From: Acutalibacteraceae bacterium
GTDB taxonomy: Bacteria > Bacillota > Clostridia > Oscillospirales > Acutalibacteraceae
Reading direction: 5' to 3'
Assembly (NCBI GenBank): GCA_045533625.1
Contig: JAZSID010000145.1
Span: forward strand, 1,166 to 65,165
Length of the DNA stretch: 64,000 nucleotides
Shown here: positions 1-64,000 of the stretch, one piece after another
Layout of the letters: every line of letters begins with the position of its first letter
How positions within the stretch are numbered: position 1 is the first letter of the stretch
Program-made: the position numbers and the translations under genes
Notes under the pieces: generated by a model
Told to the model about the DNA's origin: nothing
Seen by the model: the letters and a program-made list of their open reading frames with translations, nothing else
Database searches by the model: none

Positions 1-285
1 AAGCTCGTTTCTTTCTGCATTCGTTTTAGGAAAATCGGCACTTTCGAAAATAACCGAGTTACCCTGTCTGTTTGAAACCAGGGGAGTGCCGTTTCTGTCA
101 AGGAGTTCGCCTCGGGCCGCCGATACGATAGATTTTTTTGTCGAAACAGAACGGATCGAATCATATTTGTCTGCATCTATTACCTGAATTTTGACAAGTG
201 TGAATGCAAAAACGACAAATGCCGCCAGAATTATGCAAAGACTTGCCAATACTCTTGTTCGTGAAAGAAAAGAATTCAACCGCAT
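1..285 (-). CDS. mrdA: penicillin-binding protein 2 (elongation transpeptidase), N-terminal fragment running off the window
   Basis: Reverse-strand ATG at 283-285 preceded by GGAGG. Translation MRLNSFLSRTRVLASLCIILAAFVVFAFTLVKIQVIDADKYD...AARGELLDRNGTPLVSN gives a membrane anchor plus the ARGxIxDRNG PBP2 N-terminal motif. It lies directly downstream of mreBCD. Confidence 0.6.
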   Translation of the reverse strand, partial: MRLNSFLSRTRVLASLCIILAAFVVFAFTLVKIQVIDADKYDSIRSVSTKKSIVSAARGELLDRNGTPLVSNRQGNSVIFESADFPKTNAERNEL

Positions 286-314
286 CAACCTCCCTTTTAT
301 TTTAAATTAATCTT

Positions 315-833
315 TCAGTTAAGTTTTTTCTGCGCAAACCTTATCAGAAAATAGAATGCGGGAAAAAACAGCATTGTATATATTCCCGACGGTATGTAAA
401 AAGTAAGCAGCTTGTATGCGCCGTCAAAGTTTCCGCTGAAAATATAATCCTTGAGCCAGCAGACAAAAAGATACAGTATAACCGAACTTCCTGAAAGTAA
501 AAATCCTGTTACGATATTATTTCTCATGAGATATGTTATCAGACATCCGCACGCAAAACCGATTGCCGTCATCATTATCGCCTGATAATGACCGCCCGAC
601 GGGGATGATATATCCCACAAAAGTCCCGAAAACAGTCCGAAAAACATTCCCGGCATTTCACGTTCAAACATTGCAATGCTTACCAATGCCGGAATAAGAA
701 TGAACGCTCTGAAACCGAAAAAAGACGGAAGTAAACCTGCGGTATTCTGAAGCATTACAACACAAAGCAAGCCCACTGCGTAGCAAGCTCTTCTTATGTA
801 TATTTTTTTGTTGTCAAATTCACTTCCGGTCAC
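315..833 (-). CDS. mreD: rod shape-determining protein MreD
   Basis: 172-aa polytopic membrane ORF immediately after mreC in the conserved mreBCD order. Confidence 0.75.
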   Translation of the reverse strand: MTGSEFDNKKIYIRRACYAVGLLCVVMLQNTAGLLPSFFGFRAFILIPALVSIAMFEREMPGMFFGLFSGLLWDISSPSGGHYQAIMMTAIGFACGCLITYLMRNNIVTGFLLSGSSVILYLFVCWLKDYIFSGNFDGAYKLLTFYIPSGIYTMLFFPAFYFLIRFAQKKLN

Positions 834-851
834 TTATGCTTCTCCTGAAAA

Positions 852-1685
852 TCATTTGCTGAAATCGGTTATAATGAAAACATCAATAAGACTGTCGAAA
901 TCAACATACGGCTTTATGATGGCGTATGCCGAAATATTCTCTGTCGCATCCGTAATCTCGGTTACCTCACCGATAAGAAGATCTTTCGGATAAATTCCGC
1001 CCGTACCCGATGTACATACAATTCCGCCCGTTGACATGGCTGTTGTTCTTGTAGCACCTGCAAGACGGATAAGACCGTTATCCGCAAGCGAAGCCGTTGT
1101 TTCGATATATCCCGCTTCGCGCGTACGGATTTCAAAAGCACTGACGAATACTCCCGGATTTAAAAGTGTGCTGACCGTACACTGAGTAGGACTTACCGAA
1201 GTAACAACGCCGACAAGATAGCTCTCATAAATTACGGGGTCATCGACTTCAATATCATGAAGAGAACCTTTATTAAGCGTCATTGTTCCGTATGCACCCG
1301 AAGGGTCGGATGAAATATTTGATGCCGGAACAAAACGGTAATCGGGATTATCCTCTTTTATTTCGAGAAACTTTTCATACAGTTCAAGCTTTTGCTGAAG
1401 CTGTTCGTAATCGGCAACCTTTGCTCTGCTTGACGAAAGTTCTTTGCGAAGCTCTTTAACCTTCTCTTCGTAGTACGCAGAGGAGCGGAAGCTTATCTGC
1501 AAGTTGTCAAGACCTGCCGCAGCTTTTGCCGCAAGTCGCTCAACGGGACCGAAAACAAAGCTTACCGCCATCGAAAACGGAGATTCTTTTTCGTACGTCA
1601 GGGCAGAAAGTGCCGAACCGCACAAAAGCACCGCGATAACAGCCGCAAACGCTTTGAAAGTGTAGCTTTTAAAAAAACGTTTCAT
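852..1685 (-). CDS. mreC: rod shape-determining protein MreC
   Basis: 277 aa with an N-terminal anchor, a coiled-coil (KVKELRKELSSSRAKVADYEQLQQKLELYEKF) and a beta-rich C-terminus. It sits between mreB and mreD. Confidence 0.85.
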   Translation of the reverse strand: MKRFFKSYTFKAFAAVIAVLLCGSALSALTYEKESPFSMAVSFVFGPVERLAAKAAAGLDNLQISFRSSAYYEEKVKELRKELSSSRAKVADYEQLQQKLELYEKFLEIKEDNPDYRFVPASNISSDPSGAYGTMTLNKGSLHDIEVDDPVIYESYLVGVVTSVSPTQCTVSTLLNPGVFVSAFEIRTREAGYIETTASLADNGLIRLAGATRTTAMSTGGIVCTSGTGGIYPKDLLIGEVTEITDATENISAYAIIKPYVDFDSLIDVFIITDFSK

Positions 1686-1704
1686 TCTGTGAACTCACCA
1701 CAAA

Positions 1705-2721
1705 TCATTTTCTGTTGCTTGAGAATTTTGCCAATGCACTGCTTTCAAGACAAATGCCCGTTCCGTCAACAACACAGTCAAGCGGTTTTTCCGCAACAAG
1801 CACGGGAATTCTTGTTTCTTCCGCAATAAGTCTGTCAAGACCGCGAAGAAGCGCTCCGCCGCCCGTAAGCATAATACCGTGGTCGATGATATCGGACGCA
1901 AGCTCGGGAGGAGTCTTTTCAAGAGTAAGCTTTACTGCATCGAGAATTGCATTAACGGGATCTTCCATTGCTTCGCGGACTTCCTCCGAAGTAATCTCGA
2001 TGTGCTTGGGCAGACCGTCCATGAGGTTTCTGCCCTTAATGTGCATGGCACCCTCTCCGTCATAAGGATATGCAGAGCCGATTTTTATTTTGATCTCCTC
2101 GGCAGTTCTGTCACCGATAAGAAGATTATATTTCTTTTTAATGTATGCAATTATTGCTTCATCGAAAGTATTGCCTGCAACTCTTGCAGAACGTGAAGTT
2201 ACGATATCTCCGAGCGAAATAACCGCTACTTCCGCAGTACCTCCGCCAATATCAACAACCATACTGCCCGTTGCTTCGCCAACAGGAAGTCTTGCACCGA
2301 TTGCCGCCGCCATAGGCTCTTCGATAAGGCTGACAAACTTTGCGCCTGCACTTTTGGCAGCATCGTAAACGGCACGTCTTTCAACCTCGGTAACGCCTGA
2401 AGGGATACAGATCATAACTCTTGCTCTGCTGAAAGGCGAACTGCTGACGGCACGGCGGATAAATGCCTTTAACATTTCCGCAGTAATTTCAAAGTCGGCA
2501 ATAACGCCGTCTTTTAACGGGCGAACGGCGGTGATTGAGCCGGGAGTACGGCCAATCATCTCTTTCGCTTCGGCACCGACAGCAACAACTCTGGGAGGAT
2601 TGCTTCTCTGGTCAACCGCTACAACAGACGGCTCTCTTATCACAATACCTTTTCCCTTAACAAAAACAAGTGTATTTGCAGTACCGAGATCGATACCTAT
2701 ATCCTGTGAAAACAGTAACAT
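1705..2721 (-). CDS. mreB: rod shape-determining actin homologue MreB
   Basis: 338 aa. [27 protein letters not shown] and [16 protein letters not shown] are actin-fold phosphate/adenosine motifs typical of MreB. Confidence 0.95.
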
Positions 2722-2733
2722 CAGGATTCCTCC

Positions 2734-3444
2734 TTATTTGAATACGATTGAATTAAGAACGCTGTTAAAATCGACGCTCTGTTCTTTTGCCGCATCAACG
2801 GTACAGGTTATCTGAAAAACCGTTGTTCCGACCGAAAGTACATACGTCTTTCGGATAACGTTGCCGATTTCATATTTTACGCAAGTTGCGGGAAGTTTAC
2901 CGACTTTAGAATCTGTCTGTTCAAATTCATACTCGGCATCCCCGAGTTTTGCTCTTGAGTTTTCCATTTCCTGAAGGACACTTGCAACATTTTCACCCAT
3001 GTCATCATAGATAGAAACAGTTGCTCCCGTTTCGGTATGAGAAAGAATTATGCGGTTTGCGCCATCCTGTGTCCATCCTTCGGGAATGGTTACGGAGTAA
3101 TATTTATTTTCTGCCTTTTTTTCGTCCTCTATAAGATTGGGGAAAGTAATGGAGTTTGTGGCATATTCTTCTTTCTGAATTACGGAAACAGTCTCGCCGT
3201 TTTCATCCGTTACCGTCTGTGTCGGAGCAGGGATGGGCTTTTTTGTTTTACTGTCTGTCATTACCTCAACAAGATTCCCGTGTTTATCCTGTATTGTAAC
3301 GCCGTTTTCATCTGTTACAAGAATGTGTTCCATTCCCTGTTTGTCAACAATCAGAACACCGTACTTACTGCGTTTTTCACATGCGGCAAAAGAGAATAAT
3401 GCCAAAATAAAAACAAGAAATACACAAAATGCTCTTTTATTCAT
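2734..3444 (-). CDS. putative lipoprotein (unknown function)
   Basis: Signal peptide with lipobox LFSFAAC; 236 aa; no recognisable catalytic motif. Confidence 0.6.
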   Translation of the reverse strand: MNKRAFCVFLVFILALFSFAACEKRSKYGVLIVDKQGMEHILVTDENGVTIQDKHGNLVEVMTDSKTKKPIPAPTQTVTDENGETVSVIQKEEYATNSITFPNLIEDEKKAENKYYSVTIPEGWTQDGANRIILSHTETGATVSIYDDMGENVASVLQEMENSRAKLGDAEYEFEQTDSKVGKLPATCVKYEIGNVIRKTYVLSVGTTVFQITCTVDAAKEQSVDFNSVLNSIVFK

Positions 3445-3487
3445 TTATTATGCCCATTCCTTTCCTTACAAACCGATAAGAACAAGA

Positions 3488-4102
3488 TTATTTTACTTTT
3501 TTAGTTGAGGGATTTTCTCCTACCTCAACAAGGACAAATGCAAGTGTCCAGAGGATTACGGCACATGCACAACCAATCATCAGAAATCCTGCCGAAGTTA
3601 TCTGCAAAACTCTGATTTTTACAACGGCACCTACAAGCCAGCTGAGAATACCCGATTCCATAAGACCAAAATCGGAAACGCCGATGCTTCCGTCAACAAA
3701 CGGCTGTGCAAACGCATTAAATGCCACAAACATTCCGACAAGGCTCAGAATCGTTATAACGGACGTGATGAGAACGCCTCTTCTTTTTCTGCCGAAAATT
3801 GCAATTGCGGCAGTAATTACCGCAAGCAAAACCGCCACAGCAAGAAAAGAACCTGATGTAATAAGCGCCGGCAAGGTTGCTTTGACCTCTTCAGAAAGAG
3901 TGAGGTCTCCAAAGCCTTCAAAAGTGCTTCCTTTTCCGAAGAAAAGAGCATAGATATCGTAAAGGCTCATCGACTCTCCGATGTATGAATCTAAAAGAGC
4001 TACGTCGCCGACAAGGCGGATCATCGGACTGAACAAGGCAATCGGAATTATTGCCAGCGACAAAAGCGCCGCAACCGATTTATAAACTATTCTGTATACC
4101 AT
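3488..4102 (-). CDS. integral membrane protein (unknown function)
   Basis: 204-aa ORF with 5-6 hydrophobic helices; tight spacing with its neighbours. Confidence 0.55.
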   Translation of the reverse strand: MVYRIVYKSVAALLSLAIIPIALFSPMIRLVGDVALLDSYIGESMSLYDIYALFFGKGSTFEGFGDLTLSEEVKATLPALITSGSFLAVAVLLAVITAAIAIFGRKRRGVLITSVITILSLVGMFVAFNAFAQPFVDGSIGVSDFGLMESGILSWLVGAVVKIRVLQITSAGFLMIGCACAVILWTLAFVLVEVGENPSTKKVK

Positions 4103-4117
4103 ATCGGCAATCCTTTC

Positions 4118-5767
4118 TTATTTCCAGGAGGAATTGAGCGCAACAGTTCTGTTGATGATAATATTATCGGGAGTGCTGTCTTTATCTGCACAAAAATATC
4201 CCTGACGCATAAACTGGAATACATCACCGCTCTTTACGTCGCGAAGACCGCCTTCAAGAAGACAATCTTTAAGAACAACCAGAGATTCGGGATTGAAATG
4301 CTTTTCGTAATCGTCGCTCGGATCCTCAACGTTGAAAAGTCTGTCATAAAGACGAACCTCCGCCTTGACGCAATCAGCCGCACTTACCCAGTGAAGTGTA
4401 CCCTTGACTTTTCTGCCGTCGGGAGAATTTCCGCCCTTGCTTTCGGGGTCATAGGTACAGTGAAGACAGGTAACTTCTCCGTTCTCGTCTGTTTCGTAGC
4501 TTTCACAGCGAACAAAATATGCACTCTTGAGACGGACTTCGTTACCGGGATACAGACGGAAATACTTCTTTACGGGCTCTGCCATAAAGTCGTCCTGTTC
4601 AACATATATCTCTCTTGAGAAAGTAACCTTTCTCGTACCCATTTCGGGATGATCGGGATGTACCTCAACCTCAAGCTCTTCTGTCTGACCTTCGGGGTAG
4701 TTGTCAATAATAACCTTGAGAGGACGAAGTACTGCCATGGCTCTCGGAGCAGTATCGCCGAGTGCATCTCTGGCACAAGCTTCCAAAAGACCGTAGTCAA
4801 CAACACTGTTTGCCTTGGCAACACCGACTCTTTCTATAAAGTCACGGACTGCCGCCGCGGGATATCCTCTTCTGCGGATACCGCTGAGTGTAACCATTCT
4901 CGGGTCATCCCAGCCGCTGACGATTCCTTTTTCTACCATTTCAAGACATTTTCTCTTGCTTGTTACGCAATAATTGAGGTTAAGTCTTGCAAACTCTATC
5001 TGTCTGGGCGGCTCTTCAAAACCGATTTCATTAATGAACCAGTTGTAAAGCGGACGGTGATTTTCAAATTCAAGTGAGCAGAGAGAATATGTTACTCTCT
5101 CCTTTGCGTCAGAAAGAGGATGTGCAAAGTCGTACATCGGATAAACGCACCACTTGTCACCTGTCTGGTGATGTGAAACGTGAGAAATTCTGTAAATAAC
5201 AGGGTCACGCATATTAAGGTTCGGTGATGCCATATCAATCGTTGCACGAAGCATCTTTTCACCGTTACCGAATTCACCGTCTGTCATACGCTTGAAGAGG
5301 TCCATGTTCTCCTCAACCGAACGGTTTCTGTACGGACTTTCCTTACCCGGCTCGGTAAGAGTACCTCTGTATTCGCGGATTTCGTCAGCGGTAAGGTCGT
5401 CAACATAAGCCTTGCCGTCCTGAATGAGCTTGAGAGCGCACTCGTAAACGAAATCGAAATAACCTGAAGCGTAGAAAATATTCTCCCACTTGAAGCCAAG
5501 CCACTGAATGTCTTCCTTGATTGCCTCGATGTATTCGACATCCTCTCTTGACGGGTTTGTATCATCAAAACGAAGATTGCAGATGCCGTTATACTTTTCA
5601 GCTGTGCTGAAGTCGATGCACAAAGCCTTTGCGTGACCGATGTGGAGATATCCGTTCGGTTCAGGCGGGAAACGGGTCTGCACACGGGTGTTAACTCCGT
5701 TCTTAAGGTCTTCATCTATAAAATCGTGAATAAAATTGGAAACTTTCATTTCTTCTTCCATTTTCAA
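4118..5767 (-). CDS. glnS: glutamine--tRNA ligase
   Basis: 549 aa. Class I HIGH motif [19 protein letters not shown]-type VTSKRK, and a GlnRS-type C-terminal anticodon-binding beta-barrel region. Confidence 0.93.
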
Positions 5768-5776
5768 TACCCCCTG

Positions 5777-7438
5777 TTATTTATATTCATTGAGTGCGTT
5801 TGTAAGTCTTGCCTTGATTTCATCATTGCCGAGAAGGGCGATGATTGAATGAAGGTCAGGTGTGTTACGGCGTGATGTTATTGCAACACGGATAACCGTT
5901 GAAATGTCTCCGACGTGACCCTTGAAAGCTTCGGGATTTTTCTTATACTCCTTTACGTTGGGAGTAAAGCCGAGAGGCTCGCAAAGCTCCTTAATTTTAT
6001 TGAACCAGGTGTCCTTATCATCCTCTGCATCAAACACGTTAAGATAAGCTTCAAGAATTGCCGCAGCGTCTTCTTTTGAGATATTTTCGGGAAGAGTGTA
6101 ATCGGGAGTATAGATTTCATTATAGAAATATGAAATATAGTCCTTGATTTCGTCCCATTTTGCAATGTCCTTACGAGGCTTTGCGGTTCCTCTGTCGATT
6201 GAAAGAATACCCTTTGCAAATGCTTCATCGGCAGAAAGAAGCTTGTAAAGTTCTTCGTCAAAAGCCTTTGCCCACGCAAGTGCTTTTTCATAGACATCGT
6301 CAGCAGTCATAAGTGAAATTACGTTTTTGCTGACGTCGTTGAGCTTATTGAGGTCAAACAACGCACCGCTTGCGCTCATCTTCTTAAGATTGAACGGGAA
6401 AGCTGACTGAGGTGCATCCTTGTTTGTCTTTCTCCAATCCTCAAAGTTTGAGTTTGCGATTGTGAGAAGGTATTCAATAACACTTTCCTTCGGATAACCG
6501 CTTTCTGTGTAGAATGAAACGGAAGCTTCAGGATCCTTACGCTTTGAAAGCTTACGCTTACCGCCGTTATCCTCTTTCATAATCGGTGAAATGTGTGCAA
6601 ACTTCGGCACTTTATATTCACAAGCCTTGAAAAGCTGAATGTGTGTAGGTACGGAAGAAATCCATTCGTCACCGCGTACAACGTGAGTTGTTCTCATAAA
6701 GTGGTCATCAACTGCGTGTGCGAAATGGTATGTCGGGATACCGTCAGTTTTAAGAAGGACGATATCCTGAATGTTTTCGGGCATTTCAATTTTGCCCTTG
6801 ATAAGGTCTTCAAACTTGATTCTGTTTTCAGGCTTTCCGGGTGAGCGAAGACGAACCGTAAACGGTTTACCTGATTCGATATTCGCCTGTTGCTCCTCAA
6901 AGCTGAGGTCACGGCACTTTGCCCATTCGCCGAAGTAGCCCTGAATTGAAGTGCCTGCAGTTTCCTGCTCAGCACGGATTGCAGTAAGCTCATCTTCTGA
7001 ACAGAAGCAAGGATAAGCAAGTCCTTTTATAACAAGAGATTTTGCAATTGTCTGGTAAACTTCTTTTCTGTGGCTCTGCTGATACGGGCCGTAGTCGCCT
7101 CTTTCAGCGTTGAAGCCGATTACGCCTTCGTCAGGCTCCATACCGAAATCACTGAGACCCTGGATAATTGCAGAAACACCGTCTTCAATCTCTCTCTTTT
7201 TGTCGGTATCTTCAATTCGGAGGATGAAAACTCCGTCATCGGTTGCTCTTGTTGTAAGACGTGCAACCATTGAAGCGAAAAGACCGCCGAGGTGGAGGAA
7301 ACCTGTCGGGCTCGGTGCGAAACGGGAAACTCTCGCGCCCTCTGACAACCCTCTTTCGGGATATATTTTTTCATAATCCTCAGGAGTTTTTGTTATGTGT
7401 GGAAACATCAACTCCGCAAGTTTTTCATAATTGCTCAT
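5777..7438 (-). CDS. gltX: glutamate--tRNA ligase
   Basis: 553 aa. RFAPSPTGFLHLGG (HIGH) and KLSKRK (KMSKS); 9 nt upstream of glnS, so probably one operon. Confidence 0.93.
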   Translation of the reverse strand: MSNYEKLAELMFPHITKTPEDYEKIYPERGLSEGARVSRFAPSPTGFLHLGGLFASMVARLTTRATDDGVFILRIEDTDKKREIEDGVSAIIQGLSDFGMEPDEGVIGFNAERGDYGPYQQSHRKEVYQTIAKSLVIKGLAYPCFCSEDELTAIRAEQETAGTSIQGYFGEWAKCRDLSFEEQQANIESGKPFTVRLRSPGKPENRIKFEDLIKGKIEMPENIQDIVLLKTDGIPTYHFAHAVDDHFMRTTHVVRGDEWISSVPTHIQLFKACEYKVPKFAHISPIMKEDNGGKRKLSKRKDPEASVSFYTESGYPKESVIEYLLTIANSNFEDWRKTNKDAPQSAFPFNLKKMSASGALFDLNKLNDVSKNVISLMTADDVYEKALAWAKAFDEELYKLLSADEAFAKGILSIDRGTAKPRKDIAKWDEIKDYISYFYNEIYTPDYTLPENISKEDAAAILEAYLNVFDAEDDKDTWFNKIKELCEPLGFTPNVKEYKKNPEAFKGHVGDISTVIRVAITSRRNTPDLHSIIALLGNDEIKARLTNALNEYK

Positions 7439-7631
7439 ATTAAATGCTCCTTAAAAAGGTATAGATTTTTCACTTATACCCCAAGATAAATATACACTGT
7501 ATATTATCGCAGAAAATGTCGCAAGTATCAAGAGTTAATTTCGAAAATTTAGATAAAATCTTCAATAAAAATACTATTCAATTTACTTTTAATGTTGATT
7601 GTGGTATTATTGAAGAAAAGGTGGTGATTTC

Positions 7632-8015
7632 GTGAGTATTTCAAAGACTACAAAAGAAATATACAACGAACTTCTTAAGATTTCTGATTTACACTCTGTT
7701 CCTGAACTGAACGGTGAAATCCTGATTTGGAGATTATATAAAAATACTTATATAAAAGCGTATTGCGATGGTTATGATTCTTGCATTGAAATAATCAGTG
7801 ACTCTCCTTGGAAAGGTCAACTGACTCATTGGCACCCAGAGGAAGATGAGATTTTCAACCATCTTTATACTCTTGGTAAAAAAGGAAACATTCTTGTTTT
7901 AAAAAAAGTTCTGTCGCATTATGATATTATTTATATAGGAGAACCTGATAAATACCATTTAAATAAAAACAAAAAATGGCAGTGGGGCAAATTAATATAT
8001 CTGGAACAAAAATAA
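7632..8015 (+). CDS. hypothetical protein (AT-rich, GTG start)
   Basis: 127-aa ORF with RBS AAGGTGGTGA 5 nt upstream of the GTG; followed by the terminator at 8021-8044. Confidence 0.5.
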   Translation: MSISKTTKEIYNELLKISDLHSVPELNGEILIWRLYKNTYIKAYCDGYDSCIEIISDSPWKGQLTHWHPEEDEIFNHLYTLGKKGNILVLKKVLSHYDIIYIGEPDKYHLNKNKKWQWGKLIYLEQK

Positions 8016-8020
8016 ATTTA

Positions 8021-8044
8021 CAGCAGAGTGAATTCACTCTGCTG
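8021..8044. terminator. bidirectional intrinsic terminator between convergent genes
   Basis: Perfect 24-nt palindrome CAGCAGAGTGAA/TTCACTCTGCTG followed by TATCTCTTTTTT on the + strand and an A/T-rich tract on the other side. Confidence 0.6.
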
Positions 8045-8078
8045 TATCTCTTTTTTACAAAACCTTGTACATAATTAT

Positions 8079-9911
8079 TTATTTCACCAACGGCATTTCC
8101 GTCATACGGAGATTTGTGCAGCCGTAAGGTATCATTTCAAGTTCGACGGCTTCGCCTGTCGGCACTCGTGATGACGGTACTTCCGTGCAGATTCCGTCAA
8201 CGATTTCCCACTCTATCGGCACAAACTTCGCCTTGATTTTAAGCGGAGCTTCTTCGGGTGAAAACGGCATATTGCCAACCTCACCAAAGCTGACTTCAAA
8301 GCTGTCATCAGCAAAAGCGTAATTCCACGGTGTTGTCGGATAAATTTCATAATCGCAGTACGGGAATTTTCTTTCAACTTCGTTACGGACATATTCTTTC
8401 TTTTCCCATCTTTCACCTATCGGAAGTGAGAATGTAAGATTTCCGCGTCTGACGCAGTACATATCGTTATCACGCTCGTAAAGCTTTGCTTCAAAACTGA
8501 AAGTTACATTGACCGTCGCTTCATTTTCAAGCTTTACGGTTATTTTATTATAGCCTGTTTTTGCATCTGATGAGTTGATTTTCGTATTTACCGCACCATC
8601 GGGAACTCTGAGATAAAGTGCGACTTCGCACGGCTTTTCAGCCTTTATTTTAACCGAGTAACCGTCCTCAAAAGGATAGTTTGTTATGATTTCTGCGGTT
8701 ATATTTCCGTCAGTAAGCTTTGACGGAGCGATTGCCGTTACCGCAATTCCGTCCTCTGCCTTCATAAACGTGCTCATCGCAAACTTCGGCCAACCCTGGT
8801 TGAAGTTTGCCGTACAGCAACCGTAATTCGGTTCAAGACCGAAGAGGTGAGATTCTTCTGAATTCGTATCAAAAGGCTGTTTACCGTCCGGAAAACGCAC
8901 ACACTGCATCTGGTTTGACATCTGGTCGTACTGATGCGACCACATATCGGGGCTTATTGTTGCAGGCAATGCGTTAAACGTTGCTTTTTCAAGCATATCT
9001 GCCCAATAAGCATCACCCGTAATTGCCGTGAGCCATTCGTAGGAATACATCGCTTCCGTTACGGAGCAACACTCTGAGCCGTGAATCGGACTTCTTCCGC
9101 TGAGGCATTCGTCGCCTGAAAAATGCTCGCAAGCCATTCCGTGGTCACGGAGAAGGATTTCTATGCTGTTTTTCGCAAAAGCATTTGAATCTTTACCCGT
9201 AAAACGGGAAAGAAGCGCATATGCTTTTATCATCATACCCATATTTACAACGTGGTTAAGGAAGCTCCAACGCTCACGTCTTTCGGCATATCGCCAATCC
9301 GAGAAAAGCTTTTCGTAATCCACACCGTGAATTTCAAGCTTCTGCACAAGGTCGAGCATCCAGTTCTCAGGCTGTCTTTCATAAAGCCACATGAGAGGAA
9401 CAAGACATTCAAACCACCTTGCAGCTGCCCAATCGAAGAGAATATTACTCTCAATATGACGGTCAAGATTCTTAAGTGCCTTATAAATTACGGGTTGAAT
9501 TTTCTCTTCGTCCTTGGCACAGTCTGCGTAAAGAGCAAGCACCTTGCAGATGAGAAAAACTGCCCAAACATCATATTCGTTGCGTTTTTCACGCGGACAC
9601 GGTGCAATCCAACCATCTTCCTGCTGACGTTCAACAATTGCATCGATATATTTTTTCGCTCTTGCAATCAGGTCCTCATCCTCAAGCTGATATGCAAGAG
9701 GAATGAAACCGTCGAGCCAATAAGGTACTCGTTCCCAACCTTCACAACTGCCGCCAACCCACGCGCTGTCGCGGATATCGGGCCAGATTTTGTCGAGGTT
9801 GCCTGAAAGACCTTCCGCCTGAATACGGAGCTGATTTTCAAGCCAACCTGTCGGTTTGAGTTCGTTTGTTGTGTATTGTTTGAAAACTAAAGGTTTTAAC
9901 ACTTTAATCAC
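8079..9911 (-). CDS. glycoside hydrolase family 127-like protein (beta-L-arabinofuranosidase / DUF1680 type)
   Basis: 610 aa. N-terminal LKPTGWLENQLRIQAEGLSG, conserved cysteines (ECCSVTEA, NYGCCTANFNQGWPK) resembling the GH127 Cys-rich catalytic/zinc site. Assigned from memory of the family. Confidence 0.55.
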   Translation of the reverse strand: MIKVLKPLVFKQYTTNELKPTGWLENQLRIQAEGLSGNLDKIWPDIRDSAWVGGSCEGWERVPYWLDGFIPLAYQLEDEDLIARAKKYIDAIVERQQEDGWIAPCPREKRNEYDVWAVFLICKVLALYADCAKDEEKIQPVIYKALKNLDRHIESNILFDWAAARWFECLVPLMWLYERQPENWMLDLVQKLEIHGVDYEKLFSDWRYAERRERWSFLNHVVNMGMMIKAYALLSRFTGKDSNAFAKNSIEILLRDHGMACEHFSGDECLSGRSPIHGSECCSVTEAMYSYEWLTAITGDAYWADMLEKATFNALPATISPDMWSHQYDQMSNQMQCVRFPDGKQPFDTNSEESHLFGLEPNYGCCTANFNQGWPKFAMSTFMKAEDGIAVTAIAPSKLTDGNITAEIITNYPFEDGYSVKIKAEKPCEVALYLRVPDGAVNTKINSSDAKTGYNKITVKLENEATVNVTFSFEAKLYERDNDMYCVRRGNLTFSLPIGERWEKKEYVRNEVERKFPYCDYEIYPTTPWNYAFADDSFEVSFGEVGNMPFSPEEAPLKIKAKFVPIEWEIVDGICTEVPSSRVPTGEAVELEMIPYGCTNLRMTEMPLVK

Positions 9912-9914
9912 CTC

Positions 9915-12900
9915 TTAGGTAATACCAAGCTTCTTTGCCATTTCTGCTGTCTGGAGTTCGAGCATTTTTGAAACGCCTTCCTCCTGCATCGTGATGCCGT
10001 AAAGGACGTCTGCTTCTTCCATTGTACCGCGTCTGTGAGTGATGAGAATGAACTGTGTGTTCTGCGTCATACGTCGTACATACTGTGCGTAACGTGTAAC
10101 GTTGACATCGTCAAGTGCAGCCTCAACCTCGTCGAAAATACAGAACGGTGACGGAGAAACTTTAAGAATTGAGAAGAGAAGTGCAATTGCCGCAAGTCCC
10201 TTTTCACCACCTGAAAGAAGGTCGATGTTCTGAACATTCTTGCCCGGCGGCTGAACCTTGATTTCGATGTTACATTCAAGAACATCGTGCTGATTTTCAA
10301 GAATAAGCTCAGCCTTACCGCCGCCGAAGAGTTCAACGAATGTTTCGCCGAAGTAGCTGTTGATGCGTACAAACTGCTCCTTGAACTGCTCTGCCATTCT
10401 GCCCGTAAGGTCGCCGATAAGACGGGTAAGCTCCTCACGTGAACGCTCGATATCGTCAAGCTGTTCTTTCATAAATGCGTAGCGTTCCGAAACCTCGGCG
10501 TATTCTTCGATTGCACCGACGTTTACGCTGCCGAGAGCTCGTATTTTGCCCTTGATTTCCTGCAAGGTACGGTGCGCTTTCTGGTAATCGTCGATAACGA
10601 TATTCATTGCCTCGGCCTCGCTCTTTGTGAGCTGATATTCATCGTAGAGCTTGTTGATTGCATCGTCAAGCTGTTTGAGCATCGTTTCCTTACGCTCCTC
10701 AAGACGTGCAAGCTCGCCGCTGATTTTTTCGCGTTCAGAGTTCTTTTCGCGCTCTTCTGCGCGAAGTCTTGCGCTTGCGGCATCACATTCCGTACGTTCC
10801 TTGATAAGTGACTCAACGTCGCCCTTGGACTGTGCGCCCATTGAACGGAGTTCCGCCGCTTTCTTTTCAAGTTCTACTATTTTATTTTCAATTTCTTTGT
10901 TTGCGTTTTCGATAACTGCAATCTCTTCGTTAAGGTCGTCAAGCTTGCCCTCGTGGCTTGCCATACGTCTTATGAGCAAATCAACAGCCTCGCGACGTGC
11001 CTGAATATCCTTTTCATAGGCAAGGATATCAAGGTTTATTCTCGCTTCAAGCTGAGCAAGATTTTCCCTCTTTTCTTCAAGCTGTTCTCTGCCGTGAGTA
11101 ACAACGTCGAGGTCAGCCTGCAAAGAGCCGAGTTCCTTGTTGAATCCGTCAATTTCAGCCTGAGCTTTTGCCTTGAGCTCTTCAAGGTCACTTATACGAA
11201 GGTTTGCATTCTGCTTTTCACGGCGAAGCTCTTCAAGAGCCGCATTTGCCGTATCAAGCTTACCGTCAATGAGTGAAAGCTCGCTTTCTTTACGGATAAC
11301 ATCTTCCTGCGTGCGCTTGAGGTCAGCCTGCGAAGCATCAAGGTCAGCCTTGACAAGAGCAAGCTCTTCGCTGAGTTTCTTGTACTCTTCCTGGCTTACC
11401 TGCTGCTGAGCAACGAGTTCTTTCATCTGCGCATTGAGTTTATCGATTTCGTTGCCTCGGCTGAGGATACCTGCATTGTGCCCTCTTGAACCACCTGTCA
11501 TTGAACCGCCTGCGTTGACAACCTGACCGTCAAGAGTAACAATTTTGAAACGGTAGTCATACTTCTTCGCAATTGCAATTGCGCTGTCAAGGTCTTCCGC
11601 AACAGCCGTACGTCCGAGAAGCGACTTGATAACCTCGCTGTACTTCTCTTCGTAATCAAGAAGCTCGTCTGCCATATCGATAAAACCGTAGCAATCATCA
11701 AGACCTTTTTCCGTGAAAGGCTTCGCCTTGACTGACGTCAACGGAAGGAATGTTGCACGTCCGCCCTTCTTCTCTTTAAGGAAGTTGATTGCGCGTTTCG
11801 CATCGTTTTCGTTGTCTGTAACGATATTCTGAATTGCCGCACCGAGAGCTGTTTCAACTGCGACGGCATATCTGTCGCTTACGTTGATAAGCTGTGAAAG
11901 CGGACCGTGAATACCGCGGAGCATTCCGCCCTTTGCCTCGCGCACGATTGACTTAACCGCACCCGAATAACCTTCCATATTCTTTTCCATTTCGTCAAGA
12001 ATACGGATTTTATCTTTCTTCTGAAGAATGTCAAGACCGCGGGCATCGATTTCACCCTTAAGCTTTTCTGCTTTTTCCTCACGGTTCTGCACACGGAGAT
12101 TGTAGCCCGAAACGGCATTAAGAATCTGTGTTTCTTCTTCTTTCATTTTGTCAAGCTCTGCCTGACACTCGTTTTTCTTGCCCTCAAGCTCAGTTATGTA
12201 ACCGTTACGGGTTGAAAGAACGCCGTCAATGTTGCTGACACGTCCCATAATTTCTTCAATTGAAGAATTAGCCGTTGTTTCTTCGATTCGCTTGTCGGCA
12301 ATTTTATTTGTAATCTCAGTAATCTTCTGCGAAAGGTCTACGATTTTATCTGAAAACTCACTGTTTTCAAGTCTTGCATTTGCAATATCAGCGGCAGCAA
12401 GGTCAAGCTCGCTCTTCTTTGAAGCGATTTCGTTGAGCAATTCGTCGATTTCTTTCTTCGACTCTTCAATCTCTGCGCTGAGTCCCTTTTCGCTGTCTGC
12501 GGCATCCGTCATATCACGGCGGATACGCTCAATCGTCTGGTTGTTATGAAGAATTGTATTTTTCTCAACGGAAATTTCACCGTCGATATGCACAGCCTGC
12601 TCCTCGTATGCGGTTGCATTAAGGCGGATGTTATCGATACGGACTGTGATGTCCTGACTTTTTGCAAAGATATTTTCCGTTTCCTGCTCAATGACATTAA
12701 GTGCCGCTTCAATACCGTCATACTGTGCCTGAGCGATTGAAAGCTTGTCCTCCTGCTCACGGAGCTTCGTTTTTGAAGTTTCGATTGTGTTGAGCCAGAG
12801 ACCGATTTCAAGCTCCTTCTTTTCGGCAGCAAGAACAAGGAATTTCTGTGCCTTTTCGCTCTGTACCTTCAAAGGCCCGACACGGCTTTCAAGCTCTGCA

Positions 12901-13487
12901 AGGATATCGCGAAGACGGACAAGATTTTCCTCTGCCTGCGCAAGTTTTCTGTTTGCATCGTTACGGCGATAACGGAAATGAGAAATTCCCGCAGCTTCTT
13001 CAAGCATTTCACGACGCTGACCTGACTTTGAAGAAATGAGGTCAGCAATTCTGCCCTGGCTGACAAGTGAATAACCGTCACGGCCAAGACCTGTATCCAT
13101 AAACAGCTCGTGAATATCACGAAGACGGACAACAGCACCGTTAAGCATATAGTCACTTTCACCCGAACGGTAATAGCGACGTGTTACGGCAACCTCGTCC
13201 TTGTCACAGTTGTTAAGTGTTCTGTCTGAGTTATCAAGCTTCAGGGTAACCTCCGCAAAACCGAGAGCCTTACGGATTTTTGTTCCGCCAAAAATAACAT
13301 CTTCCATTTTTGAACCGCGGAGATTTTTCGTTGACTGTTCGCCGAGAACCCAACGAACGGCATCGGCGATGTTACTCTTACCCGAACCGTTCGGGCCGAC
13401 AACAGCCGTCATTCCGTGATTAAAATTAAAGACTGTCTTGTCAGGGAACGATTTGAAGCCCTGCATTTCGAGTGCTTTTAATCTCAT
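9915..13487 (-). CDS. smc: chromosome segregation protein SMC
   Basis: 1190 aa. Walker A GPNGSGKSN, long coiled coils, hinge, signature LSGGEK and Walker B FCIFDEVEAALD. Confidence 0.97.
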   Translation of the reverse strand: MRLKALEMQGFKSFPDKTVFNFNHGMTAVVGPNGSGKSNIADAVRWVLGEQSTKNLRGSKMEDVIFGGTKIRKALGFAEVTLKLDNSDRTLNNCDKDEVAVTRRYYRSGESDYMLNGAVVRLRDIHELFMDTGLGRDGYSLVSQGRIADLISSKSGQRREMLEEAAGISHFRYRRNDANRKLAQAEENLVRLRDILAELESRVGPLKVQSEKAQKFLVLAAEKKELEIGLWLNTIETSKTKLREQEDKLSIAQAQYDGIEAALNVIEQETENIFAKSQDITVRIDNIRLNATAYEEQAVHIDGEISVEKNTILHNNQTIERIRRDMTDAADSEKGLSAEIEESKKEIDELLNEIASKKSELDLAAADIANARLENSEFSDKIVDLSQKITEITNKIADKRIEETTANSSIEEIMGRVSNIDGVLSTRNGYITELEGKKNECQAELDKMKEEETQILNAVSGYNLRVQNREEKAEKLKGEIDARGLDILQKKDKIRILDEMEKNMEGYSGAVKSIVREAKGGMLRGIHGPLSQLINVSDRYAVAVETALGAAIQNIVTDNENDAKRAINFLKEKKGGRATFLPLTSVKAKPFTEKGLDDCYGFIDMADELLDYEEKYSEVIKSLLGRTAVAEDLDSAIAIAKKYDYRFKIVTLDGQVVNAGGSMTGGSRGHNAGILSRGNEIDKLNAQMKELVAQQQVSQEEYKKLSEELALVKADLDASQADLKRTQEDVIRKESELSLIDGKLDTANAALEELRREKQNANLRISDLEELKAKAQAEIDGFNKELGSLQADLDVVTHGREQLEEKRENLAQLEARINLDILAYEKDIQARREAVDLLIRRMASHEGKLDDLNEEIAVIENANKEIENKIVELEKKAAELRSMGAQSKGDVESLIKERTECDAASARLRAEEREKNSEREKISGELARLEERKETMLKQLDDAINKLYDEYQLTKSEAEAMNIVIDDYQKAHRTLQEIKGKIRALGSVNVGAIEEYAEVSERYAFMKEQLDDIERSREELTRLIGDLTGRMAEQFKEQFVRINSYFGETFVELFGGGKAELILENQHDVLECNIEIKVQPPGKNVQNIDLLSGGEKGLAAIALLFSILKVSPSPFCIFDEVEAALDDVNVTRYAQYVRRMTQNTQFILITHRRGTMEEADVLYGITMQEEGVSKMLELQTAEMAKKLGIT

Positions 13488-14491
13488 AATGTTTCATTCC
13501 TTAATATGTAAACTTTGTATTTTTCAATACTTTCATCCGCTGTGATTTTCGCTTCATATCCAAGCGTTTTAAGTGCTTCGATATTCGCTTTTTTCTGTCC
13601 CGTCATCTGCGAAACAGATTTAGGTGACACACGGATTTCAATTTTCCCCTCAGGGATTTTATTTTCACGGATAAACTCCGTTACTTTTCTTAAATAGATT
13701 TTACTTTCGCAGATTTCTTTGAAAGCAGGATGATAAGCTCCTGCAACGAATTCACCCTCGACGTCACCGCCTGAATGAAGACCCGTTCGGATAACCTTTA
13801 TCCCCGATTCTTCAAACATCTGAAGCAGTTCGGCACAAAGCTCAGCCGCTTCTTCTACACCCTGCGGATGATATTCACCGCTTCGGTAAAGGTCGCAAAG
13901 CTCAGTATTTTCAAGCACGACCGTCGGATAAATCCTTACTGTATCGGGGTTTAATTCAATTATTCTTTTCGCTGTTTCAATGCTGTCTTCATCCGTTGAG
14001 CCGTAAAGTCCCGTCATCATCTGCAGACCGGTTTCGAAGCCGTTCTTCTGAAGAAGCTTAGTTGCTTTGATGATATCCTCTGCGGTATGTCCTCTTTTAT
14101 TGAGTTCCAGCACCCTGTCATCAAGGCTCTGCGCTCCGAGCTCAACGGCAGTCACGCCGTAGCTTCTGAGGATATGACATATTTCTTCGTCAATCGCATC
14201 GGGTCGGGTTGAAATACGGATTCCTTTGAAGCTTCCGTTTTCAACATATTTATGAGCCGCAGAAAGAAGTGAAACCATCGTTTCTCTTTCAATTGCCGTA
14301 AAGCTTCCGCCGAAAAAGGCAATTTCTCCACCTTTGCTTTCGGGGTTTTTCAAAGCAATCTGTACCGCTTCGTCAACGTCGGACGGCTCAACCTGATTTC
14401 TGTGGCCTGAAATTGCACGCTGATTGCAGAATGAGCATTGGTTCGGGCAACCGTTATGCGGCACAAACAGCGCAACGTTTACGTGCCTCAC
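13484..14491 (-). CDS. radical SAM protein (Elp3/MiaB-like family, function unknown)
   Basis: 335 aa. CPNQCSFCNQ is a CxxxCxxC cluster motif; overlaps smc and rnc by 4 nt each (operon). Confidence 0.85.
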   Translation of the reverse strand: MRHVNVALFVPHNGCPNQCSFCNQRAISGHRNQVEPSDVDEAVQIALKNPESKGGEIAFFGGSFTAIERETMVSLLSAAHKYVENGSFKGIRISTRPDAIDEEICHILRSYGVTAVELGAQSLDDRVLELNKRGHTAEDIIKATKLLQKNGFETGLQMMTGLYGSTDEDSIETAKRIIELNPDTVRIYPTVVLENTELCDLYRSGEYHPQGVEEAAELCAELLQMFEESGIKVIRTGLHSGGDVEGEFVAGAYHPAFKEICESKIYLRKVTEFIRENKIPEGKIEIRVSPKSVSQMTGQKKANIEALKTLGYEAKITADESIEKYKVYILRNETL

Positions 14492-15174
14492 AGACCCATA
14501 AGCTCCAAGGCTTCCCTTGCAGCCTCCTGCTCGGCTCTCTTTTTGCTTCTGCCGATTCCCCTGCCGATTACGTTTGAGTTAAGATGCACCTCAACCTCAA
14601 AACGTTTGTCGTGGTCAGGTCCTGTTTCGCCCGTGAGCACGTATTCAACAAGCTCACCCGGGTTTCTCTGCACAACTTCCTGAAGCATCGTCTTGTAATC
14701 CCTGATTGACTGTTGCTGACGGATTGCTTCTTCGATGTATTTAAGAACAAAAGCTCTGGCAGCTTCCATTCCGCCGTCAAGGTAAATTGCGGCAATTATT
14801 GCTTCGAATGCGTCTGCCTGAATTGACGGACGCTCTCTGCCTCCCGTAAGTATTTCTCCCTTGCCGAGAAGGAGATATTTGCCGAGCTCAAGCTGTCTTG
14901 CAAAGCCTGCAAGTGATTTTTCGCAAACGGTTGCGGCTCTGAGCTTTGTCAATTCACCTTCGGGAAGTTTTTTGTAGTTTTTAAAGAAATTTTCCGCAGT
15001 AATAAGACCCAGAACCGAGTCACCAAGAAATTCAAGCCTTTCGTTTGAATCGCCTGCAGAATGATTTTCGTTGACATATGATGAATGTGAAAGCGCACGG
15101 ATAAGAATGGCTTCATCGTTGAAATTATAGCCAAGCTTTTCCTGCAATTCCTTTATGTTATTCTTCATTCTCAC
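14488..15174 (-). CDS. rnc: ribonuclease III
   Basis: 228 aa. RNase III signature ERLEFLGDSVL and a C-terminal dsRBD (GPDHDKRFEVEV...GRSKKRAEQEAA). Confidence 0.95.
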   Translation of the reverse strand: MRMKNNIKELQEKLGYNFNDEAILIRALSHSSYVNENHSAGDSNERLEFLGDSVLGLITAENFFKNYKKLPEGELTKLRAATVCEKSLAGFARQLELGKYLLLGKGEILTGGRERPSIQADAFEAIIAAIYLDGGMEAARAFVLKYIEEAIRQQQSIRDYKTMLQEVVQRNPGELVEYVLTGETGPDHDKRFEVEVHLNSNVIGRGIGRSKKRAEQEAAREALELMGL

Positions 15175-16483
15175 CTCTCCTTTCTTCAGAGAGTAGTTTT
15201 TTATAATAGTCGAGGCTTCTCTGTGCGAGAGCTTCGTAACGTAATTTTTTATCCCTGATCAATTCGTCAAGCGGAGGGATTATACCGAAATTCGCACCCA
15301 TCGGCTGAAAATTTTCAACCGTTTCGTTGCTGATGTAGTTTGAAAGTGCACCGAGCATTGTTGTTTCGGGAAGCTTTATCGGTTCTTCGCCTTTTAAGTA
15401 TCTTGCCATATTAAGACCTGCAAGGATACCTGCCGCAGCTGATTCCATATAACCCTCAACACCCGTAATCTGTCCTGCGAAATAAAGACCTTTTCTTCCT
15501 CTGAATGAGAAATCGCTGTTAAGAAGACGGGGCGAATCGATGAATGTGTTTCTGTGCATCACACCGTAACGGATAAACTCGGCATTTTTGAGAGCAGGAA
15601 TTAAAGAGAAAACTCTTTTCTGCTCGCCGAACTTGAGATTCGTCTGAAATCCTACAAGGTTATACATCGTGCCGCTTGCATCTTCTCTTCGAAGCTGAAG
15701 GACCGCCCACGGTCTGTGTCCCGTCCTCGGGTCACGCAAACCGACGGGTTTAAGAGGACCAAAACGCATTGTATCTGCTCCTCGCGAAGCCATAACCTCA
15801 ATCGGCATACAGCCTTCGTAGACACCTTTTTTCTTGTCAAACGAATGAAGCTCTGCGGACTCTGCGTTGACAAGCTCGTTGTAAAACGTTTCGTACTCTT
15901 CCTTATTCATCGGACAGTTGAGGTAATCGTCCTCACCGCCGCGGTCATAACGTGACTGAGTGAAAGCGCAGGATTTATCTATGCTTTCGTCCGTAACAAT
16001 CGGCGCCGCCGCGTCGAAAAAGCTGAGTGATCCGCCACAGAGAGCTTTTATATTTTCCGCAAGTGCATCGGAAGCCAGAGGTCCTGCCGCAACGATTACG
16101 TTTCCTTCAGGAATTTCAGTAACTTCTCTGCATTCGACTTTAATAAGCGGATGTGATTTAATTTTTTCCGTAACCATCGCGGAAAATTTATCTCTGTCAA
16201 CAGCTAAAGCACCGCCTGCAGGTACACTGCACTCCTTCGCGCACTCAACGCAGACCGAGCCAAGAAGCTCCATTTCCGCCTTAAGAAGTCCTGCGGCAGA
16301 AGCAAGTCTCTGCGCCTTGAGCGAATTTGAGCAGACAAGCTCTGCGAGCATATCGCTCTTGTGCGCAGGAGAACGCTTTTCGGGCTTCATTTCCGCTATT
16401 GTAACCGATATTCCGTTGTTTGCCAGCGCCCATGCAGCTTCAACACCTGCAAGACCGCCACCTATTACAAGAACGTCGTTCAT
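15158..16483 (-). CDS. trmFO: methylenetetrahydrofolate--tRNA-(uracil-5-)-methyltransferase TrmFO
   Basis: FAD fingerprint VLVIGGGLAGVEAA and AELVCSNSL. I place the start at MNDVLVIGGG (ATG 16481-16483), one nt after the topA stop; the longer ORF-track start would overlap topA. Confidence 0.92.
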   Translation of the reverse strand: MNDVLVIGGGLAGVEAAWALANNGISVTIAEMKPEKRSPAHKSDMLAELVCSNSLKAQRLASAAGLLKAEMELLGSVCVECAKECSVPAGGALAVDRDKFSAMVTEKIKSHPLIKVECREVTEIPEGNVIVAAGPLASDALAENIKALCGGSLSFFDAAAPIVTDESIDKSCAFTQSRYDRGGEDDYLNCPMNKEEYETFYNELVNAESAELHSFDKKKGVYEGCMPIEVMASRGADTMRFGPLKPVGLRDPRTGHRPWAVLQLRREDASGTMYNLVGFQTNLKFGEQKRVFSLIPALKNAEFIRYGVMHRNTFIDSPRLLNSDFSFRGRKGLYFAGQITGVEGYMESAAAGILAGLNMARYLKGEEPIKLPETTMLGALSNYISNETVENFQPMGANFGIIPPLDELIRDKKLRYEALAQRSLDYYKKLLSEERRGENEE

Positions 16484-16484
16484 A

Positions 16485-18599
16485 TTATTCCTCTGCTTTT
16501 TTTCTTGATTTTCTTTCTGTTTTCTTTTCGTAGCCGCAAGCTTCGTCAAGGCAGACCGTAAGACCGCCCTTGCGCTTAAAAAGTGACTTTCCGCACTGCG
16601 GACACTTGTCGTCAGTCGGCTTATCCCATGTCATAAAGTCACAATTCGGCCAGTTTCCGCAACCGAAGAAAGTATAACCCTTCTTCGACTTTTTCTCGAT
16701 AACTTCGCCACCGCACTTCGGGCACTTTGCATTTGTCTGCATAACAAGCGGTTTTGCATTTTTACATTCAGGGTAACCGGGGCAAGCAAGGAATTTGCCG
16801 AATCTGCCCTTTTTGATTACCATCATTCTTCCGCACTTTTCGCACGGGATGTCCGTCATATCCTCTTCAAGCTGAATCTTGACATCTTTCATATCTGCCT
16901 TTGCTTTCTGAAGAGTGTTATCGAAATCGTCGTAAAATTCATGAAGCATTGCGATATAATCAAGGTTACCCTCGCCAACTTCGTCGAGGTTTGTTTCCAT
17001 GCCTGCAGTGAATTTTGTGTTGACAATTTTGGGGAATTTATCCTTAAGAAGGCTTGTGATTGCTTCACCGAGCTCTGTCGGAGTGAGCTGTTTCTGCTGA
17101 CGCTTGACGTACTCACGTTTTACGATTGTTGAAATAATTGTTGCGTAAGTACTCGGTCTTCCTATGCCGTTTTCTTCAAGAGCCTTGATGAGTGAAGCTT
17201 CAGTATATCTTGACGGTGGCTGGGTGAAATGCTGATTTCCCGCAAGCTCCTTGAGCTTAAGCTTGTCGCCTTCGCTGAGCTCGGGAAGCTTTGAAGCATC
17301 TTCCTCTTCCTCGTCCGTGCTTTCTTCATAAAGTGCCGTATAGCCGTCAAACTTCACGCTGAAGCCTGATGCATTGAAAAGGCAGTAGCCTTCCTTGCCC
17401 TCTGTCACAGCCTGAATTTCAGCCTTGACTGTGTTAAGTACGCAGCTTGCCATAAGGCTTGCGATAAAGCGCTTCCAGATAAGAGTATAAAGCTTATACT
17501 GATCCGATGTAAGGCTACCCTTGACTCTTTCGGGAGTGAGCATCGGGTTTGTCGGACGGATTGCTTCGTGACCGTCCTGAGCATTGCTTCTTGATTTATA
17601 ATATCTCGGCTTTTCGGGAAGGTATTTGCTTCCATATGTGTCCGTGATGAATGTGTTTGTAAGAGCTCTTGCTTCTTCTGAAATTCGAAGAGAGTCCGTT
17701 CTCATATATGTGATAAGACCCGTTGTGCCGATTCCTGCAACTTCAACACCTTCGTAAAGCTCCTGAGCCGTGCGCATTGTACGCTGAGCCTGGAATCCCA
17801 TACGGCGGGATGCTTCCTGCTGAAGAGTTGACGTGATAAACGGAGGTGCAGGATTCTTTTTCTTTGTACCTTTTTTGATTGAAGATACTGTGTACTTTGC
17901 ACCGTCAAGACGTGCAAGGTAGGCGTCTGCCTGCTCCTTGTTTGTAATCTTCACCTTGCCGCTTTCGTCGCCATAGAATGAAGCTGAAAAGCTCTTCCTG
18001 CAGGGTGCGATGAACTTCGCATCAAGTGTCCAGTACTCTTCGGGCACGAATGCACGGATTTCGTTTTCTCTGTCCACAACAAGTTTTACTGCAACAGACT
18101 GTACACGTCCTGCAGAAAGACCTCTTCGGATCTTCTGCGAGATGAACGGACTTAATTTATAACCAACAAGACGGTCAAGGATACGTCTTGCCTGCTGTGC
18201 ATTGACAAGGTCCATATCGATTGAACGCGGTGCCATCATTCCGTTTTCGACACCCGTCTTTGTGATTTCGTTGAATGTGATTCTGTTCGCCTTGCTCATA
18301 TCAAGCTCAAGCAAGGTTGCAAGATGCCACGAAATTGCTTCACCCTCACGGTCAGGGTCAGTTGCGAGGAATACTTCGTCACTTTCAGCAACCTTTGCCT
18401 TAAGCTCCTTGACGAGCTTTTCCTTTCCCTTGATTACTGAATATTTGGGAGCAAAATCGTTTTTGATATCAACGCTGAGTTTTGCTGCGGGAAGGTCACG
18501 GATATGTCCCATAGATGCTGTTACATCGTAATCCTTTCCGAGGTATTTTTTAATTGTCTTAACCTTTGTGGGTGACTCCACGATAATAAGCTTTGACAT
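16485..18599 (-). CDS. topA: DNA topoisomerase I
   Basis: 704 aa. TOPRIM start MSKLIIVESPTK, DPDREGE, active-site region YMRTDS, and C-terminal CxxC zinc ribbons. Confidence 0.97.
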   Translation of the reverse strand: MSKLIIVESPTKVKTIKKYLGKDYDVTASMGHIRDLPAAKLSVDIKNDFAPKYSVIKGKEKLVKELKAKVAESDEVFLATDPDREGEAISWHLATLLELDMSKANRITFNEITKTGVENGMMAPRSIDMDLVNAQQARRILDRLVGYKLSPFISQKIRRGLSAGRVQSVAVKLVVDRENEIRAFVPEEYWTLDAKFIAPCRKSFSASFYGDESGKVKITNKEQADAYLARLDGAKYTVSSIKKGTKKKNPAPPFITSTLQQEASRRMGFQAQRTMRTAQELYEGVEVAGIGTTGLITYMRTDSLRISEEARALTNTFITDTYGSKYLPEKPRYYKSRSNAQDGHEAIRPTNPMLTPERVKGSLTSDQYKLYTLIWKRFIASLMASCVLNTVKAEIQAVTEGKEGYCLFNASGFSVKFDGYTALYEESTDEEEEDASKLPELSEGDKLKLKELAGNQHFTQPPSRYTEASLIKALEENGIGRPSTYATIISTIVKREYVKRQQKQLTPTELGEAITSLLKDKFPKIVNTKFTAGMETNLDEVGEGNLDYIAMLHEFYDDFDNTLQKAKADMKDVKIQLEEDMTDIPCEKCGRMMVIKKGRFGKFLACPGYPECKNAKPLVMQTNAKCPKCGGEVIEKKSKKGYTFFGCGNWPNCDFMTWDKPTDDKCPQCGKSLFKRKGGLTVCLDEACGYEKKTERKSRKKAEE

Positions 18600-18613
18600 A
18601 TTGATCTATCATC

Positions 18614-19792
18614 CTATTTCAGTTTATAGTTTTTACCTGCCTGAAGCTCAACGAGGTCGAAAAGCTCAAGCTCGGTCATTGCGCAGGCAAAAGCGCTGAC
18701 GCTCAGGCCTGTTTTTATAATCAGTTCTTCCATCTGCATTCCGCCGTCCTCAAAAGCACGGTAAACCTTGCGCGCATTTTCGCTCAGAGCCTCCGGCTCT
18801 GCTTTTTTCTGCACAACGGGTTCCTGCTTTCTGACAGGCTGTTCGTGCCGTGGTTGAACTTTATCTTCTTCAATATTAAGTGTTGTTTCTATCTTTTCGC
18901 TATCAATCAGTTCAGGGTAAATCATCGCGTATCCGCCGAGAACATCAACCGCACTGAAAACGGGTTTTGCACCGTCACGGATAAGCTTGTTTGCGCCCGT
19001 GAATCCGCTGAAAAGAATATCTCCCGGTACGGCAAAAACATCCCTGCCCTGCTCAAGAGCATAATTCGCAGTTATAAGTGAACCGCTTCTTTCGCCGGCT
19101 TCAATGACGAGCGTACCGTAAGAAAGACCCGAAATTATTCTGTTTCGAACCGGAAAATTCCTTGCAACTCCCTGAACTCCCGGAGGATATTCAGTCACAA
19201 GTGCTCCGTTTTCGGAAATCTGCTTGCGAAGGGCAATGTTTGCAACGGGGTAAGTACAGTCAAGACCGCAGCCAAGCACAGCGACTGTTTTGCCTCCCGT
19301 TTCCAACGCACCCTGATGCGCAGACGAGTCAATTCCCAATGCGCCGCCGCTGACAACAACCGCACCCGAACGGGTAAGCGATGCTGAAAGTTTACGAGCC
19401 ACACGGGAGCTGTTGAGAGTCGGCTCTCTTGTGCCGACAACGGCAATGGCTATTTTGTTTTTCAAACAGTCCAAATCTCCGCTGACATAAAGAACTAACG
19501 GAAAATTAGGCAGTTTGAAAAGCATAGACGGATAGTTCCCGTCATCAGGTGTAACCACTTGCCAATTATTTTTAACGCAGGTGTCAAGGATATTCTTCGC
19601 CCTCGACAAATCCTGATTGTTGAGTTTTGCAATCTGCTTCGGAGTGAAAACACCCGACAATCTCCATTCAGTTTCACCTGCAAAATACAGCGCACGGGCT
19701 GAGCCGAAGTAAGAGATAATTTCGTCCGTTTTTATCGAGGCGCTTATCCCCAACGACTGCTGAAGCCATATCCAATAAAGCTTGTCGTTCAT
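18614..19792 (-). CDS. dprA: DNA processing protein DprA (Smf)
   Basis: 392 aa. Rossmann-like core VVSGGALGIDSSAHQGAL...VLGCGLD; conserved dprA-topA-trmFO order. Confidence 0.9.
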   Translation of the reverse strand: MNDKLYWIWLQQSLGISASIKTDEIISYFGSARALYFAGETEWRLSGVFTPKQIAKLNNQDLSRAKNILDTCVKNNWQVVTPDDGNYPSMLFKLPNFPLVLYVSGDLDCLKNKIAIAVVGTREPTLNSSRVARKLSASLTRSGAVVVSGGALGIDSSAHQGALETGGKTVAVLGCGLDCTYPVANIALRKQISENGALVTEYPPGVQGVARNFPVRNRIISGLSYGTLVIEAGERSGSLITANYALEQGRDVFAVPGDILFSGFTGANKLIRDGAKPVFSAVDVLGGYAMIYPELIDSEKIETTLNIEEDKVQPRHEQPVRKQEPVVQKKAEPEALSENARKVYRAFEDGGMQMEELIIKTGLSVSAFACAMTELELFDLVELQAGKNYKLK

Positions 19793-20586
19793 TTTCTCAC
19801 CATCTCCCAGATAAGAATTGCCGCCGCAGTTGAAGCGTTGAGCGATTCCGCTCTGCCATCCATCGGGATTGTAACTTTCTTTTTGCAGGCAGACATCGTT
19901 TCGGGCGTGATACCGTTTCCTTCGTTACCGATTACAGAGACAACTCCGCCCTTCATATCAACATCCGTAATAAGCTCTGCAGAGCTGTCAGGAGTTGAAG
20001 CGAGAGTAAGCATCCCCTTTTCGTTAAGAGCTTTAACAAGCTCCACCGCATTATCGCACGAATAAACGGGAATTCTTAAGGCTGAACCCATAGACGCTCT
20101 GAGTGCCTTCGGGTTATAGATATCACAACCGCCACAGACAAAAATCCCGTCAATGCCGAGCGCTTCAGCAGTACGGCTTACCGCACCGAGGTTTGAAGGG
20201 TCCTGCACATTTTCAAGAAAAACGTACTTGCCGTCCGCCTTGATTTCTGCCGTTTGCGCGTTTTTGCCCTCGGCTTTACAAAGACAGAATATGCCCTGAG
20301 GATTCTGTGTGTCCGAAAGTTTCTCTGAAATTTCTTCGCTGATTTCGTAAGCTTCCTGCGCTGCCGCAACGATTTTTCCAGCATATGAGGAATACTTTTC
20401 AAGAGCTTTCCGAGTTAAAAAAGCTCTGCAGACAGTAACGTTATTTTCCGCCGCATCGGCACAAAGACGCGCACCCTCAAGGAAGAAAAGTCCCGATTCC
20501 CGACGCATTTTTACACTGTCGCGTACAGCCACGGCAGACTTGATTTTCTCGTTATTCTTTGCCGTAAGACGTTCCATTGCAAGCAC
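19789..20586 (-). CDS. TrmH/SpoU-family RNA 2'-O-methyltransferase
   Basis: 265 aa. SpoU motifs LENVQDPSNLGAVSRTAEALG, GNEGNGI and ESLNASTAAAILIWE. Confidence 0.85.
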   Translation of the reverse strand: MLAMERLTAKNNEKIKSAVAVRDSVKMRRESGLFFLEGARLCADAAENNVTVCRAFLTRKALEKYSSYAGKIVAAAQEAYEISEEISEKLSDTQNPQGIFCLCKAEGKNAQTAEIKADGKYVFLENVQDPSNLGAVSRTAEALGIDGIFVCGGCDIYNPKALRASMGSALRIPVYSCDNAVELVKALNEKGMLTLASTPDSSAELITDVDMKGGVVSVIGNEGNGITPETMSACKKKVTIPMDGRAESLNASTAAAILIWEMVRK

Positions 20587-20645
20587 TCCTTTTCTGAAAA
20601 ATCAATAAAAAACACCCTGTAAGTGTTACTTATAAAAAGACAAAT

Positions 20646-20673
20646 TCACGCCCCCATATATCAAGGGGCGTGA
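20646..20673 (-). terminator. intrinsic terminator of the infC-rpmI-rplT operon
   Basis: Stem TCACGCCCC/GGGGCGTGA, followed by a T-rich tract on the minus strand, 10 nt after the rplT stop. Confidence 0.5.
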
Positions 20674-20683
20674 TATAAGCTTA

Positions 20684-21040
20684 TTATTTAAGAGCTGCCT
20701 TAGCCTTCTCTGTGAGAGCTGTGAATGCAGCAGGATCAGCGATTGCGATCTCTGAAAGCATCTTACGGTTGAGTTCGATGCCAGCCTTGTTGAGGCCGTT
20801 CATGAATGTTGAATAGTTCATGCCGTTCATCTTGCAAGCTGCTGAAATTCTTGTGATCCAAAGACGACGGAAGTCGCGCTTCTTCTGCTTACGTCCGACA
20901 TATGCATACTGTGCGGAGTTCATAACTGCCTGCTTAGCAGTCTTGAAAAGACTTGACTTTGAGCCATAGTAGCCCTTAGCCATCTTCATTACTTTATTTC
21001 TTCTCTTACGAGTCATGGTAGCGCCTTTAATACGAGCCAT
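20684..21040 (-). CDS. rplT: 50S ribosomal protein L20
   Basis: 118 aa. [26 protein letters not shown] is the canonical L20 N-terminus. Confidence 0.97.
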
Positions 21041-21098
21041 GGTAAGTTACCTCCAATTTAAAATTTAATTAGCTTTTGCTGCCGTAAGCAGCACGTTC

Positions 21099-21296
21099 TT
21101 ATTTGTAAGGAATCAAACGCTTGATCTGCTTAACGTTTGTTGTGTCAGCAACAACTGTCTGACGAAGACCTCTTTTACGCTTTGTTGTCTTCTTGTTAAG
21201 GATGTGTGACTTGTTAGCGTGGCCACGGATAGGCTTACCGTTCTTAGAGAGCTTAAAGCGCTTCTTAGCACCGCTGTGTGTTTTAATTTTAGGCAT
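21099..21296 (-). CDS. rpmI: 50S ribosomal protein L35
   Basis: 65 aa. [21 protein letters not shown]. Confidence 0.97.
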
Positions 21297-21312
21297 GGTT
21301 TTTTCCTCCTTA

Positions 21313-21834
21313 TTAATTCTTGGATGATTTGGCTGCTAAAAACATCAGCATCGAACGTCCTTCGAGTTTTGCGGGTTTTTCTACTGTACCGAACTCGCTG
21401 CAGGCATCTGCAAACTTGCTCATTGTTACCAGACCGTTTTCCGGATGAGCCATTTCACGGCCGCGGAATCTGATTGAAACCTTAACTCTGTTACCACCCT
21501 TCAAAAACTTGATAGCGTGGCCAACCTTTGTTTCAAAGTCATGTGTGTCAATGTTGAGTGACAAACGTACCTCTTTGATTTCAATAACTCTTTGGTTTTT
21601 CTTGGCTTCTTTTTCACGCTTTGCCTGTTCAAAGCGATACTTGCCGTAATCCATAATTTTGCAGACAGGCGGTTTTGCCTGAGGCGCAATTTTAACAAGG
21701 TCAGTGTTTTTTTCTTCTGCAAGGCGCAAAGCTTCTTCGATCGGCATAACGCCAAGCTGATTACCTTCGGAGTCGATTACTCTGACTTCCTTGTCACGGA
21801 TTTCTTCATTGATCTGAGTTTCTTTCGTAGCGAT
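21313..21834 (-). CDS. infC: translation initiation factor IF-3
   Basis: [23 protein letters not shown] and the IF3 C-domain. I place the start at a non-AUG ATC (21832-21834), 9 nt after GGAGGTG, consistent with the atypical autoregulated IF3 start codon. The ORF-track N-terminus MILLLSIWRCLN looks spurious. Confidence 0.9.
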
Positions 21835-21993
21835 GTTCAAGCACCTCCAAATGCTTAATAATAAAATCAAAGCACGGATGGAACATACCCCACCCGTGCA
21901 AAATCACATAATACAAGACGGAAAACCGCCGTTGAATATTGACCGCACGGACGAGAACCGTTAAGGTGGGAACGAACCATTCCACTTTGTTGT
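21835..21993 (-). promoter_or_regulatory. probable L20-responsive leader with attenuator upstream of infC
   Basis: ~160-nt untranslated leader between a consensus promoter and infC. It ends with terminator-like hairpin GCACGG...CCGTGC (21872-21899) followed by TTTGATTTTATT on the minus strand. Position and architecture match the Firmicute L20 leader; not verified by covariance model. Confidence 0.5.
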
Positions 21994-21999
21994 GCGAGT

Positions 22000-22028
22000 A
22001 TTTTAACACTATATCCGTGGTTTGTCAA
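22000..22028 (-). promoter_or_regulatory. sigma-A type promoter of the infC operon
   Basis: Minus strand TTGACA (22023-22028), 17-nt spacer, TAAAAT (22000-22005). Confidence 0.65.
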
Positions 22029-22049
22029 TACCTTTTTTTAATTTTTATG

Positions 22050-22325
22050 TAGGGTGACGGTAATAATCCGAACCGTGTTTTTTATCGGATGATTTCCGCC
22101 ACTTCTTCGTTAAAATACTCGCCAATCCGCGAGGATTGGCTGTGTTTTTGCCTTGAACTGCCAAAAATCCTCTCAATAAAAAATCTTCGACCCGAAAGCT
22201 GAGGATTTTCAGATGATTTTTGGATGTTGAGGATGCCGACAGGCTGACGCCTTTCAAATCCGAAACGCCGAAAATCACTGAAAAGACTTGCTTTCGGGCA
22301 GGTTCGGATTATTACCGTCACCCTA
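22050..22325. mobile_element. MITE-like element, 276 bp, with 25-bp perfect terminal inverted repeats
   Basis: TAGGGTGACGGTAATAATCCGAACC at 22050-22074 is the exact reverse complement of 22301-22325. The arms extend imperfectly inward, with internal hairpins (CCAATCC/GGATTGG at 22131-22148; AAAATCCTC/GAGGATTTT at 22164-22210). If the TIR is taken as GGGTGACGG..., both ends are flanked by TA. No credible ORF. Confidence 0.45.
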
Positions 22326-25074
22326 ACGAAAGAATCTTTGTAACACCTGTGAAAATCAGCGTAAAGAACACCTGCATAAGGATTATAAAAATCGCAGGCA
22401 GGTCCGCCACAATGTTGATAATTGAAAGAATCAGTACAATCGCAAAGCTCATAAGTATTCCGATAAGCATAAGCGTATTTGATATTTTAAACACGTGGCG
22501 GAGCATATCGGCAACGCAGAACGTCCTCATAAAAGTATACGTTGTTCCGTCATTGATTGCAACTGCTCTTGAGTTAAGCTTCGGACGTGACTTGTACTTT
22601 TTGAAAATACGGCTTGATGAGGAATTGAGAATCTTTATGTTATCAAGACGCATATCGTAGCAATGCGAAAGCATTACGTCTGTCACGTTCGGGTCGCAGT
22701 TACGCACAAGAATCGTAACACCTGCATCACGAAGCTTCTTGAGGTAAGGCACAAGCTTTTTGTTCGGAGCATAGTCAACAACCATCATTGCCGCAAGCTT
22801 GTTTGCGATTGCAAGATATATTACCTCGTGACCTGAAATAAGATATCTGTCTTCATCAATTGTTCCCGGTACATCTACGTTATGATTGAGCATCATCTGC
22901 CTTGTGCCGAGGATAACCTTCTGGTTGTAAATCCAACCCGAAACGCCAAGCTTTTCTTCATAACTGAATGATTTGACAGTCGGAAGGATATCACGTCTGT
23001 TTACAACCATCTGGTCGAAAACGCCTGTCAGCGGGCCGCCCGAACGGATAACCATTGCCGCGGCATAAAGCATCGCATCGTCCACACGGACATTCTTGAA
23101 ATCCTTGAAGCCGTGCATTGAACAAAGATTCTGGTCAAACAAATCCTTGCTATCAAGGACGATTGTGTTTGTTCTGCAAAGCTCATTTACAGCATCCTGA
23201 CAGGAAATCATTCCGCCGAGCTTATTGAAAGACTTGTTCACCCAACGAAGCGGAAGCTGAACAAGAAGCGTTGCGTAAATCGGCACACAGGTCGCAAGGG
23301 TTACGACAAATGCCGCAAAGCCGACAGGGAAGTTTCCGCTTACAGCCCATGAAATAACAAAGTTAATAAGACCCATAACCGCTATGATAAAGAACATGAA
23401 TTTCATATTCTTATCCGTATGGGTTTCGCTTGTGCAAAGCTCAATAAGATGCGACGGGAAACGTGTTTTTCCCGAATAACGGATTCGCGGACTCGGCACT
23501 TTCACGTGTTTGCCGAATTCCACTACATCCTTATCGTCCGTTATGGCATCGACACTGTAAAGGCTGTCCTTGTTTATACCCGTACACATTTCAAGTGCAT
23601 CAGACGTTCTGCTGAATGTCACATAAGAACTGATTTCAGCGAGAAGAAGCGATGCGACACCTGCTCCTGCAAAAACGCTGACCGTGTTTTCATCAAGGAA
23701 ATAGAGCACAAACATAAGAAGTGTCTGCACAAAGCAGAGTATAGACACAATCGCCGCCGCTGAATTGACATTAAACTTCTTCTTTTTGAGATTTTCAAAG
23801 GCAGTTGCAATCATCTGATTGCTTGTTATGAGCGAGGCAACAATCGTTACAAATCCCGAAAAAATCGTAAGAATGTTATCACCCGCAACAGTTGTATGAG
23901 CTGCCGCCGCAATACTTGTCAGCATCGCAAAAGCAAGAAGTGCGGTCTGGATTATTACGCGGTGCATACTCTTTTTCTTTTGAGTGTTAAGATATCTGCG
24001 GACACGTCTTGCGTCCTTTATCTGTGAATATTCAACACCGACAAATTCGGGCTCTTCCTTACGGCGCGGTCTGTCGTCATTCGTGCCGAACAAATCGCCG
24101 AGGCGTTCTTTTTCGCTGTCCGTGCCGTATGGGTCGTTTTCGTTTTCGTCGCCGAAGAGTACGAAGTTATCAATCTTTGCTTTTCTCTTTTTGAAAAGCT
24201 CTTTTTCAGCTTCACTTTCTTCGATTTTTTCCGGTCTTTCGTACTGGTCGATATCGCCGAAGCCTTCCATTTTTATCTGTCCGCTTTCTTCCTCTTCGCG
24301 GATCTGCTTTTTGAAATCCTCGTTGTACGGAGAATTTTCATCAAAAGCTTCCTCAACGGATATAATCGTCGGCGCACCTTCAAGGTCGGAGTCATCCTTG
24401 CTGATACCCTTGCGTATCACGCGGCCGGGTTTTTCAAGGGAAATAGTCTTCGTTTTTCCGTCCGCATCGCCAATGCCGGCTTCAAATTCACTGAGATCAC
24501 CGATGCGGATTGTTTCTCCGTTATAATCCTCATCGTTCATATAATCTTCATTGATATCAAATTCATCTTCTTCAAAATCGTCAAGCTCATCGTCGAGGAA
24601 AAATGATTTTTCCTCCTGCTTCTGAGTGCTTTTGAAAGAATTAAGGAATTCTTTGCCTTTTTCCAAAAAGCTTTTCTTTGTTCCTGTCTTTTTTATAACT
24701 TTTTTCTTTAAAGACTTTATCTTCTTGACAGGTGCAGCCTCGTCGCTGAAAATAGACCTGAGCCTGTCTTTATTTTCTGCAGGTTCATTGGATTCTGAAA
24801 TATCAACAACCTTAACTTCTTCAGCAGGGAGAGGCTCTGCAAGCTCTTCAACAACAGGTATTTCAACAGTCTGTGTGTACACATTTTCTTCTTCCTGCGT
24901 GTCCACTTCAGCCTGCATTTTTTCGGCGATACCAAGCAAACGGTCAATGTCTTCATTTGACCAGATTTTTGCAGGCTCACCGTTTCCGTCAACGCCGTTT
25001 CTGCGACGTTCTTCTCTTATATTTTCAAGCAGATTGCGAAGTTCATCTCTGTTCAGTTCAGACAAGGTTTTCAC
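22318..25074 (-). CDS. degenerate (probably non-catalytic) P1B-type ATPase homologue with a long acidic N-terminal extension
   Basis: 918 aa; GTG start overlaps the rlmB stop (GTGA). The C-terminal ~540 aa aligns by eye to CopA-type ATPases, but DKTGT is DSKDL (IVLDSKDLF), TGDN is NCDP (ILVRNCDPNVT), GDGxND is NDGTTY, CPC is CVP, and no TGES was found. The first ~370 aa are E/D/K-rich and low-complexity. Confidence 0.6.
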   Translation of the reverse strand: MKTLSELNRDELRNLLENIREERRRNGVDGNGEPAKIWSNEDIDRLLGIAEKMQAEVDTQEEENVYTQTVEIPVVEELAEPLPAEEVKVVDISESNEPAENKDRLRSIFSDEAAPVKKIKSLKKKVIKKTGTKKSFLEKGKEFLNSFKSTQKQEEKSFFLDDELDDFEEDEFDINEDYMNDEDYNGETIRIGDLSEFEAGIGDADGKTKTISLEKPGRVIRKGISKDDSDLEGAPTIISVEEAFDENSPYNEDFKKQIREEEESGQIKMEGFGDIDQYERPEKIEESEAEKELFKKRKAKIDNFVLFGDENENDPYGTDSEKERLGDLFGTNDDRPRRKEEPEFVGVEYSQIKDARRVRRYLNTQKKKSMHRVIIQTALLAFAMLTSIAAAAHTTVAGDNILTIFSGFVTIVASLITSNQMIATAFENLKKKKFNVNSAAAIVSILCFVQTLLMFVLYFLDENTVSVFAGAGVASLLLAEISSYVTFSRTSDALEMCTGINKDSLYSVDAITDDKDVVEFGKHVKVPSPRIRYSGKTRFPSHLIELCTSETHTDKNMKFMFFIIAVMGLINFVISWAVSGNFPVGFAAFVVTLATCVPIYATLLVQLPLRWVNKSFNKLGGMISCQDAVNELCRTNTIVLDSKDLFDQNLCSMHGFKDFKNVRVDDAMLYAAAMVIRSGGPLTGVFDQMVVNRRDILPTVKSFSYEEKLGVSGWIYNQKVILGTRQMMLNHNVDVPGTIDEDRYLISGHEVIYLAIANKLAAMMVVDYAPNKKLVPYLKKLRDAGVTILVRNCDPNVTDVMLSHCYDMRLDNIKILNSSSSRIFKKYKSRPKLNSRAVAINDGTTYTFMRTFCVADMLRHVFKISNTLMLIGILMSFAIVLILSIINIVADLPAIFIILMQVFFTLIFTGVTKILSLG

Positions 25075-25841
25075 CCCTTTGCTTTTATTCCTGCTCTCTG
25101 TCGTGCGACTTCATACATAAGAACACCTGCCGCAACCGACGCATTAAGTGAATTTATTTTGCCCTTCATCGGCATTGATACGGTAAAATCACATTTTTCT
25201 TTCACAAGGCGGCTGATTCCTCTGCCCTCTGAGCCGATTACAAGTCCGACACCGCCGTCGTAATTAACACTGCACCAATCCTCGCCGTCCATATCTGCGG
25301 CATAAAACCAGATGCCTCTTTCCTTAAGCTCGTCAATCGTCTGTGCGATATTCGAAACTCTTGCAACAGGCACATACTCTACGGCTCCTGCAGAAGCTTT
25401 GCCTACGACGTAGCTGAGAGATGCATTGCGTCGCTTCGGAATAATCACGCCGTGAACGCCCGTTGCCTCTGCCGTTCTGATAACAGCACCAAGATTGTGC
25501 GGATCTTCAAGCTCGTCACATATAATAATGAAAGGCTTTTCGCCTCTTTCCTCTGCAAGCGCAAAGATATCGTCAACCGTCGAATATTCATGCGATGCGG
25601 CATAAGCTGCAATACCCTGATGCACGGCACCTCCGCACATAAGGTCAAGCTTTTTCCGGTCAACCTCTTTGATAACAACACCGAGGTCGCGGCATTCCGC
25701 AATAATTCTGCCGATTGAGCCGTTTCGCTCACCTTTTGAAACAAGGAGAGTGTCAATCGCTCTGCCACCTCTTAAAGCTTCGCTGACGGCATTTCTGCCG
25801 ATTATTAAATCCTCACGAGGAGAAGTCATTTCTTTTTCCAT
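25071..25841 (-). CDS. rlmB: 23S rRNA (guanosine-2'-O)-methyltransferase RlmB (TrmH group 3)
   Basis: SpoU substrate-binding N-domain (IGRNAVSEALRGGR) and SpoU motifs LEDPHNLGAVIRTAEATG, GSEGRGIS and NSLNASVAAGVLMYE. Start placed at ATG 25839-25841 (MEKEMTS). Confidence 0.9.
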   Translation of the reverse strand: MEKEMTSPREDLIIGRNAVSEALRGGRAIDTLLVSKGERNGSIGRIIAECRDLGVVIKEVDRKKLDLMCGGAVHQGIAAYAASHEYSTVDDIFALAEERGEKPFIIICDELEDPHNLGAVIRTAEATGVHGVIIPKRRNASLSYVVGKASAGAVEYVPVARVSNIAQTIDELKERGIWFYAADMDGEDWCSVNYDGGVGLVIGSEGRGISRLVKEKCDFTVSMPMKGKINSLNASVAAGVLMYEVARQRAGIKAKG

Positions 25842-25961
25842 ATAACTCACCAAATTAAAAAATATTAAATCAATATATTATAACACGTTGGTGCAGTAAA
25901 TTACAATATGTTTTTTAAATCACGTCTTTATGATATTTTTTCCGTTTTATCTGCAAGATGA

Positions 25962-25995
25962 TGCGACACAATTTTTCACCCTGAAGTTATAGAAT
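25962..25995 (+). promoter_or_regulatory. possible spoIIE promoter with a Spo0A-box-like element
   Basis: TGCGACA (reverse complement TGTCGCA, one mismatch to the 0A box TGTCGAA) at 25962-25968, 21 nt upstream of TAGAAT (25990-25995). Weak, pattern-only call. Confidence 0.3.
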
Positions 25996-26025
25996 AGATA
26001 AAAACTTCAGGAAAGGAATAAAAAT

Positions 26026-28347
26026 ATGGAAATAACAAAGGTCAGGGATTTTGTTGTCCGCAAAAGTGCCGACACAGTAAACTCTTTTGAATTCAATCCC
26101 GTCGTAAAAAGTCTGCTGACTTTTATCCTGTCTTTTTTGCTCACCAACCCTTTTGTTTCGGGTGAATTTTCGCCGTTTGCAGTTTCCCTTGCCGCCGCAT
26201 CGAACGTTACAAATTCATTCTGGGCAGGAGCAGGAGGAATTATCGGCGCCTTTTTCTTTTTTGACGGTACAGACTGTGTGAAATACTGTGCTGCGACCCT
26301 TCTGTGCATACTCATCCGCAATCTTTATGAAAGATATCTGCCTGAAAAATCTCACTACATTGCACTTCTGCTGAATTCCTTTTTCAGCCTTTTTCTTACA
26401 GGCTCGGCAATCATACTTGCGACAGGCTTTGACGTTGAAGCAATTCTTTCCGTTACATACGAATCTTTACTTTGCTGTGCAGGGGCATATCTTTTCTTTC
26501 GCTCTTTGGAAATCATCTGGGGCAGAAAAGACATTTCGTTTTTCACAACATCAGAAATCCTGACCGTTTTCCTGACCGCAGGAATTATCCTTATGCCTTT
26601 TTATAAATACAAGCTTTTTCATCTTTCTCCCGTAACGGTTGTTTTTGCTTTTCTTATTATGATTTCTGCAAAACTCCGCAACTCAAACGGTGGCGCGCTT
26701 TGCGGAATCTGTCTCGGCTCGGTTGCAGGATTGAGCACCGAAATAGGCTTTGTGAGTATCGGTTATGCGCTCGGCGGACTTGTCGGCGGTGAATTTTCCC
26801 GAAAAGGCAAGCTTTTCTGTGCCGTTGGTTACCTTCTTCCTCTTACAGTCTGCGCCTTTGCCGACGGTAACCTGACATCATATATGGCAATTTTTGAAGG
26901 AATAATCGCCTGCTCCGTTTTTATCGCAATTCCCGAAAGGCTTTACGATTCACTTTCATCAAAAGTCAATGCACCGATACCGACCTGCATAAGAAGCGAA
27001 AATTCTCGGATGCTGACAGACAGATTGCTTGAAACCTCAGATGCAATAAGCGAAGTTTCATCCTGTATATCAACCGTTCAAAGCACGCTCAATCCGCTGA
27101 TGCAGACACGGCTCAATCACGTTCTGAAAAGCGCTTGGGGCAAGGTCTGCTCTGAATGTGAGCTGAAGGAAAGCTGCAGAAGCGAAGTGAAGAACCCGAA
27201 GGACGAGGATATTGAAAAAATCGCGCATACACTTTCAAACAATGCTGAGCTCGACGAAACACGTTTCCCGAAAGGCTTTTACACTTCCTGCTACAGCTTC
27301 AGCGAAATGAGAAGCGAGCTTTACAACCGTTATCTTTCGTTTGTCGCTTCACTAGGGGCACAAGGCAGGGTTGAACAGATTCAGGGACTTATGTGCGAAC
27401 AGTTCAGCAATATGGCGGATATCCTCAGCCACCTTGCACTTGATTTTGACGAGGATATCAGGGCAAATGCTGATATTGCCGAGCTTTGCGCAAACGAGGC
27501 GCGTGAATTCGGACTTAACGTAAACACAGCAGAATGTTACCTTGACAAATACGGCAGAGCGACTGTTGCACTGAATGTTACTCAGCCTCGCTCCGATTTC
27601 AATATCACAAACTTCACCCACAGCCTTTCAACCGTAACAGGTACAAAATTGAATCTTCCCGACCTTGAAGAAGACGGAGAAAACAGCATCCTGACATTCA
27701 GTCAAAGTATAGATTTCAACGTTGCAATCGGTGCAATCAGCCGTGCAACAGATGACGAGCCCGTATGCGGCGACTATTACAGAAGCTTCAGGGACGCTGA
27801 CGACAGATACATAGTAATCCTCAGCGACGGTATGGGTACGGGCAACCGAGCCGCTATTGATTCGGCTATGGCAACAGAGCTTTTTTCAAGGCTTGTAAAA
27901 TCAGGGGTCAGCTTTGACAGCGCCCTTTCCATAACAAACTCTGCCTTGCTTGTAAAAAGTACGGACGAATCTCTTTCAACTCTCGACGTTGTCTGCATAG
28001 ATCTTTACACGGGCAAAGCGGATTTTATGAAAGCAGGTGCGGCGGCAACGTTTATCCGTCACAAAGACAGCGTAGCACAGCTTGAACAGACTTCTCTGCC
28101 GATAGGAATTCTTAAGGATATCGGTTTTGCAAACGCAACGGCAAACCTCACTAAAGGCGATATTATATTAATGGTATCCGACGGCGTGCTTGGTGACTGT
28201 AACAACTGGATTCAACACGAATTGCGGACATGGGACACAAGCAATTCGCCCGATGAGCTCGCACGTTTTATCATCAACTCCGCGTGCGAAAGAAAAATCG
28301 GCAAACACCTTGATGATATGACGGCGATTGCGGTTTATATTGAATAA
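26026..28347 (+). CDS. spoIIE: stage II sporulation protein E (PP2C phosphatase)
   Basis: 773 aa. About 10 N-terminal TM helices, a central regulatory region, and a C-terminal PP2C domain (CGDYY, VILSDGMGTGNRAA, MVSDGV, DDMTAIAVYI). Confidence 0.92.
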   Translation: MEITKVRDFVVRKSADTVNSFEFNPVVKSLLTFILSFLLTNPFVSGEFSPFAVSLAAASNVTNSFWAGAGGIIGAFFFFDGTDCVKYCAATLLCILIRNLYERYLPEKSHYIALLLNSFFSLFLTGSAIILATGFDVEAILSVTYESLLCCAGAYLFFRSLEIIWGRKDISFFTTSEILTVFLTAGIILMPFYKYKLFHLSPVTVVFAFLIMISAKLRNSNGGALCGICLGSVAGLSTEIGFVSIGYALGGLVGGEFSRKGKLFCAVGYLLPLTVCAFADGNLTSYMAIFEGIIACSVFIAIPERLYDSLSSKVNAPIPTCIRSENSRMLTDRLLETSDAISEVSSCISTVQSTLNPLMQTRLNHVLKSAWGKVCSECELKESCRSEVKNPKDEDIEKIAHTLSNNAELDETRFPKGFYTSCYSFSEMRSELYNRYLSFVASLGAQGRVEQIQGLMCEQFSNMADILSHLALDFDEDIRANADIAELCANEAREFGLNVNTAECYLDKYGRATVALNVTQPRSDFNITNFTHSLSTVTGTKLNLPDLEEDGENSILTFSQSIDFNVAIGAISRATDDEPVCGDYYRSFRDADDRYIVILSDGMGTGNRAAIDSAMATELFSRLVKSGVSFDSALSITNSALLVKSTDESLSTLDVVCIDLYTGKADFMKAGAAATFIRHKDSVAQLEQTSLPIGILKDIGFANATANLTKGDIILMVSDGVLGDCNNWIQHELRTWDTSNSPDELARFIINSACERKIGKHLDDMTAIAVYIE

Positions 28348-28354
28348 ATTTATC

Positions 28355-28383
28355 TTGCTTTAAACCGTCCGCCCTTGTATAAT
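28355..28383 (+). promoter_or_regulatory. sigma-A type promoter upstream of the eutH-like leader
   Basis: TTGCTT (28355-28360), 17 nt, TATAAT (28378-28383). Confidence 0.55.
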
Positions 28384-28394
28384 GTAGGAAAAAT

Positions 28395-28669
28395 ACTTTA
28401 ATTACCACCCCAATATATGCCTGAAACACAATATATCACGCACATTCGACCATTTTTCTTTTCACCATACGGCAGTATGCTTTCAAAGAAGAAATGTCCG
28501 ACTGTACGCAATCTATTTGTGTTTCAGGTGCGTAGCAGTTTTCAAAAGAAAGATTTTTGTCTGAACAAGGCAAAAATCTGCAGACATACTGACGTATTTC
28601 AAGAATTTTTAACGCAGTTCAGGCGGAAATATTTCTTTTAAAACCATATCTTTGGGCGGTAATTAAAGT
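28395..28669 (+). promoter_or_regulatory. structured 5' leader (candidate riboswitch or attenuator, class unknown)
   Basis: A 16-nt closing helix ACTTTAATTACCACCC (28395-28410) pairs with GGGCGGTAATTAAAGT (28654-28669) with one mismatch. A perfect 12-bp helix joins CCTGAAACACAA (28420-28431) and TTGTGTTTCAGG (28517-28528). Further local hairpin, e.g. GATTTTTG/CAAAAATC at 28553-28579. Confidence 0.35.
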
Positions 28670-28691
28670 ATAAAAAAACGGATGTGATATT

Positions 28692-29771
28692 TTGGCACAG
28701 ATACTTGCAACAGTAATGGCGGTTTTCGCCGTAATAGGTGCGCTTGATAAAGTCTTCGGCAACAAACTGAAACTCGGTGATGGATTTGAAAAAGGGCTTA
28801 CAACTCTCGGTCCTCTTTCGCTTTCAATGCTGGGTATGATGACAATTGCCCCAGTTCTTGCCGACCTGCTTCTGCCGGTTATCACACCCGTTGCAAACCT
28901 CTTTCATTTCGACCCGTCTGCGCTTGCAGGCATACTCATCGCAAACGATATGGGCGGTGCGGCGCTTGCAGATTCTGTTGCGACAGATGAAATTCTCGGT
29001 GCATTTCACGGTCTTTGCGTTGCATCAATGCTCGGCGCAACAATATCCTTCACAATTCCCGTTGCACTTCAGTCCTCTAAAAAAGAAAATCACGACGATG
29101 TTCTTTTAGGGCTTCTCTGCGGTATATGCACAATTCCGCTCGGCTGTTTTGTATCAGGTATTACAATGGGTATTTCGCCGTTTACGGTGCTTCTGAACCT
29201 CATTCCTGCCCTTCTCATTTCCGTTATCATTATTATCGGTCTTCTTAAATTCCCGAAGGTTACGATTAAAATATTTTCAGTTTTCGGAAAATTTATTTCA
29301 ATACTAATCACCTGCGGTCTCGCACTCGGAATTTTCCAGACGCTGACGGGTAAAATAATTCTTGAAAACACAGCACCACTTATGGAAAGTGCGGCAACAG
29401 TTTTCACAATCTGCATTACTCTCGCAGGTACTTTTCCGCTTATTGCAATCATTTCAAAACTTCTTAAAAAGCCTCTTTCCGCACTCGGTAAGAAGCTCAA
29501 TCTTGATGAAAACTCCGTTGTCGGTCTTATCGCAACGCTTGCAAATTCAATCGCAACAATGGAAAGCGCAGACAGAATGAACCGCAAAGGCAGAGTGATG
29601 AACCTTGCGTTCGCGGTTTCCGCCGCTTTCGTTTTCGGCGACCATCTTGCATTCACTCTCTCTTATAATGAAAAGCATATTGTTCCCGTGGTTGTCGGCA
29701 AACTCGTTGCAGGTTTCACCGCTTTGGCTGTCGCGATTATCCTTGAAAAGAAGACAGCCAAAACAAAATAA
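28692..29771 (+). CDS. eutH: EutH-family permease (ethanolamine utilisation protein EutH-like)
   Basis: 359 aa, polytopic. It aligns by eye with EutH (LSMLGMMTIAPVLADLL, ANDMGGAALA, FTIPVAL, GICTIPLGCFVSG). TTG start as in the ORF track; the start is uncertain (weak RBS). No other eut genes in the window. Confidence 0.75.
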   Translation: MAQILATVMAVFAVIGALDKVFGNKLKLGDGFEKGLTTLGPLSLSMLGMMTIAPVLADLLLPVITPVANLFHFDPSALAGILIANDMGGAALADSVATDEILGAFHGLCVASMLGATISFTIPVALQSSKKENHDDVLLGLLCGICTIPLGCFVSGITMGISPFTVLLNLIPALLISVIIIIGLLKFPKVTIKIFSVFGKFISILITCGLALGIFQTLTGKIILENTAPLMESAATVFTICITLAGTFPLIAIISKLLKKPLSALGKKLNLDENSVVGLIATLANSIATMESADRMNRKGRVMNLAFAVSAAFVFGDHLAFTLSYNEKHIVPVVVGKLVAGFTALAVAIILEKKTAKTK

Positions 29772-29799
29772 AAAACTTTGAAAAATTTTCAAAAAAGTG

Positions 29800-29828
29800 T
29801 TGACAAATCCATTTTCGCTGTGTATAAT
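29800..29828 (+). promoter_or_regulatory. consensus sigma-A promoter of tRNA-Gln
   Basis: TTGACA (29800-29805), 17 nt, TATAAT (29823-29828), 14 nt before the mature tRNA 5' end. Confidence 0.75.
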
Positions 29829-29842
29829 AACTCTTGTTCTTT

Positions 29843-29916
29843 AGCGGAATTGTGTAACGGTAGCACGACAGACTCTGACTCTGTTTGTTGGGGTTCGAAT
29901 CCCTATTCCGCTGCCA
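29843..29916 (+). tRNA. tRNA-Gln (anticodon CUG)
   Basis: Hand-folded 74-nt cloverleaf. Acceptor AGCGGAA/TTCCGCT; D stem GTGT/GCAC; anticodon stem ACAGA/TCTGT with loop CTCTGAC; T arm TGGGG-TTCGAAT-CCCTA; discriminator G; encoded CCA. Confidence 0.9.
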
Positions 29917-29922
29917 AATACG

Positions 29923-30003
29923 ATAAATCCGAACTCTTTAGCCATAGTCGGCGAAGCGTTCGGATTTATTTTTTCTTTGCCTGAATAAAAGCTAACTCCC
30001 GTG
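29923..30003 (+). repeat. direct repeat copy 1 (terminator-containing, ~80 bp)
   Basis: ATAAATCCGAAC...CGAAGCGTTCGGATTTATTTTTTCTTTGCCTGAATAAAAGCTAACTCCCGTG. A 28-nt core (29952-29979) is identical to 31328-31355. It contains hairpin AAATCCGAAC/GTTCGGATTT plus a T-run, which is the tRNA-Gln terminator. Confidence 0.85.
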
Positions 30004-30166
30004 TATTGCTCAAAGTATCTCTTTTTTGTCAATATGAAATTATTATTCATCTTTCTAAATATTGAACACCTGTCGTTTGATTTTTCTGAATAATACTATT
30101 GTTCATCGTGCGTTCTTCTTTACTTTTGTCGAAAAATGTGCTATAGTAAAGTTGGAGATGGTAAAT

Positions 30167-31111
30167 ATGTGCAAGAAAAACAATAAGCAAAAATGCGCTA
30201 AAAAAAGTTCAGAATTTATTAAAAACCACAGAATAATATTTTCTATTATTTTTATTATAATGGCTATATTTATAATTATAGTTCCTCAATTAATTCTAAA
30301 GTTACCTTTCGTTGGCGAGACAAAAATTAGCGGTATTGAGCTAATAATGTTTAGCTCACAAATTGTTTCCTCAGTTTTTGTGATAATCGGCACAGTAATT
30401 GCTGTATGGCAATACTACTTGTCATCTTCTAAAAGAATAAGAGAACTTGAGTTTTCGCGGGTTGAAAAAGCAATTGAATTATCTAATTATTATAAAGATA
30501 ATATTTTAGATAGATATTCGGTTTTAAAAAGAGTATTTGACCATTATGGAATAACCAAAATGTTGCAAGAGAAAAGAAAAAATTGTGAAATCAAAGACTT
30601 TGATGTGGTTGAACTTAATGAAATTTACTCCGAAGAGGAAATCAAAAAATTTTCAGAATTGGGTTCGGATGAAAATTTTATTGATTCTATAATAGAAGTA
30701 GTTTCCACAAATAACATAGACTTAAAAGGGTATAATAAATGTATTAAAAAAATTAATGAGGGAACAAAATCAGTAGTGGAGATTTCAGTCAATCCGAATG
30801 AAGTATATCGTGATTTTTTTAAAACTTATATAATGCAAACTTTAAATAATGCTGAATATTTTGCAATGGCGTTTACTCATAAAACTGCAGACGAGAGTGT
30901 CATATATCAATCAATTTATCCAACATATTTAGAAATGTGTTTTATAATGTATTATTATATTGCAAGGTATTCCGACCCCAAAGAATCGAAATTATATACA
31001 AATTTAGCATCTTTGTATTGCATTTGGAGAGAAAGAGAACAAAAACAAAAAAAAGACATAAATAAGCAAACGAGAAGTGCAGGGAATCACACAGGCACAA
31101 TCGTTGAGTAA
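30167..31111 (+). CDS. hypothetical membrane-anchored protein (cassette gene)
   Basis: Start chosen at ATG 30167 (GGAG upstream; TGCTATAGT extended -10 at 30139-30147). Two N-terminal TM helices, then a ~220-aa K/E/N-rich soluble domain. Very AT-rich; no family recognised. Confidence 0.6.
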   Translation: MCKKNNKQKCAKKSSEFIKNHRIIFSIIFIIMAIFIIIVPQLILKLPFVGETKISGIELIMFSSQIVSSVFVIIGTVIAVWQYYLSSSKRIRELEFSRVEKAIELSNYYKDNILDRYSVLKRVFDHYGITKMLQEKRKNCEIKDFDVVELNEIYSEEEIKKFSELGSDENFIDSIIEVVSTNNIDLKGYNKCIKKINEGTKSVVEISVNPNEVYRDFFKTYIMQTLNNAEYFAMAFTHKTADESVIYQSIYPTYLEMCFIMYYYIARYSDPKESKLYTNLASLYCIWREREQKQKKDINKQTRSAGNHTGTIVE

Positions 31112-31132
31112 TAGAAATCATTCATACTGTAG

Positions 31133-31161
31133 TTGACAAATGCATAGAATTATATTAGAAT
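31133..31161 (+). promoter_or_regulatory. near-consensus sigma-A promoter of the micro-ORF
   Basis: TTGACA (31133-31138), 17 nt, TAGAAT (31156-31161). Confidence 0.55.
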
Positions 31162-31184
31162 GTATTATGTTAGGAGGATTTAGT

Positions 31185-31214
31185 ATGGGTACAGGAGATA
31201 AACCGATTTTGTAA
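31185..31214 (+). CDS. 9-codon micro-ORF (MGTGDKPIL)
   Basis: AGGAGG (31172-31177) 7 nt before the ATG. The ORF is bracketed by its own promoter and by the terminator at 31224-31257. Too short for the ORF track; translation is unproven. Confidence 0.3.
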   Translation: MGTGDKPIL

Positions 31215-31223
31215 TATTAAAAA

Positions 31224-31257
31224 GAAGGCTTGCCGCTTTGGTGAGCCTTTTGTTTTT
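31224..31257 (+). terminator. intrinsic terminator after the micro-ORF
   Basis: Stem AAGGCTTGCC/GGTGAGCCTT (two GU pairs) with a 5-nt loop, followed by TTGTTTTT. Confidence 0.55.
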
Positions 31258-31301
31258 ATAAATTAAAAATAGACCTTAGAAGGGTTAGAAACCCCAACGG
31301 C

Positions 31302-31380
31302 ATAAATCTGAACCTTTCGTTCTTCAACGAAGCGTTCGGATTTATTTTTTCTTTGACTGAATAAAAAGTATACTCCCGTG
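31302..31380 (+). repeat. direct repeat copy 2
   Basis: ATAAATCTGAAC...CGAAGCGTTCGGATTTATTTTTTCTTTGACTGAATAAAAAGTATACTCCCGTG; see copy 1. Confidence 0.85.
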
Positions 31381-31396
31381 GAAAAATCCACGGGAG
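31373..31396 (-). terminator. intrinsic terminator of the surface-protein operon
   Basis: CTCCCGTGG/CCACGGGAG hairpin followed by TATACTTTTTATT on the minus strand, 47 nt after the lipoprotein stop. Confidence 0.55.
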
Positions 31397-31442
31397 CTTA
31401 TTATGTGAATTGTTTATTCAACCATCACTATACTATGTTTAT

Positions 31443-32234
31443 TTACCATTTGGTAAGTGTCATTCTTTCTCCGGAAGGACCAACCAATACAAAAGTAGTT
31501 ATATCTTCTGAAAGTCTGGTTTCAGCAGTATAAGTTTCTCCGCCAAGATTAATTGTAAGTGTGTCTCCGTGAAGATTCCAAGAACCCGTTCCGTTTAATT
31601 GGCTGCTCATGCTTGAATAAGGAATTTCTTGGGTAATATAATCGTACATATATTCCTCTGCTTCTTCTCTGCTTGAGAAGTCTTCTGATTCTGCAATATC
31701 TTCATCCGTTATCTTTGACATCTCTTTTTCTACGATTTGTTTAATCATATTTTCATAGTTTTCTTTAGAAAAACGAACCCGTACGACACTGTCGATAATG
31801 TCAAAAGTAAAATACAATTTAGCTGTAACACCGTTTGTAACGAATGTCGCAGTCCAGGAACCTAAGAGTAAGTCTGTATTGGCAACCTTGAGTGAGGGTC
31901 TTGTATTATTGGAGCCTTGTGAAGGTTTGGAGTTGTTGTTACCTTTGTTGTTTTCCTTATCTTCAGTTTTGTCTTTATCCTTGTTCTGGGTCTTATCTGC
32001 AGGTTTGTTCTTGTCTTCAGTCGGTTTTTCAACTTCAGATTTATCTTGAGATTCGCTAGAAGCCTCAGTCTCCGAGGTTTTTTCAGTTTCAGTGGTATCC
32101 TCTGTTTTTGTCTCAGTTGTTTGTGAAGTGGTACTTTCTTTTTTACTGTCTTCCGTTTTGTTGTCTTTTCCGCAAGCAGAAAAAAGAGATAAGACCATAA
32201 GAAGTGAAAGAATTAATGCTAATACTTTTTTCAT
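31443..32234 (-). CDS. lipoprotein with an E/T/K-rich linker
   Basis: Start at MKKVLALILSLLMVLSLFSAC (ATG 32232-32234, GGAGGT RBS); lipobox LFSAC. Low-complexity acidic linker, then a ~150-aa globular C-terminal domain. Confidence 0.65.
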   Translation of the reverse strand: MKKVLALILSLLMVLSLFSACGKDNKTEDSKKESTTSQTTETKTEDTTETEKTSETEASSESQDKSEVEKPTEDKNKPADKTQNKDKDKTEDKENNKGNNNSKPSQGSNNTRPSLKVANTDLLLGSWTATFVTNGVTAKLYFTFDIIDSVVRVRFSKENYENMIKQIVEKEMSKITDEDIAESEDFSSREEAEEYMYDYITQEIPYSSMSSQLNGTGSWNLHGDTLTINLGGETYTAETRLSEDITTFVLVGPSGERMTLTKW

Positions 32235-32366
32235 AGTTTTACCTCCGTATAGCAAATTGTACAAATACAGTTTAACATATAGCTATACCTATTTCAATAA
32301 TAGCCTTCATTTTTAACAGATTGTCTGAGTTAGTCATTTGACTATACTTCAAAATTTTCAGTACGG

Positions 32367-32966
32367 TTATTTTATGTATTCCATTTCAACAACTTTATAC
32401 ATCGATTTATCATCCGATGCATCAAGAAAAGCGTGGTGCAATTCGAAGTTATCCTCATTCCACACAAAGAAATAAGCACCTTTTGAAAATGGTCGAAAAC
32501 CGTCATCTGTTGAATAATTTCCAACCTCTTTCATAGTGCAGAAGGATGTCTTTTCGTAAACTGCACCGCCTCCGGCAAGAAGCCAAGACGACTCATTTAC
32601 TACTATACTGTGGTCATCGTAGTCAGATGTATATTCATAATACTTACTTCCAAATGACAACTCTGAAAAGCATATCAATCCACAATAAGCAAGAGCGAAG
32701 ACAGAAATAATAACCGTCAGAATTATACACAAAACCTTGTTGTTAATGTTGTTAAATATAAAAACAGCAAGAGCACAAGACAGCAGAACAACACAGAGTA
32801 TTTTTACGGAAGGTATAATTTCTTGTGTGCTGATAACAGAAAAATATATGTATACACCAAGCTTTTCTAATCCACTGATTAATAAGTTAGCAAATAACAG
32901 AACAACAGCAATTATAAAAGTTATTTTAGAAAATTTTGGAAATATAGATTTCTTCATTATTATCAC
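32367..32966 (-). CDS. membrane protein (4 TM helices plus soluble C-terminal domain)
   Basis: 199-aa ORF with four hydrophobic helices, then a ~90-aa soluble tail. No family recognised. Confidence 0.55.
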   Translation of the reverse strand: MIIMKKSIFPKFSKITFIIAVVLLFANLLISGLEKLGVYIYFSVISTQEIIPSVKILCVVLLSCALAVFIFNNINNKVLCIILTVIISVFALAYCGLICFSELSFGSKYYEYTSDYDDHSIVVNESSWLLAGGGAVYEKTSFCTMKEVGNYSTDDGFRPFSKGAYFFVWNEDNFELHHAFLDASDDKSMYKVVEMEYIK

Positions 32967-33022
32967 TCCTGTAAAAGTTGTGCTTACCCACTGGGTTAGG
33001 TCAGCAACTCATTTCTAACAAA

Positions 33023-34909
33023 TCATTCGACCGTATATTCAAGCGTGCCCACTTGTCTCCATACGCTATTGCGGTAGATGAGAACGCGGATTTCGTTGAG
33101 GCCGTCTTTGTTCATCCAAGCCTTACCTGTGAAGATTTTGTTTCCGTTTTCGTCGGTTGCTTTTGATGCAACTGTGACGGTTGTGTTGTCAGGCATCTTG
33201 AACATTACCATTTCGGTCTTTTCATCAGCGACAACTGTTGCAGGAACAGGACCTTTCTTACCTGATGTTGCAGAAAGCTCCATTGAAACGATAGGATTAG
33301 CGAGAATCATCGGGAAATCGTAGGTTTTGCTGTCCCAAGTATATCTTGCATCTGAAAGGTACTTTGCTCGTGTCCTGATTTCGACATTCGGCATCATATT
33401 CGAATAGATGCTCCATACCTCATAAGCTACTGTACGGTCGAGTGAATTGACTTCATTACCATCTGCGTCGTAGCTTTTAATGGTTACATTCTTATGGTTT
33501 CTGTCATAAGTTCTTGTGCCGTCTGTTGGCTCGATAAACTGAATCATTGCAGGTCTGCCTTCGACTGTAACTGTAAAGGTATTTCTTGTGTCGAATGATT
33601 TTTCGTATTCTACATTTGTGATGCTCGGTGCGACAGTCCTGCGCTGAAGATTTTCGGCTATTGGATAGCCTTTATTTTCATTACCTGTATCAACAACGAA
33701 ATCCGAATAATGATATATCCATAAATACTTGCTTGTTTTTTTCAAAACATCTTCCGAAATGGACCGCAATCCCTGGTCATCTACAATCTGTCCCATACCG
33801 TACGGGTCAGGTACTATTGAATCAAGATAACGCTGATAATCTTCATCAAAGTCTCCGTTATAATCAGCAGTATCACCGTAACGCGCAACAAAATAACATC
33901 CTACAAAATTTTCATAAAAACCTTGGCTCCAGGGATTAAACATATTTCCCAGCTCACCACCAAGTGATGGCCAATCAGGATAATAATGATCATAAGAAGG
34001 TTGAGGGTATCCTATAAACCAATTCATAAAATTACTTGGAAGACCCGCGTAAACTTCACCTGCCGCAAAACATTCTTTGCACTCGCCTATAACATAACCT
34101 GCAAAACCTGCTGCAACATAATTCGCATAAACATCGCCTGTATTGGAGCAACCTTGTGCGCTACCAGCAAGAAAGCCCGCAAAGCCACCAATATTATCTG
34201 ATTTGTAGCCGTAAACATCACCTGCATTGGCACAGTTGATAAAAGTACCGGTAGCCATACCTGCCACTCCGCCTACATCGCCTACTGTTTTATCGGAGAT
34301 AACTGTTCCGTAAAAGAAGCAATCTGTCATTGTCCCTCCGAAATCACCCGAAATCCCACCAATATAAGTGGGATTACCTGTCACAATAGCACTTGAAAAA
34401 CATTTTTCAACCTTTGAGCTGTAAGATGAATCACCACAGATTGAACCTACATCTCCGTTACCTATAATAAGTGAATTTTCAACAGATATGTTTTTAATAG
34501 TTCCATCTAAAGTTCCAACCAAACCTGCATTTAATTCATCGTTTATATACAAGCCGTAGATTGCATAACCCCGACCGTCGAAAATGCCGTAGAAAGAATC
34601 AATAGATTCAATAGGTTCAGGCAGAACGAATGTGCCGTTATACAAAGGCTTTTGATTCTCGTCAACTGAGAAGATACCATCGTGAATGGTTATGTCGTTT
34701 GTCAGAATGATTGTTACACCCGAACAAGAATTGTTCATTGCTTCAAACTGTAAAAACTCCTCTGCAGTAGAAATAGAATATGTCGCACCTGATTTAATCA
34801 CACCACCACTTTCGGAAATCGGGACGGCAATTTCCTCTGCTGATGACATAACAGGTAAAACAGCAAATACCATTATTGCCGCTAAGACCAAAGCTAAAAA
34901 ATTTTTCAT
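33023..34909 (-). CDS. secreted GLUG-motif repeat protein
   Basis: 628 aa. Signal peptide and repeated GLUG-like units (IGGISGDFGG, VGGVAGMATG, IGGFAGFLAG). The C-terminal ~190 aa is shared with the upstream S8 peptidase. Confidence 0.6.
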   Translation of the reverse strand: MKNFLALVLAAIMVFAVLPVMSSAEEIAVPISESGGVIKSGATYSISTAEEFLQFEAMNNSCSGVTIILTNDITIHDGIFSVDENQKPLYNGTFVLPEPIESIDSFYGIFDGRGYAIYGLYINDELNAGLVGTLDGTIKNISVENSLIIGNGDVGSICGDSSYSSKVEKCFSSAIVTGNPTYIGGISGDFGGTMTDCFFYGTVISDKTVGDVGGVAGMATGTFINCANAGDVYGYKSDNIGGFAGFLAGSAQGCSNTGDVYANYVAAGFAGYVIGECKECFAAGEVYAGLPSNFMNWFIGYPQPSYDHYYPDWPSLGGELGNMFNPWSQGFYENFVGCYFVARYGDTADYNGDFDEDYQRYLDSIVPDPYGMGQIVDDQGLRSISEDVLKKTSKYLWIYHYSDFVVDTGNENKGYPIAENLQRRTVAPSITNVEYEKSFDTRNTFTVTVEGRPAMIQFIEPTDGTRTYDRNHKNVTIKSYDADGNEVNSLDRTVAYEVWSIYSNMMPNVEIRTRAKYLSDARYTWDSKTYDFPMILANPIVSMELSATSGKKGPVPATVVADEKTEMVMFKMPDNTTVTVASKATDENGNKIFTGKAWMNKDGLNEIRVLIYRNSVWRQVGTLEYTVE

Positions 34910-34964
34910 AAGAGCACCTCCAACAAAGTAATCTTTAATAAATATAATATCAATTCAAATAATA

Positions 34965-37900
34965 TTATTCAACCGTATACTCAAGCGTACCTACTTGTCT
35001 CCATACATTATTGCGGTAGATGAGAATTCGGATTTCATTGAAACCTTCTTTATTCATCCAAGCCTTGCCTGTGAAGATTTTGTTTCCGTTTTCGTCTGTT
35101 GCTTTTGATGCAACGGTGACAGTTGTGTTGTCAGGCATTTTGAACATAACCTTTTCGGTCTTGTCATCAGCAACAACCGTTGCAGGTACGGGACCCAGCT
35201 TGCCCGATGTTGAGGAAAGCTCCATTGAAATAATGGGGTTGTACGGTTCAATTTTAAATTTGTATTTACCTATATCCCATTTACCGCTTACTTTGCCACG
35301 AACTTTAATTTCGTTACCTACGCTCATGTTGGAGTAAATCTCCCATACTTCATATGCAAGGTCACGGCTTAATTCATTAACAACTTCACCATTAGAATTG
35401 TAACTTGTAATGGATACATTCTTATGGTATCTGTCATAGGTTCTCGTACCACCGTCAGCTTCCATAAATTGAATCATAGATTTTCTTCCGTTGGCGGTTA
35501 CCGTAAAGTCTTTGTGGGTATCTTCTTGCTGAACATATTCAACTTTTGTGATATCAGATGTGATTGATCTGTTTTCACACGCACTTGTTCTGATAGTGAT
35601 TTCTTCAAACTCTCCATCCTTGCTTGTTACTTCACAATAGTAGTATGCAGCAGGATAATCGGCAGGATTAAAGTTTTTGCTTGTTGCACCTTCAATTTTT
35701 TTGCCGCCTGTATTGCTATCAACAGTATTAGAATACCATTGATATTTTCTGTTGAAACCTACAACATCCGCTTCAAGTTCACCCATATATGACTTGTAGT
35801 ATTCAGGTAAATCATTAATAACTGCGGTTTCAGGTGTTATTTCAATGAACTTAGCACCGTTTTCTTTCGCCCACTGTTCAATGTATGTTCCCGATGAACC
35901 GTAGAAGGTATATGTACTCATTTCATATTCTGAAAGTTCTTCCGGCATACTCTTTAATGTTGAAGGAATAACCAAACTTGACCAATTTCCCGGCAAATCT
36001 AATAATGCAGTTGCTTTTGAAAACTCTAAACGAACAATCAAATCGCCGTTGTCATTATAAAATCTAAAAGTTTTTTTTGGTATTACTACTAATTCAGTTA
36101 AATCAAATACAGTACGAACATTAATACCGTCCAAATATCCAGTTCTTCCATTTGGACCTTCTGAGAAATTGGCTAATTTTGGAATACATAACTTATGCGC
36201 TCCAAAGTTGTAAAAACTTGCAAATCCAATTGTCGTAACCTCAGGTAAAAAAAGTTCTGTGCAATATGCATATCTAAACGCTTCTTGTTCTATGATTTTC
36301 GCTTTAGGGAGAAATAATGTATCTATAGACGAAACATTGTAAAAAGCTCTGTATCCAATATGTTCAAGATTAGGAAGATTGTAAAACCGAATGCGTGATG
36401 AATCAAATGTGCTCCAGCCTACTTTTGTTACCGATTCTCCGTCAAGAAAAATCAACTCAGAGTTGTCCTTAAAAGACTCTCTATTATTTCCGTCAGAAGA
36501 TAATCCGCCTAAGAATGTGATTGTGTTAGGTAAAGTTAGACCCCAGACTTCAACACTGTTAAACGCACTATTTGATATGTCAGTTACTGTTATACCATTT
36601 ATCGTTTCAGGAATTATTATATCGTGCAATTTCCCGGTATATGAAGTTATTGCCCCTTCTTCGTCAATGGTAAAGTCAGTCTCATCCGCAAGGATAGATG
36701 AACGAAATAGGCCTGAATAAACTTTACTCGGTATGCCATCCTCATTATATGAGACCGCCTTAAAAATTTCTTCAGTTGCATAAATTTCAACAGCATCCGC
36801 AAGTAAAATTCCATTTTCAGGTGTAGGATATGTCAGGTCAAAAGTATAATAAATGTCTTCATTACCTGAAGAGGTGGCTTCAAGGACAATTTTTTCTTCA
36901 TATTTCCCGGGTTGTTTATTAACGCTGATATTTGGCCTTTCCAAACCAACCGCACCAACTGCATCAACAAGCCCTTCACCGTAAAGAAGAATTCCTACAT
37001 TACACTCATCGTATGGAGTAGCTGTTTCTCTTATGATATCAAAAGCATCTTCAACATTTAAATCAGGATTGAATGACAGCATCATTGCGCAAACAGCAGA
37101 AACAATCGGAGCAGAAAAGGATGTTCCACTAGCCTCTTCGTAGCCATACAAACCAATTGCCGGAACACTTTCACCCGGTGCACAAACAGCCACATGTTCA
37201 CCTCTTGAACTCCAATTGCAAGGGTATGAATATATGTTACTTGCACTGATAGTAAGAACGAAAGTTGAGGAAGCGGGAAGAGCATAATTAGGTTCGTAAC
37301 TTGCATTTGGGGAATTACCAGAACCTGCTATTACAAAAACATTTTGTTCATAGGCAGTTTTTATTGCATCTGCAAATAAGAGCGCTTCTGCATTCAAATT
37401 AGTCATATCAATAGGAAAAAGGAAACTACAGTTTATTATTTGTGCACCATCCAAAATTGCCTGTAACATGGCAACGGTAACTGTTGCCATAGAAAAATTG
37501 CCATCATCAGCAACTTTGTAGTTTCTAATTTTTACATTTTCAGGTGTTGCGTCAACAATTATGCTTGTAACCGATGTTTCGTGATTAAAGAAATCTTGCT
37601 CAGCTGCTTCAGGAGTGCCTGAACCATAGAAATAAGTCCTTTCAAGTCTTCCTTCAAAAAACTCTTGTTCTAAATCCACACCTGTTCCTATAAGAGCAAC
37701 TTTAACTTCGTTTAACTGAATATTGTTATTTTCAACGTAGTTTTTTATTGCATACAGACCTGTTGATTCTGCTGCCCATGAATTCAGAGTGTACTTGGTT
37801 GGATTTGAATCAATGTTTTGTTCTGCCGTCTTTTCAATCGGATTTTCGAGGGCAGGTACAGTTTTATCAACGCAAACAGATTCTATATCATCTGATTCAG

Positions 37901-38237
37901 TATATATATTAAGTGCTTTGATTGTATCACTTGTATTTGCAAACTGAATTATATGATAATCTTTATAGCCGCTTGCAATACCGACAGAGTTCAATTCTTC
38001 AGGTTTCTGCTTAGATTTTACAATTAATCGACAAGTAGACAATTCAGCCTCATCTGAATTGTCATCATAACCAAAAGTATTGAACTCAATTTCAGGCTGA
38101 TAGGAAATGAGCTCCATTGCATCGCTGACAAAACCTTGTATATCTTCTGTGTTGTTCTTAGCTGAACTGCTAAAATCAAATGCAAACATAGAAAAAATCA
38201 ATGTTGCAATTAATATAGTGCTTATTATTTTTTTCAT
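34965..38237 (-). CDS. secreted subtilisin-family (S8) peptidase with leucine-rich-repeat and Ig-like C-terminal modules
   Basis: 1090 aa. Signal peptide; Asp-His-Ser triad contexts VALIGTGVD, NHETSVTS and SGTSFSAPIVSAV. BspA-type LRRs (ITVTDISNSAFNS...); the C-terminal module duplicates that of the GLUG protein. Confidence 0.8.
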   Translation of the reverse strand: MKKIISTILIATLIFSMFAFDFSSSAKNNTEDIQGFVSDAMELISYQPEIEFNTFGYDDNSDEAELSTCRLIVKSKQKPEELNSVGIASGYKDYHIIQFANTSDTIKALNIYTESDDIESVCVDKTVPALENPIEKTAEQNIDSNPTKYTLNSWAAESTGLYAIKNYVENNNIQLNEVKVALIGTGVDLEQEFFEGRLERTYFYGSGTPEAAEQDFFNHETSVTSIIVDATPENVKIRNYKVADDGNFSMATVTVAMLQAILDGAQIINCSFLFPIDMTNLNAEALLFADAIKTAYEQNVFVIAGSGNSPNASYEPNYALPASSTFVLTISASNIYSYPCNWSSRGEHVAVCAPGESVPAIGLYGYEEASGTSFSAPIVSAVCAMMLSFNPDLNVEDAFDIIRETATPYDECNVGILLYGEGLVDAVGAVGLERPNISVNKQPGKYEEKIVLEATSSGNEDIYYTFDLTYPTPENGILLADAVEIYATEEIFKAVSYNEDGIPSKVYSGLFRSSILADETDFTIDEEGAITSYTGKLHDIIIPETINGITVTDISNSAFNSVEVWGLTLPNTITFLGGLSSDGNNRESFKDNSELIFLDGESVTKVGWSTFDSSRIRFYNLPNLEHIGYRAFYNVSSIDTLFLPKAKIIEQEAFRYAYCTELFLPEVTTIGFASFYNFGAHKLCIPKLANFSEGPNGRTGYLDGINVRTVFDLTELVVIPKKTFRFYNDNGDLIVRLEFSKATALLDLPGNWSSLVIPSTLKSMPEELSEYEMSTYTFYGSSGTYIEQWAKENGAKFIEITPETAVINDLPEYYKSYMGELEADVVGFNRKYQWYSNTVDSNTGGKKIEGATSKNFNPADYPAAYYYCEVTSKDGEFEEITIRTSACENRSITSDITKVEYVQQEDTHKDFTVTANGRKSMIQFMEADGGTRTYDRYHKNVSITSYNSNGEVVNELSRDLAYEVWEIYSNMSVGNEIKVRGKVSGKWDIGKYKFKIEPYNPIISMELSSTSGKLGPVPATVVADDKTEKVMFKMPDNTTVTVASKATDENGNKIFTGKAWMNKEGFNEIRILIYRNNVWRQVGTLEYTVE

Positions 38238-38329
38238 AATCTTTGCTCCTTTCTAAGTTTACTTCACGAAAATCTCAATATTATTTTCAATAAAATTGTA
38301 TAGTATAAAAAATCAAAAATAAAGTTCAG

Positions 38330-38370
38330 ATACAAAATTATAGAAAAAAGCGACAAAAATATTAAAAAAG
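38330..38370 (-). promoter_or_regulatory. box A: candidate LytTR-regulator binding site upstream of the S8 peptidase operon
   Basis: Minus strand reads ...ATTTTTGTCGCTTTTTTCTATAATTTTGTAT, then CTGAAC, 16 nt, TATACT. TTTTGTC and TTTTGTA are direct repeats exactly 21 bp apart. About 40 nt is conserved with box B (41794-41835). Confidence 0.4.
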
Positions 38371-38398
38371 ACAAGCAATCAACTAAGATTGCTTGTCT
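38369..38398 (-). terminator. intrinsic terminator of the regulator-kinase operon (stem includes the kinase stop codon)
   Basis: 12-bp stem AGACAAGCAATC/GATTGCTTGTCT followed by TTTTTTAATATTTTT on the minus strand. Confidence 0.55.
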
Positions 38399-39686
38399 TG
38401 ACAGGTATTAAAATCACTATTTTGAACTCGTTGTTTTCAAACATCCACTCAAATTCACCGTTGTAATTCTTCAATGCTTTGGCGACACTTCGCATTCCGT
38501 AACCGTGGGATTTCTTGTTTTCCTTGGTTGTAATCAATGTATCCTTATCTGCAATCAGCTCACTTGAACAACTGTTTTTCAGAATAATCTTGTGGAACTT
38601 GTTGTCACAATCCAGTGTAAGCTCGATGTACGGTTCTGTTTCCTTTTCGGCTCTCTCGATTGCATTCCGTAAAATGTTATCGAGAATTGCCGATAAATCA
38701 TAATCGCTGATAAACGAAAGGTTTTCGTTAGGCGCAACTGTGATAAAACGGATGTTTTTATCTTTGCACAGCAGAGCGTACTTATTGATTATGACATCAA
38801 GCACACGGTTCTTTGTTTTAGCTTTGATTGATACTTCATTCGATTTATCGTATATGTCCTGAATGTACTGCTTGACATTTTCTTCCGTAGTCAGATTGCT
38901 TATGTTGATAAGATTGTTACGGATGTCGTGAATAAAGATTCTTGTCTCCTCGTCTTTCTTTTCGAGAATATCAAGGTATTCAAAGTTGATTGCCTGCTTC
39001 TGCTCGACCATTTCCATATCGTGCAGTTTCTTCTGATTGTCAATCGTTCTTTCGTGAACAAAGAACACGACAACTATTGCAATAAACATTAATATCTCGC
39101 TTAAAATAAACAGGAGATTTGTTGTTGCATTTGATTCATAATAAATATTCTGATAGCGGAAAACAACCGTTATGAAGAAGGTCATTGCAGGCAGTATTGT
39201 AAGAACAATTGAAGACATTAGTCCTTCTTTGTTTTTGGCTTTCTTTGAAAACGACGATATTATCGCCAACAAAGCAAAGTAAATGAACTTTGAAGCAAAC
39301 GCTTCTTCGACGAGCAGTATTGTGTCATTTTCATATTGATTGACAGGCACATTCAAAAAAGACGATGTGAGGAAGAATACAAAAAATTCTGCAAGATTCA
39401 TTATCGCTACACAAAGCAAGGAATGAAATACCGATAGCTTCCAATCACATTCGTAAGCGGTATAAAAGAGAATGATATAAAGAATCACCGTTGCGGGAAT
39501 ATTGATATACGGCTTAGAAAAAAGAATCATCAACAACCACAATATTACATTGAGGACAAAACAAATTGCAAAAGATATTTTAGCATTTTTTCTGTAATTA
39601 AAAATCCGATTGCCGTACCAGAAAATAATATATGTTCCTAAAATGTAGACCAGGAACATAATTACGGTAAATATAGATTTGCTCAC
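38379..39686 (-). CDS. AgrC/ComD-like (HPK10) sensor histidine kinase, paralogue 1
   Basis: 435 aa. 6-7 TM helices, H-box IFIHDIRNNL, and a GHKL ATPase (LDNILRNAIERA, GYGMRSV). Confidence 0.8.
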   Translation of the reverse strand: MSKSIFTVIMFLVYILGTYIIFWYGNRIFNYRKNAKISFAICFVLNVILWLLMILFSKPYINIPATVILYIILFYTAYECDWKLSVFHSLLCVAIMNLAEFFVFFLTSSFLNVPVNQYENDTILLVEEAFASKFIYFALLAIISSFSKKAKNKEGLMSSIVLTILPAMTFFITVVFRYQNIYYESNATTNLLFILSEILMFIAIVVVFFVHERTIDNQKKLHDMEMVEQKQAINFEYLDILEKKDEETRIFIHDIRNNLINISNLTTEENVKQYIQDIYDKSNEVSIKAKTKNRVLDVIINKYALLCKDKNIRFITVAPNENLSFISDYDLSAILDNILRNAIERAEKETEPYIELTLDCDNKFHKIILKNSCSSELIADKDTLITTKENKKSHGYGMRSVAKALKNYNGEFEWMFENNEFKIVILIPVKTSNLS

Positions 39687-39713
39687 TTGCTTTCCTCCTT
39701 TTTAATCAGAAAT

Positions 39714-41012
39714 TTAACTGCTTTGTACAGGGATTAAGATAACGATTTTGAACTCGTTGTTTTCAAACATCCACTCGAATTCACCGCTGTAGTTCTTCAA
39801 TGCTTTGGCGACACTTCGCATTCCGTATCCGTGGAATTTCTTGTTTTCTTTGGTTGTAATTAAGGTATCATTATCCGCAATCGGTTCACTTGAACAACTG
39901 TTTTTCAGAATAATCTTGTGGAACTTGTTATCACAATCCAAAGTAAGCTCGATGTACGGTTCTGTTTCATTTTCGGCTCTCTCGATTGCATTTCTTAAAA
40001 TGTTATCAAGAATGGCTGATAAATCATAATCGCTGATAAACGATAGGTTTTCGTTAGGTGCAACTGTTGTGAAACGGATATTTTTATCTTTGCACAGCAG
40101 AGCATACTTATTGATTATGACATCAAGCACACGGTTCTTTGTCTTAGCCTTGATTGACACTTCGTTCGATTTATCGTATATGTCCTGAATGTACTGCTTG
40201 ACATTTTCTTCCGTAGTCAGATTGCTTATGTTGATAAGATTGTTACGGATGTCGTGAATAAAAATCCTTGTTTCTTCGTCTTTCTTTTCGAGAATATCAA
40301 GGTATTCAAGATTGATTGCCTGCTTCTGCTCGACCATTTCCATATCGTGCAGTTTCTTCTGATTTGTGATGTCTCTTTCGTGAACACTGAACACGACGAT
40401 ATTCGCAATAAACATCAGAACTTCAGCAACCACACACAATGAGGTTGACAAGATACTCGATTCAAAATACTGACTTTGCACTCTCAGAACAACGGTTATA
40501 AAAAAGGTCGTTGCCGGAAGTATCGTTAAATATATTGATGTTTTTGTACCGTCTTTTTTCATTCGCTTTTTGGCGAAAGAAGATATTATAGTCAAAAGAA
40601 TGAAATATAAAAACTTCGATGCAAAAGCTTCTTCAATCATAATAACAATATCATTTTTGAAATGAGTTACCTCTAAATCGAGAATATATGAAACAATAAA
40701 GATTATCATATATTCTGCAATCCACATCAAAGCTACAAGCAACAATGAATGAAAAAGTGCAAGTTTTTTGTCGCATCTAAAGGCAGAATAAAGAACCAGT
40801 CCGAACAGAATTATTGTTGCAACGATATTGACAACTTCGTTAAAGAAAAGATTCAGAAGCAGCCACAAAATAATATTAGCTGCCAGGCAGATTGTTACCG
40901 TTGTTTTGAAGTTCTTCCTGTAATCAAAAAGTCGGTATCCGTACCAGAACAGCAGATAGGTGTTTAACAGATAAATCAAGAAAGTTAAGGCATATACAGT
41001 AAGACCGGACAT
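39714..41012 (-). CDS. AgrC/ComD-like (HPK10) sensor histidine kinase, paralogue 2
   Basis: Start placed at MSGLTVYALTF (ATG 41010-41012), one nt after the regulator stop. Same architecture as paralogue 1; the ORF-track 5' extension would overlap the regulator. Confidence 0.8.
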   Translation of the reverse strand: MSGLTVYALTFLIYLLNTYLLFWYGYRLFDYRKNFKTTVTICLAANIILWLLLNLFFNEVVNIVATIILFGLVLYSAFRCDKKLALFHSLLLVALMWIAEYMIIFIVSYILDLEVTHFKNDIVIMIEEAFASKFLYFILLTIISSFAKKRMKKDGTKTSIYLTILPATTFFITVVLRVQSQYFESSILSTSLCVVAEVLMFIANIVVFSVHERDITNQKKLHDMEMVEQKQAINLEYLDILEKKDEETRIFIHDIRNNLINISNLTTEENVKQYIQDIYDKSNEVSIKAKTKNRVLDVIINKYALLCKDKNIRFTTVAPNENLSFISDYDLSAILDNILRNAIERAENETEPYIELTLDCDNKFHKIILKNSCSSEPIADNDTLITTKENKKFHGYGMRSVAKALKNYSGEFEWMFENNEFKIVILIPVQSS

Positions 41013-41013
41013 T

Positions 41014-41721
41014 TCACACCCCTCTTTCTGCAAATGAAAACATTTTCTTGCGGAATTCTGACTGTTTGCTCGGTGCAATTGAAATAATATACTTTTGGTC
41101 TTCGTGAGCCAATGTAAGCGATGAACGGTTAAAGCTCTCGACAAAATTGAAATTTATTATATAGCTTGCGTGCGGTGAGCAAAAATTCAATTCATCCAGC
41201 TTGCCTTTCCAATATGCAAGAGTTTCATTGGATATATACTGGCCTTTTGTTGTTACGATTTTAGATTTTCTTTTGTATGTTTCGCAGAAGATTATTGACT
41301 GAGTTGAAACCATTACGGAGTCATTGTTCGGGCAGATGATTTTGATATCCCTGCCTGAAATTGAAAGCAATGCCGCATCCAATGAACGGTACAATCGGGT
41401 AACGTCCAACGGCTTCTGCAGAAATCTGTAAGCACCGAGCTCGAAAGCATCGTCAAGATATTCAGAGTATGCTGTAATCATAAAGATTATAATATTGCTG
41501 AATTTTTGCTTGAGCTTTTTACCGACTTCAACACCGCTGACTGACGGCATTTCAACATCAAGAAAAGCCATGTCGAAGATGACATCGCTGCGAAGCAAAT
41601 CTTCACCGTTTTCAAAACTGAAAATCTCTGCGTCTATGGACTTTATTCCGAAATAATAGTTCAAAGCCTTTTCGACTTCTTCTGTTACTCTTGATTCATC
41701 ATCACAAATTGCAATTTTCAT
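41014..41721 (-). CDS. LytTR-family response regulator (AgrA-like)
   Basis: Start at MKIAICDDE (ATG 41719-41721, AGGAGTA RBS). Receiver domain (FLDVEMP) plus a C-terminal LytTR DNA-binding domain (CSPHASYIINFNFV). Confidence 0.88.
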   Translation of the reverse strand: MKIAICDDESRVTEEVEKALNYYFGIKSIDAEIFSFENGEDLLRSDVIFDMAFLDVEMPSVSGVEVGKKLKQKFSNIIIFMITAYSEYLDDAFELGAYRFLQKPLDVTRLYRSLDAALLSISGRDIKIICPNNDSVMVSTQSIIFCETYKRKSKIVTTKGQYISNETLAYWKGKLDELNFCSPHASYIINFNFVESFNRSSLTLAHEDQKYIISIAPSKQSEFRKKMFSFAERGV

Positions 41722-41761
41722 TATTCTTACTCCTTGCATATGAATACAATTATACATTTTT

Positions 41762-41790
41762 ATTATTACAAAAGGAGTATAACTTGTCAA
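41762..41790 (-). promoter_or_regulatory. sigma-A type promoter of the regulator-kinase operon
   Basis: Minus strand TTGACA (41785-41790), 17 nt, AATAAT (41762-41767). A TGTATAAT element lies further downstream. Confidence 0.55.
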
Positions 41791-41793
41791 TGG

Positions 41794-41835
41794 AAATGCA
41801 AAACTATCGAAAAAAGCGACAAAATTATTAATAAA
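41794..41835 (-). promoter_or_regulatory. box B: candidate LytTR-regulator binding site (autoregulation)
   Basis: Minus strand AATTTTGTCGCTTTTTTCGATAGTTTTGCAT, 5 nt upstream of the -35. TTTTGTC and TTTTGCA repeats are 21 bp apart. Conserved with box A. Confidence 0.4.
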
Positions 41836-41851
41836 ATGAACTTAACACTTC

Positions 41852-41897
41852 ATCCCTTGGCATCGCAATAAACGATACCGAGGGATTTTTATTTTTT
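41852..41897 (+). terminator. plus-strand intrinsic terminator
   Basis: Stem ATCCCTTGGCATCG/CGATACCGAGGGAT (one GU pair that is only valid on the + strand, one mismatch), followed by TTTTTATTTTTT. Confidence 0.55.
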
Positions 41898-41929
41898 ATT
41901 AAATTCCTTTTTGTCTAACATATTATAAC

Positions 41930-42415
41930 TGAAGACACAGGCTATAGGAATTTCTCACACAAGGACAGATTCTTGTTGCTTGTGGGTGGAGGAGCGATAC
42001 GGATATGCATTAAGTATTGTTCGTCCGCTGAGGTGCCGTGAGATGCGAATTGTTTTAAAATTCGCAGGCAGGCATCTCCTTCCAAACCAAAACGATATTT
42101 TAAAACCGTTTACAGTTTTGGTTTGAGGACAGAGTTGAAAAAAACTATTTTAAAATTTCAACTCTGTCCCGGAACGGTTGCTTTTTGAAAGAAAAGAACC
42201 GGTCCATGCTAACGGTTATTCAGTTATTTAACGGAATAACCAGTTAGCAGGACGAAGAAGTGATTTTTACTTCGGTGTAACGGGTTTGCATCGACCCTTA
42301 CGGATGAATTTTAAAATAAAATTCGTCGCTTCAATCGAAGCCCTTGAACAGTTTAACTCCGAAAGGTGGACGGTTTGAAAGTCCGTGCAGTGCGAAACTT
42401 TCACAATTTACACAA
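41930..42415 (+). ncRNA. candidate large structured RNA (unclassified); strand tentative
   Basis: No ORF of 60 aa or more in any frame across 41791-42384. Consecutive stem-loops at 42040-42078, 42083-42125, 42127-42169, 42171-42205, 42208-42248, 42253-42274, 42303-42327, 42328-42341 and 42365-42386. TTTTAAAA occurs at or near four apices. The GU pairs fit the + strand. See findings. Confidence 0.35.
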
Positions 42416-42422
42416 AAATAAA

Positions 42423-42452
42423 ACCATCCGAGTTTTTGAATTCTCGGATGGT
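42423..42452 (-). terminator. intrinsic terminator of the toxin/immunity-like operon (usable in both directions)
   Basis: Stem ACCATCCGAG/CTCGGATGGT followed by TTTATTTTTGTG on the minus strand, 8 nt after the last ORF. Confidence 0.65.
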
Positions 42453-42459
42453 AGTAGTT

Positions 42460-42723
42460 TCAGTTGTTTTTATCGTCAGCGACCGTGAAGTTAAACATTT
42501 CTTTGAAATCGTTATAGCATTCTTCACAAACCCAATATTTTTTGTCAAGGGTACAATAACCTTGCTGCAGGTCTTCTTCGTTCTCGCTGAATTTATCCCA
42601 ACAGAATGCACAGTGATCGTGATCCCATTTGTCTGACGGCTTAGTATATTCTGTCTTTTTAAGTTTGGCGTTCAACAAAAACTCTTTCTGATTCAAGAGT
42701 CTCCAATCGGTTCCCTCAATCAT
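42460..42723 (-). CDS. small zinc-ribbon protein (immunity-like)
   Basis: 87 aa. HDHCAFC...CEEC gives four Cys ligands; RBS AAAAGGTG. Confidence 0.55.
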   Translation of the reverse strand: MIEGTDWRLLNQKEFLLNAKLKKTEYTKPSDKWDHDHCAFCWDKFSENEEDLQQGYCTLDKKYWVCEECYNDFKEMFNFTVADDKNN

Positions 42724-42770
42724 GGTAAAGCACCTTTTTCCTTTTGTGTTTTAAATAATATTATTATATA

Positions 42771-43052
42771 TTAAAGATTTCTGTGCCATACAACAACTTG
42801 CGTTATAAAATCTCTTAACGGTTGACCTTGAATTGTATAATCCAAGAGTTCATCTATGGTCTCGAAGTGTTTGCCTTGCTCATCTTTATAGGCTTGACAT
42901 ATAAAGAAAGATTCTCTCCCTTCGCCTTCGTGGAACACACCATAATCCGTGCCATTCCAATTGAATTCAATTTCTCTTCCATTGGTTAAGCTGAATTTAA
43001 AGTCGTCAATAGACTCAAAAGGACTGAAATCTATGATGTTTTCGTTGTGCAT
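42771..43052 (-). CDS. small acidic protein (immunity-like)
   Basis: 93 aa; RBS GGGAGG; no family recognised. Confidence 0.55.
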   Translation of the reverse strand: MHNENIIDFSPFESIDDFKFSLTNGREIEFNWNGTDYGVFHEGEGRESFFICQAYKDEQGKHFETIDELLDYTIQGQPLRDFITQVVVWHRNL

Positions 43053-43102
43053 TAGAGTACCTCCCGGTTGTCCCGATAAAACTCCCTCTTGCAGAAAAAA
43101 TA

Positions 43103-43441
43103 CTAATTAACAACGAATTCTTCTTCGAATTTTTTATAATCAATATATTCTTCAGCATCTGAGAGATTAAATCCAAATTCATTTTTATAAAATTTCAAAA
43201 ACTGTTTTGCAGCTAAAAATGCCGTTTGTATATTTTCTGTTGATGTATTTTTATAACAATCATTCAAGCAATCGCAGAAATCTTCAAAAGCAGCAGGATC
43301 AGCAGAATCACTTCCGTCAAACAGTTCGAAATCCATGCTTCCTAACAAGATCCCAACGGAATCATTTTTTGTTTCATTGTAAAAACTTTCTAAAAGAGAA
43401 AACAAAGTTTTGTAAGATTGCTTTTGATATTGTCTATTCAT
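43103..43441 (-). CDS. small acidic protein, translationally coupled to the upstream toxin-like gene (immunity candidate)
   Basis: 112 aa. Its ATG overlaps the stop of the 333-aa ORF (ATGA) and AAAGGAG lies inside that ORF's end. Acidic motif DSADPAAFEDFCDCL is reminiscent of barstar-like inhibitors (weak). Confidence 0.55.
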   Translation of the reverse strand: MNRQYQKQSYKTLFSLLESFYNETKNDSVGILLGSMDFELFDGSDSADPAAFEDFCDCLNDCYKNTSTENIQTAFLAAKQFLKFYKNEFGFNLSDAEEYIDYKKFEEEFVVN

Positions 43442-44439
43442 ATAATAAATACTCCTTTCGGTTTACTGTAACCAGTTCCATTATTCCAATTAAGTGGAGG
43501 GTTGTTGATGCCACCATTTTGTATAGTGTCGCCTCTTACTTGAACCCAAACCTGTCCTTTTTCAGGAACTTCCTTTGAATACCAATCATTTCCATGACTA
43601 TCTGATCCCACATAATTTCGTCTGTCGTTTGCAACATCCTCCAATAGTGTGCGATTCTCTTTTGTATCCTTCATATGTCCCTTTTTATTTCTGAATATAT
43701 GTTTTGTCTGAGATTCATTTTGGGGTAAGGATACTTTTTTCTGTCCGCCTGCACTACCCATACCTTTTTCATTATACGATAAAACATAACCTGTTACTTT
43801 TTTGATATAACCTTTCTTTCGGTCGTCTTCCTTTGTATAGTTATTGGTTTGTGCATAATCAATCGTTATGATTTTCCCTTGCATTTCCACGAAGGGTTCA
43901 CCGTAGCAAATTACTGCTTGTGGTTTGACTTTTCGTATAAGTTCGTTATATCCCTGCAAAAACAAGGCTTTTTCTTTTCTTACACCTAAAGTTGAAACAG
44001 CAACCGTACTGCCTTTCTCTATTCCGTCAAAGCAAAACCAAAATGTGTTAGGTTCTCCCCATGCAACAGTCGGAATAACTTTAATCCCTTTAGATTGTAA
44101 ATATGCACCGCACCAACGACTTCTGAATGTATTGTATACCTTTAACGAAAGCGGCATTTCAGTGTAAATACTGTAATTGGGTGCAAGAACAGCTTTATAC
44201 TTTTTTAATCTTTCTATTCTTGGTTCAGGGTCATTCCACATAACTTCAAACTTGTAGTCATCTAAAAAGAAATGAACGATTTTATCAGTTTCATTTTCAC
44301 TGAGTTTATCATATCCGATTAGCTCTACATTTTCAAGTTTTATTTCTTCCTTTTCGATTTTTGGAATCTCAAAAACCCCATCACCTTTGAATTGATTTCT
44401 CAGAAACATAGGATTTGTTCTGAATTCTTCACTTTTCAT
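43438..44439 (-). CDS. DUF4417-like N-terminal domain fused to a toxin-like C-terminal domain
   Basis: 333 aa. Residues ~40-215 carry HFFLDDYKFEVMW...APNYSIY...N..RSRWCGAYLQSKGIKVIPTVAW, which I recognise as DUF4417. The C-terminal ~110 aa (KHIFRNKKGH...GNDWYSKEVPEKGQVWVQVRGDTIQNGGINNPP) resembles polymorphic-toxin nuclease tips; that family is not identified. Confidence 0.55.
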   Translation of the reverse strand: MKSEEFRTNPMFLRNQFKGDGVFEIPKIEKEEIKLENVELIGYDKLSENETDKIVHFFLDDYKFEVMWNDPEPRIERLKKYKAVLAPNYSIYTEMPLSLKVYNTFRSRWCGAYLQSKGIKVIPTVAWGEPNTFWFCFDGIEKGSTVAVSTLGVRKEKALFLQGYNELIRKVKPQAVICYGEPFVEMQGKIITIDYAQTNNYTKEDDRKKGYIKKVTGYVLSYNEKGMGSAGGQKKVSLPQNESQTKHIFRNKKGHMKDTKENRTLLEDVANDRRNYVGSDSHGNDWYSKEVPEKGQVWVQVRGDTIQNGGINNPPLNWNNGTGYSKPKGVFII

Positions 44440-44457
44440 TTATTTCCTCCTATATAT

Positions 44458-44495
44458 ATAAATGCAGAGAGAACAAATGTTCTCTCTGCATTTAT
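44458..44495. repeat. 38-bp perfect palindrome in a divergent promoter region
   Basis: ATAAATGCAGAGAGAACA-AA-TGTTCTCTCTGCATTTAT: 18-bp arms around a central AA. It lies between the 5' ends of the genes at 44439 (-) and 44634 (+). Confidence 0.8.
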
Positions 44496-44633
44496 ATTGT
44501 AGACAATATTTTAAAACTTGTCAATATATTTTTAGCTATATGTTGCTTTTGTAAACAGAAATTATTTTTCATCTAACATATTATTATCGAACGATTAAAT
44601 CCGTTACAACAAAAAACAAGGAGGTGAAAACCA

Positions 44634-45587
44634 ATGAAAAAGAAAAAATACCATAAGAAAAGTATTTCTCGCAAATTACGGGATGAATCTAACATATTCT
44701 TTTCGAGATATGAAAACAATGTAACCCGTTCGTCATTCATCAGAAACTATGCGAAGTTTATTGAGTATTGCAGAAAAGAACATAACTGCAAGACAAAAGA
44801 AGAGTGTAAAGAACAGATATTTAAATATATAGATTATCTGAAAGAAAAGGGATACACAGCAAGTACAATTCATACATACCTCGCACCCGTGGGATTGTAT
44901 CACGGAATATCACTCGCAGAAATGAATCTGCCGAAAAGACACAACGCAGATAACATCCGTTCAAGAAAGAAAAAGAAATACAGAGCTTCTGCTGATACTA
45001 AAAATCCGTTGTACTCCCGAACAGTTGAATTTCAAAAATGTGTAGGTATCAGAAGAAACGAATTGAAGAATCTCAGAAATAATGATTTCGGATATGACGA
45101 AAGCGGCTACCCTTGCGTCATCGTCAGCAAAGGTAAGGGCGGCAAAGAAACATACCAAAGGTTGCTTCCGAGTGACGAGGACTTTGTAAAATCTTTTTTT
45201 GATGGTTCGTCTAACATATTATTCTCAGCAGATGAGATGAATAATGACATCGACTACCATCACATCAGGGCCGAGCAAGCCGTCAGGTCGTATTACTATT
45301 ACACAGACAGATTAAAAAACGAACCTGAATACAGAGCACAGCTCGAACAAGAAATTGAAAAACGATGGAAGTTAAAAAACATCGACAAGAAAACAAAGAA
45401 ACCAAAACCGTTTGATAAGAAAGAAATCCGCGGACAATATCACATCCGAGGTAAGAATAAAGAGCTCGCCAAGAAGAAAGGTTTGCCGTTGGTCTATGAT
45501 AAATTGGCTTTGATGGCCGTTTCAATTTTTCATCTTTCGCATTGGCGCGTCGATGTGACTGTTTTAAATTATCTGTTAGCAATTTAA
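44634..45587 (+). CDS. tyrosine-recombinase-like protein (atypical)
   Basis: 317 aa. SAM-like N-domain (YIDYLKEKGYTASTIHTYL). Candidate catalytic residues are GIRRNEL (R), KGKGGK (K), YHHIRAE (HxxR) and LSHWRVDVTVLNYL (H, Y), but with a ~70-aa basic insertion between HxxR and the H/Y region. Confidence 0.5.
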   Translation: MKKKKYHKKSISRKLRDESNIFFSRYENNVTRSSFIRNYAKFIEYCRKEHNCKTKEECKEQIFKYIDYLKEKGYTASTIHTYLAPVGLYHGISLAEMNLPKRHNADNIRSRKKKKYRASADTKNPLYSRTVEFQKCVGIRRNELKNLRNNDFGYDESGYPCVIVSKGKGGKETYQRLLPSDEDFVKSFFDGSSNILFSADEMNNDIDYHHIRAEQAVRSYYYYTDRLKNEPEYRAQLEQEIEKRWKLKNIDKKTKKPKPFDKKEIRGQYHIRGKNKELAKKKGLPLVYDKLALMAVSIFHLSHWRVDVTVLNYLLAI

Positions 45588-45617
45588 AAATAAAAACCAA
45601 CGAAAGGAGGTGTTTGA

Positions 45618-45773
45618 ATGTCAAAGAACCCAACTAATAGAAAGGTTGGGGAGGTGTTGAATATTGAAATAAAGAAAGGAACGGAAAATATTCCGAAAGC
45701 AGTATATTCAGAATTAGCAAGATGCTTTTTCTCTGAAATAACAGAATTTTATAATAACAAAAAGAAGGTATGA
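45618..45773 (+). CDS. small ORF (51 aa) between the two recombinase genes
   Basis: AAGGAGG RBS 7 nt before the ATG. MSKNPTNRKVGEVLNIEIKKGTENIPKAVYSELARCFFSEITEFYNNKKKV. Could be a directionality factor (speculative). Confidence 0.35.
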   Translation: MSKNPTNRKVGEVLNIEIKKGTENIPKAVYSELARCFFSEITEFYNNKKKV

Positions 45774-45874
45774 TAATATGTTTAAATTTTTCAAAAAACC
45801 TCAAAAAGTAAAGCTTATGGCCTTTACAAAAGCGCTTTTGCGCGCTATATTAAAAACCCCAAGGAGGAATGAAA

Positions 45875-47344
45875 ATGAATGCTGTAATTTATGCCCGATA
45901 CTCAAGCAGTAATCAGACAGAAGCATCTATCGAAGGACAGATGCGAGAATGTAATGAATATGCCAAGAAGAACGGTATAAACATCGTTGGTACATACATA
46001 GACAGAGCCCGCTCTGCAACAACAGATAACAGACCCGACTTCAAAAAGATGATTAAGGACAGTTTAAACAAGAAATTCGATGCTGTTATCGTATGGAAAC
46101 TTGACCGTTTCGCCCGAAATCGTTATGATAGTGCGAAATACAAAGCCACACTTAAAAAGAATGGTGTTAAGGTTATTTCTATAACTGAGCATATCTCCGA
46201 TGACCCAAATGGAATAATTTTAGAATCAATGCTTGAAGGTATGGCTGAGTATTATTCTAAAGAGCTTTCGGTAAAAGTCATCCGCGGCAGAACAGAAAAT
46301 GCTTTGAAATGCAAATCAATCGGCGGCAATATTCCAATCGGATATGTGATTGATAAAAATCAGTTTTATCAGATAAACCCGTTGACTGCACCTGCTGTTC
46401 TTGAAGCGTTTCAGAGTTATGCTGAAGGAAAGACAATGAAAGAAATAGCAGAAGATATGTGTAGCAAGGGAATCAGAAACAACCGTGGAGGAAAGATTAC
46501 TTTCAATGTTCTGACACATATGTTTCATAATCGCAGATACATAGGCGAATACAAGTACCGCGATATTATTCATCCGAACGGAATTCCTGCAATTGTTCCG
46601 TTAGATTTGTTTGAAAAAGTTCAGGACAGAATGGCACAGACGAAAAAAGCACCAGCAAAACATAAAGCAGAAGATGACTACCTGCTTTCACCGAAGTTAT
46701 ATTGCGGAAAATGCAACAGGCTTATGGTAGGAGAAAGCGGAACAAGTAAAACTTCAAAAAAATATCATTATTACAAGTGTTCCGGTGTTAAAAAGTTCCA
46801 TGATTGTAACAAGAAGACAATCGGAAAGGATGCGCTTGAATCGATTGTTTTAAAACAAATCGAAAATGTGTATATGGATGACAATCTGATTGAAAAGATT
46901 GCCGATGAAGTTCTGACAGAACAAGCTAAAGAAAACACGACATTGCCTCTTCTCAAAAAGAAATATGCCGAAACCGTGAAAGGTATCAGCAATATGCTCG
47001 ATGCTATACAGAACGGAATACTGACAGAATCGACCAAAGAGAGGCTTGAATCATTAGAGCTGCAAAAAGCCGATTTATCACTGAAAATCACAAAAGAAGA
47101 ACTCGAAAGACCGCTGTTAACAAAAGAGCAGATTATCGAATGGCTAAAAGATTTACGAAAGTACGGAACAAAGCGTTTAGACCATAAACGAAGACTGATA
47201 AATACTTTTGTTAATTCAGTTTATCTGTATGACGATAGAATTATCATTAACTTCAACTACAAGGACGGTGCAAAAACCGTCCGAGTAGATGAAGTTAATA
47301 ATTTACTCCTGAGTTCGGATTCTAATGTATATGCTCTGCCATAA
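45875..47344 (+). CDS. large serine recombinase
   Basis: Start at MNAVIYARYSS (AGGAGG 7 nt upstream). Resolvase catalytic domain (YARYSSSNQ, VWKLDRFARN), recombinase domain, zinc ribbon (CGKCNR...YYKCSG) and a C-terminal coiled coil. Confidence 0.9.
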   Translation: MNAVIYARYSSSNQTEASIEGQMRECNEYAKKNGINIVGTYIDRARSATTDNRPDFKKMIKDSLNKKFDAVIVWKLDRFARNRYDSAKYKATLKKNGVKVISITEHISDDPNGIILESMLEGMAEYYSKELSVKVIRGRTENALKCKSIGGNIPIGYVIDKNQFYQINPLTAPAVLEAFQSYAEGKTMKEIAEDMCSKGIRNNRGGKITFNVLTHMFHNRRYIGEYKYRDIIHPNGIPAIVPLDLFEKVQDRMAQTKKAPAKHKAEDDYLLSPKLYCGKCNRLMVGESGTSKTSKKYHYYKCSGVKKFHDCNKKTIGKDALESIVLKQIENVYMDDNLIEKIADEVLTEQAKENTTLPLLKKKYAETVKGISNMLDAIQNGILTESTKERLESLELQKADLSLKITKEELERPLLTKEQIIEWLKDLRKYGTKRLDHKRRLINTFVNSVYLYDDRIIINFNYKDGAKTVRVDEVNNLLLSSDSNVYALP

Positions 47345-47380
47345 AAATCGACAGTCTTCGGTAGAAGGTTGTCGATTTTT
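47345..47380 (+). terminator. intrinsic terminator of the recombinase operon
   Basis: AAATCGACAGTCTTC-GGTA-GAAGGTTGTCGATTT followed by a T-run, immediately after the stop codon. Confidence 0.65.
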
Positions 47381-47526
47381 TACTTATTATCTCTTCACTA
47401 TTCACTCTTCACTAACTTTCGGGTCGATTTTCGAAAGTAATATGTTATAGTGAATATGCGTGGACGGAACACCCGCACCCGATTTTAATTTTAGATTATT
47501 TGCGATAAATCAGTTTATAAACGCTT

Positions 47527-47566
47527 AAAAACCCGAACTCTTTACCAATTCAAGAGTTCGGGTTTT
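47527..47566. terminator. bidirectional terminator
   Basis: AAAACCCGAACTCTT/AAGAGTTCGGGTTTT with A-run and T-run flanks, 5 nt from the stop of the dockerin gene. Confidence 0.6.
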
Positions 47567-47570
47567 TATA

Positions 47571-48359
47571 TTATACTTTAATTTCAATCATACCGTTAAG
47601 GCTGAATTTTGACCTGTCAACGCCTTTTTTGAAATCAAGGATTTTCTGCGTTGTTGTTTCACCGTCTGATGTTACGTTAAGCATAACCCATTTGCCGTCT
47701 TTGAAATAATACTTAGAAACTGTGCCGTCCTTAAGCTCATATGTTTCGCAAACAAGCTTTTCACCGTCAACGGTTACCTCTTCCGACTTAACATTTTTTG
47801 CATCTTCTGCACTGCCGATAGAAAGATCTACCTGCTCGTTGCTCTTCATATAAACATTAATACCGGGAGCAATAAAATCCGGAAAAATAAGATATGTCTT
47901 TGAATCAAGAACAAGGAGTCTTACCGTTTGACCCCGTGCTACAGTTTCAACGCAGGCATCCTCGCCTCGTATCATAGTTGTAACAACGTTGGTTCCCTCT
48001 TTATTTGTCACTTCGGTTTTAAGAGTAAACTCACCGCTTTTCAGTATCGGATCAACAACATCTTTTTTGTACGAGGTCGCAAGGTTATCGTCAACTTCAA
48101 GATCGCCGTCATAATTTCCGACAGAGATTTTCAAAGCAACAAGTGCATCACTTGAGTTGATGAAGCCGTCGTCGTTAATATCAGCATATTCTTCGTTGAT
48201 TTCCGTAACTTTACCAACGGCATACTGCAGAATCATAAGTGCATCTGAAGAATTGGTTGCACCGTCTGAATTGACATCACCGACAAGCCTTGCAGCTGCA
48301 GTTGATGCAAAACCGAAAGCGCAGATTATTGCAAGAAAAAACGAAATAAATCTTTTCAT
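47571..48359 (-). CDS. secreted protein with an N-terminal type-I dockerin
   Basis: Signal peptide, then two Ca-binding dockerin repeats: GDVNSDGATNSSDALMILQYAVG and DINDDGFINSSDALVALKISVG. The C-terminal ~170 aa is unknown. Confidence 0.75.
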   Translation of the reverse strand: MKRFISFFLAIICAFGFASTAAARLVGDVNSDGATNSSDALMILQYAVGKVTEINEEYADINDDGFINSSDALVALKISVGNYDGDLEVDDNLATSYKKDVVDPILKSGEFTLKTEVTNKEGTNVVTTMIRGEDACVETVARGQTVRLLVLDSKTYLIFPDFIAPGINVYMKSNEQVDLSIGSAEDAKNVKSEEVTVDGEKLVCETYELKDGTVSKYYFKDGKWVMLNVTSDGETTTQKILDFKKGVDRSKFSLNGMIEIKV

Positions 48360-48493
48360 TTTTGGTATCTCCTCTCGTTTTATGAGGTGATTATATCACA
48401 GTAATTAAAATAAATCTACTAAAAAGAGAAAAATATCGTGCCTTTTTGACAACCAAATTATAGTATGATATAATTTAAAAAGGAGGTTAGATT

Positions 48494-48733
48494 ATGAAAA
48501 AGAAAGCTAAAAAGAAAATTGCACCCGTAATTGTAACGGTGTTTGTAATCCTGTTTTCTCTTGCATATATTGCCGCCTTTATTTTTTTGATTGTTGCAGA
48601 TATTGTTCCCGTTCCCATAGCGGCAATCGCAATAATTGTTTACCTGATTGTCTGCGTTGCAATAATCGCAGTTCTCAGGGAAAGAATAAAAGAAATTAAC
48701 GGAGGTCTTGAAGATGCAACTTTTAAGTATTAA
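48494..48733 (+). CDS. small membrane protein
   Basis: 79 aa with two TM helices; AGGAGG RBS. Confidence 0.5.
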   Translation: MKKKAKKKIAPVIVTVFVILFSLAYIAAFIFLIVADIVPVPIAAIAIIVYLIVCVAIIAVLRERIKEINGGLEDATFKY

Positions 48734-49025
48734 TTATGTTCCCGGAAAAGAAATTGAAGCTCTTGGGATAGTAAAAGGCTCAGTCGTGCAGACAAAGCAT
48801 ATGGGCAAAGATTTTATGGCAGGAATGAAAACCCTTGTCGGCGGCGAAATAAAAGGCTACACGGAGATGCTCAACGAAGCACGTGCAATAGCAACACAGA
48901 GAATGGCAGAGGAAGCCATGGCTATGGGGGCAGATGCAGTTATCGGTGTAACGTACGGAAGCTCCGCAATTATGCAGGGCGCCGCAGAAATCGTAGCCTA
49001 CGGCACAGCGGTCAGAATCAAATAA
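48714..49025 (+). CDS. ybjQ: YbjQ-family (UPF0145) protein
   Basis: MQLLSINYVPGKEIEALGIVKGSVV...GADAVIGVTY...AYGTAV is typical of UPF0145. GGAGG lies 8 nt before ATG 48714. Confidence 0.85.
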   Translation: MQLLSINYVPGKEIEALGIVKGSVVQTKHMGKDFMAGMKTLVGGEIKGYTEMLNEARAIATQRMAEEAMAMGADAVIGVTYGSSAIMQGAAEIVAYGTAVRIK

Positions 49026-49031
49026 GCAGTT

Positions 49032-49059
49032 AAAAGCCGACGGATAACCGTCGGCTTTT
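49032..49059 (+). terminator. intrinsic terminator
   Basis: AAAAGCCGACGG-ATAA-CCGTCGGCTTTT. Confidence 0.7.
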
Positions 49060-49118
49060 CGTTGCATAAATTCGGGTTTATCGGGTTCTTTGATTTCGCA
49101 CAATCCAACTGTGTGCCC

Positions 49119-49187
49119 GTAGGGGACGGGTCGCCCGTCCCGAAATTGCGTGTGGTTAAACGGGACGTTGAAGACGTCGTCCCCTAC
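49119..49187. repeat. GC-rich REP-like compound palindrome
   Basis: GTAGGGGACG (49119-49128) pairs with CGTCCCCTAC (49178-49187) and encloses GGGACGGG-TCG-CCCGTCCC (49123-49141) and GGGACG...CGTCCC. GC-rich, in an AT-rich intergenic region. Confidence 0.4.
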
Positions 49188-49253
49188 AATGTTTATTTGA
49201 ATTTTCCTCCACAAAACCGAATTTGTTGGACCATTACATCATACCTATACCAA

Positions 49254-49287
49254 AAAGCGACAAGGGCGGTTTCGCCCTTGTCGCTTT
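49254..49287 (-). terminator. intrinsic terminator of the phosphoesterase gene
   Basis: 15-bp stem AAAGCGACAAGGGCG/CGCCCTTGTCGCTTT followed by TTTTTGG on the minus strand. Confidence 0.7.
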
Positions 49288-49293
49288 GAATCT

Positions 49294-50601
49294 TTATTTA
49301 CTGAAACTTACTTCAACGGGTACTGACTTGACGCCATATGCCGTTTCGGCTGTAATTATTGCCGTGTAATCACCCTTATCGAGTTTGCCGAGATTTACCG
49401 TATTTGTCGAATCAACCGTTGCTGAGTAATACTTCGGGAGAAGCCAATCGTTATAAACCTCCTCGCCTGCCGCATTATTCACAGTGATTCTGTAAAGGTA
49501 AACGGGTGTTCCGTCTGTTGACTTTGCAGAGTCAAAAGTAAGGCTTGTCTTGCCGAGTGATGTCTTTGCTTCAATCTTTGCATCGTCTGCAAAAACGGGA
49601 GCTTTTGATCTTGCCGCCTGCTTTTCGGGTGTGTATTCGCGGTTTTCAGGGTCTGCGGGATTTTCAAGAATATACTCAACGAGTACCTTTTCCTCTACAA
49701 GGTCGATGCCGAGCAAACGAACACGGTTGTTTGCATCAACTTCAACAATCCAGTACTGTACCTCATCCTTATATCCTTCGGGATGAACCGTACGTACATC
49801 TTCAACGGTAAGCTCTACGTAATAAAGCGAGCCTGTACCGACTGCTGTGAATTCACCCTGCCACAATGAACGCGGGTCGTTGAGAGGATAGTGTGAATGG
49901 CCGGAGAAATGAACGAGCTGAGGATACTGCACAAAAATATCCTTGAAGAATTCATCGTCCCAACCCTCGAAATCTGAGCTACCGTAAACTGTCTTGTCAA
50001 CGTGCTCGTGCTGTGCGAAGAAAATCGGCTTTGTCGGGTCATCCGCAACAGCCTTGTCAAGCTCTGCCTTAAGCCATTCGCGCTGATAATCTGCATAACG
50101 CACACCGTCAACATATGCACGTGACATTGTGATGAAGTGGTAACCGTTGATTACGTAATGGTTATCCGTTGCATCCATATCGTGAAGCAGCTTAAAATAA
50201 TCGAGCGATTCATAATCGTAAGTTCCGCCGTCGTGAGCCTGAGCAAGAAGCGGCATAACCTGAGTTTCAGGCTTGATTACGCTGTCGATTGCGCTCTTGA
50301 ATGCACAACGCTGTGACTGAAGACCGTCGTCCGTTGTATCGCCTGCGAAAATAACTCCGTCGAGTGTTTTGTAATTCTCGTCAGCTTCTGCAATTGCATA
50401 GCTCATTTTGAGGGCTTTCTGAATACGTCTTGCCTGCTTGTCGTTGGCTGCCATAACATGGGTATCACTCGCAACCATAAAGCGAAGTACGGGAACAAAA
50501 TCGCTTGTATCTTCGGGAGCAACGGGATTCATAAGTGAAGCACCCCATGTGCCGAAGAAGGTGATGATTGCCATAAATGCGGAAATAATTGACTTCAACA
50601 T
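49294..50601 (-). CDS. secreted calcineurin-like metallophosphoesterase
   Basis: 435 aa. Signal peptide; motifs VASDTHV, GDTTDDG and SGHSHYP; C-terminal Ig-like region. Confidence 0.8.
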   Translation of the reverse strand: MLKSIISAFMAIITFFGTWGASLMNPVAPEDTSDFVPVLRFMVASDTHVMAANDKQARRIQKALKMSYAIAEADENYKTLDGVIFAGDTTDDGLQSQRCAFKSAIDSVIKPETQVMPLLAQAHDGGTYDYESLDYFKLLHDMDATDNHYVINGYHFITMSRAYVDGVRYADYQREWLKAELDKAVADDPTKPIFFAQHEHVDKTVYGSSDFEGWDDEFFKDIFVQYPQLVHFSGHSHYPLNDPRSLWQGEFTAVGTGSLYYVELTVEDVRTVHPEGYKDEVQYWIVEVDANNRVRLLGIDLVEEKVLVEYILENPADPENREYTPEKQAARSKAPVFADDAKIEAKTSLGKTSLTFDSAKSTDGTPVYLYRITVNNAAGEEVYNDWLLPKYYSATVDSTNTVNLGKLDKGDYTAIITAETAYGVKSVPVEVSFSK

Positions 50602-50617
50602 AATAACACGCCCTTAA

Positions 50618-51847
50618 TTATTTAATTGTGTAAGGAGTTTCATCCTGAGGCTCACGGCTCTTATACTTACCGCGTGTGAAATCAGGAATTTCAAGAGTTT
50701 CGCCGTTGTTCTTGAGTGACTGCTCACTGAGTGCCGTAATGCTCATCCACGCAGCCATATCGTAAACGTCGATCGGCGGAAGAGTGCCATTCTTTACGGT
50801 TTCAACCCAAGCACGAAGCACGTGCCAGTCCATACCGCCGTGGCCTGCTTCCATCATTTCCTTTGTTGTGTTCTTCCAGAGAGGATGGTTATATTTCTTT
50901 TCATACCTCTTTGCATTTCCCCAGAAATATTCCTGATCCCATTCGTGGTTTGTGTGCGGTTCTCTGTCAAGATAAACGATGTCGCCGTCCTCCTGGTAAA
51001 GGCCCTTGAGACCTCTTACTGTATAACCTCTGCTGTAAAAACGCGGAAGACAGGTATCAAGAGTAAGGTCGATAACCTCGCCACGCTCTGTTTTGATAAA
51101 AGTTCTGACGATATCAGCCTGTGCAAATTCTGTTTTGCCGAGCTCGTCATGAAGATCCTTATGCTTTTTGACAAAATCCTTAAGTCCGTTTGCACCTGAA
51201 CATACAGAAGAAAGTGAAACAAAACGGTTGCCTCTGTTGATATCAAGAAGCTTTGCGAGAGGGCCAAGTGCGTGTGTGGGATAATTTTCGCAGTTACGTG
51301 AAATATAGTTTCTCAGACGGTAATGTCTGTTCTTTGTGCCGTAGCAAACCTCATCGCGAAGGTCATGCGCATACTTACCCGAACAAGCAACAATTCTGCC
51401 GAATTTGCCGTCACGAACCATGTTATGAATCATAAGCTCACGTTCGCCGTAGCAGCAGTTTTCCATAAACATTGCCCATACGCCTGTCTTTTCATATGTA
51501 TCAACAACTTCCCAGCACTCTTCAAGTGTGTACGCACCGCCGACTTCAGAAGCTGCAGGGATTCCGCACTTCATCGCTTCGATAGCGATTTTAACGTGAG
51601 TTGACCAGTCTGTTGCGATATAAACACTGTCAAGACCTTCAAGCTTGAAGATTTCTCTATAATCAGTTGAGCCGAAAGGTGTGTTACCCTTTTCCTTTTC
51701 AACTCTTTCAATACCCTTCTGAGTTCTGTCCTCGTAAGCATCGCATACACCGATAACATTTACGTCATCCATCTTACAGATTGTACCGAGCATACCGCTA
51801 CCGCGGTTACCAAGACCGATAACAGCAACATTAATTTTTTCTTTCAT
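50618..51847 (-). CDS. Gfo/Idh/MocA-family NAD-dependent oxidoreductase (GH109-like)
   Basis: 409 aa. Rossmann start INVAVIGLGNRGSG; length and C-terminal domain as in Gfo/Idh/MocA or GH109 proteins. Confidence 0.75.
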   Translation of the reverse strand: MKEKINVAVIGLGNRGSGMLGTICKMDDVNVIGVCDAYEDRTQKGIERVEKEKGNTPFGSTDYREIFKLEGLDSVYIATDWSTHVKIAIEAMKCGIPAASEVGGAYTLEECWEVVDTYEKTGVWAMFMENCCYGERELMIHNMVRDGKFGRIVACSGKYAHDLRDEVCYGTKNRHYRLRNYISRNCENYPTHALGPLAKLLDINRGNRFVSLSSVCSGANGLKDFVKKHKDLHDELGKTEFAQADIVRTFIKTERGEVIDLTLDTCLPRFYSRGYTVRGLKGLYQEDGDIVYLDREPHTNHEWDQEYFWGNAKRYEKKYNHPLWKNTTKEMMEAGHGGMDWHVLRAWVETVKNGTLPPIDVYDMAAWMSITALSEQSLKNNGETLEIPDFTRGKYKSREPQDETPYTIK

Positions 51848-52007
51848 TTTAAAGACCTCGCTTATCCTATAAATATAGATGATTAAATTATAGCATAACG
51901 AAAATTAATTTCAATAACATTAAAGAAAAAACAGGAATATCTTTCACCGTGTTGCAAAGAAAACGACGTTTTGATATAATAAAACACAGAAACTGAGGTG
52001 AAAGACG

Positions 52008-52643
52008 ATGACAAAAAAAGAAAGAGCATTACTTGCCGTTGAGGCTCTGAAAAAAGAATACCCCGGGGCAATATGCTCTCTTAATGCAGGAAATGAATTT
52101 GAGCTTCTGGTCGCAACCCGTCTTTCGGCACAGTGTACGGACGCCAGAGTGAATATCATTACACCTGCTCTTTTTGAAAAATATAAAACTCTTGAGGACT
52201 ATGCAAACGCAAACGTTGCGGACGTTGAAGAATTGGTACACTCATGCGGTTTTTACCGTCAGAAGGCACGCGACATCATCGGAATGGCACGTGAGATTCT
52301 TGAACACTTTGACGGCAAAGTGCCCGACAACATCGAGGACCTGACTTCCCTGCCCGGTGTCGGACGAAAAACGGCTAATCTCATCTGCGGTGACGTTTAC
52401 GGCAAGCCTGCCGTTGTTGCGGACACTCACCTTATCAGGATTTCAAACCTTCTCGGTCTTGTTGAAACAAAGGATCCTCTTAAGGTTGAAATGGCACTGA
52501 AAAAAATTCTTCCTCCTGAGGAAAGTAACGACTTCTGCCACAGATGCGTTCTTCACGGAAGAGCCGTCTGTATTGCAAGGAGACCCGACTGCAAAAACTG
52601 CTGTATGGCAGCCTTCTGCAAATCAGCCAAAAGCAAGCTTTGA
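52008..52643 (+). CDS. nth: endonuclease III
   Basis: 211 aa. HhH-GPD (LPGVGRKTANL), catalytic Asp context VADTHL, and a 4Fe-4S loop CIARRPDCKNCCMAAFC. Confidence 0.93.
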   Translation: MTKKERALLAVEALKKEYPGAICSLNAGNEFELLVATRLSAQCTDARVNIITPALFEKYKTLEDYANANVADVEELVHSCGFYRQKARDIIGMAREILEHFDGKVPDNIEDLTSLPGVGRKTANLICGDVYGKPAVVADTHLIRISNLLGLVETKDPLKVEMALKKILPPEESNDFCHRCVLHGRAVCIARRPDCKNCCMAAFCKSAKSKL

Positions 52644-52913
52644 TATAAGAATCGTGAGCGCCGCGCCGACCATTGCGGCGCTCAAAAGTCTTACGGCAAG
52701 CAAAAGTCTGCTTTTTCGCACTCTTGACGGTGGCGGAGCACCTGCATCACCCGCAATTTCACTCGCTCTTTCGCGTAAAGTACCCTCACTTACAGCCGAA
52801 AATTCGGGCTTTACAAAGAAAATTACACGTTCAAAATATTCACACGACGGTTTTGTAACTTCTACCACCTGATGATTGACTCCTTTGAGCAAAATATACA
52901 CCTCTTTATACAA
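52623..52913 (-). CDS. hypothetical protein with a C-terminal membrane anchor
   Basis: 96-aa ORF overlapping the nth 3' end by 21 nt; hydrophobic tail LLLAVRLLSAAMVGAALTILI. Coding status uncertain. Confidence 0.35.
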   Translation of the reverse strand: MYKEVYILLKGVNHQVVEVTKPSCEYFERVIFFVKPEFSAVSEGTLRERASEIAGDAGAPPPSRVRKSRLLLAVRLLSAAMVGAALTILISKLAFG

Positions 52914-53023
52914 AAAATATCATTTGTATTGTTCACTGTCGTACGATTTTTTATTCATAAAAAAGTGAATAAAAATCGACAATAAATGACATTAAATGGA
53001 GTTTCACCGTTTTTCGGTGGAAG

Positions 53024-53121
53024 TGTGGAAAACTTTAAAAATCGGTTAAAAAGTGTGGAAAACTATGTTGAAAGTGTTGATAACTTCATTAAAAAACGTT
53101 GATATATCAAAGTTTTCCACA
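53024..53121. promoter_or_regulatory. cluster of DnaA-box-like repeats
   Basis: TGTGGAAAA at 53024-53032 and 53054-53062, and its complement TTTTCCACA at 53113-53121; all three share the longer 11-mer TGTGGAAAACT. TGTTGATAA at 53075-53083. Each is one mismatch from TTATCCACA. 12-bp palindrome TTGATATATCAA at 53099-53110. Confidence 0.4.
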
Positions 53122-53323
53122 TTTTAAAGGGCTAAAGCCAAATGTTTGTTAATTTTTTATCAATAATTAAACAACTTGTGTCAAGTTTTTTTTAATAATA
53201 AATTGCACAAACTTTTAAGAAAAAACTATCTATTTTTTCTATTTATAACAACCAAAAAGACTTGACAACCTATAGTTACAAAAAGTTACAAAATGAATAT
53301 TCATTTTTTATACAGGTGATAAA

Positions 53324-54145
53324 ATGACAGTAAAATTCGGTAAAAACACAATAATTTTTGAAGAAATAAACACGTTGAGCGTTTCCCTTTCGCTTGACTG
53401 CGGTCAGGCTTTCCGTTGGAGTGAAAAAGAAGACGGAATCTGGCACGGAGTTGCCTTCGGAAAAGCTGTTGATATTTCCCAAAAAGAAAATAATTTGATA
53501 ATAAACGGTAATTTCAATGATGGTGATGAGAAAATCTGGGCGGATTATTTCGACCTCGGACGTGACTATTTTTCTGTCTGTGAAAAACTCAAAAACGACC
53601 CTCATTTAAAAACCGCGATTGAAGCCTATCCCGGAATACGAATCCTTCGTCAGGAATCGTGGGAAGCTCTTTGTTCGTTTATCATCTCACAGAATAACAA
53701 TATTCCGCGAATCAAAGGAATTGTCGAGAGGCTGTGCAGCAATTTCGGCGAAGACCTCGGAAACGGTGATTTCACCTTCCCCTCTGCCGAAAAGCTTGCC
53801 TCGCTGACAGTTGACGACCTTGCCCCCATTCGCTCGGGATTCAGGGCAAAGTACATAATCGATGCAGCACAGAAAGTCGCAAACGGTGAAGTTGACCTTC
53901 AGAAACTTTCTTCTTGTGACATTGACGAAGCTCGTGAAGAACTTATAAAAATTAAAGGAGTCGGTGCGAAAGTTGCCGAATGTACCCTGCTTTACGGTTG
54001 TGGAAGGGTTGATGCATTCCCCGTTGATGTCTGGGTGCGAAGGATAATGAGTGAAATGTACCCCGACGGTTTACCCGAATGCACAAACGGTGTTGAGGGC
54101 ATCGCACAACAGTACCTTTTCCATTGGAGAAGAAACGTGGAATAA
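53324..54145 (+). CDS. ogg: 8-oxoguanine DNA glycosylase / AP lyase (Ogg-type, HhH-GPD)
   Basis: 273 aa. OGG N-domain (LDCGQAFRW) and HhH-GPD with catalytic Lys/Asp context IKGVGAKVAECTLLYG...DAFPVDVW. Confidence 0.85.
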   Translation: MTVKFGKNTIIFEEINTLSVSLSLDCGQAFRWSEKEDGIWHGVAFGKAVDISQKENNLIINGNFNDGDEKIWADYFDLGRDYFSVCEKLKNDPHLKTAIEAYPGIRILRQESWEALCSFIISQNNNIPRIKGIVERLCSNFGEDLGNGDFTFPSAEKLASLTVDDLAPIRSGFRAKYIIDAAQKVANGEVDLQKLSSCDIDEAREELIKIKGVGAKVAECTLLYGCGRVDAFPVDVWVRRIMSEMYPDGLPECTNGVEGIAQQYLFHWRRNVE

Positions 54146-54180
54146 AAAACGACAAGTTTTGGGTTGTAAAATTTTGAAAC

Positions 54181-54212
54181 AACACGGGTGTCTCAAACGA
54201 GACACCCGTGTT
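54181..54212. terminator. bidirectional terminator between convergent genes
   Basis: AACACGGGTGTCTC-AAAC-GAGACACCCGTGTT, followed by TCTTAATCTTT on the + strand. Confidence 0.7.
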
Positions 54213-54214
54213 TC

Positions 54215-55684
54215 TTAATCTTTATCTGAAACTTTAATTATGTACTCTCTGAAAAATACAACTGCTTCGCCGAGTGAAGAAATCGGGATTCGCTCGTTTG
54301 TTGCGTGAGTTGTGAAGAAAAGAGAAAGAGGAACATTGAACGGTGCGAAACGGAGAATGTTATCGCAGATTTCGCCGTAACGGTAAGCATCAGTTCCGCC
54401 CATTACAAGGTACGGTGCAACAGCAACACCTTCGGGATGAATGCTGTTTTCAACACTCTCAATCGCCTTGAATGCTCTTGAATCCGTCGGTGAAAACGGA
54501 GTAGCCTCTTTACCGTTGAAGTGCTCAATTTCAATATCCTTGTATCTGATAACCTTTCTTACGTGTTCCTCAACGTCGGCAATACTGTCACCCGGAAGCG
54601 GACGGAAGTTTACCGTGATGCTCGGTCTCTGGGGCAAAACATTTGCCGCAGGACTACCCTCGCACATTGAAACACTTGTGATTGTTCTTACCATGCTTGC
54701 TCCCTGCGGAATAAGCTTGAGAATGAGCTTGAGCAACGGAATGAACGGAGGATAATTTCCGATGAAAATTTTTCCGAAGAAAGTTGCTCTGCTTGCAAGT
54801 GTATCAAGAAGCTCGGACAAAAACGGAAGCCAATGTGACTTAAACTGATTTTTTTCAAGATCACGGACAGCATTCGCGAGTTTCCACATACCGCTGTGCT
54901 TCGGTGCCGCAGATGTGTGACCGCCCTTATCGTGAAGGGTAATTTTCATATCGACATAGCCTTTTTCAGCTGTACCGACAGCTGCAAGTTTCGTCTTTAT
55001 AACGCCCTTGATGTTAAGGTCGATAAGGGCACTACCCTCATCAAGTACACTGTCAAGGTGTACCCCTCTGTCCTTGAGTGTTTTTACGATTGTACCTGCA
55101 CCTGTATAAACAGTCGAAACAGTTTCCTCGTTATGACCGAAGCAAAGGTAAACATCACGGTCAGGCTGAAAGCCCTCTGCCATAAGCGATTCAACGGCTT
55201 CCATAACGCAGATAAGATGGTTTTTCATATCAAGTGCGCCTCTGCCCCATACGTATTCACCGTCAATATGGCCACTGAAGGCATCATATTTCCAATCCTT
55301 TTCTGTGCCCTCGGAAACGGGAACAACGTCCTGATGAGCAAGCATAGCCATCGGCTCAAGGTCAGGATTCTTTCCTTTCCAAAGGTAAAGCAAGCTTGCC
55401 TTGTCAACAACTTCCTTTGTTGTGTTTTTTGCAATAAGCGGATAAGTTTTGTCAAGGTATTCGTGGAATTTTTCAAACTCTTCCCACTCTACGCCCTCGT
55501 CCCTTACCTTTGAAATTGTCTTGAATTTGATAGCATCAGAAAGATGCTCTGCAACTTTCTTTTCATCAATGTCAACATCTCTGATTTTAACCGTCTGTAT
55601 TTTCTTCGGTCTGAGTGTAGCAGCTCTGATGAGCGAAGCAACAATAATCAGTGCCAGAATTGCAAGTAAAATTTTCCACCACAT
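54215..55684 (-). CDS. membrane-anchored M20-family metallopeptidase
   Basis: 489 aa. N-terminal TM helix; M20 motifs LAHQDVVP, GRGALDMKN and HNEE. Confidence 0.85.
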   Translation of the reverse strand: MWWKILLAILALIIVASLIRAATLRPKKIQTVKIRDVDIDEKKVAEHLSDAIKFKTISKVRDEGVEWEEFEKFHEYLDKTYPLIAKNTTKEVVDKASLLYLWKGKNPDLEPMAMLAHQDVVPVSEGTEKDWKYDAFSGHIDGEYVWGRGALDMKNHLICVMEAVESLMAEGFQPDRDVYLCFGHNEETVSTVYTGAGTIVKTLKDRGVHLDSVLDEGSALIDLNIKGVIKTKLAAVGTAEKGYVDMKITLHDKGGHTSAAPKHSGMWKLANAVRDLEKNQFKSHWLPFLSELLDTLASRATFFGKIFIGNYPPFIPLLKLILKLIPQGASMVRTITSVSMCEGSPAANVLPQRPSITVNFRPLPGDSIADVEEHVRKVIRYKDIEIEHFNGKEATPFSPTDSRAFKAIESVENSIHPEGVAVAPYLVMGGTDAYRYGEICDNILRFAPFNVPLSLFFTTHATNERIPISSLGEAVVFFREYIIKVSDKD

Positions 55685-55705
55685 AACAGCAAACCTTCTT
55701 TTTAT

Positions 55706-56140
55706 TTATTCTTCGTATTCGTAATCGTCTTCGTAGTCTTCCTTTGAATAATCAAAGTTTTCGTCCACTTCAACTTTTCCGAATTTTCTGTGTTTTGAAA
55801 CACCTCTGCGTGTTCTTGAATAAATTTCGTGAATGTAGCAGGTCTTATAACCCTTTTCTTTCCTTAAAACAAAACCAATCTGTTCAACATAAATCAAAAG
55901 TGATTCATAGTTGTTATCCGCCTTGATAGAAACAAGCTTCTGAACCTCGCCCGTTTCTTCGCCGAATTTTTCAACTTCCTTTGTTTCAAGGTTGTAATAC
56001 CACATACGGTGGCTTTTGAGCGTATAAGCAAAAGCCTCCTTATTCATATATCCGTGTTTGATAACCTTACCCGTAAGATTGTCAACAACAATCACGGGGA
56101 GAATATCTCTCATTTTCCAGAGCTTAGTTAAATCAACCAT
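55706..56140 (-). CDS. divergent HisI-like (phosphoribosyl-AMP cyclohydrolase fold) protein with an acidic tail
   Basis: 144 aa. LPVIVVDNLTGKVIKHGYMNKEAFAYTLKS...GEETGEVQKLVSIKADNNYESLLIYVEQIG aligns by eye with HisI, but the metal/catalytic residues (DCDxD, C..H....C) are replaced. Ends in DYEDDYEYEE. Confidence 0.45.
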   Translation of the reverse strand: MVDLTKLWKMRDILPVIVVDNLTGKVIKHGYMNKEAFAYTLKSHRMWYYNLETKEVEKFGEETGEVQKLVSIKADNNYESLLIYVEQIGFVLRKEKGYKTCYIHEIYSRTRRGVSKHRKFGKVEVDENFDYSKEDYEDDYEYEE

Positions 56141-56152
56141 TTACATTCTCCT

Positions 56153-59100
56153 TTAAAAATTGAAAAAGCTTATCTGCGTGCTTTCGGGCAAACCTTCAAG
56201 CGCTCCGCAGGCTTCAAGAGTTTCCATAACGGATTTACTGATTCCTGCTCTTTGCTGAAGGTCTTCGCGGGACATATACTCTCCCTGACCGTCATCACGT
56301 GCTTTCATCAATGATACCGCAGCAGCTTCGCCCGTTCCTGCCATAGCAGAAAACGGAAGCCTAATCTTTCCGTCTTCGATAAGGTAGGTGCTTGCGTGCG
56401 ATTTATAAATATCAACGGGAAGGAACTCAACTCCGCGTGCCATCATTTCGTTGACGACCTGCATTGAAGTGTAAATACCCTCTTCCTTTGCCGTAGCTTC
56501 GTGTCCCTTTGCCTTGATTTCCTTCATACACGCTTTTACGGCATCTCTGCCTTTCATTATAGCAACCGTGTCAAGGTCTTCACCGCGTACGGACATATAC
56601 GTTGCGTAATACTCAATCGGATGATAAATCTTGTACCACGCAAGTCGCATAGCAGCAATAACGTAAGCTGCGGCGTGAGCCTTCGGGAACATATACTCGA
56701 TTTTCATACACGAGTCGATGTACCATTGCGGAACATTATGCTCCCTCATCGCGTTCATATGGTCTTCCGTAAGAAGCTTTGTCGCGTTACCCTTACGGAC
56801 GATTTCCATGATTTTGAAAGCCATATCGGGTTCAAGTCCTTTATGCATAAGGAAAACCATAATATTATCTCGAGTTCCGATAACGTTTGAAATTGTACAG
56901 ATTCCTTTTTCAATAAGATCCTGCGCATTGCCGAGCCAAACGCCCGTACCGTGTGAAAGACCCGAAATCTGCAACATATCGGAAAAGTTTTTCGGCTTCG
57001 CATCCATAAGCATTTGACGAACGAACGGAGTGCCGAGCTCGGGTAACGAGAGTGTACCCGTTTCACATTCGATATCCTCCGATGTTACGCCTAACGGTTC
57101 GGGCGAAGTAAGAAGCTGATAAAGCTTCGGGTCACAGACATCGGCTTCAAAAACTTTGATACCTGTTGAATCCTCAAGGTGCTTGTAAAGTGTCGGCACA
57201 TCGTGGCCGAGGTTATCGAGCTTGAGGATAGTGTCGTGAAGCGAACGGAAATCGAAGTGAGTTGTACGAAGTCCGCCTGCGACGTCATCCGCAGGGTGCT
57301 GAATCGGGGTGAAATCCTCCGCATCGTTACTTGCAGGGATAACAACCATTCCGCCCGGGTGCTGTCCCGTTGTTCGTTTAACACCGACACAGCCCTGTGT
57401 CAGTCTGTCCTCTTCCGCACGGCTGAGGAAAATTCCCTTTGCCTCTTCCCATTTTTTAACGAAACCGTATGCAGTTTTGTCGGCAACCGTACCGATTGTA
57501 CCTGCTTTGAAAGTGTGGTCAAGTCCGAAAAGCTCTTCCGTATAACGGTGAGCATAGAACTGATATTCACCGCTGAAGTTAAGGTCGATATCGGGCTGTT
57601 TGTCGCCCTTGAATCCGAGGAACGTTTCGAACGGGATATCGTGACCGTCACGGTGCATCGGGATTCCGCAATGCGGACAATCCTTCGGCGGAAGGTCAAA
57701 GCCCGAACCGACGGAGCCGTCTTCGAAAAATTCGCTGTGCTTACACTGTCTGCAGACATAGTGCGGAGGAAGCGGATTAACTTCCGAAATACCTGCCGCG
57801 TGAGCAACGAATGATGAACCAACCGATCCTCGCGAGCCGACGTAATATCCGTGCTCTTCGGAGTTATAAACAAGCTTCTGAGCGATCATATAAAGAACGC
57901 CGAAACCGTTTGAAATAATTGATTTAAGTTCCTTGTCAAGACGTTTTGCAACGTTTTCGGGAACGGGATCGCCGTAGTCACGTTTCGTTCTTTCCCAGCA
58001 GATTCGGGTAAGATCCTCGTCCGCGCCCTCAAGGCTCGGCGGGAATGTACCTCTCGGGAAAGGTGTGATGTCCTTTTCGCACATATCGGCGATTTTGTTT
58101 GTGTTTGTTATAACAATTTCCCTTGCCGTTTCTTCGCCAAGGTAGCTGAACTCGTCAAGCATTTCCTGAGTTGTTCGCATATAAAGCGGAGCCTGCTCGG
58201 ACGCATCCTTGAATCCCATTGAAGTCATAAGGATTTCGCGGTAAATCGCATCCTTTTCCTCCATAAAGTGAACGTCACCCGTTGCAACAACAAGCTTATT
58301 AAGTCTGTCTGCGATAGAGATAAGACGTCTGTTATGATTCTGCAGGTCGATATCGCTTTTTACATCATAGAATTTCTCATCGGTTGAACGCACCATAAAG
58401 CGGTTGTTTCCGATAGGCTGAACTTCAACATAATCGTAAAACGAAGCAACCTTCGTAAGCTCTTCGTCGCTTTTGCCGTCCATCATTACCTGATAAAGCT
58501 CACCTGCTTCGCAAGCACTGCCGATGATAAGACCTTCACGAAGCTGCATCAATCTGTGACGCGGAATACGCGGCCGTTTTTTAAAGAACTTAAGGTTCGA
58601 TTCCGTAATTAATTTGTAGAGATTTTTAAGTCCCTGAGTATTTTTGACAAGAATGATGATGTGATAAGTCCTCTGACTTCTGACTTCCTCGATGTATTCC
58701 GCAGGGATTTCGTCGCCGTCATTGAAACCGTATTTCGAGTAAAATTCATCATCGTCAACAAGGTAACCTTCCATACCGTAGATTACCTTGATTCCTGCCT
58801 TTGCTGCCGTGTTACAAGCTTCGGGGAAGCCCTGAACACAGCCGTGGTCCGTAATCGCAATTGCTTTCTGTCCCCACTCAGCGGCACGGCTGACAAGAGC
58901 CTTTGCACTTGTCATACCGTCCATTGTGGACATATTTGTATGAAGATGAAGCTCAACCCTTTTTTCGGGAGCTTCGTCCTTTTTCTTTATTTTATCGATG
59001 AGCATAATCGCTCTTGCCGTGATTATATAGCTCTTCTGGTACGTATCCATGCTGATAGGACCACGCACCATAACAGTGATACCTTTTTTGATTGTATCAA

Positions 59101-59965
59101 CAATTTCCGTACACTTTTTCTTTTCGCCGAAAACTTTTACGATATACGATGATGTGTAGTCCGTGAGGCTGAAGTTAATAATGCTGTACTTTCCGTCGCG
59201 TGATTCCTTGACGTCAACAGCAAAAATATCGCCCCAGATAACAACTTCGCCGTCCTCGGGCAGACATTCAGCAATCGGCTTCGGCTTCACCTTTATAACG
59301 GGACCGTAAATCGGCTTTGCATTTGAAAGCGAAATCGGCAAATCCTCATAAGTCTGCTCAACGGGTTTTCTTGTCGCAGGCTCACCGCCCGAAGGCTTAA
59401 CGGCAACAGGTTGCTTTTTCGGCTGAGCCTCGATGAGCTTCTGATTTTCTTTTTTCTGATATTCCATAAGCTTTTCGATGTCATCGTCGGACGAAGTATT
59501 GCTTATGAACTCAACCTTTACAAGACGTTCGAATCGACTGTCAAGAGTGTCACGGATGAACTTGTCACAGCCGAGATTTATAAGTGTATCCTTGCCGTTT
59601 GAAGCAAGATTAATTGTAAGCTTGTCAACACCGAAATTGTACTCTGCACCGTCAAGAATTGACTTTGATGCAGGGAAGTTTTCGTAAATTTCCTTAACGA
59701 AGCCTGAAATATAATTAAGGTCAAGGCTTTCTGACGGGAAGCGGAAATCCATTCTGATTTCACGAAGATTCATCACTCTTTTAAGCTCATCCTGCGCCTT
59801 TTTAATAACGTAGGTATCTACGGGCGCGGCAAAGCTGACAACCATACTGACAGCTCTGTCAGCGAGGGTCGCTTCGATGCTTTCGACGGTTGCTTCGCCG
59901 AAGTAAGCAAGTATGCTGTTGTCAAGATAATTGCCGAAGAGGCTTAAAAAGCTTACTGCCTTCAT
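56153..59965 (-). CDS. polC: DNA polymerase III PolC-type, lacking the 3'-5' exonuclease insert
   Basis: 1270 aa. PolC N-domains, OB fold, PHP (VELHLHTNMS, ITDHG), zinc module (CRQCKHSEF...CPHCG), PDIDLNFSGEYQ palm and the PolC C-terminus. The segment between KVIYGMEGYLVDDD and TYHIIILVKNTQGLKNLYKL is only ~35 aa, versus ~190 aa (DnaQ-like exonuclease) in B. subtilis PolC. Confidence 0.93.
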   Translation of the reverse strand: MKAVSFLSLFGNYLDNSILAYFGEATVESIEATLADRAVSMVVSFAAPVDTYVIKKAQDELKRVMNLREIRMDFRFPSESLDLNYISGFVKEIYENFPASKSILDGAEYNFGVDKLTINLASNGKDTLINLGCDKFIRDTLDSRFERLVKVEFISNTSSDDDIEKLMEYQKKENQKLIEAQPKKQPVAVKPSGGEPATRKPVEQTYEDLPISLSNAKPIYGPVIKVKPKPIAECLPEDGEVVIWGDIFAVDVKESRDGKYSIINFSLTDYTSSYIVKVFGEKKKCTEIVDTIKKGITVMVRGPISMDTYQKSYIITARAIMLIDKIKKKDEAPEKRVELHLHTNMSTMDGMTSAKALVSRAAEWGQKAIAITDHGCVQGFPEACNTAAKAGIKVIYGMEGYLVDDDEFYSKYGFNDGDEIPAEYIEEVRSQRTYHIIILVKNTQGLKNLYKLITESNLKFFKKRPRIPRHRLMQLREGLIIGSACEAGELYQVMMDGKSDEELTKVASFYDYVEVQPIGNNRFMVRSTDEKFYDVKSDIDLQNHNRRLISIADRLNKLVVATGDVHFMEEKDAIYREILMTSMGFKDASEQAPLYMRTTQEMLDEFSYLGEETAREIVITNTNKIADMCEKDITPFPRGTFPPSLEGADEDLTRICWERTKRDYGDPVPENVAKRLDKELKSIISNGFGVLYMIAQKLVYNSEEHGYYVGSRGSVGSSFVAHAAGISEVNPLPPHYVCRQCKHSEFFEDGSVGSGFDLPPKDCPHCGIPMHRDGHDIPFETFLGFKGDKQPDIDLNFSGEYQFYAHRYTEELFGLDHTFKAGTIGTVADKTAYGFVKKWEEAKGIFLSRAEEDRLTQGCVGVKRTTGQHPGGMVVIPASNDAEDFTPIQHPADDVAGGLRTTHFDFRSLHDTILKLDNLGHDVPTLYKHLEDSTGIKVFEADVCDPKLYQLLTSPEPLGVTSEDIECETGTLSLPELGTPFVRQMLMDAKPKNFSDMLQISGLSHGTGVWLGNAQDLIEKGICTISNVIGTRDNIMVFLMHKGLEPDMAFKIMEIVRKGNATKLLTEDHMNAMREHNVPQWYIDSCMKIEYMFPKAHAAAYVIAAMRLAWYKIYHPIEYYATYMSVRGEDLDTVAIMKGRDAVKACMKEIKAKGHEATAKEEGIYTSMQVVNEMMARGVEFLPVDIYKSHASTYLIEDGKIRLPFSAMAGTGEAAAVSLMKARDDGQGEYMSREDLQQRAGISKSVMETLEACGALEGLPESTQISFFNF

Positions 59966-59992
59966 TTTGCACTTCCTTATGTAAATCCCTCC

Positions 59993-60029
59993 ACCGCTAC
60001 GCGGTCTCCCTCCCTTTAGGCAAGGGAGG
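59993..60029. repeat. GC-rich double hairpin (REP-like) between ispG and polC
   Basis: ACCGC-TAC-GCGGT (59993-60005) and CCTCCCTT-TAGGC-AAGGGAGG (60009-60029). No T-run on either strand. Confidence 0.3.
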
Positions 60030-60040
60030 CTGAAAAGGTC

Positions 60041-61090
60041 TTATAGTTTATCAATTTCTGCCAATAATTCTTTGACAATGTCTTTTTCGTCAATTTTTCT
60101 TAAGATTACGCCCTTTTTGAAGAGCATTGCGCAACCGTCACCGCCTGCGATGCCGATGTCTGCTTCACGTGCTTCGCCCGGTCCGTTTACAACGCAACCC
60201 ATTACCGCAACCTTGATTTTCTTTGTGCAGTCCCTGAGCGCATTTTCAACCTCATTTGCAACTGAAATAAGATCAATCTTTGTTCTTCCGCAGGTCGGGC
60301 AGGAAACAATCTGCACGCTGTCGGATTTAAGTCCGAGCGCCTTAAGGATATCGTGGCCTGCATAAACCTCGTTTACGGGGTCATCCGTAAGCGAAACACG
60401 GATTGTGTCGCCTATGCCGTGCATAAGAAGACTTCCTATACCTGCGCTTGATTTTATAAGTCCCATACGAGCCGTGCCTGCTTCCGTTACACCGAGGTGC
60501 AAGGGATAATCGCATCTTTCGGCTACGGTTTCGTATGCCTTTATCATATTTTCAACGTTTGACGATTTGATTGAAATAACGATATCGTCAAAATCAAATT
60601 TTTCAAGAAGTGATGCGTGGTACATTGCACTTTCCGCCATAGCTTCGGGAGTCGGTGCGCCGTACTTTGCAAGGATTTCCTTTTCAACCGAACCCGAATT
60701 TACACCGATTCGGATCGGAATATTTCTTGATTTACAAGCGTCAACAACAGCCTTAACTCTGTCGTCCGAGCCGATGTTGCCCGGGTTGATTCGCACCTTG
60801 TCAACACCTGCCGCAACAGCTTCAATCGCAAGGCGGTAATCAAAATGGATATCCGCAACAATCGGAGCTTTGACAGCTTCTTTCAAAGCCGGTATAAGAC
60901 CAACTGCATCCATATCGGGAATCGCGCCGCGGATAACCTGACAGCCTGCCTTTTCAAGCTCGACAGCCTGAGCTACGCTCGCCTCGAAATCGTGAGCAGG
61001 TTTATTGAGCATTGACTGCACACTTACGGGCGCATCGCCACCGATGTAAATACTGCCGACTTTAACTTTTTTAGTCTTTCTGCGTTCCAT
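60041..61090 (-). CDS. ispG: 4-hydroxy-3-methylbut-2-en-1-yl diphosphate synthase
   Basis: 349 aa. IYIGGDAPVSVQSM, TIM-barrel A domain, and a C-terminal CPTCGR...GCVVNGPGE Fe-S domain. Confidence 0.95.
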   Translation of the reverse strand: MERRKTKKVKVGSIYIGGDAPVSVQSMLNKPAHDFEASVAQAVELEKAGCQVIRGAIPDMDAVGLIPALKEAVKAPIVADIHFDYRLAIEAVAAGVDKVRINPGNIGSDDRVKAVVDACKSRNIPIRIGVNSGSVEKEILAKYGAPTPEAMAESAMYHASLLEKFDFDDIVISIKSSNVENMIKAYETVAERCDYPLHLGVTEAGTARMGLIKSSAGIGSLLMHGIGDTIRVSLTDDPVNEVYAGHDILKALGLKSDSVQIVSCPTCGRTKIDLISVANEVENALRDCTKKIKVAVMGCVVNGPGEAREADIGIAGGDGCAMLFKKGVILRKIDEKDIVKELLAEIDKL

Positions 61091-61108
61091 AAACCTACCT
61101 CCAAGAAT

Positions 61109-62158
61109 TTATTTTATAAACAACGTATAAATATCCTTAAACGTAATTGCAACCATAAACAAGAGAAGAATTGCCATTCCGATTCCGTGAACGAGAGATT
61201 CGTACTTCTGGTTAATCGGTTTGCGTCTGATAAGTTCAATAAACAGGAAAAGAAGTCTTCCGCCGTCAAGTGCAGGAATCGGTAAAAGGTTAAACAGACC
61301 GATATTAATTGTGATGAGAGCCATCATCGTAAGAAGTCCCGTGTAGTCCGTCGTCTTGACGGATTCTGCTGCCGCATCGGACACAAAGTCGATTACACCG
61401 ACGGGGCCTGAAACATCCTTGATTGAATACTTACCCGTAACCATATCAAAAAGGCTGAGCCATACCATACGGCAGATGCTTGCAGACTGTCTGAAAGTGT
61501 CCTTAAAAACAGTACCGACTGATTTGTCTACGCCGAGAATTGTAATCTGATACGGTGATATTTCAACGTCTGTGAGCTCGATTTTCTCACCATCACGTTC
61601 AACGACAAAATCTGTTGTGCCGTCCGTCCTGCTGAGCAGATAACCGATATCCGTATAGTACAGAACTTGTCTTCCGTCGATTTTGATTATTTCGTCTTTG
61701 GATTTAAGTCCGTTATATTCGGCAACCTGTTTTGAATCGACAGTAAAGCTGTGAATGTTGTTAGTTCCTGCAAGTCCGTCGTTGATGCTGAGAGTAAGCG
61801 CAACGATTATAAGACCAAGCAGGATGTTCACGAGTGCACCTGCAACAACAATAACAATTCTCTGCCAACAGGGCTTGTTATTAAATGCGCGTTCATCGTC
61901 GCTGTCCTCGTCCTCACCTTCCATGCTGACGAAACCGCCGATCGGGAAAAGACGCACCGAATACTGGGTATCGCCCTTCTTCTTGCCGAAAAGCTTCGGA
62001 CCCATACCCAATGAAAATTCATTAACTTTTACTTTAAAAAGCTTTGCAAACGTAAAATGTCCGAGCTCGTGCACCATTACGATTACGCCGAAAAAGAGAA
62101 TAGCAATAAGCACCGTCCATTTGCTTGCCAAAAATGAAAGAAATTCTATCTTAAACAC
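61109..62158 (-). CDS. rseP: RIP (site-2) zinc metalloprotease RseP/RasP family
   Basis: 349 aa. HELGH in TM1, a central PDZ domain, and NLLPIPALDGG. Confidence 0.9.
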   Translation of the reverse strand: MFKIEFLSFLASKWTVLIAILFFGVIVMVHELGHFTFAKLFKVKVNEFSLGMGPKLFGKKKGDTQYSVRLFPIGGFVSMEGEDEDSDDERAFNNKPCWQRIVIVVAGALVNILLGLIIVALTLSINDGLAGTNNIHSFTVDSKQVAEYNGLKSKDEIIKIDGRQVLYYTDIGYLLSRTDGTTDFVVERDGEKIELTDVEISPYQITILGVDKSVGTVFKDTFRQSASICRMVWLSLFDMVTGKYSIKDVSGPVGVIDFVSDAAAESVKTTDYTGLLTMMALITINIGLFNLLPIPALDGGRLLFLFIELIRRKPINQKYESLVHGIGMAILLLFMVAITFKDIYTLFIK

Positions 62159-62178
62159 CTCCGCAGTGTTTTGAAATC

Positions 62179-63324
62179 TCAGTTAATTTTGTTTTTTACA
62201 TAATCCCTTGCCCAGTTGTACATTGAAAGCACATCATCAAGGGTGTATGTATCATAATGCTGTGAAGCTTCAACGGCTGAGCGTACAAGCTCTTCAATCT
62301 GGAGGAATTTAATCTTACCCTGACGGAAAGCAAGGTTTGCTTCCTCGTTTGCAGCATTTGCGCAAGCAGGATACAGTCCGCCGTCGTTGATTGCCTTTCT
62401 GCAGACATTTATAAGACCGAATGTGTCGTAATCAGGCTCAAAGAAAGTGAGCGTACCGTACTCCGTCAGCGAAAGCTGCTTCACGGGTGACGGAATTCTG
62501 TTCGGATATGTAAGAGCATACTGAATCGGGATTCGCATATCGGGTACACCGAGCTGTGCGATAACTGAATTGTCGCAATATTCAACGAGAGAATGAATAA
62601 CACTCTCGCGATGGACAACGATATCGATATCGTCGGGTTTCATATCAAAAAGCCATACAGCTTCAATAAGCTCAAGACCTTTATTCATCATTGAAGCAGA
62701 GTCGATGGTTATTTTTGCGCCCATGCTCCAATTCGGGTGATTGAGAGCTTCCTTAACCGTTACAGCCTCAAGCTCGGCGCGTTTCTTTCCAAAAAACGGA
62801 CCGCCCGATGCCGTAAGGATAAGCTTTTTGATTTCTTTTTTATCTGTACATCCCTGAAGGGACTGAAAAATTGCTGAATGTTCACTGTCAACAGGAAGGA
62901 TGCTGACACCCTTTTCCTTTGCAAGGTTCATCACGAGCTGACCGCCTGCGACAAGAGTTTCCTTGTTTGCAAGTGCGATTTCACTGCCTTTATTGATTGC
63001 GGCAACCGTCGGCTCAAGTCCTGCCATTCCGACGATACTGTTAAGCACATAGTCAGCTCCGAGCGCCGCACATTCGCATACGCCGTCCATTCCCGAAAGC
63101 ACCTTTGTGTCTGTATCAGCGACACGGATTTTCAGGTCTGCGGCAGATTTTTCGTCAACCATAGCCGCATACTTCGGCTTAAATTTGCGAATCTGCTCTT
63201 CAATAACGTCTGTGTTTGTGCTTGCGGTAAGCGCAACGACCTCGTAGCCCTGCATTTCGATTACTTCAAGAGCCTGAGTGCCGATTGAGCCCGTTGAGCC
63301 GAGTATTGTTACAGTTTTACTCAT
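62179..63324 (-). CDS. dxr: 1-deoxy-D-xylulose 5-phosphate reductoisomerase
   Basis: 381 aa. ILGSTGSIGTQAL, LANKE, PVDSEHSA and NKGLE motifs. Confidence 0.95.
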   Translation of the reverse strand: MSKTVTILGSTGSIGTQALEVIEMQGYEVVALTASTNTDVIEEQIRKFKPKYAAMVDEKSAADLKIRVADTDTKVLSGMDGVCECAALGADYVLNSIVGMAGLEPTVAAINKGSEIALANKETLVAGGQLVMNLAKEKGVSILPVDSEHSAIFQSLQGCTDKKEIKKLILTASGGPFFGKKRAELEAVTVKEALNHPNWSMGAKITIDSASMMNKGLELIEAVWLFDMKPDDIDIVVHRESVIHSLVEYCDNSVIAQLGVPDMRIPIQYALTYPNRIPSPVKQLSLTEYGTLTFFEPDYDTFGLINVCRKAINDGGLYPACANAANEEANLAFRQGKIKFLQIEELVRSAVEASQHYDTYTLDDVLSMYNWARDYVKNKIN

Positions 63325-63337
63325 AATATCACCTTCA

Positions 63338-64000
63338 TTATTTTGTAAGTGTTATCAGGTAAGAAGTGAAAAGAGGCAAACGAAGAGTAATTGAGTTGTT
63401 TTTCAAAAGCTCTTCTTTCACAAGAGTCATATCGTTTTCTTCATCAAGAAGATAAATCTCTGCCTTTTTTGCCGAGAAATCTTTCAGATTGATTGTTACC
63501 TCTTTTTGTGCGGTTGAATCATCGTCAGAAAAATGCGTGAGCATAATTGCCGCTTTTTCTTCATCCTTTGCGGCACAGACATAAATTTCGTCGTTGTCGC
63601 ATTCAACCTGCACGCAAGTTTTTAATTTGTAAAGTTCATTGAACATCCTGAAAGGATAGTAGCCTTTAAGACATTCGTTGACAAAGTCCGTATTGAAAAG
63701 ACCGTTCATTCCGCACGGACGTGCATCGTAATACATAAGCATATCAAGCGAAGAATACTGCTCAATACACATAGTTCCTGCGGTAAACGAAGAGCCTTTA
63801 AGTCCTTTTTCGGATTTAAGCGAATAAATCCAATCGTCACCGTTCCATCCGCGGACATAATTCCATTCATTGAGTATACTTTCAACATCTTCAAATCCGT
63901 ATCTGTCAAGCATTGTGCGGATTTCTTTCGTTCTTGCCAAAACATCCTTCGGGTCACTCGCATAAATATGCCATGAGAAGAAATCAAGCGGAGCATCAAG
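63338..64000 (-). CDS. glycoside hydrolase, C-terminal part (GH39-like); the 5' end is outside the window
   Basis: The frame stays open to the window edge (LDAPLDFFSWHIYASDPKDV...). FSWHxY resembles the GH39/clan GH-A nucleophile-region context. Weak assignment. Confidence 0.4.
   Translation of the reverse strand, partial: LDAPLDFFSWHIYASDPKDVLARTKEIRTMLDRYGFEDVESILNEWNYVRGWNGDDWIYSLKSEKGLKGSSFTAGTMCIEQYSSLDMLMYYDARPCGMNGLFNTDFVNECLKGYYPFRMFNELYKLKTCVQVECDNDEIYVCAAKDEEKAAIMLTHFSDDDSTAQKEVTINLKDFSAKKAEIYLLDEENDMTLVKEELLKNNSITLRLPLFTSYLITLTK

Follow-up and report, generated by a model that had tools for sequence, protein, structure and literature searches.

A conserved, structured RNA-like element upstream of a tyrosine-recombinase-family gene in mobile DNA of gut Clostridia

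The window, the whole 64,000-nt stretch of DNA analysed here, contains a chain of dissimilar hairpins, and this raises the question of what kind of element the chain is and to which gene it belongs. It is the window copy of an evolutionarily conserved, previously uncatalogued structured RNA-like element at 41932-42408 on the + strand (~480 nt), the functional unit spanning about those limits. The covariation-supported architecture of this element family, uncatalogued so far, offers a new RNA family for databases. Homologous loci are designated below by L numbers.

Fold, covariation and strand

The preliminary description had called the stretch ORF-free, and the largest ORFs touching 41930-42384 are indeed of 45-48 aa. 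The + strand folds at -186.7 kcal/mol, compared with -118 ± 6.3 kcal/mol in dinucleotide shuffles (z = -10.9; none of 100 folded equally well); this is the control that had been proposed for the region. The corresponding value for the - strand is -152.5 kcal/mol (z = -8.9). All of the hairpins listed before were found in place. Those at 42083-42125 (11 bp, perfect), 42127-42169 (14 bp, perfect), 42214-42241 (13 bp, 92%) and 42303-42327 (11 bp, 91%) were obtained as inverted repeats, and the remaining ones were seen in the minimum-free-energy fold. As the stems differ from one another in sequence, the chain is not a repeat array, in agreement with the earlier view; the suspected GAAA loop is present as CC-GAAA-GG at 42359-42366.

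The 3′ core (42168-42408, + strand, 241 nt; covariance model R2) consists of seven hairpins (H4-H10), a single-stranded motif and an H-type pseudoknot, and is conserved to ~50% identity of the partner protein described below. MAFFT alone gave no structural alignment of the distant leaders, and iterative covariance models were therefore used. Model R2 scores 259 bits on the window and 150-264 bits on the loci used for building it (L088, L090, L093, L089). On the independent loci L108 and L107 the scores are 186 and 157 bits, each match ending ~20 nt before the start codon; L007, L009 and L095 score 191, 188 and 31 bits, respectively. The core alignment of seven sequences, fitted to the model, has 72 pairs with 92.8% of cells paired. 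Compensatory changes, which had been named as the check to make, were observed in 34 of the 72 pairs of this model-fitted, seven-sequence alignment, while shuffles gave a mean of 15.6 with none of 500 as high, and slid controls gave 3-5.

H5 (42202-42253, + strand) is a long hairpin whose GGUUAU/AUAACC arms are conserved in sequence; it contains a bulged A, and its apex is variable, the apical part showing covariation. Its sequence, GCUAAyGGUUAUUc...gAAUAACCAGUUAGC, can be recognised even where protein identity is down to 40%, in L094 and the IMG/VR loci L103-L105. Between H9 and H10 lies the conserved single-stranded motif GCCCUUGAACAGUUUAAC (42340-42357, + strand), the counterparts of which are GCCCTTAAGTTGTTTAAC in L089, GCCCTCGATCAGCTTAAC in L090 and GCCCTTGATCGGTTTAAC in L093; a motif of this type is still discernible in L094, L095 and L101. 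The H-type pseudoknot (42370-42403, + strand) is made of S1, 42370-42373/42383-42386 (ACGG/CCGU), and S2, 42376-42382/42397-42403 (UGAAAGU/ACUUUCA), and both stems are among the covarying helices. S2 is 98% paired with four covarying pairs, its variants being GGAAGU/ACUUCC in L093, GAAAGC/GCUUUC in L090, GGAAAAC/GUUUUCC in L089 and GAAGAA/UUCUUC in L094, and in S1 a G-C pair is replaced by U-A in L107.

The loops and the pairs both bear on the strand. H4 carries a GAAA tetraloop in three lineages, the loop of H10 is swapped between GAAA and UUCG from lineage to lineage, and the IMG/VR clade has GCAA, GGAA and GUAA loops on covarying stems. GNRA tetraloops amount to 7/28 on the + strand versus 1/22 on the - strand; there are 12 G·U against 5 A·C cells, and in 11 of 11 leaders the + strand folds more stably than the - strand. 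The + strand orientation of the preliminary description stands on these counts. Taken with the GNRA and UUCG loops and the conserved promoter-like motif at the 5′ edge, the G·U pairs favour the + strand and RNA in the sequences compared, and a molecule acting as RNA is favoured over folded single-stranded DNA.

At the 5′ edge, the promoter-like motif P1, TCTAACATATTAT, is conserved at 41914-41926 (+ strand) with a putative start at ~41932, and we infer from it that the element is transcribed. The same motif precedes the element in L002, L007, L008, L009, L010 and L088, and relaxed forms (ACATAyT...TGA) occur in L089, L090, L093, L095 and L103-L105; the promoter scan called no canonical sigma-70 promoter at it. 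Just upstream of P1, a terminator-like hairpin with a T-run occupies 41852-41897 on the + strand (inverted repeat I6, 14 nt, 86% complementary, then TTTTTATTTTTT). The + strand terminator claimed here earlier is present as far as hairpin and T-run go, but a simple terminator scan made no call at 41852-41897. In L088, L002 and L007 a hairpin and T-run are found at the same place with partly or wholly different stems, and L009 has a G+C-rich 3′ arm and a T-run there.

The 5′ half of the element is of two kinds. The 5′ segment (41932-42029, + strand), composed of a conserved 5′ motif and hairpins 41936-41984 and 41985-42029, is almost invariant across L002, L007, L008, L009 and L010, its substitutions among relatives being of the A-U / G·U type, and the motif ACGAyAGGAGUA also opens the distant leaders of L089, L090, L093, L095 and L107. 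The following three hairpins (42040-42078, 42083-42125 and 42127-42169; together 42040-42169, + strand) have loops with the octamer TTTTAAAA and are lineage-specific: among the window, L007, L009 and L088 the stems are preserved and the loops vary, and in L107, L108, L089, L090 and L095 they are replaced by unrelated hairpins. The octamer was found at all four positions reported for it (42053, 42098, 42148 and 42309), which hold 4 of the 11 copies in the 64-kb window where ~8.5 are expected overall, and its local clustering is real. The kissing loops which it had been thought to form lose ground, the hairpins of 42040-42169 being absent from more distant homologues. L002, L008 and L010 share the promoter and 5′ segment and then diverge downstream; a recombination junction at 42020, suggested by their breakpoints, was rejected, as deletions and different downstream cargo fit better. 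The apparent insert in L007 is a MITE.

Linkage to a tyrosine-recombinase-family gene

The partner gene lies at 44634-45587 on the + strand and encodes a divergent tyrosine-recombinase-family protein of 317 aa, a candidate MOB_M-like DNA-processing enzyme. In 24 homologues, R140, K168/K171, H209, R212, H303/W304 and Y313 are invariant or nearly so, and the catalytic residues are intact. An AlphaFold model (pLDDT 89.7) was matched by Foldseek with probability 1.00 to Cre, IntI4, XerA, XerH and lambda Int, the best being Cre, IntI4 and XerA, and the PDB profile matches of the family are XerC-like, XerA and IntI4. With the catalytic set in place and a predicted Cre/Xer/Int fold, the protein is a member of the tyrosine recombinase superfamily as modelled. 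Its N-terminus is basic, and a basic insertion of ~90 aa separates HxxR from the catalytic Tyr. At least 877 homologues exist. A viral single-protein scan returned no relative, and a metagenome single-protein scan gave two 5′-truncated loci.

The element is found directly upstream of, and co-oriented with, the recombinase-family gene in L009, L088, L089, L090-L092, L093, L095-L100, L107 and L108, and every homologue examined has an upstream ORF-free structured region of 375-1745 nt. In the cargo-free homologues, 15-40 nt separate the end of the core from the start codon, or ~130 nt where a second promoter copy is present; across them the 5′ domain is variable and the conserved core is 3′. As far as the compared sequences go, the element is a fixed upstream partner of one tyrosine-recombinase-family gene.

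In the window, a cargo on the - strand (42409-44545; Pfam and PHROGs annotation), absent from L009 and L088, is inserted between element and gene. It contains the terminator at 42423-42452, small ORFs at 42460-42723, 42771-43052 and 43103-43441 and a DUF4417 protein at 43438-44439. In L009 and L088 the element leads straight into the recombinase-family gene, and homology to the cargo-free relatives ends at 42408. The terminator, absent from these relatives, is therefore cargo and not element, and the two-way terminator that had been taken to frame the transcript downstream belongs to a later minus-strand insertion. The window element is 93% identical to its relatives and intact despite 2.2 kb of cargo before the gene; its substitutions are mostly in loops and its indels are not multiples of three. 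Such an intact element apart from its gene was counted for a possible action in trans. A second promoter-like copy, P2 (44572-44584, + strand), again TCTAACATATTAT, precedes the partner gene in the window as in L009, L088 and L007.

Downstream of the partner gene, a large serine recombinase (45869-47344, + strand; Pfam Resolvase, Recombinase and Zn_ribbon_recom) is the likely integrase of an island. The order of tyrosine-recombinase-family gene and large serine recombinase recurs in L088 and L095-L099, and in L094 with one gene between. The mobile-element context claimed earlier holds throughout, since mobile-element DNA surrounds all 11 distinct contexts. An integrase gene is inside the fetched flanks in 7 of the 11; a large serine recombinase or tyrosine integrase is within 0.1-2 kb in the window, L088, L090, L093, L094 and L095, and the fetched flanks of L089, L101, L107 and L108 contain no integrase. 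Conjugation genes were not seen in the examined loci. BLASTN of 41800-42470 against phage and plasmid collections gave no match, and a pattern search of viral-contig DNA with a 20-mer of the 5′ segment and a degenerate core motif gave 0 matches. Exact look-up returned no record for the neighbouring DUF4417 protein and one 615-bp contig for the neighbouring 87-aa protein.

Known RNA classes and the neighbouring LytTR system

The preliminary description could assign no class by eye, and Rfam 15 likewise gives no family. At gathering thresholds, cmscan of the window found only a tRNA, as did the scan of seven homologous loci, and 41700-42500, scanned permissively with E values up to 10, returned only miRNA-type hairpin models at ≤23 bits (gathering 45-105 bits). 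ROOL, GOLLD, OLE, HEARO and raiA RNAs are similar to the element in their several hundred nt, their many hairpins and their mobile-element or Clostridia context, and an element of ~0.5 kb with many hairpins, in mobile DNA of a Clostridia genome from the ruminant gut, would fit this company. Nevertheless, their Rfam models are unmatched in the window and the seven homologous loci, and the element is linked to one protein family. Membership of one of these classes is thus extremely improbable, and the free-standing ornate RNA of the ROOL or GOLLD kind suggested before gives way to an element tied to a recombinase-family gene.

The other neighbour is a LytTR two-component system with a response regulator at 41014-41721 and kinases at 39714-41144 and 38379-39686. 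An effector RNA of this system, like RNAIII, fasX or VR-RNA, was considered as the element is divergent from the LytTR operon, LytTR-box-like direct repeats CAAAAyTAT, 21 nt apart, are at 41799-41828, and RNAIII is similar to the element in size and number of hairpins. These repeats, however, face the regulator's own minus-strand promoter, and the terminator-like hairpin intervenes before the element. Moreover, L089, L090, L093, L095, L107 and L108 have the element without an adjacent LytTR operon and always with a recombinase-family gene, whereas in L002, L003, L008, L010 and L014 the regulators are identical but the hairpin chain is missing. The RNAIII-like effector, which we regard as highly improbable, was rejected as the element follows the recombinase-family gene rather than the regulator from locus to locus. 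The distant homologues lacking the LytTR operon show it to be unrelated to the element, and the adjacent regulator promoter of the preliminary description drops out of the picture.

A possible RNA-protein mobilisation module

MOB_M relaxases are relatives of tyrosine recombinases; 96% of them adjoin an integrase, and many carry an integrase annotation themselves (bioRxiv 10.64898/2026.01.13.699239). This integrase adjacency is seen at the window, L088, L090, L093, L094 and L095. By analogy, the element and its gene most resemble the RNA-plus-atypical-relaxase transfer module of Salmonella genomic island 1 (SGI1), the likeness being one of described arrangement and not of sequence relationship. 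SGI1 requires sgm-sRNA, which is encoded between oriT and mpsA with its core just upstream of mpsA (PMC6414798, PMC9299015). MpsA and the partner are both of the tyrosine-recombinase family, of ~320 aa and with the Tyr at the extreme C-terminus (Y319 in MpsA; Y313 of 317 here), and both systems are set in integrative islands. A long non-coding transcript (650-700 nt in SGI1; putative here) is directed toward the gene and stops shortly before it; the 3′ core of ~250-280 nt is functional or conserved and the 5′ part is less conserved, and the gene has its own weak promoter, for which P2 is the candidate here. In cargo-free homologues the placement is of the sgm-sRNA type: immediately upstream, co-oriented and with the conserved core 3′. 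The hosts differ, Enterobacteria there and Clostridia here, and an MpsB-like second gene was not recognised in the present loci. The function of sgm-sRNA is established and its structure only predicted, while here the structure is supported by covariation and the function proposed. With sgm-sRNA, the defect of core mutants was found to remain when an independent promoter provided the protein.

In the three characterised MOB_M systems, oriT lies in the 125-456 bp upstream of the relaxase gene with several inverted repeats (PMC6414798, PMC8152469), that of pIGRK within 456 bp directly upstream of mobK (PMC8152469). TcpM of pCW3 and MobK of pIGRK are likewise relaxases related to tyrosine recombinases, with 390-456 bp of hairpin-rich non-coding DNA immediately upstream on the same strand (PMC8152469; pCW3 NC_010937). 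The 391 nt upstream of tcpM fold as a hairpin chain (z = -8.7), and pCW3 carries DUF4417 and CAP-domain genes, as do the islands here. These regions are defined as DNA oriTs of 125-150 bp, unlike a pseudoknotted RNA, and the RNA model of the element has no match in the pCW3 oriT region. The partner family profile scores TcpM at 23.3 bits (E = 3.5e-4 at Z = 177,635), no better than the XerC-like, XerA and IntI4 structures at 26-30 bits, and hhalign relates the family to TcpM with 63% probability over the catalytic region only. For this reason the partner as a relaxase is a candidate only. In tblastn of the partner protein against plasmids, TcpM of pCW3 was unmatched, and the few matches, all weak, came from small Caldicellulosiruptor plasmids and a single S. 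suis plasmid; NCBIfam has no TcpM-specific model, and TcpM and the partner family match only Xer and IntI models, weakly. The best reading of the locus by these analogies, a mobilisation or DNA-processing module like oriT/sgm-sRNA-MpsA (SGI1), oriT-TcpM (pCW3) or oriT1-MobK (pIGRK), stands at about an even chance.

In mechanistic terms, we give equal weight for and against a ~480-nt structured non-coding RNA that forms a two-part module with the tyrosine-recombinase-family gene in MOB_M-like mobilisation. The RNA would be made of a variable 5′ hairpin domain and the conserved 241-nt 3′ core ending in the pseudoknot, and the module would be located in an integrative island of an Acutalibacteraceae/Oscillospirales gut bacterium, at the end nearest the integrase. 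Ancestrally, a terminator-like insulator and the promoter-like motif would have come before the structured RNA, with the recombinase-family gene (and the second promoter copy ahead of it) and then the integrase after it; in the window, a 2.2-kb toxin/immunity-like cargo was inserted exactly past the last helix, leaving the RNA intact and parted from its gene. The protein would process the DNA of the element at a site in or beside the region, as a MOB_M enzyme might, and the RNA core may be a trans-acting cofactor or regulator working with the protein, H5 with its sequence-conserved arms and bulged A being the likely protein-binding hairpin. Action as RNA, protein binding and a role in transfer are inferred.

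The same region could instead work as DNA, as an oriT or other site which is used as folded single-stranded DNA and recognised by the adjacent enzyme, with an incidental transcript. The upstream position and inverted repeats of the characterised MOB_M oriTs (PMC6414798, PMC8152469), the hairpin chain before tcpM (z = -8.7), the perfect 11-14-bp inverted repeats at 42083-42169, the sequence conservation of the H5 arms, as expected of a protein-binding site, and a - strand that also folds better than chance (z = -8.9) all speak for it. At least seven covarying hairpins and a covarying pseudoknot, however, exceed the needs of known oriTs, and GNRA and UUCG tetraloops at fixed positions, the excess of G·U over A·C cells, the preference for the + strand in all 11 leaders and the conserved promoter-like motif at the 5′ edge argue for RNA, which makes the DNA-level explanation rather unlikely. 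As oriT and an essential RNA coexist in SGI1, it may apply to the 5′ half only. An element that served only as a 5′ leader, acting in cis on the translation or stability of the recombinase-family mRNA, e.g., by autogenous binding of the protein to H5, would agree with the constant orientation of element and gene and with L089, L090, L093, L094, L107 and L108, where 15-40 nt and no promoter copy lie between the end of the pseudoknot and the ribosome-binding site and start codon. We consider such a leader improbable, as the second promoter-like copy lies between element and gene in the window, L009 and L088 lineage, the ribosome-binding site is outside all conserved helices, and the size of the element, 330-600 nt including a pseudoknot, would be exceptional in a translational operator; in the window its stems are preserved although a terminator and 2.2 kb of cargo on the opposite strand stand between it and the gene.

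Guide RNAs offer a further comparison. IS110 bridge RNA and IS1111 seekRNA are structured non-coding RNAs directly upstream of, and co-oriented with, a mobile-element recombinase gene, and the order of promoter, non-coding RNA and recombinase in IS110 (PMC11208158) is that of the element. A guide of this type, directing the tyrosine-recombinase-family protein to DNA through variable loops, would be in line with the fast variation of the loops and the whole 5′ domain beside constant stems and core, and with the basic N-terminus and ~90-aa basic insertion of the protein. On the other hand, the IS110/IS1111 recombinases are DEDD/RuvC-like with a ~180-nt RNA bearing target and donor loops, whereas here the partner is a tyrosine recombinase relative, not of the DEDD type, and the RNA is of 330-600 nt. 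Against the putative island ends the RNA matches over 7-9 nt at most, no better than shuffles, in what is a weak test with the ends unmapped, and guide complementarity to them was dismissed on this ground; an ordinary serine or tyrosine integrase in 7 of 11 contexts can account for integration there. In the literature searched, no RNA-guided tyrosine recombinase was found. A guide function is accordingly very unlikely.

A broader possibility, which we hold less likely than not, is that the element is the RNA subunit of an unrecognised RNA-protein machine, a widespread Clostridia clade of tyrosine-recombinase type needing a dedicated pseudoknotted ~250-nt RNA. The RNA would then be a cofactor, scaffold or specificity determinant for nicking, recombination or transfer. 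Tyrosine-recombinase-type (MOB_M) relaxases were recently reported as the type of relaxase met most often in bacterial chromosomes; how they work is obscure, and an essential RNA for them is hinted at in one case only, SGI1. If the RNA-protein machine is real, this RNA dependence, glimpsed once in SGI1, would become general and structurally defined in an enzyme class. The element supplies a testable model of RNA in DNA processing, with a protein-binding-like hairpin, a single-stranded motif and a pseudoknot, and is linked to a family of at least 877 proteins in gut and rumen Clostridia. Even as no more than an oriT or a leader, it would mark out the cis-region of a large mobilisation or recombination module that has so far lacked annotation. 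In practical terms, the element is a marker for a class of integrative islands, and annotations are corrected, since spurious ORFs and wrong start codons overlap it.

Structure and close relatives of the element

The window copy (41932-42408, + strand) is one of a set of conserved, uncatalogued structured elements, 330-600 nt long around a ~240-nt core, and these are obligately linked to a large tyrosine-recombinase-type protein family in integrative islands of Clostridia. The finding is real and extends beyond the candidate RNA of the preliminary description. It is nearly certain that a structured element exists and that its structure is conserved. The longest ORFs within 41930-42384 are of 45-48 aa, and the stems claimed for this stretch were all found in place, each with a different sequence. 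The inverted repeats at 42083-42125 (11 bp) and 42127-42169 (14 bp) are without mismatch. Folding of 41930-42415 as RNA, proposed earlier as a test, gave −186.7 kcal/mol for the + strand against −118 ± 6.3 for the shuffles (z = −10.9) and −152.5 kcal/mol (z = −8.9) for the − strand. TTTTAAAA is clustered here: 4 of the 11 copies in the 64-kb window fall in 42053-42316, with 8.5 copies expected window-wide. A ROOL or GOLLD reading is rejected. In Rfam 15 scans no family matches the element at gathering thresholds, and a permissive scan (to E = 10) returned only sub-threshold matches to miRNA-type hairpins.

The element is preceded by a terminator-like hairpin with a T-run (41852-41897) and by a promoter-like motif, TCTAACATATTAT (41914-41926), which all close relatives keep ahead of the element and distant ones have in relaxed form. 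Its conserved CATA-type −10 presumably resembles mother-cell sporulation sigma promoters. This 13-mer occurs in three + strand copies, before the element (41914), before the gene of the 317-aa partner protein (44572) and within its CDS (45210), and the internal copy is retained in L009, one of the comparison loci (L numbers; metagenome contigs or homologue loci). The element opens with a 5' segment (41932-42029) that contains two hairpins and a conserved start motif; after it come three lineage-specific hairpins with TTTTAAAA loops (42040-42169), which are replaced by unrelated ones in L107, L108, L089, L090 and L095. The conserved core of 241 nt (42168-42408) comprises hairpins H4 to H10, a single-stranded motif (42340-42357) and an H-type pseudoknot with stems S1 (42370-42373/42383-42386) and S2 (42376-42382/42397-42403). 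H4 carries a GAAA tetraloop; in H5 (42202-42253) the arms are conserved in sequence, the apex varies and one A is bulged; between H5 and the single-stranded motif lie H6 to H9. H10 is an expansion site of variable length, being CC-GAAA-GG in the window, GC-UUCG-GC in L093 and L108, and CCACGG-UG-CCGUGG in L001, where the DNA of the tip is a different perfect palindrome, CCACGG-TG-CCGTGG. In L009 (1349-1517) and L007 (4919-5088) the tip contains ~170 extra nt, between window 42360 and 42365.

The hairpin chain was found in L009 and L007 at 93% identity and also in L088, a locus reached via a homologue of the 317-aa protein. In L009 and L088 the element leads directly into the 317-aa gene and then the serine recombinase; L007 has lost the 317-aa gene. 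Because the element abuts the 317-aa gene in cargo-free relatives, comparison of the sequences indicates that 42409 to ~44545 is an insertion relative to L009, L088 and L007, placed directly after the last conserved helix and holding the 42423-42452 terminator and four minus-strand genes. The "two-way terminator" once taken as the 3' frame of the element thus belongs to the cargo, and it is absent from the cargo-free relatives. Near-identical copies differ by substitutions located for the most part in loops, and a conserved reading frame is ruled out by their 1-2-nt indels.

Two kinds of damaged copies were observed. L007, from a sheep-rectum MAG, is interrupted in its 5' segment by a 272-nt MITE-like insertion (5438-5709, = window 42012/42013) that shows a TA duplication and has GGGAAACAG...CTGTTTCCC as terminal inverted repeats. 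The serine recombinase of this locus lacks ~410 nt, and with the 317-aa gene lost and the recombinase deleted in part, the L007 element is a decaying copy. In L002 (3722-3745) and L003 (= window 42020) the 5' segment runs directly, in frame from ...FCGKCNRLMVGESG, into the C-terminal 239 aa of a large serine recombinase. Apparently 4.7 kb were deleted here, with loss of the hairpin core, the cargo, the 317-aa gene and the N-terminal half of that recombinase.

Distant homologues, covariation and strand

Homologues of the 317-aa protein number at least 877, and loci were fetched for those at 66, 59, 57, 56, 54, 50, 49, 45 and ~40% identity. Every fetched locus has an ORF-free region of 375-1745 nt upstream of the gene on the same strand. 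Common to the window and the distant leaders by eye are the GCCCUUGAACAGUUUAAC single-stranded motif, a hairpin with GGUUAU/AUAACC arms and the 3' pseudoknot, while the remaining stems differ in sequence from the window. A covariance model of the core, R1, was made from three sequences and rebuilt as R2 on five R1-aligned sequences. Outside its training, R2 matched L108 (186 bits) and L107 (157 bits), where the matches stop ~20 nt before the start codon. It also matched L095 (E = 5e-7) and L100 (E = 3e-5). H5 is all that the model recognises in L094 and in L103-L105 (IMG/VR), where inspection by eye shows a leader that is related but rearranged. An Rfam scan of seven homologous loci returned only tRNA.

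Some gene calls overlap the element (L095:3001-3036, L107:631-780). In L107 the 49-aa "gene" falls wholly inside the conserved core. The 343-aa form of the partner homologue P0074 (L095) begins inside the pseudoknot region, so its N-terminus has probably been wrongly extended. In all three of L103-L105 (14-15 kb) the recombinase-family gene and its leader lie within 0.4-2.5 kb of a contig end, and the leaders have two GGUUAU/AUAACC hairpins, not one. These loci may be small circular or excised elements.

For the covariation counts a small set of seven distinct sequences was aligned to the model; the alignment is fitted to the structure, and L108 is close to L093 in it. Standard pairs fill 92.8% of 484 cells, against 80.6% when shuffled and 32-47% with the partners slid by 1-3 columns. 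The compensatory changes sought in homologues were present, with 34 of 72 pairs changed on both sides (shuffle mean 15.6; 0/500 as high; 3-5 pairs in the slid-partner controls). Each of the nine helices contains one or more covarying pairs; S2 has four, and in S1 a G-C becomes U-A in L107. The covariation picture was unchanged in the five-sequence alignment.

In each of 11 leaders the − strand is less stable than the + strand, GNRA loops make up 7/28 of + strand tetraloops against 1/22 on the − strand, and the use of G·U pairing as a strand marker also points to the + strand (12 G·U cells against 5 A·C cells). In the IMG/VR clade GCAA, GGAA and GUAA loops occupy one position, on covarying stems. 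Strand stability, GNRA loops, G·U excess, the pseudoknot and the conserved promoter-like motif together favour a + strand RNA. RNA rather than DNA is considered fairly probable; the rival is a folded single-stranded DNA of the same strand, or a pure DNA oriT, and folded single-stranded DNA is especially suited by the perfect inverted repeats in the 5' half. A purely cis-acting leader is another rival reading.

The partner protein and mobilisation modules

R140, K168/K171, H209, R212, H303/W304 and Y313 show no or almost no variation among 24 homologues. The 317-aa protein has its catalytic Tyr four residues from the C-terminus and a basic insertion of ~90 aa between HxxR and the His-Tyr motif. 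Its AlphaFold model (pLDDT 89.7) matches Cre, IntI4, XerA, XerH and lambda Int; homologues are annotated as "hypothetical protein" at NCBI and "integrase" at JGI. An integrase is close to the partner gene in 7 of 11 contexts: the window, L009, L088, L094 and L095 have a serine recombinase, L093 has Xis and a tyrosine integrase with a tRNA after them, and L090 has a divergent tyrosine integrase. None was found within the fetched flanks of L089, L101, L107 and L108. Where a separate integrase is present, the 317-aa protein is probably not that of the island.

The atypical MOB_M relaxases TcpM (pCW3), MobK (pIGRK) and MpsA (SGI1) are relatives of tyrosine recombinases. As a group they are reported to be the commonest chromosomal relaxases; 96% adjoin an integrase, and "integrase" is a frequent annotation for them (bioRxiv 10.64898/2026.01.13.699239). 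Their oriTs lie directly upstream of the gene, in 125 bp in SGI1 (PMC6414798) and inside a 456-bp region in pIGRK (PMC8152469). SGI1 also needs sgm-sRNA, the 3' core of a 650-700-nt transcript ending just before mpsA, which works in trans and not via MpsAB expression (PMC9299015, PMC6414798). In pCW3 the 391 nt upstream of tcpM are likewise a hairpin chain (z = −8.7), and DUF4417 and CAP-domain genes are present as in these islands. By these analogies the architecture of element and gene appears to match an oriT/RNA/MOB_M module closely; the likeness to SGI1 and pIGRK rests on published descriptions of MpsA, MobK and sgm-sRNA. The family profile scored TcpM (23 bits) no higher than XerC-like, XerA and IntI4 (26-30 bits); hhalign of the family with TcpM gave 63% probability, and an R2 search of pCW3 was without match. 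A candidate SGI1-like mobilisation module is given about an even chance. A bridge-RNA-like guide is possible but unsupported: complementarity of the RNA to the putative island ends did not exceed that of shuffled controls. No tyrosine recombinase that is guided by or associated with RNA turned up in the literature searches. The reading as a LytTR-system effector similar to RNAIII was rejected, as the chain travels with the 317-aa gene and is absent beside identical regulators in L002, L003, L008, L010 and L014.

Genomic surroundings

The element lies inside a low-G+C island of ~18 kb (~30000-48000) directly 3' of a tRNA (29843-29913). To its left, on the minus strand, are a LytTR response regulator, whose close relatives place the organism among Acutalibacteraceae/Clostridia MAGs of the ruminant hindgut, and two AgrC-like kinases. 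To its right the minus strand carries three small ORFs and the gene of a DUF4417 protein; farther on, the + strand encodes the 317-aa protein, whose N-terminal part is weakly XerD-like, and a large serine recombinase. The cargo genes (42460-44439, minus strand) encode a 333-aa protein whose N-terminal part is DUF4417 (PHROG "nuclease") and whose C-terminal extension, ~130 aa long, matches no family, followed by the three small ORFs, which have no Pfam match and of which one is Cys-rich. The layout resembles that of toxin and immunity genes.

The 12-mer CCGAACTCTTTA is found just 3' of the tRNA (29929-29940) and ~190 nt past the stop codon of the serine recombinase (47533-47544), both copies being within terminator-like hairpins that bracket the island. 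They may be cores of its attachment sites, or chance (BLAST E = 0.7). A 33-nt segment with two CAAAAyTAT direct repeats 21 nt apart, a LytTR-box-like spacing, precedes the regulator promoter TTGACA-17-TGnAATAAT (41790-41762, minus strand) at 41799-41831. It recurs at 38333-38365, downstream of the second kinase and before a subtilase/LRR gene, and flanks an LRR_5 gene cassette in L002 (5893-5932, 3930-3968) and L003. The segments look like marks of a shuffled set of LytTR-regulated surface-protein cassettes. Two tandem paralogue pairs are present in the window: secreted proteins (33023-34909/34965-38237), one of 1090 aa with LRR-like repeats, share a near-identical C-terminal ~200 aa, and the AgrC-like kinases (38379-39686/39714-41144) have nearly identical C-terminal halves and different membrane sensor domains.
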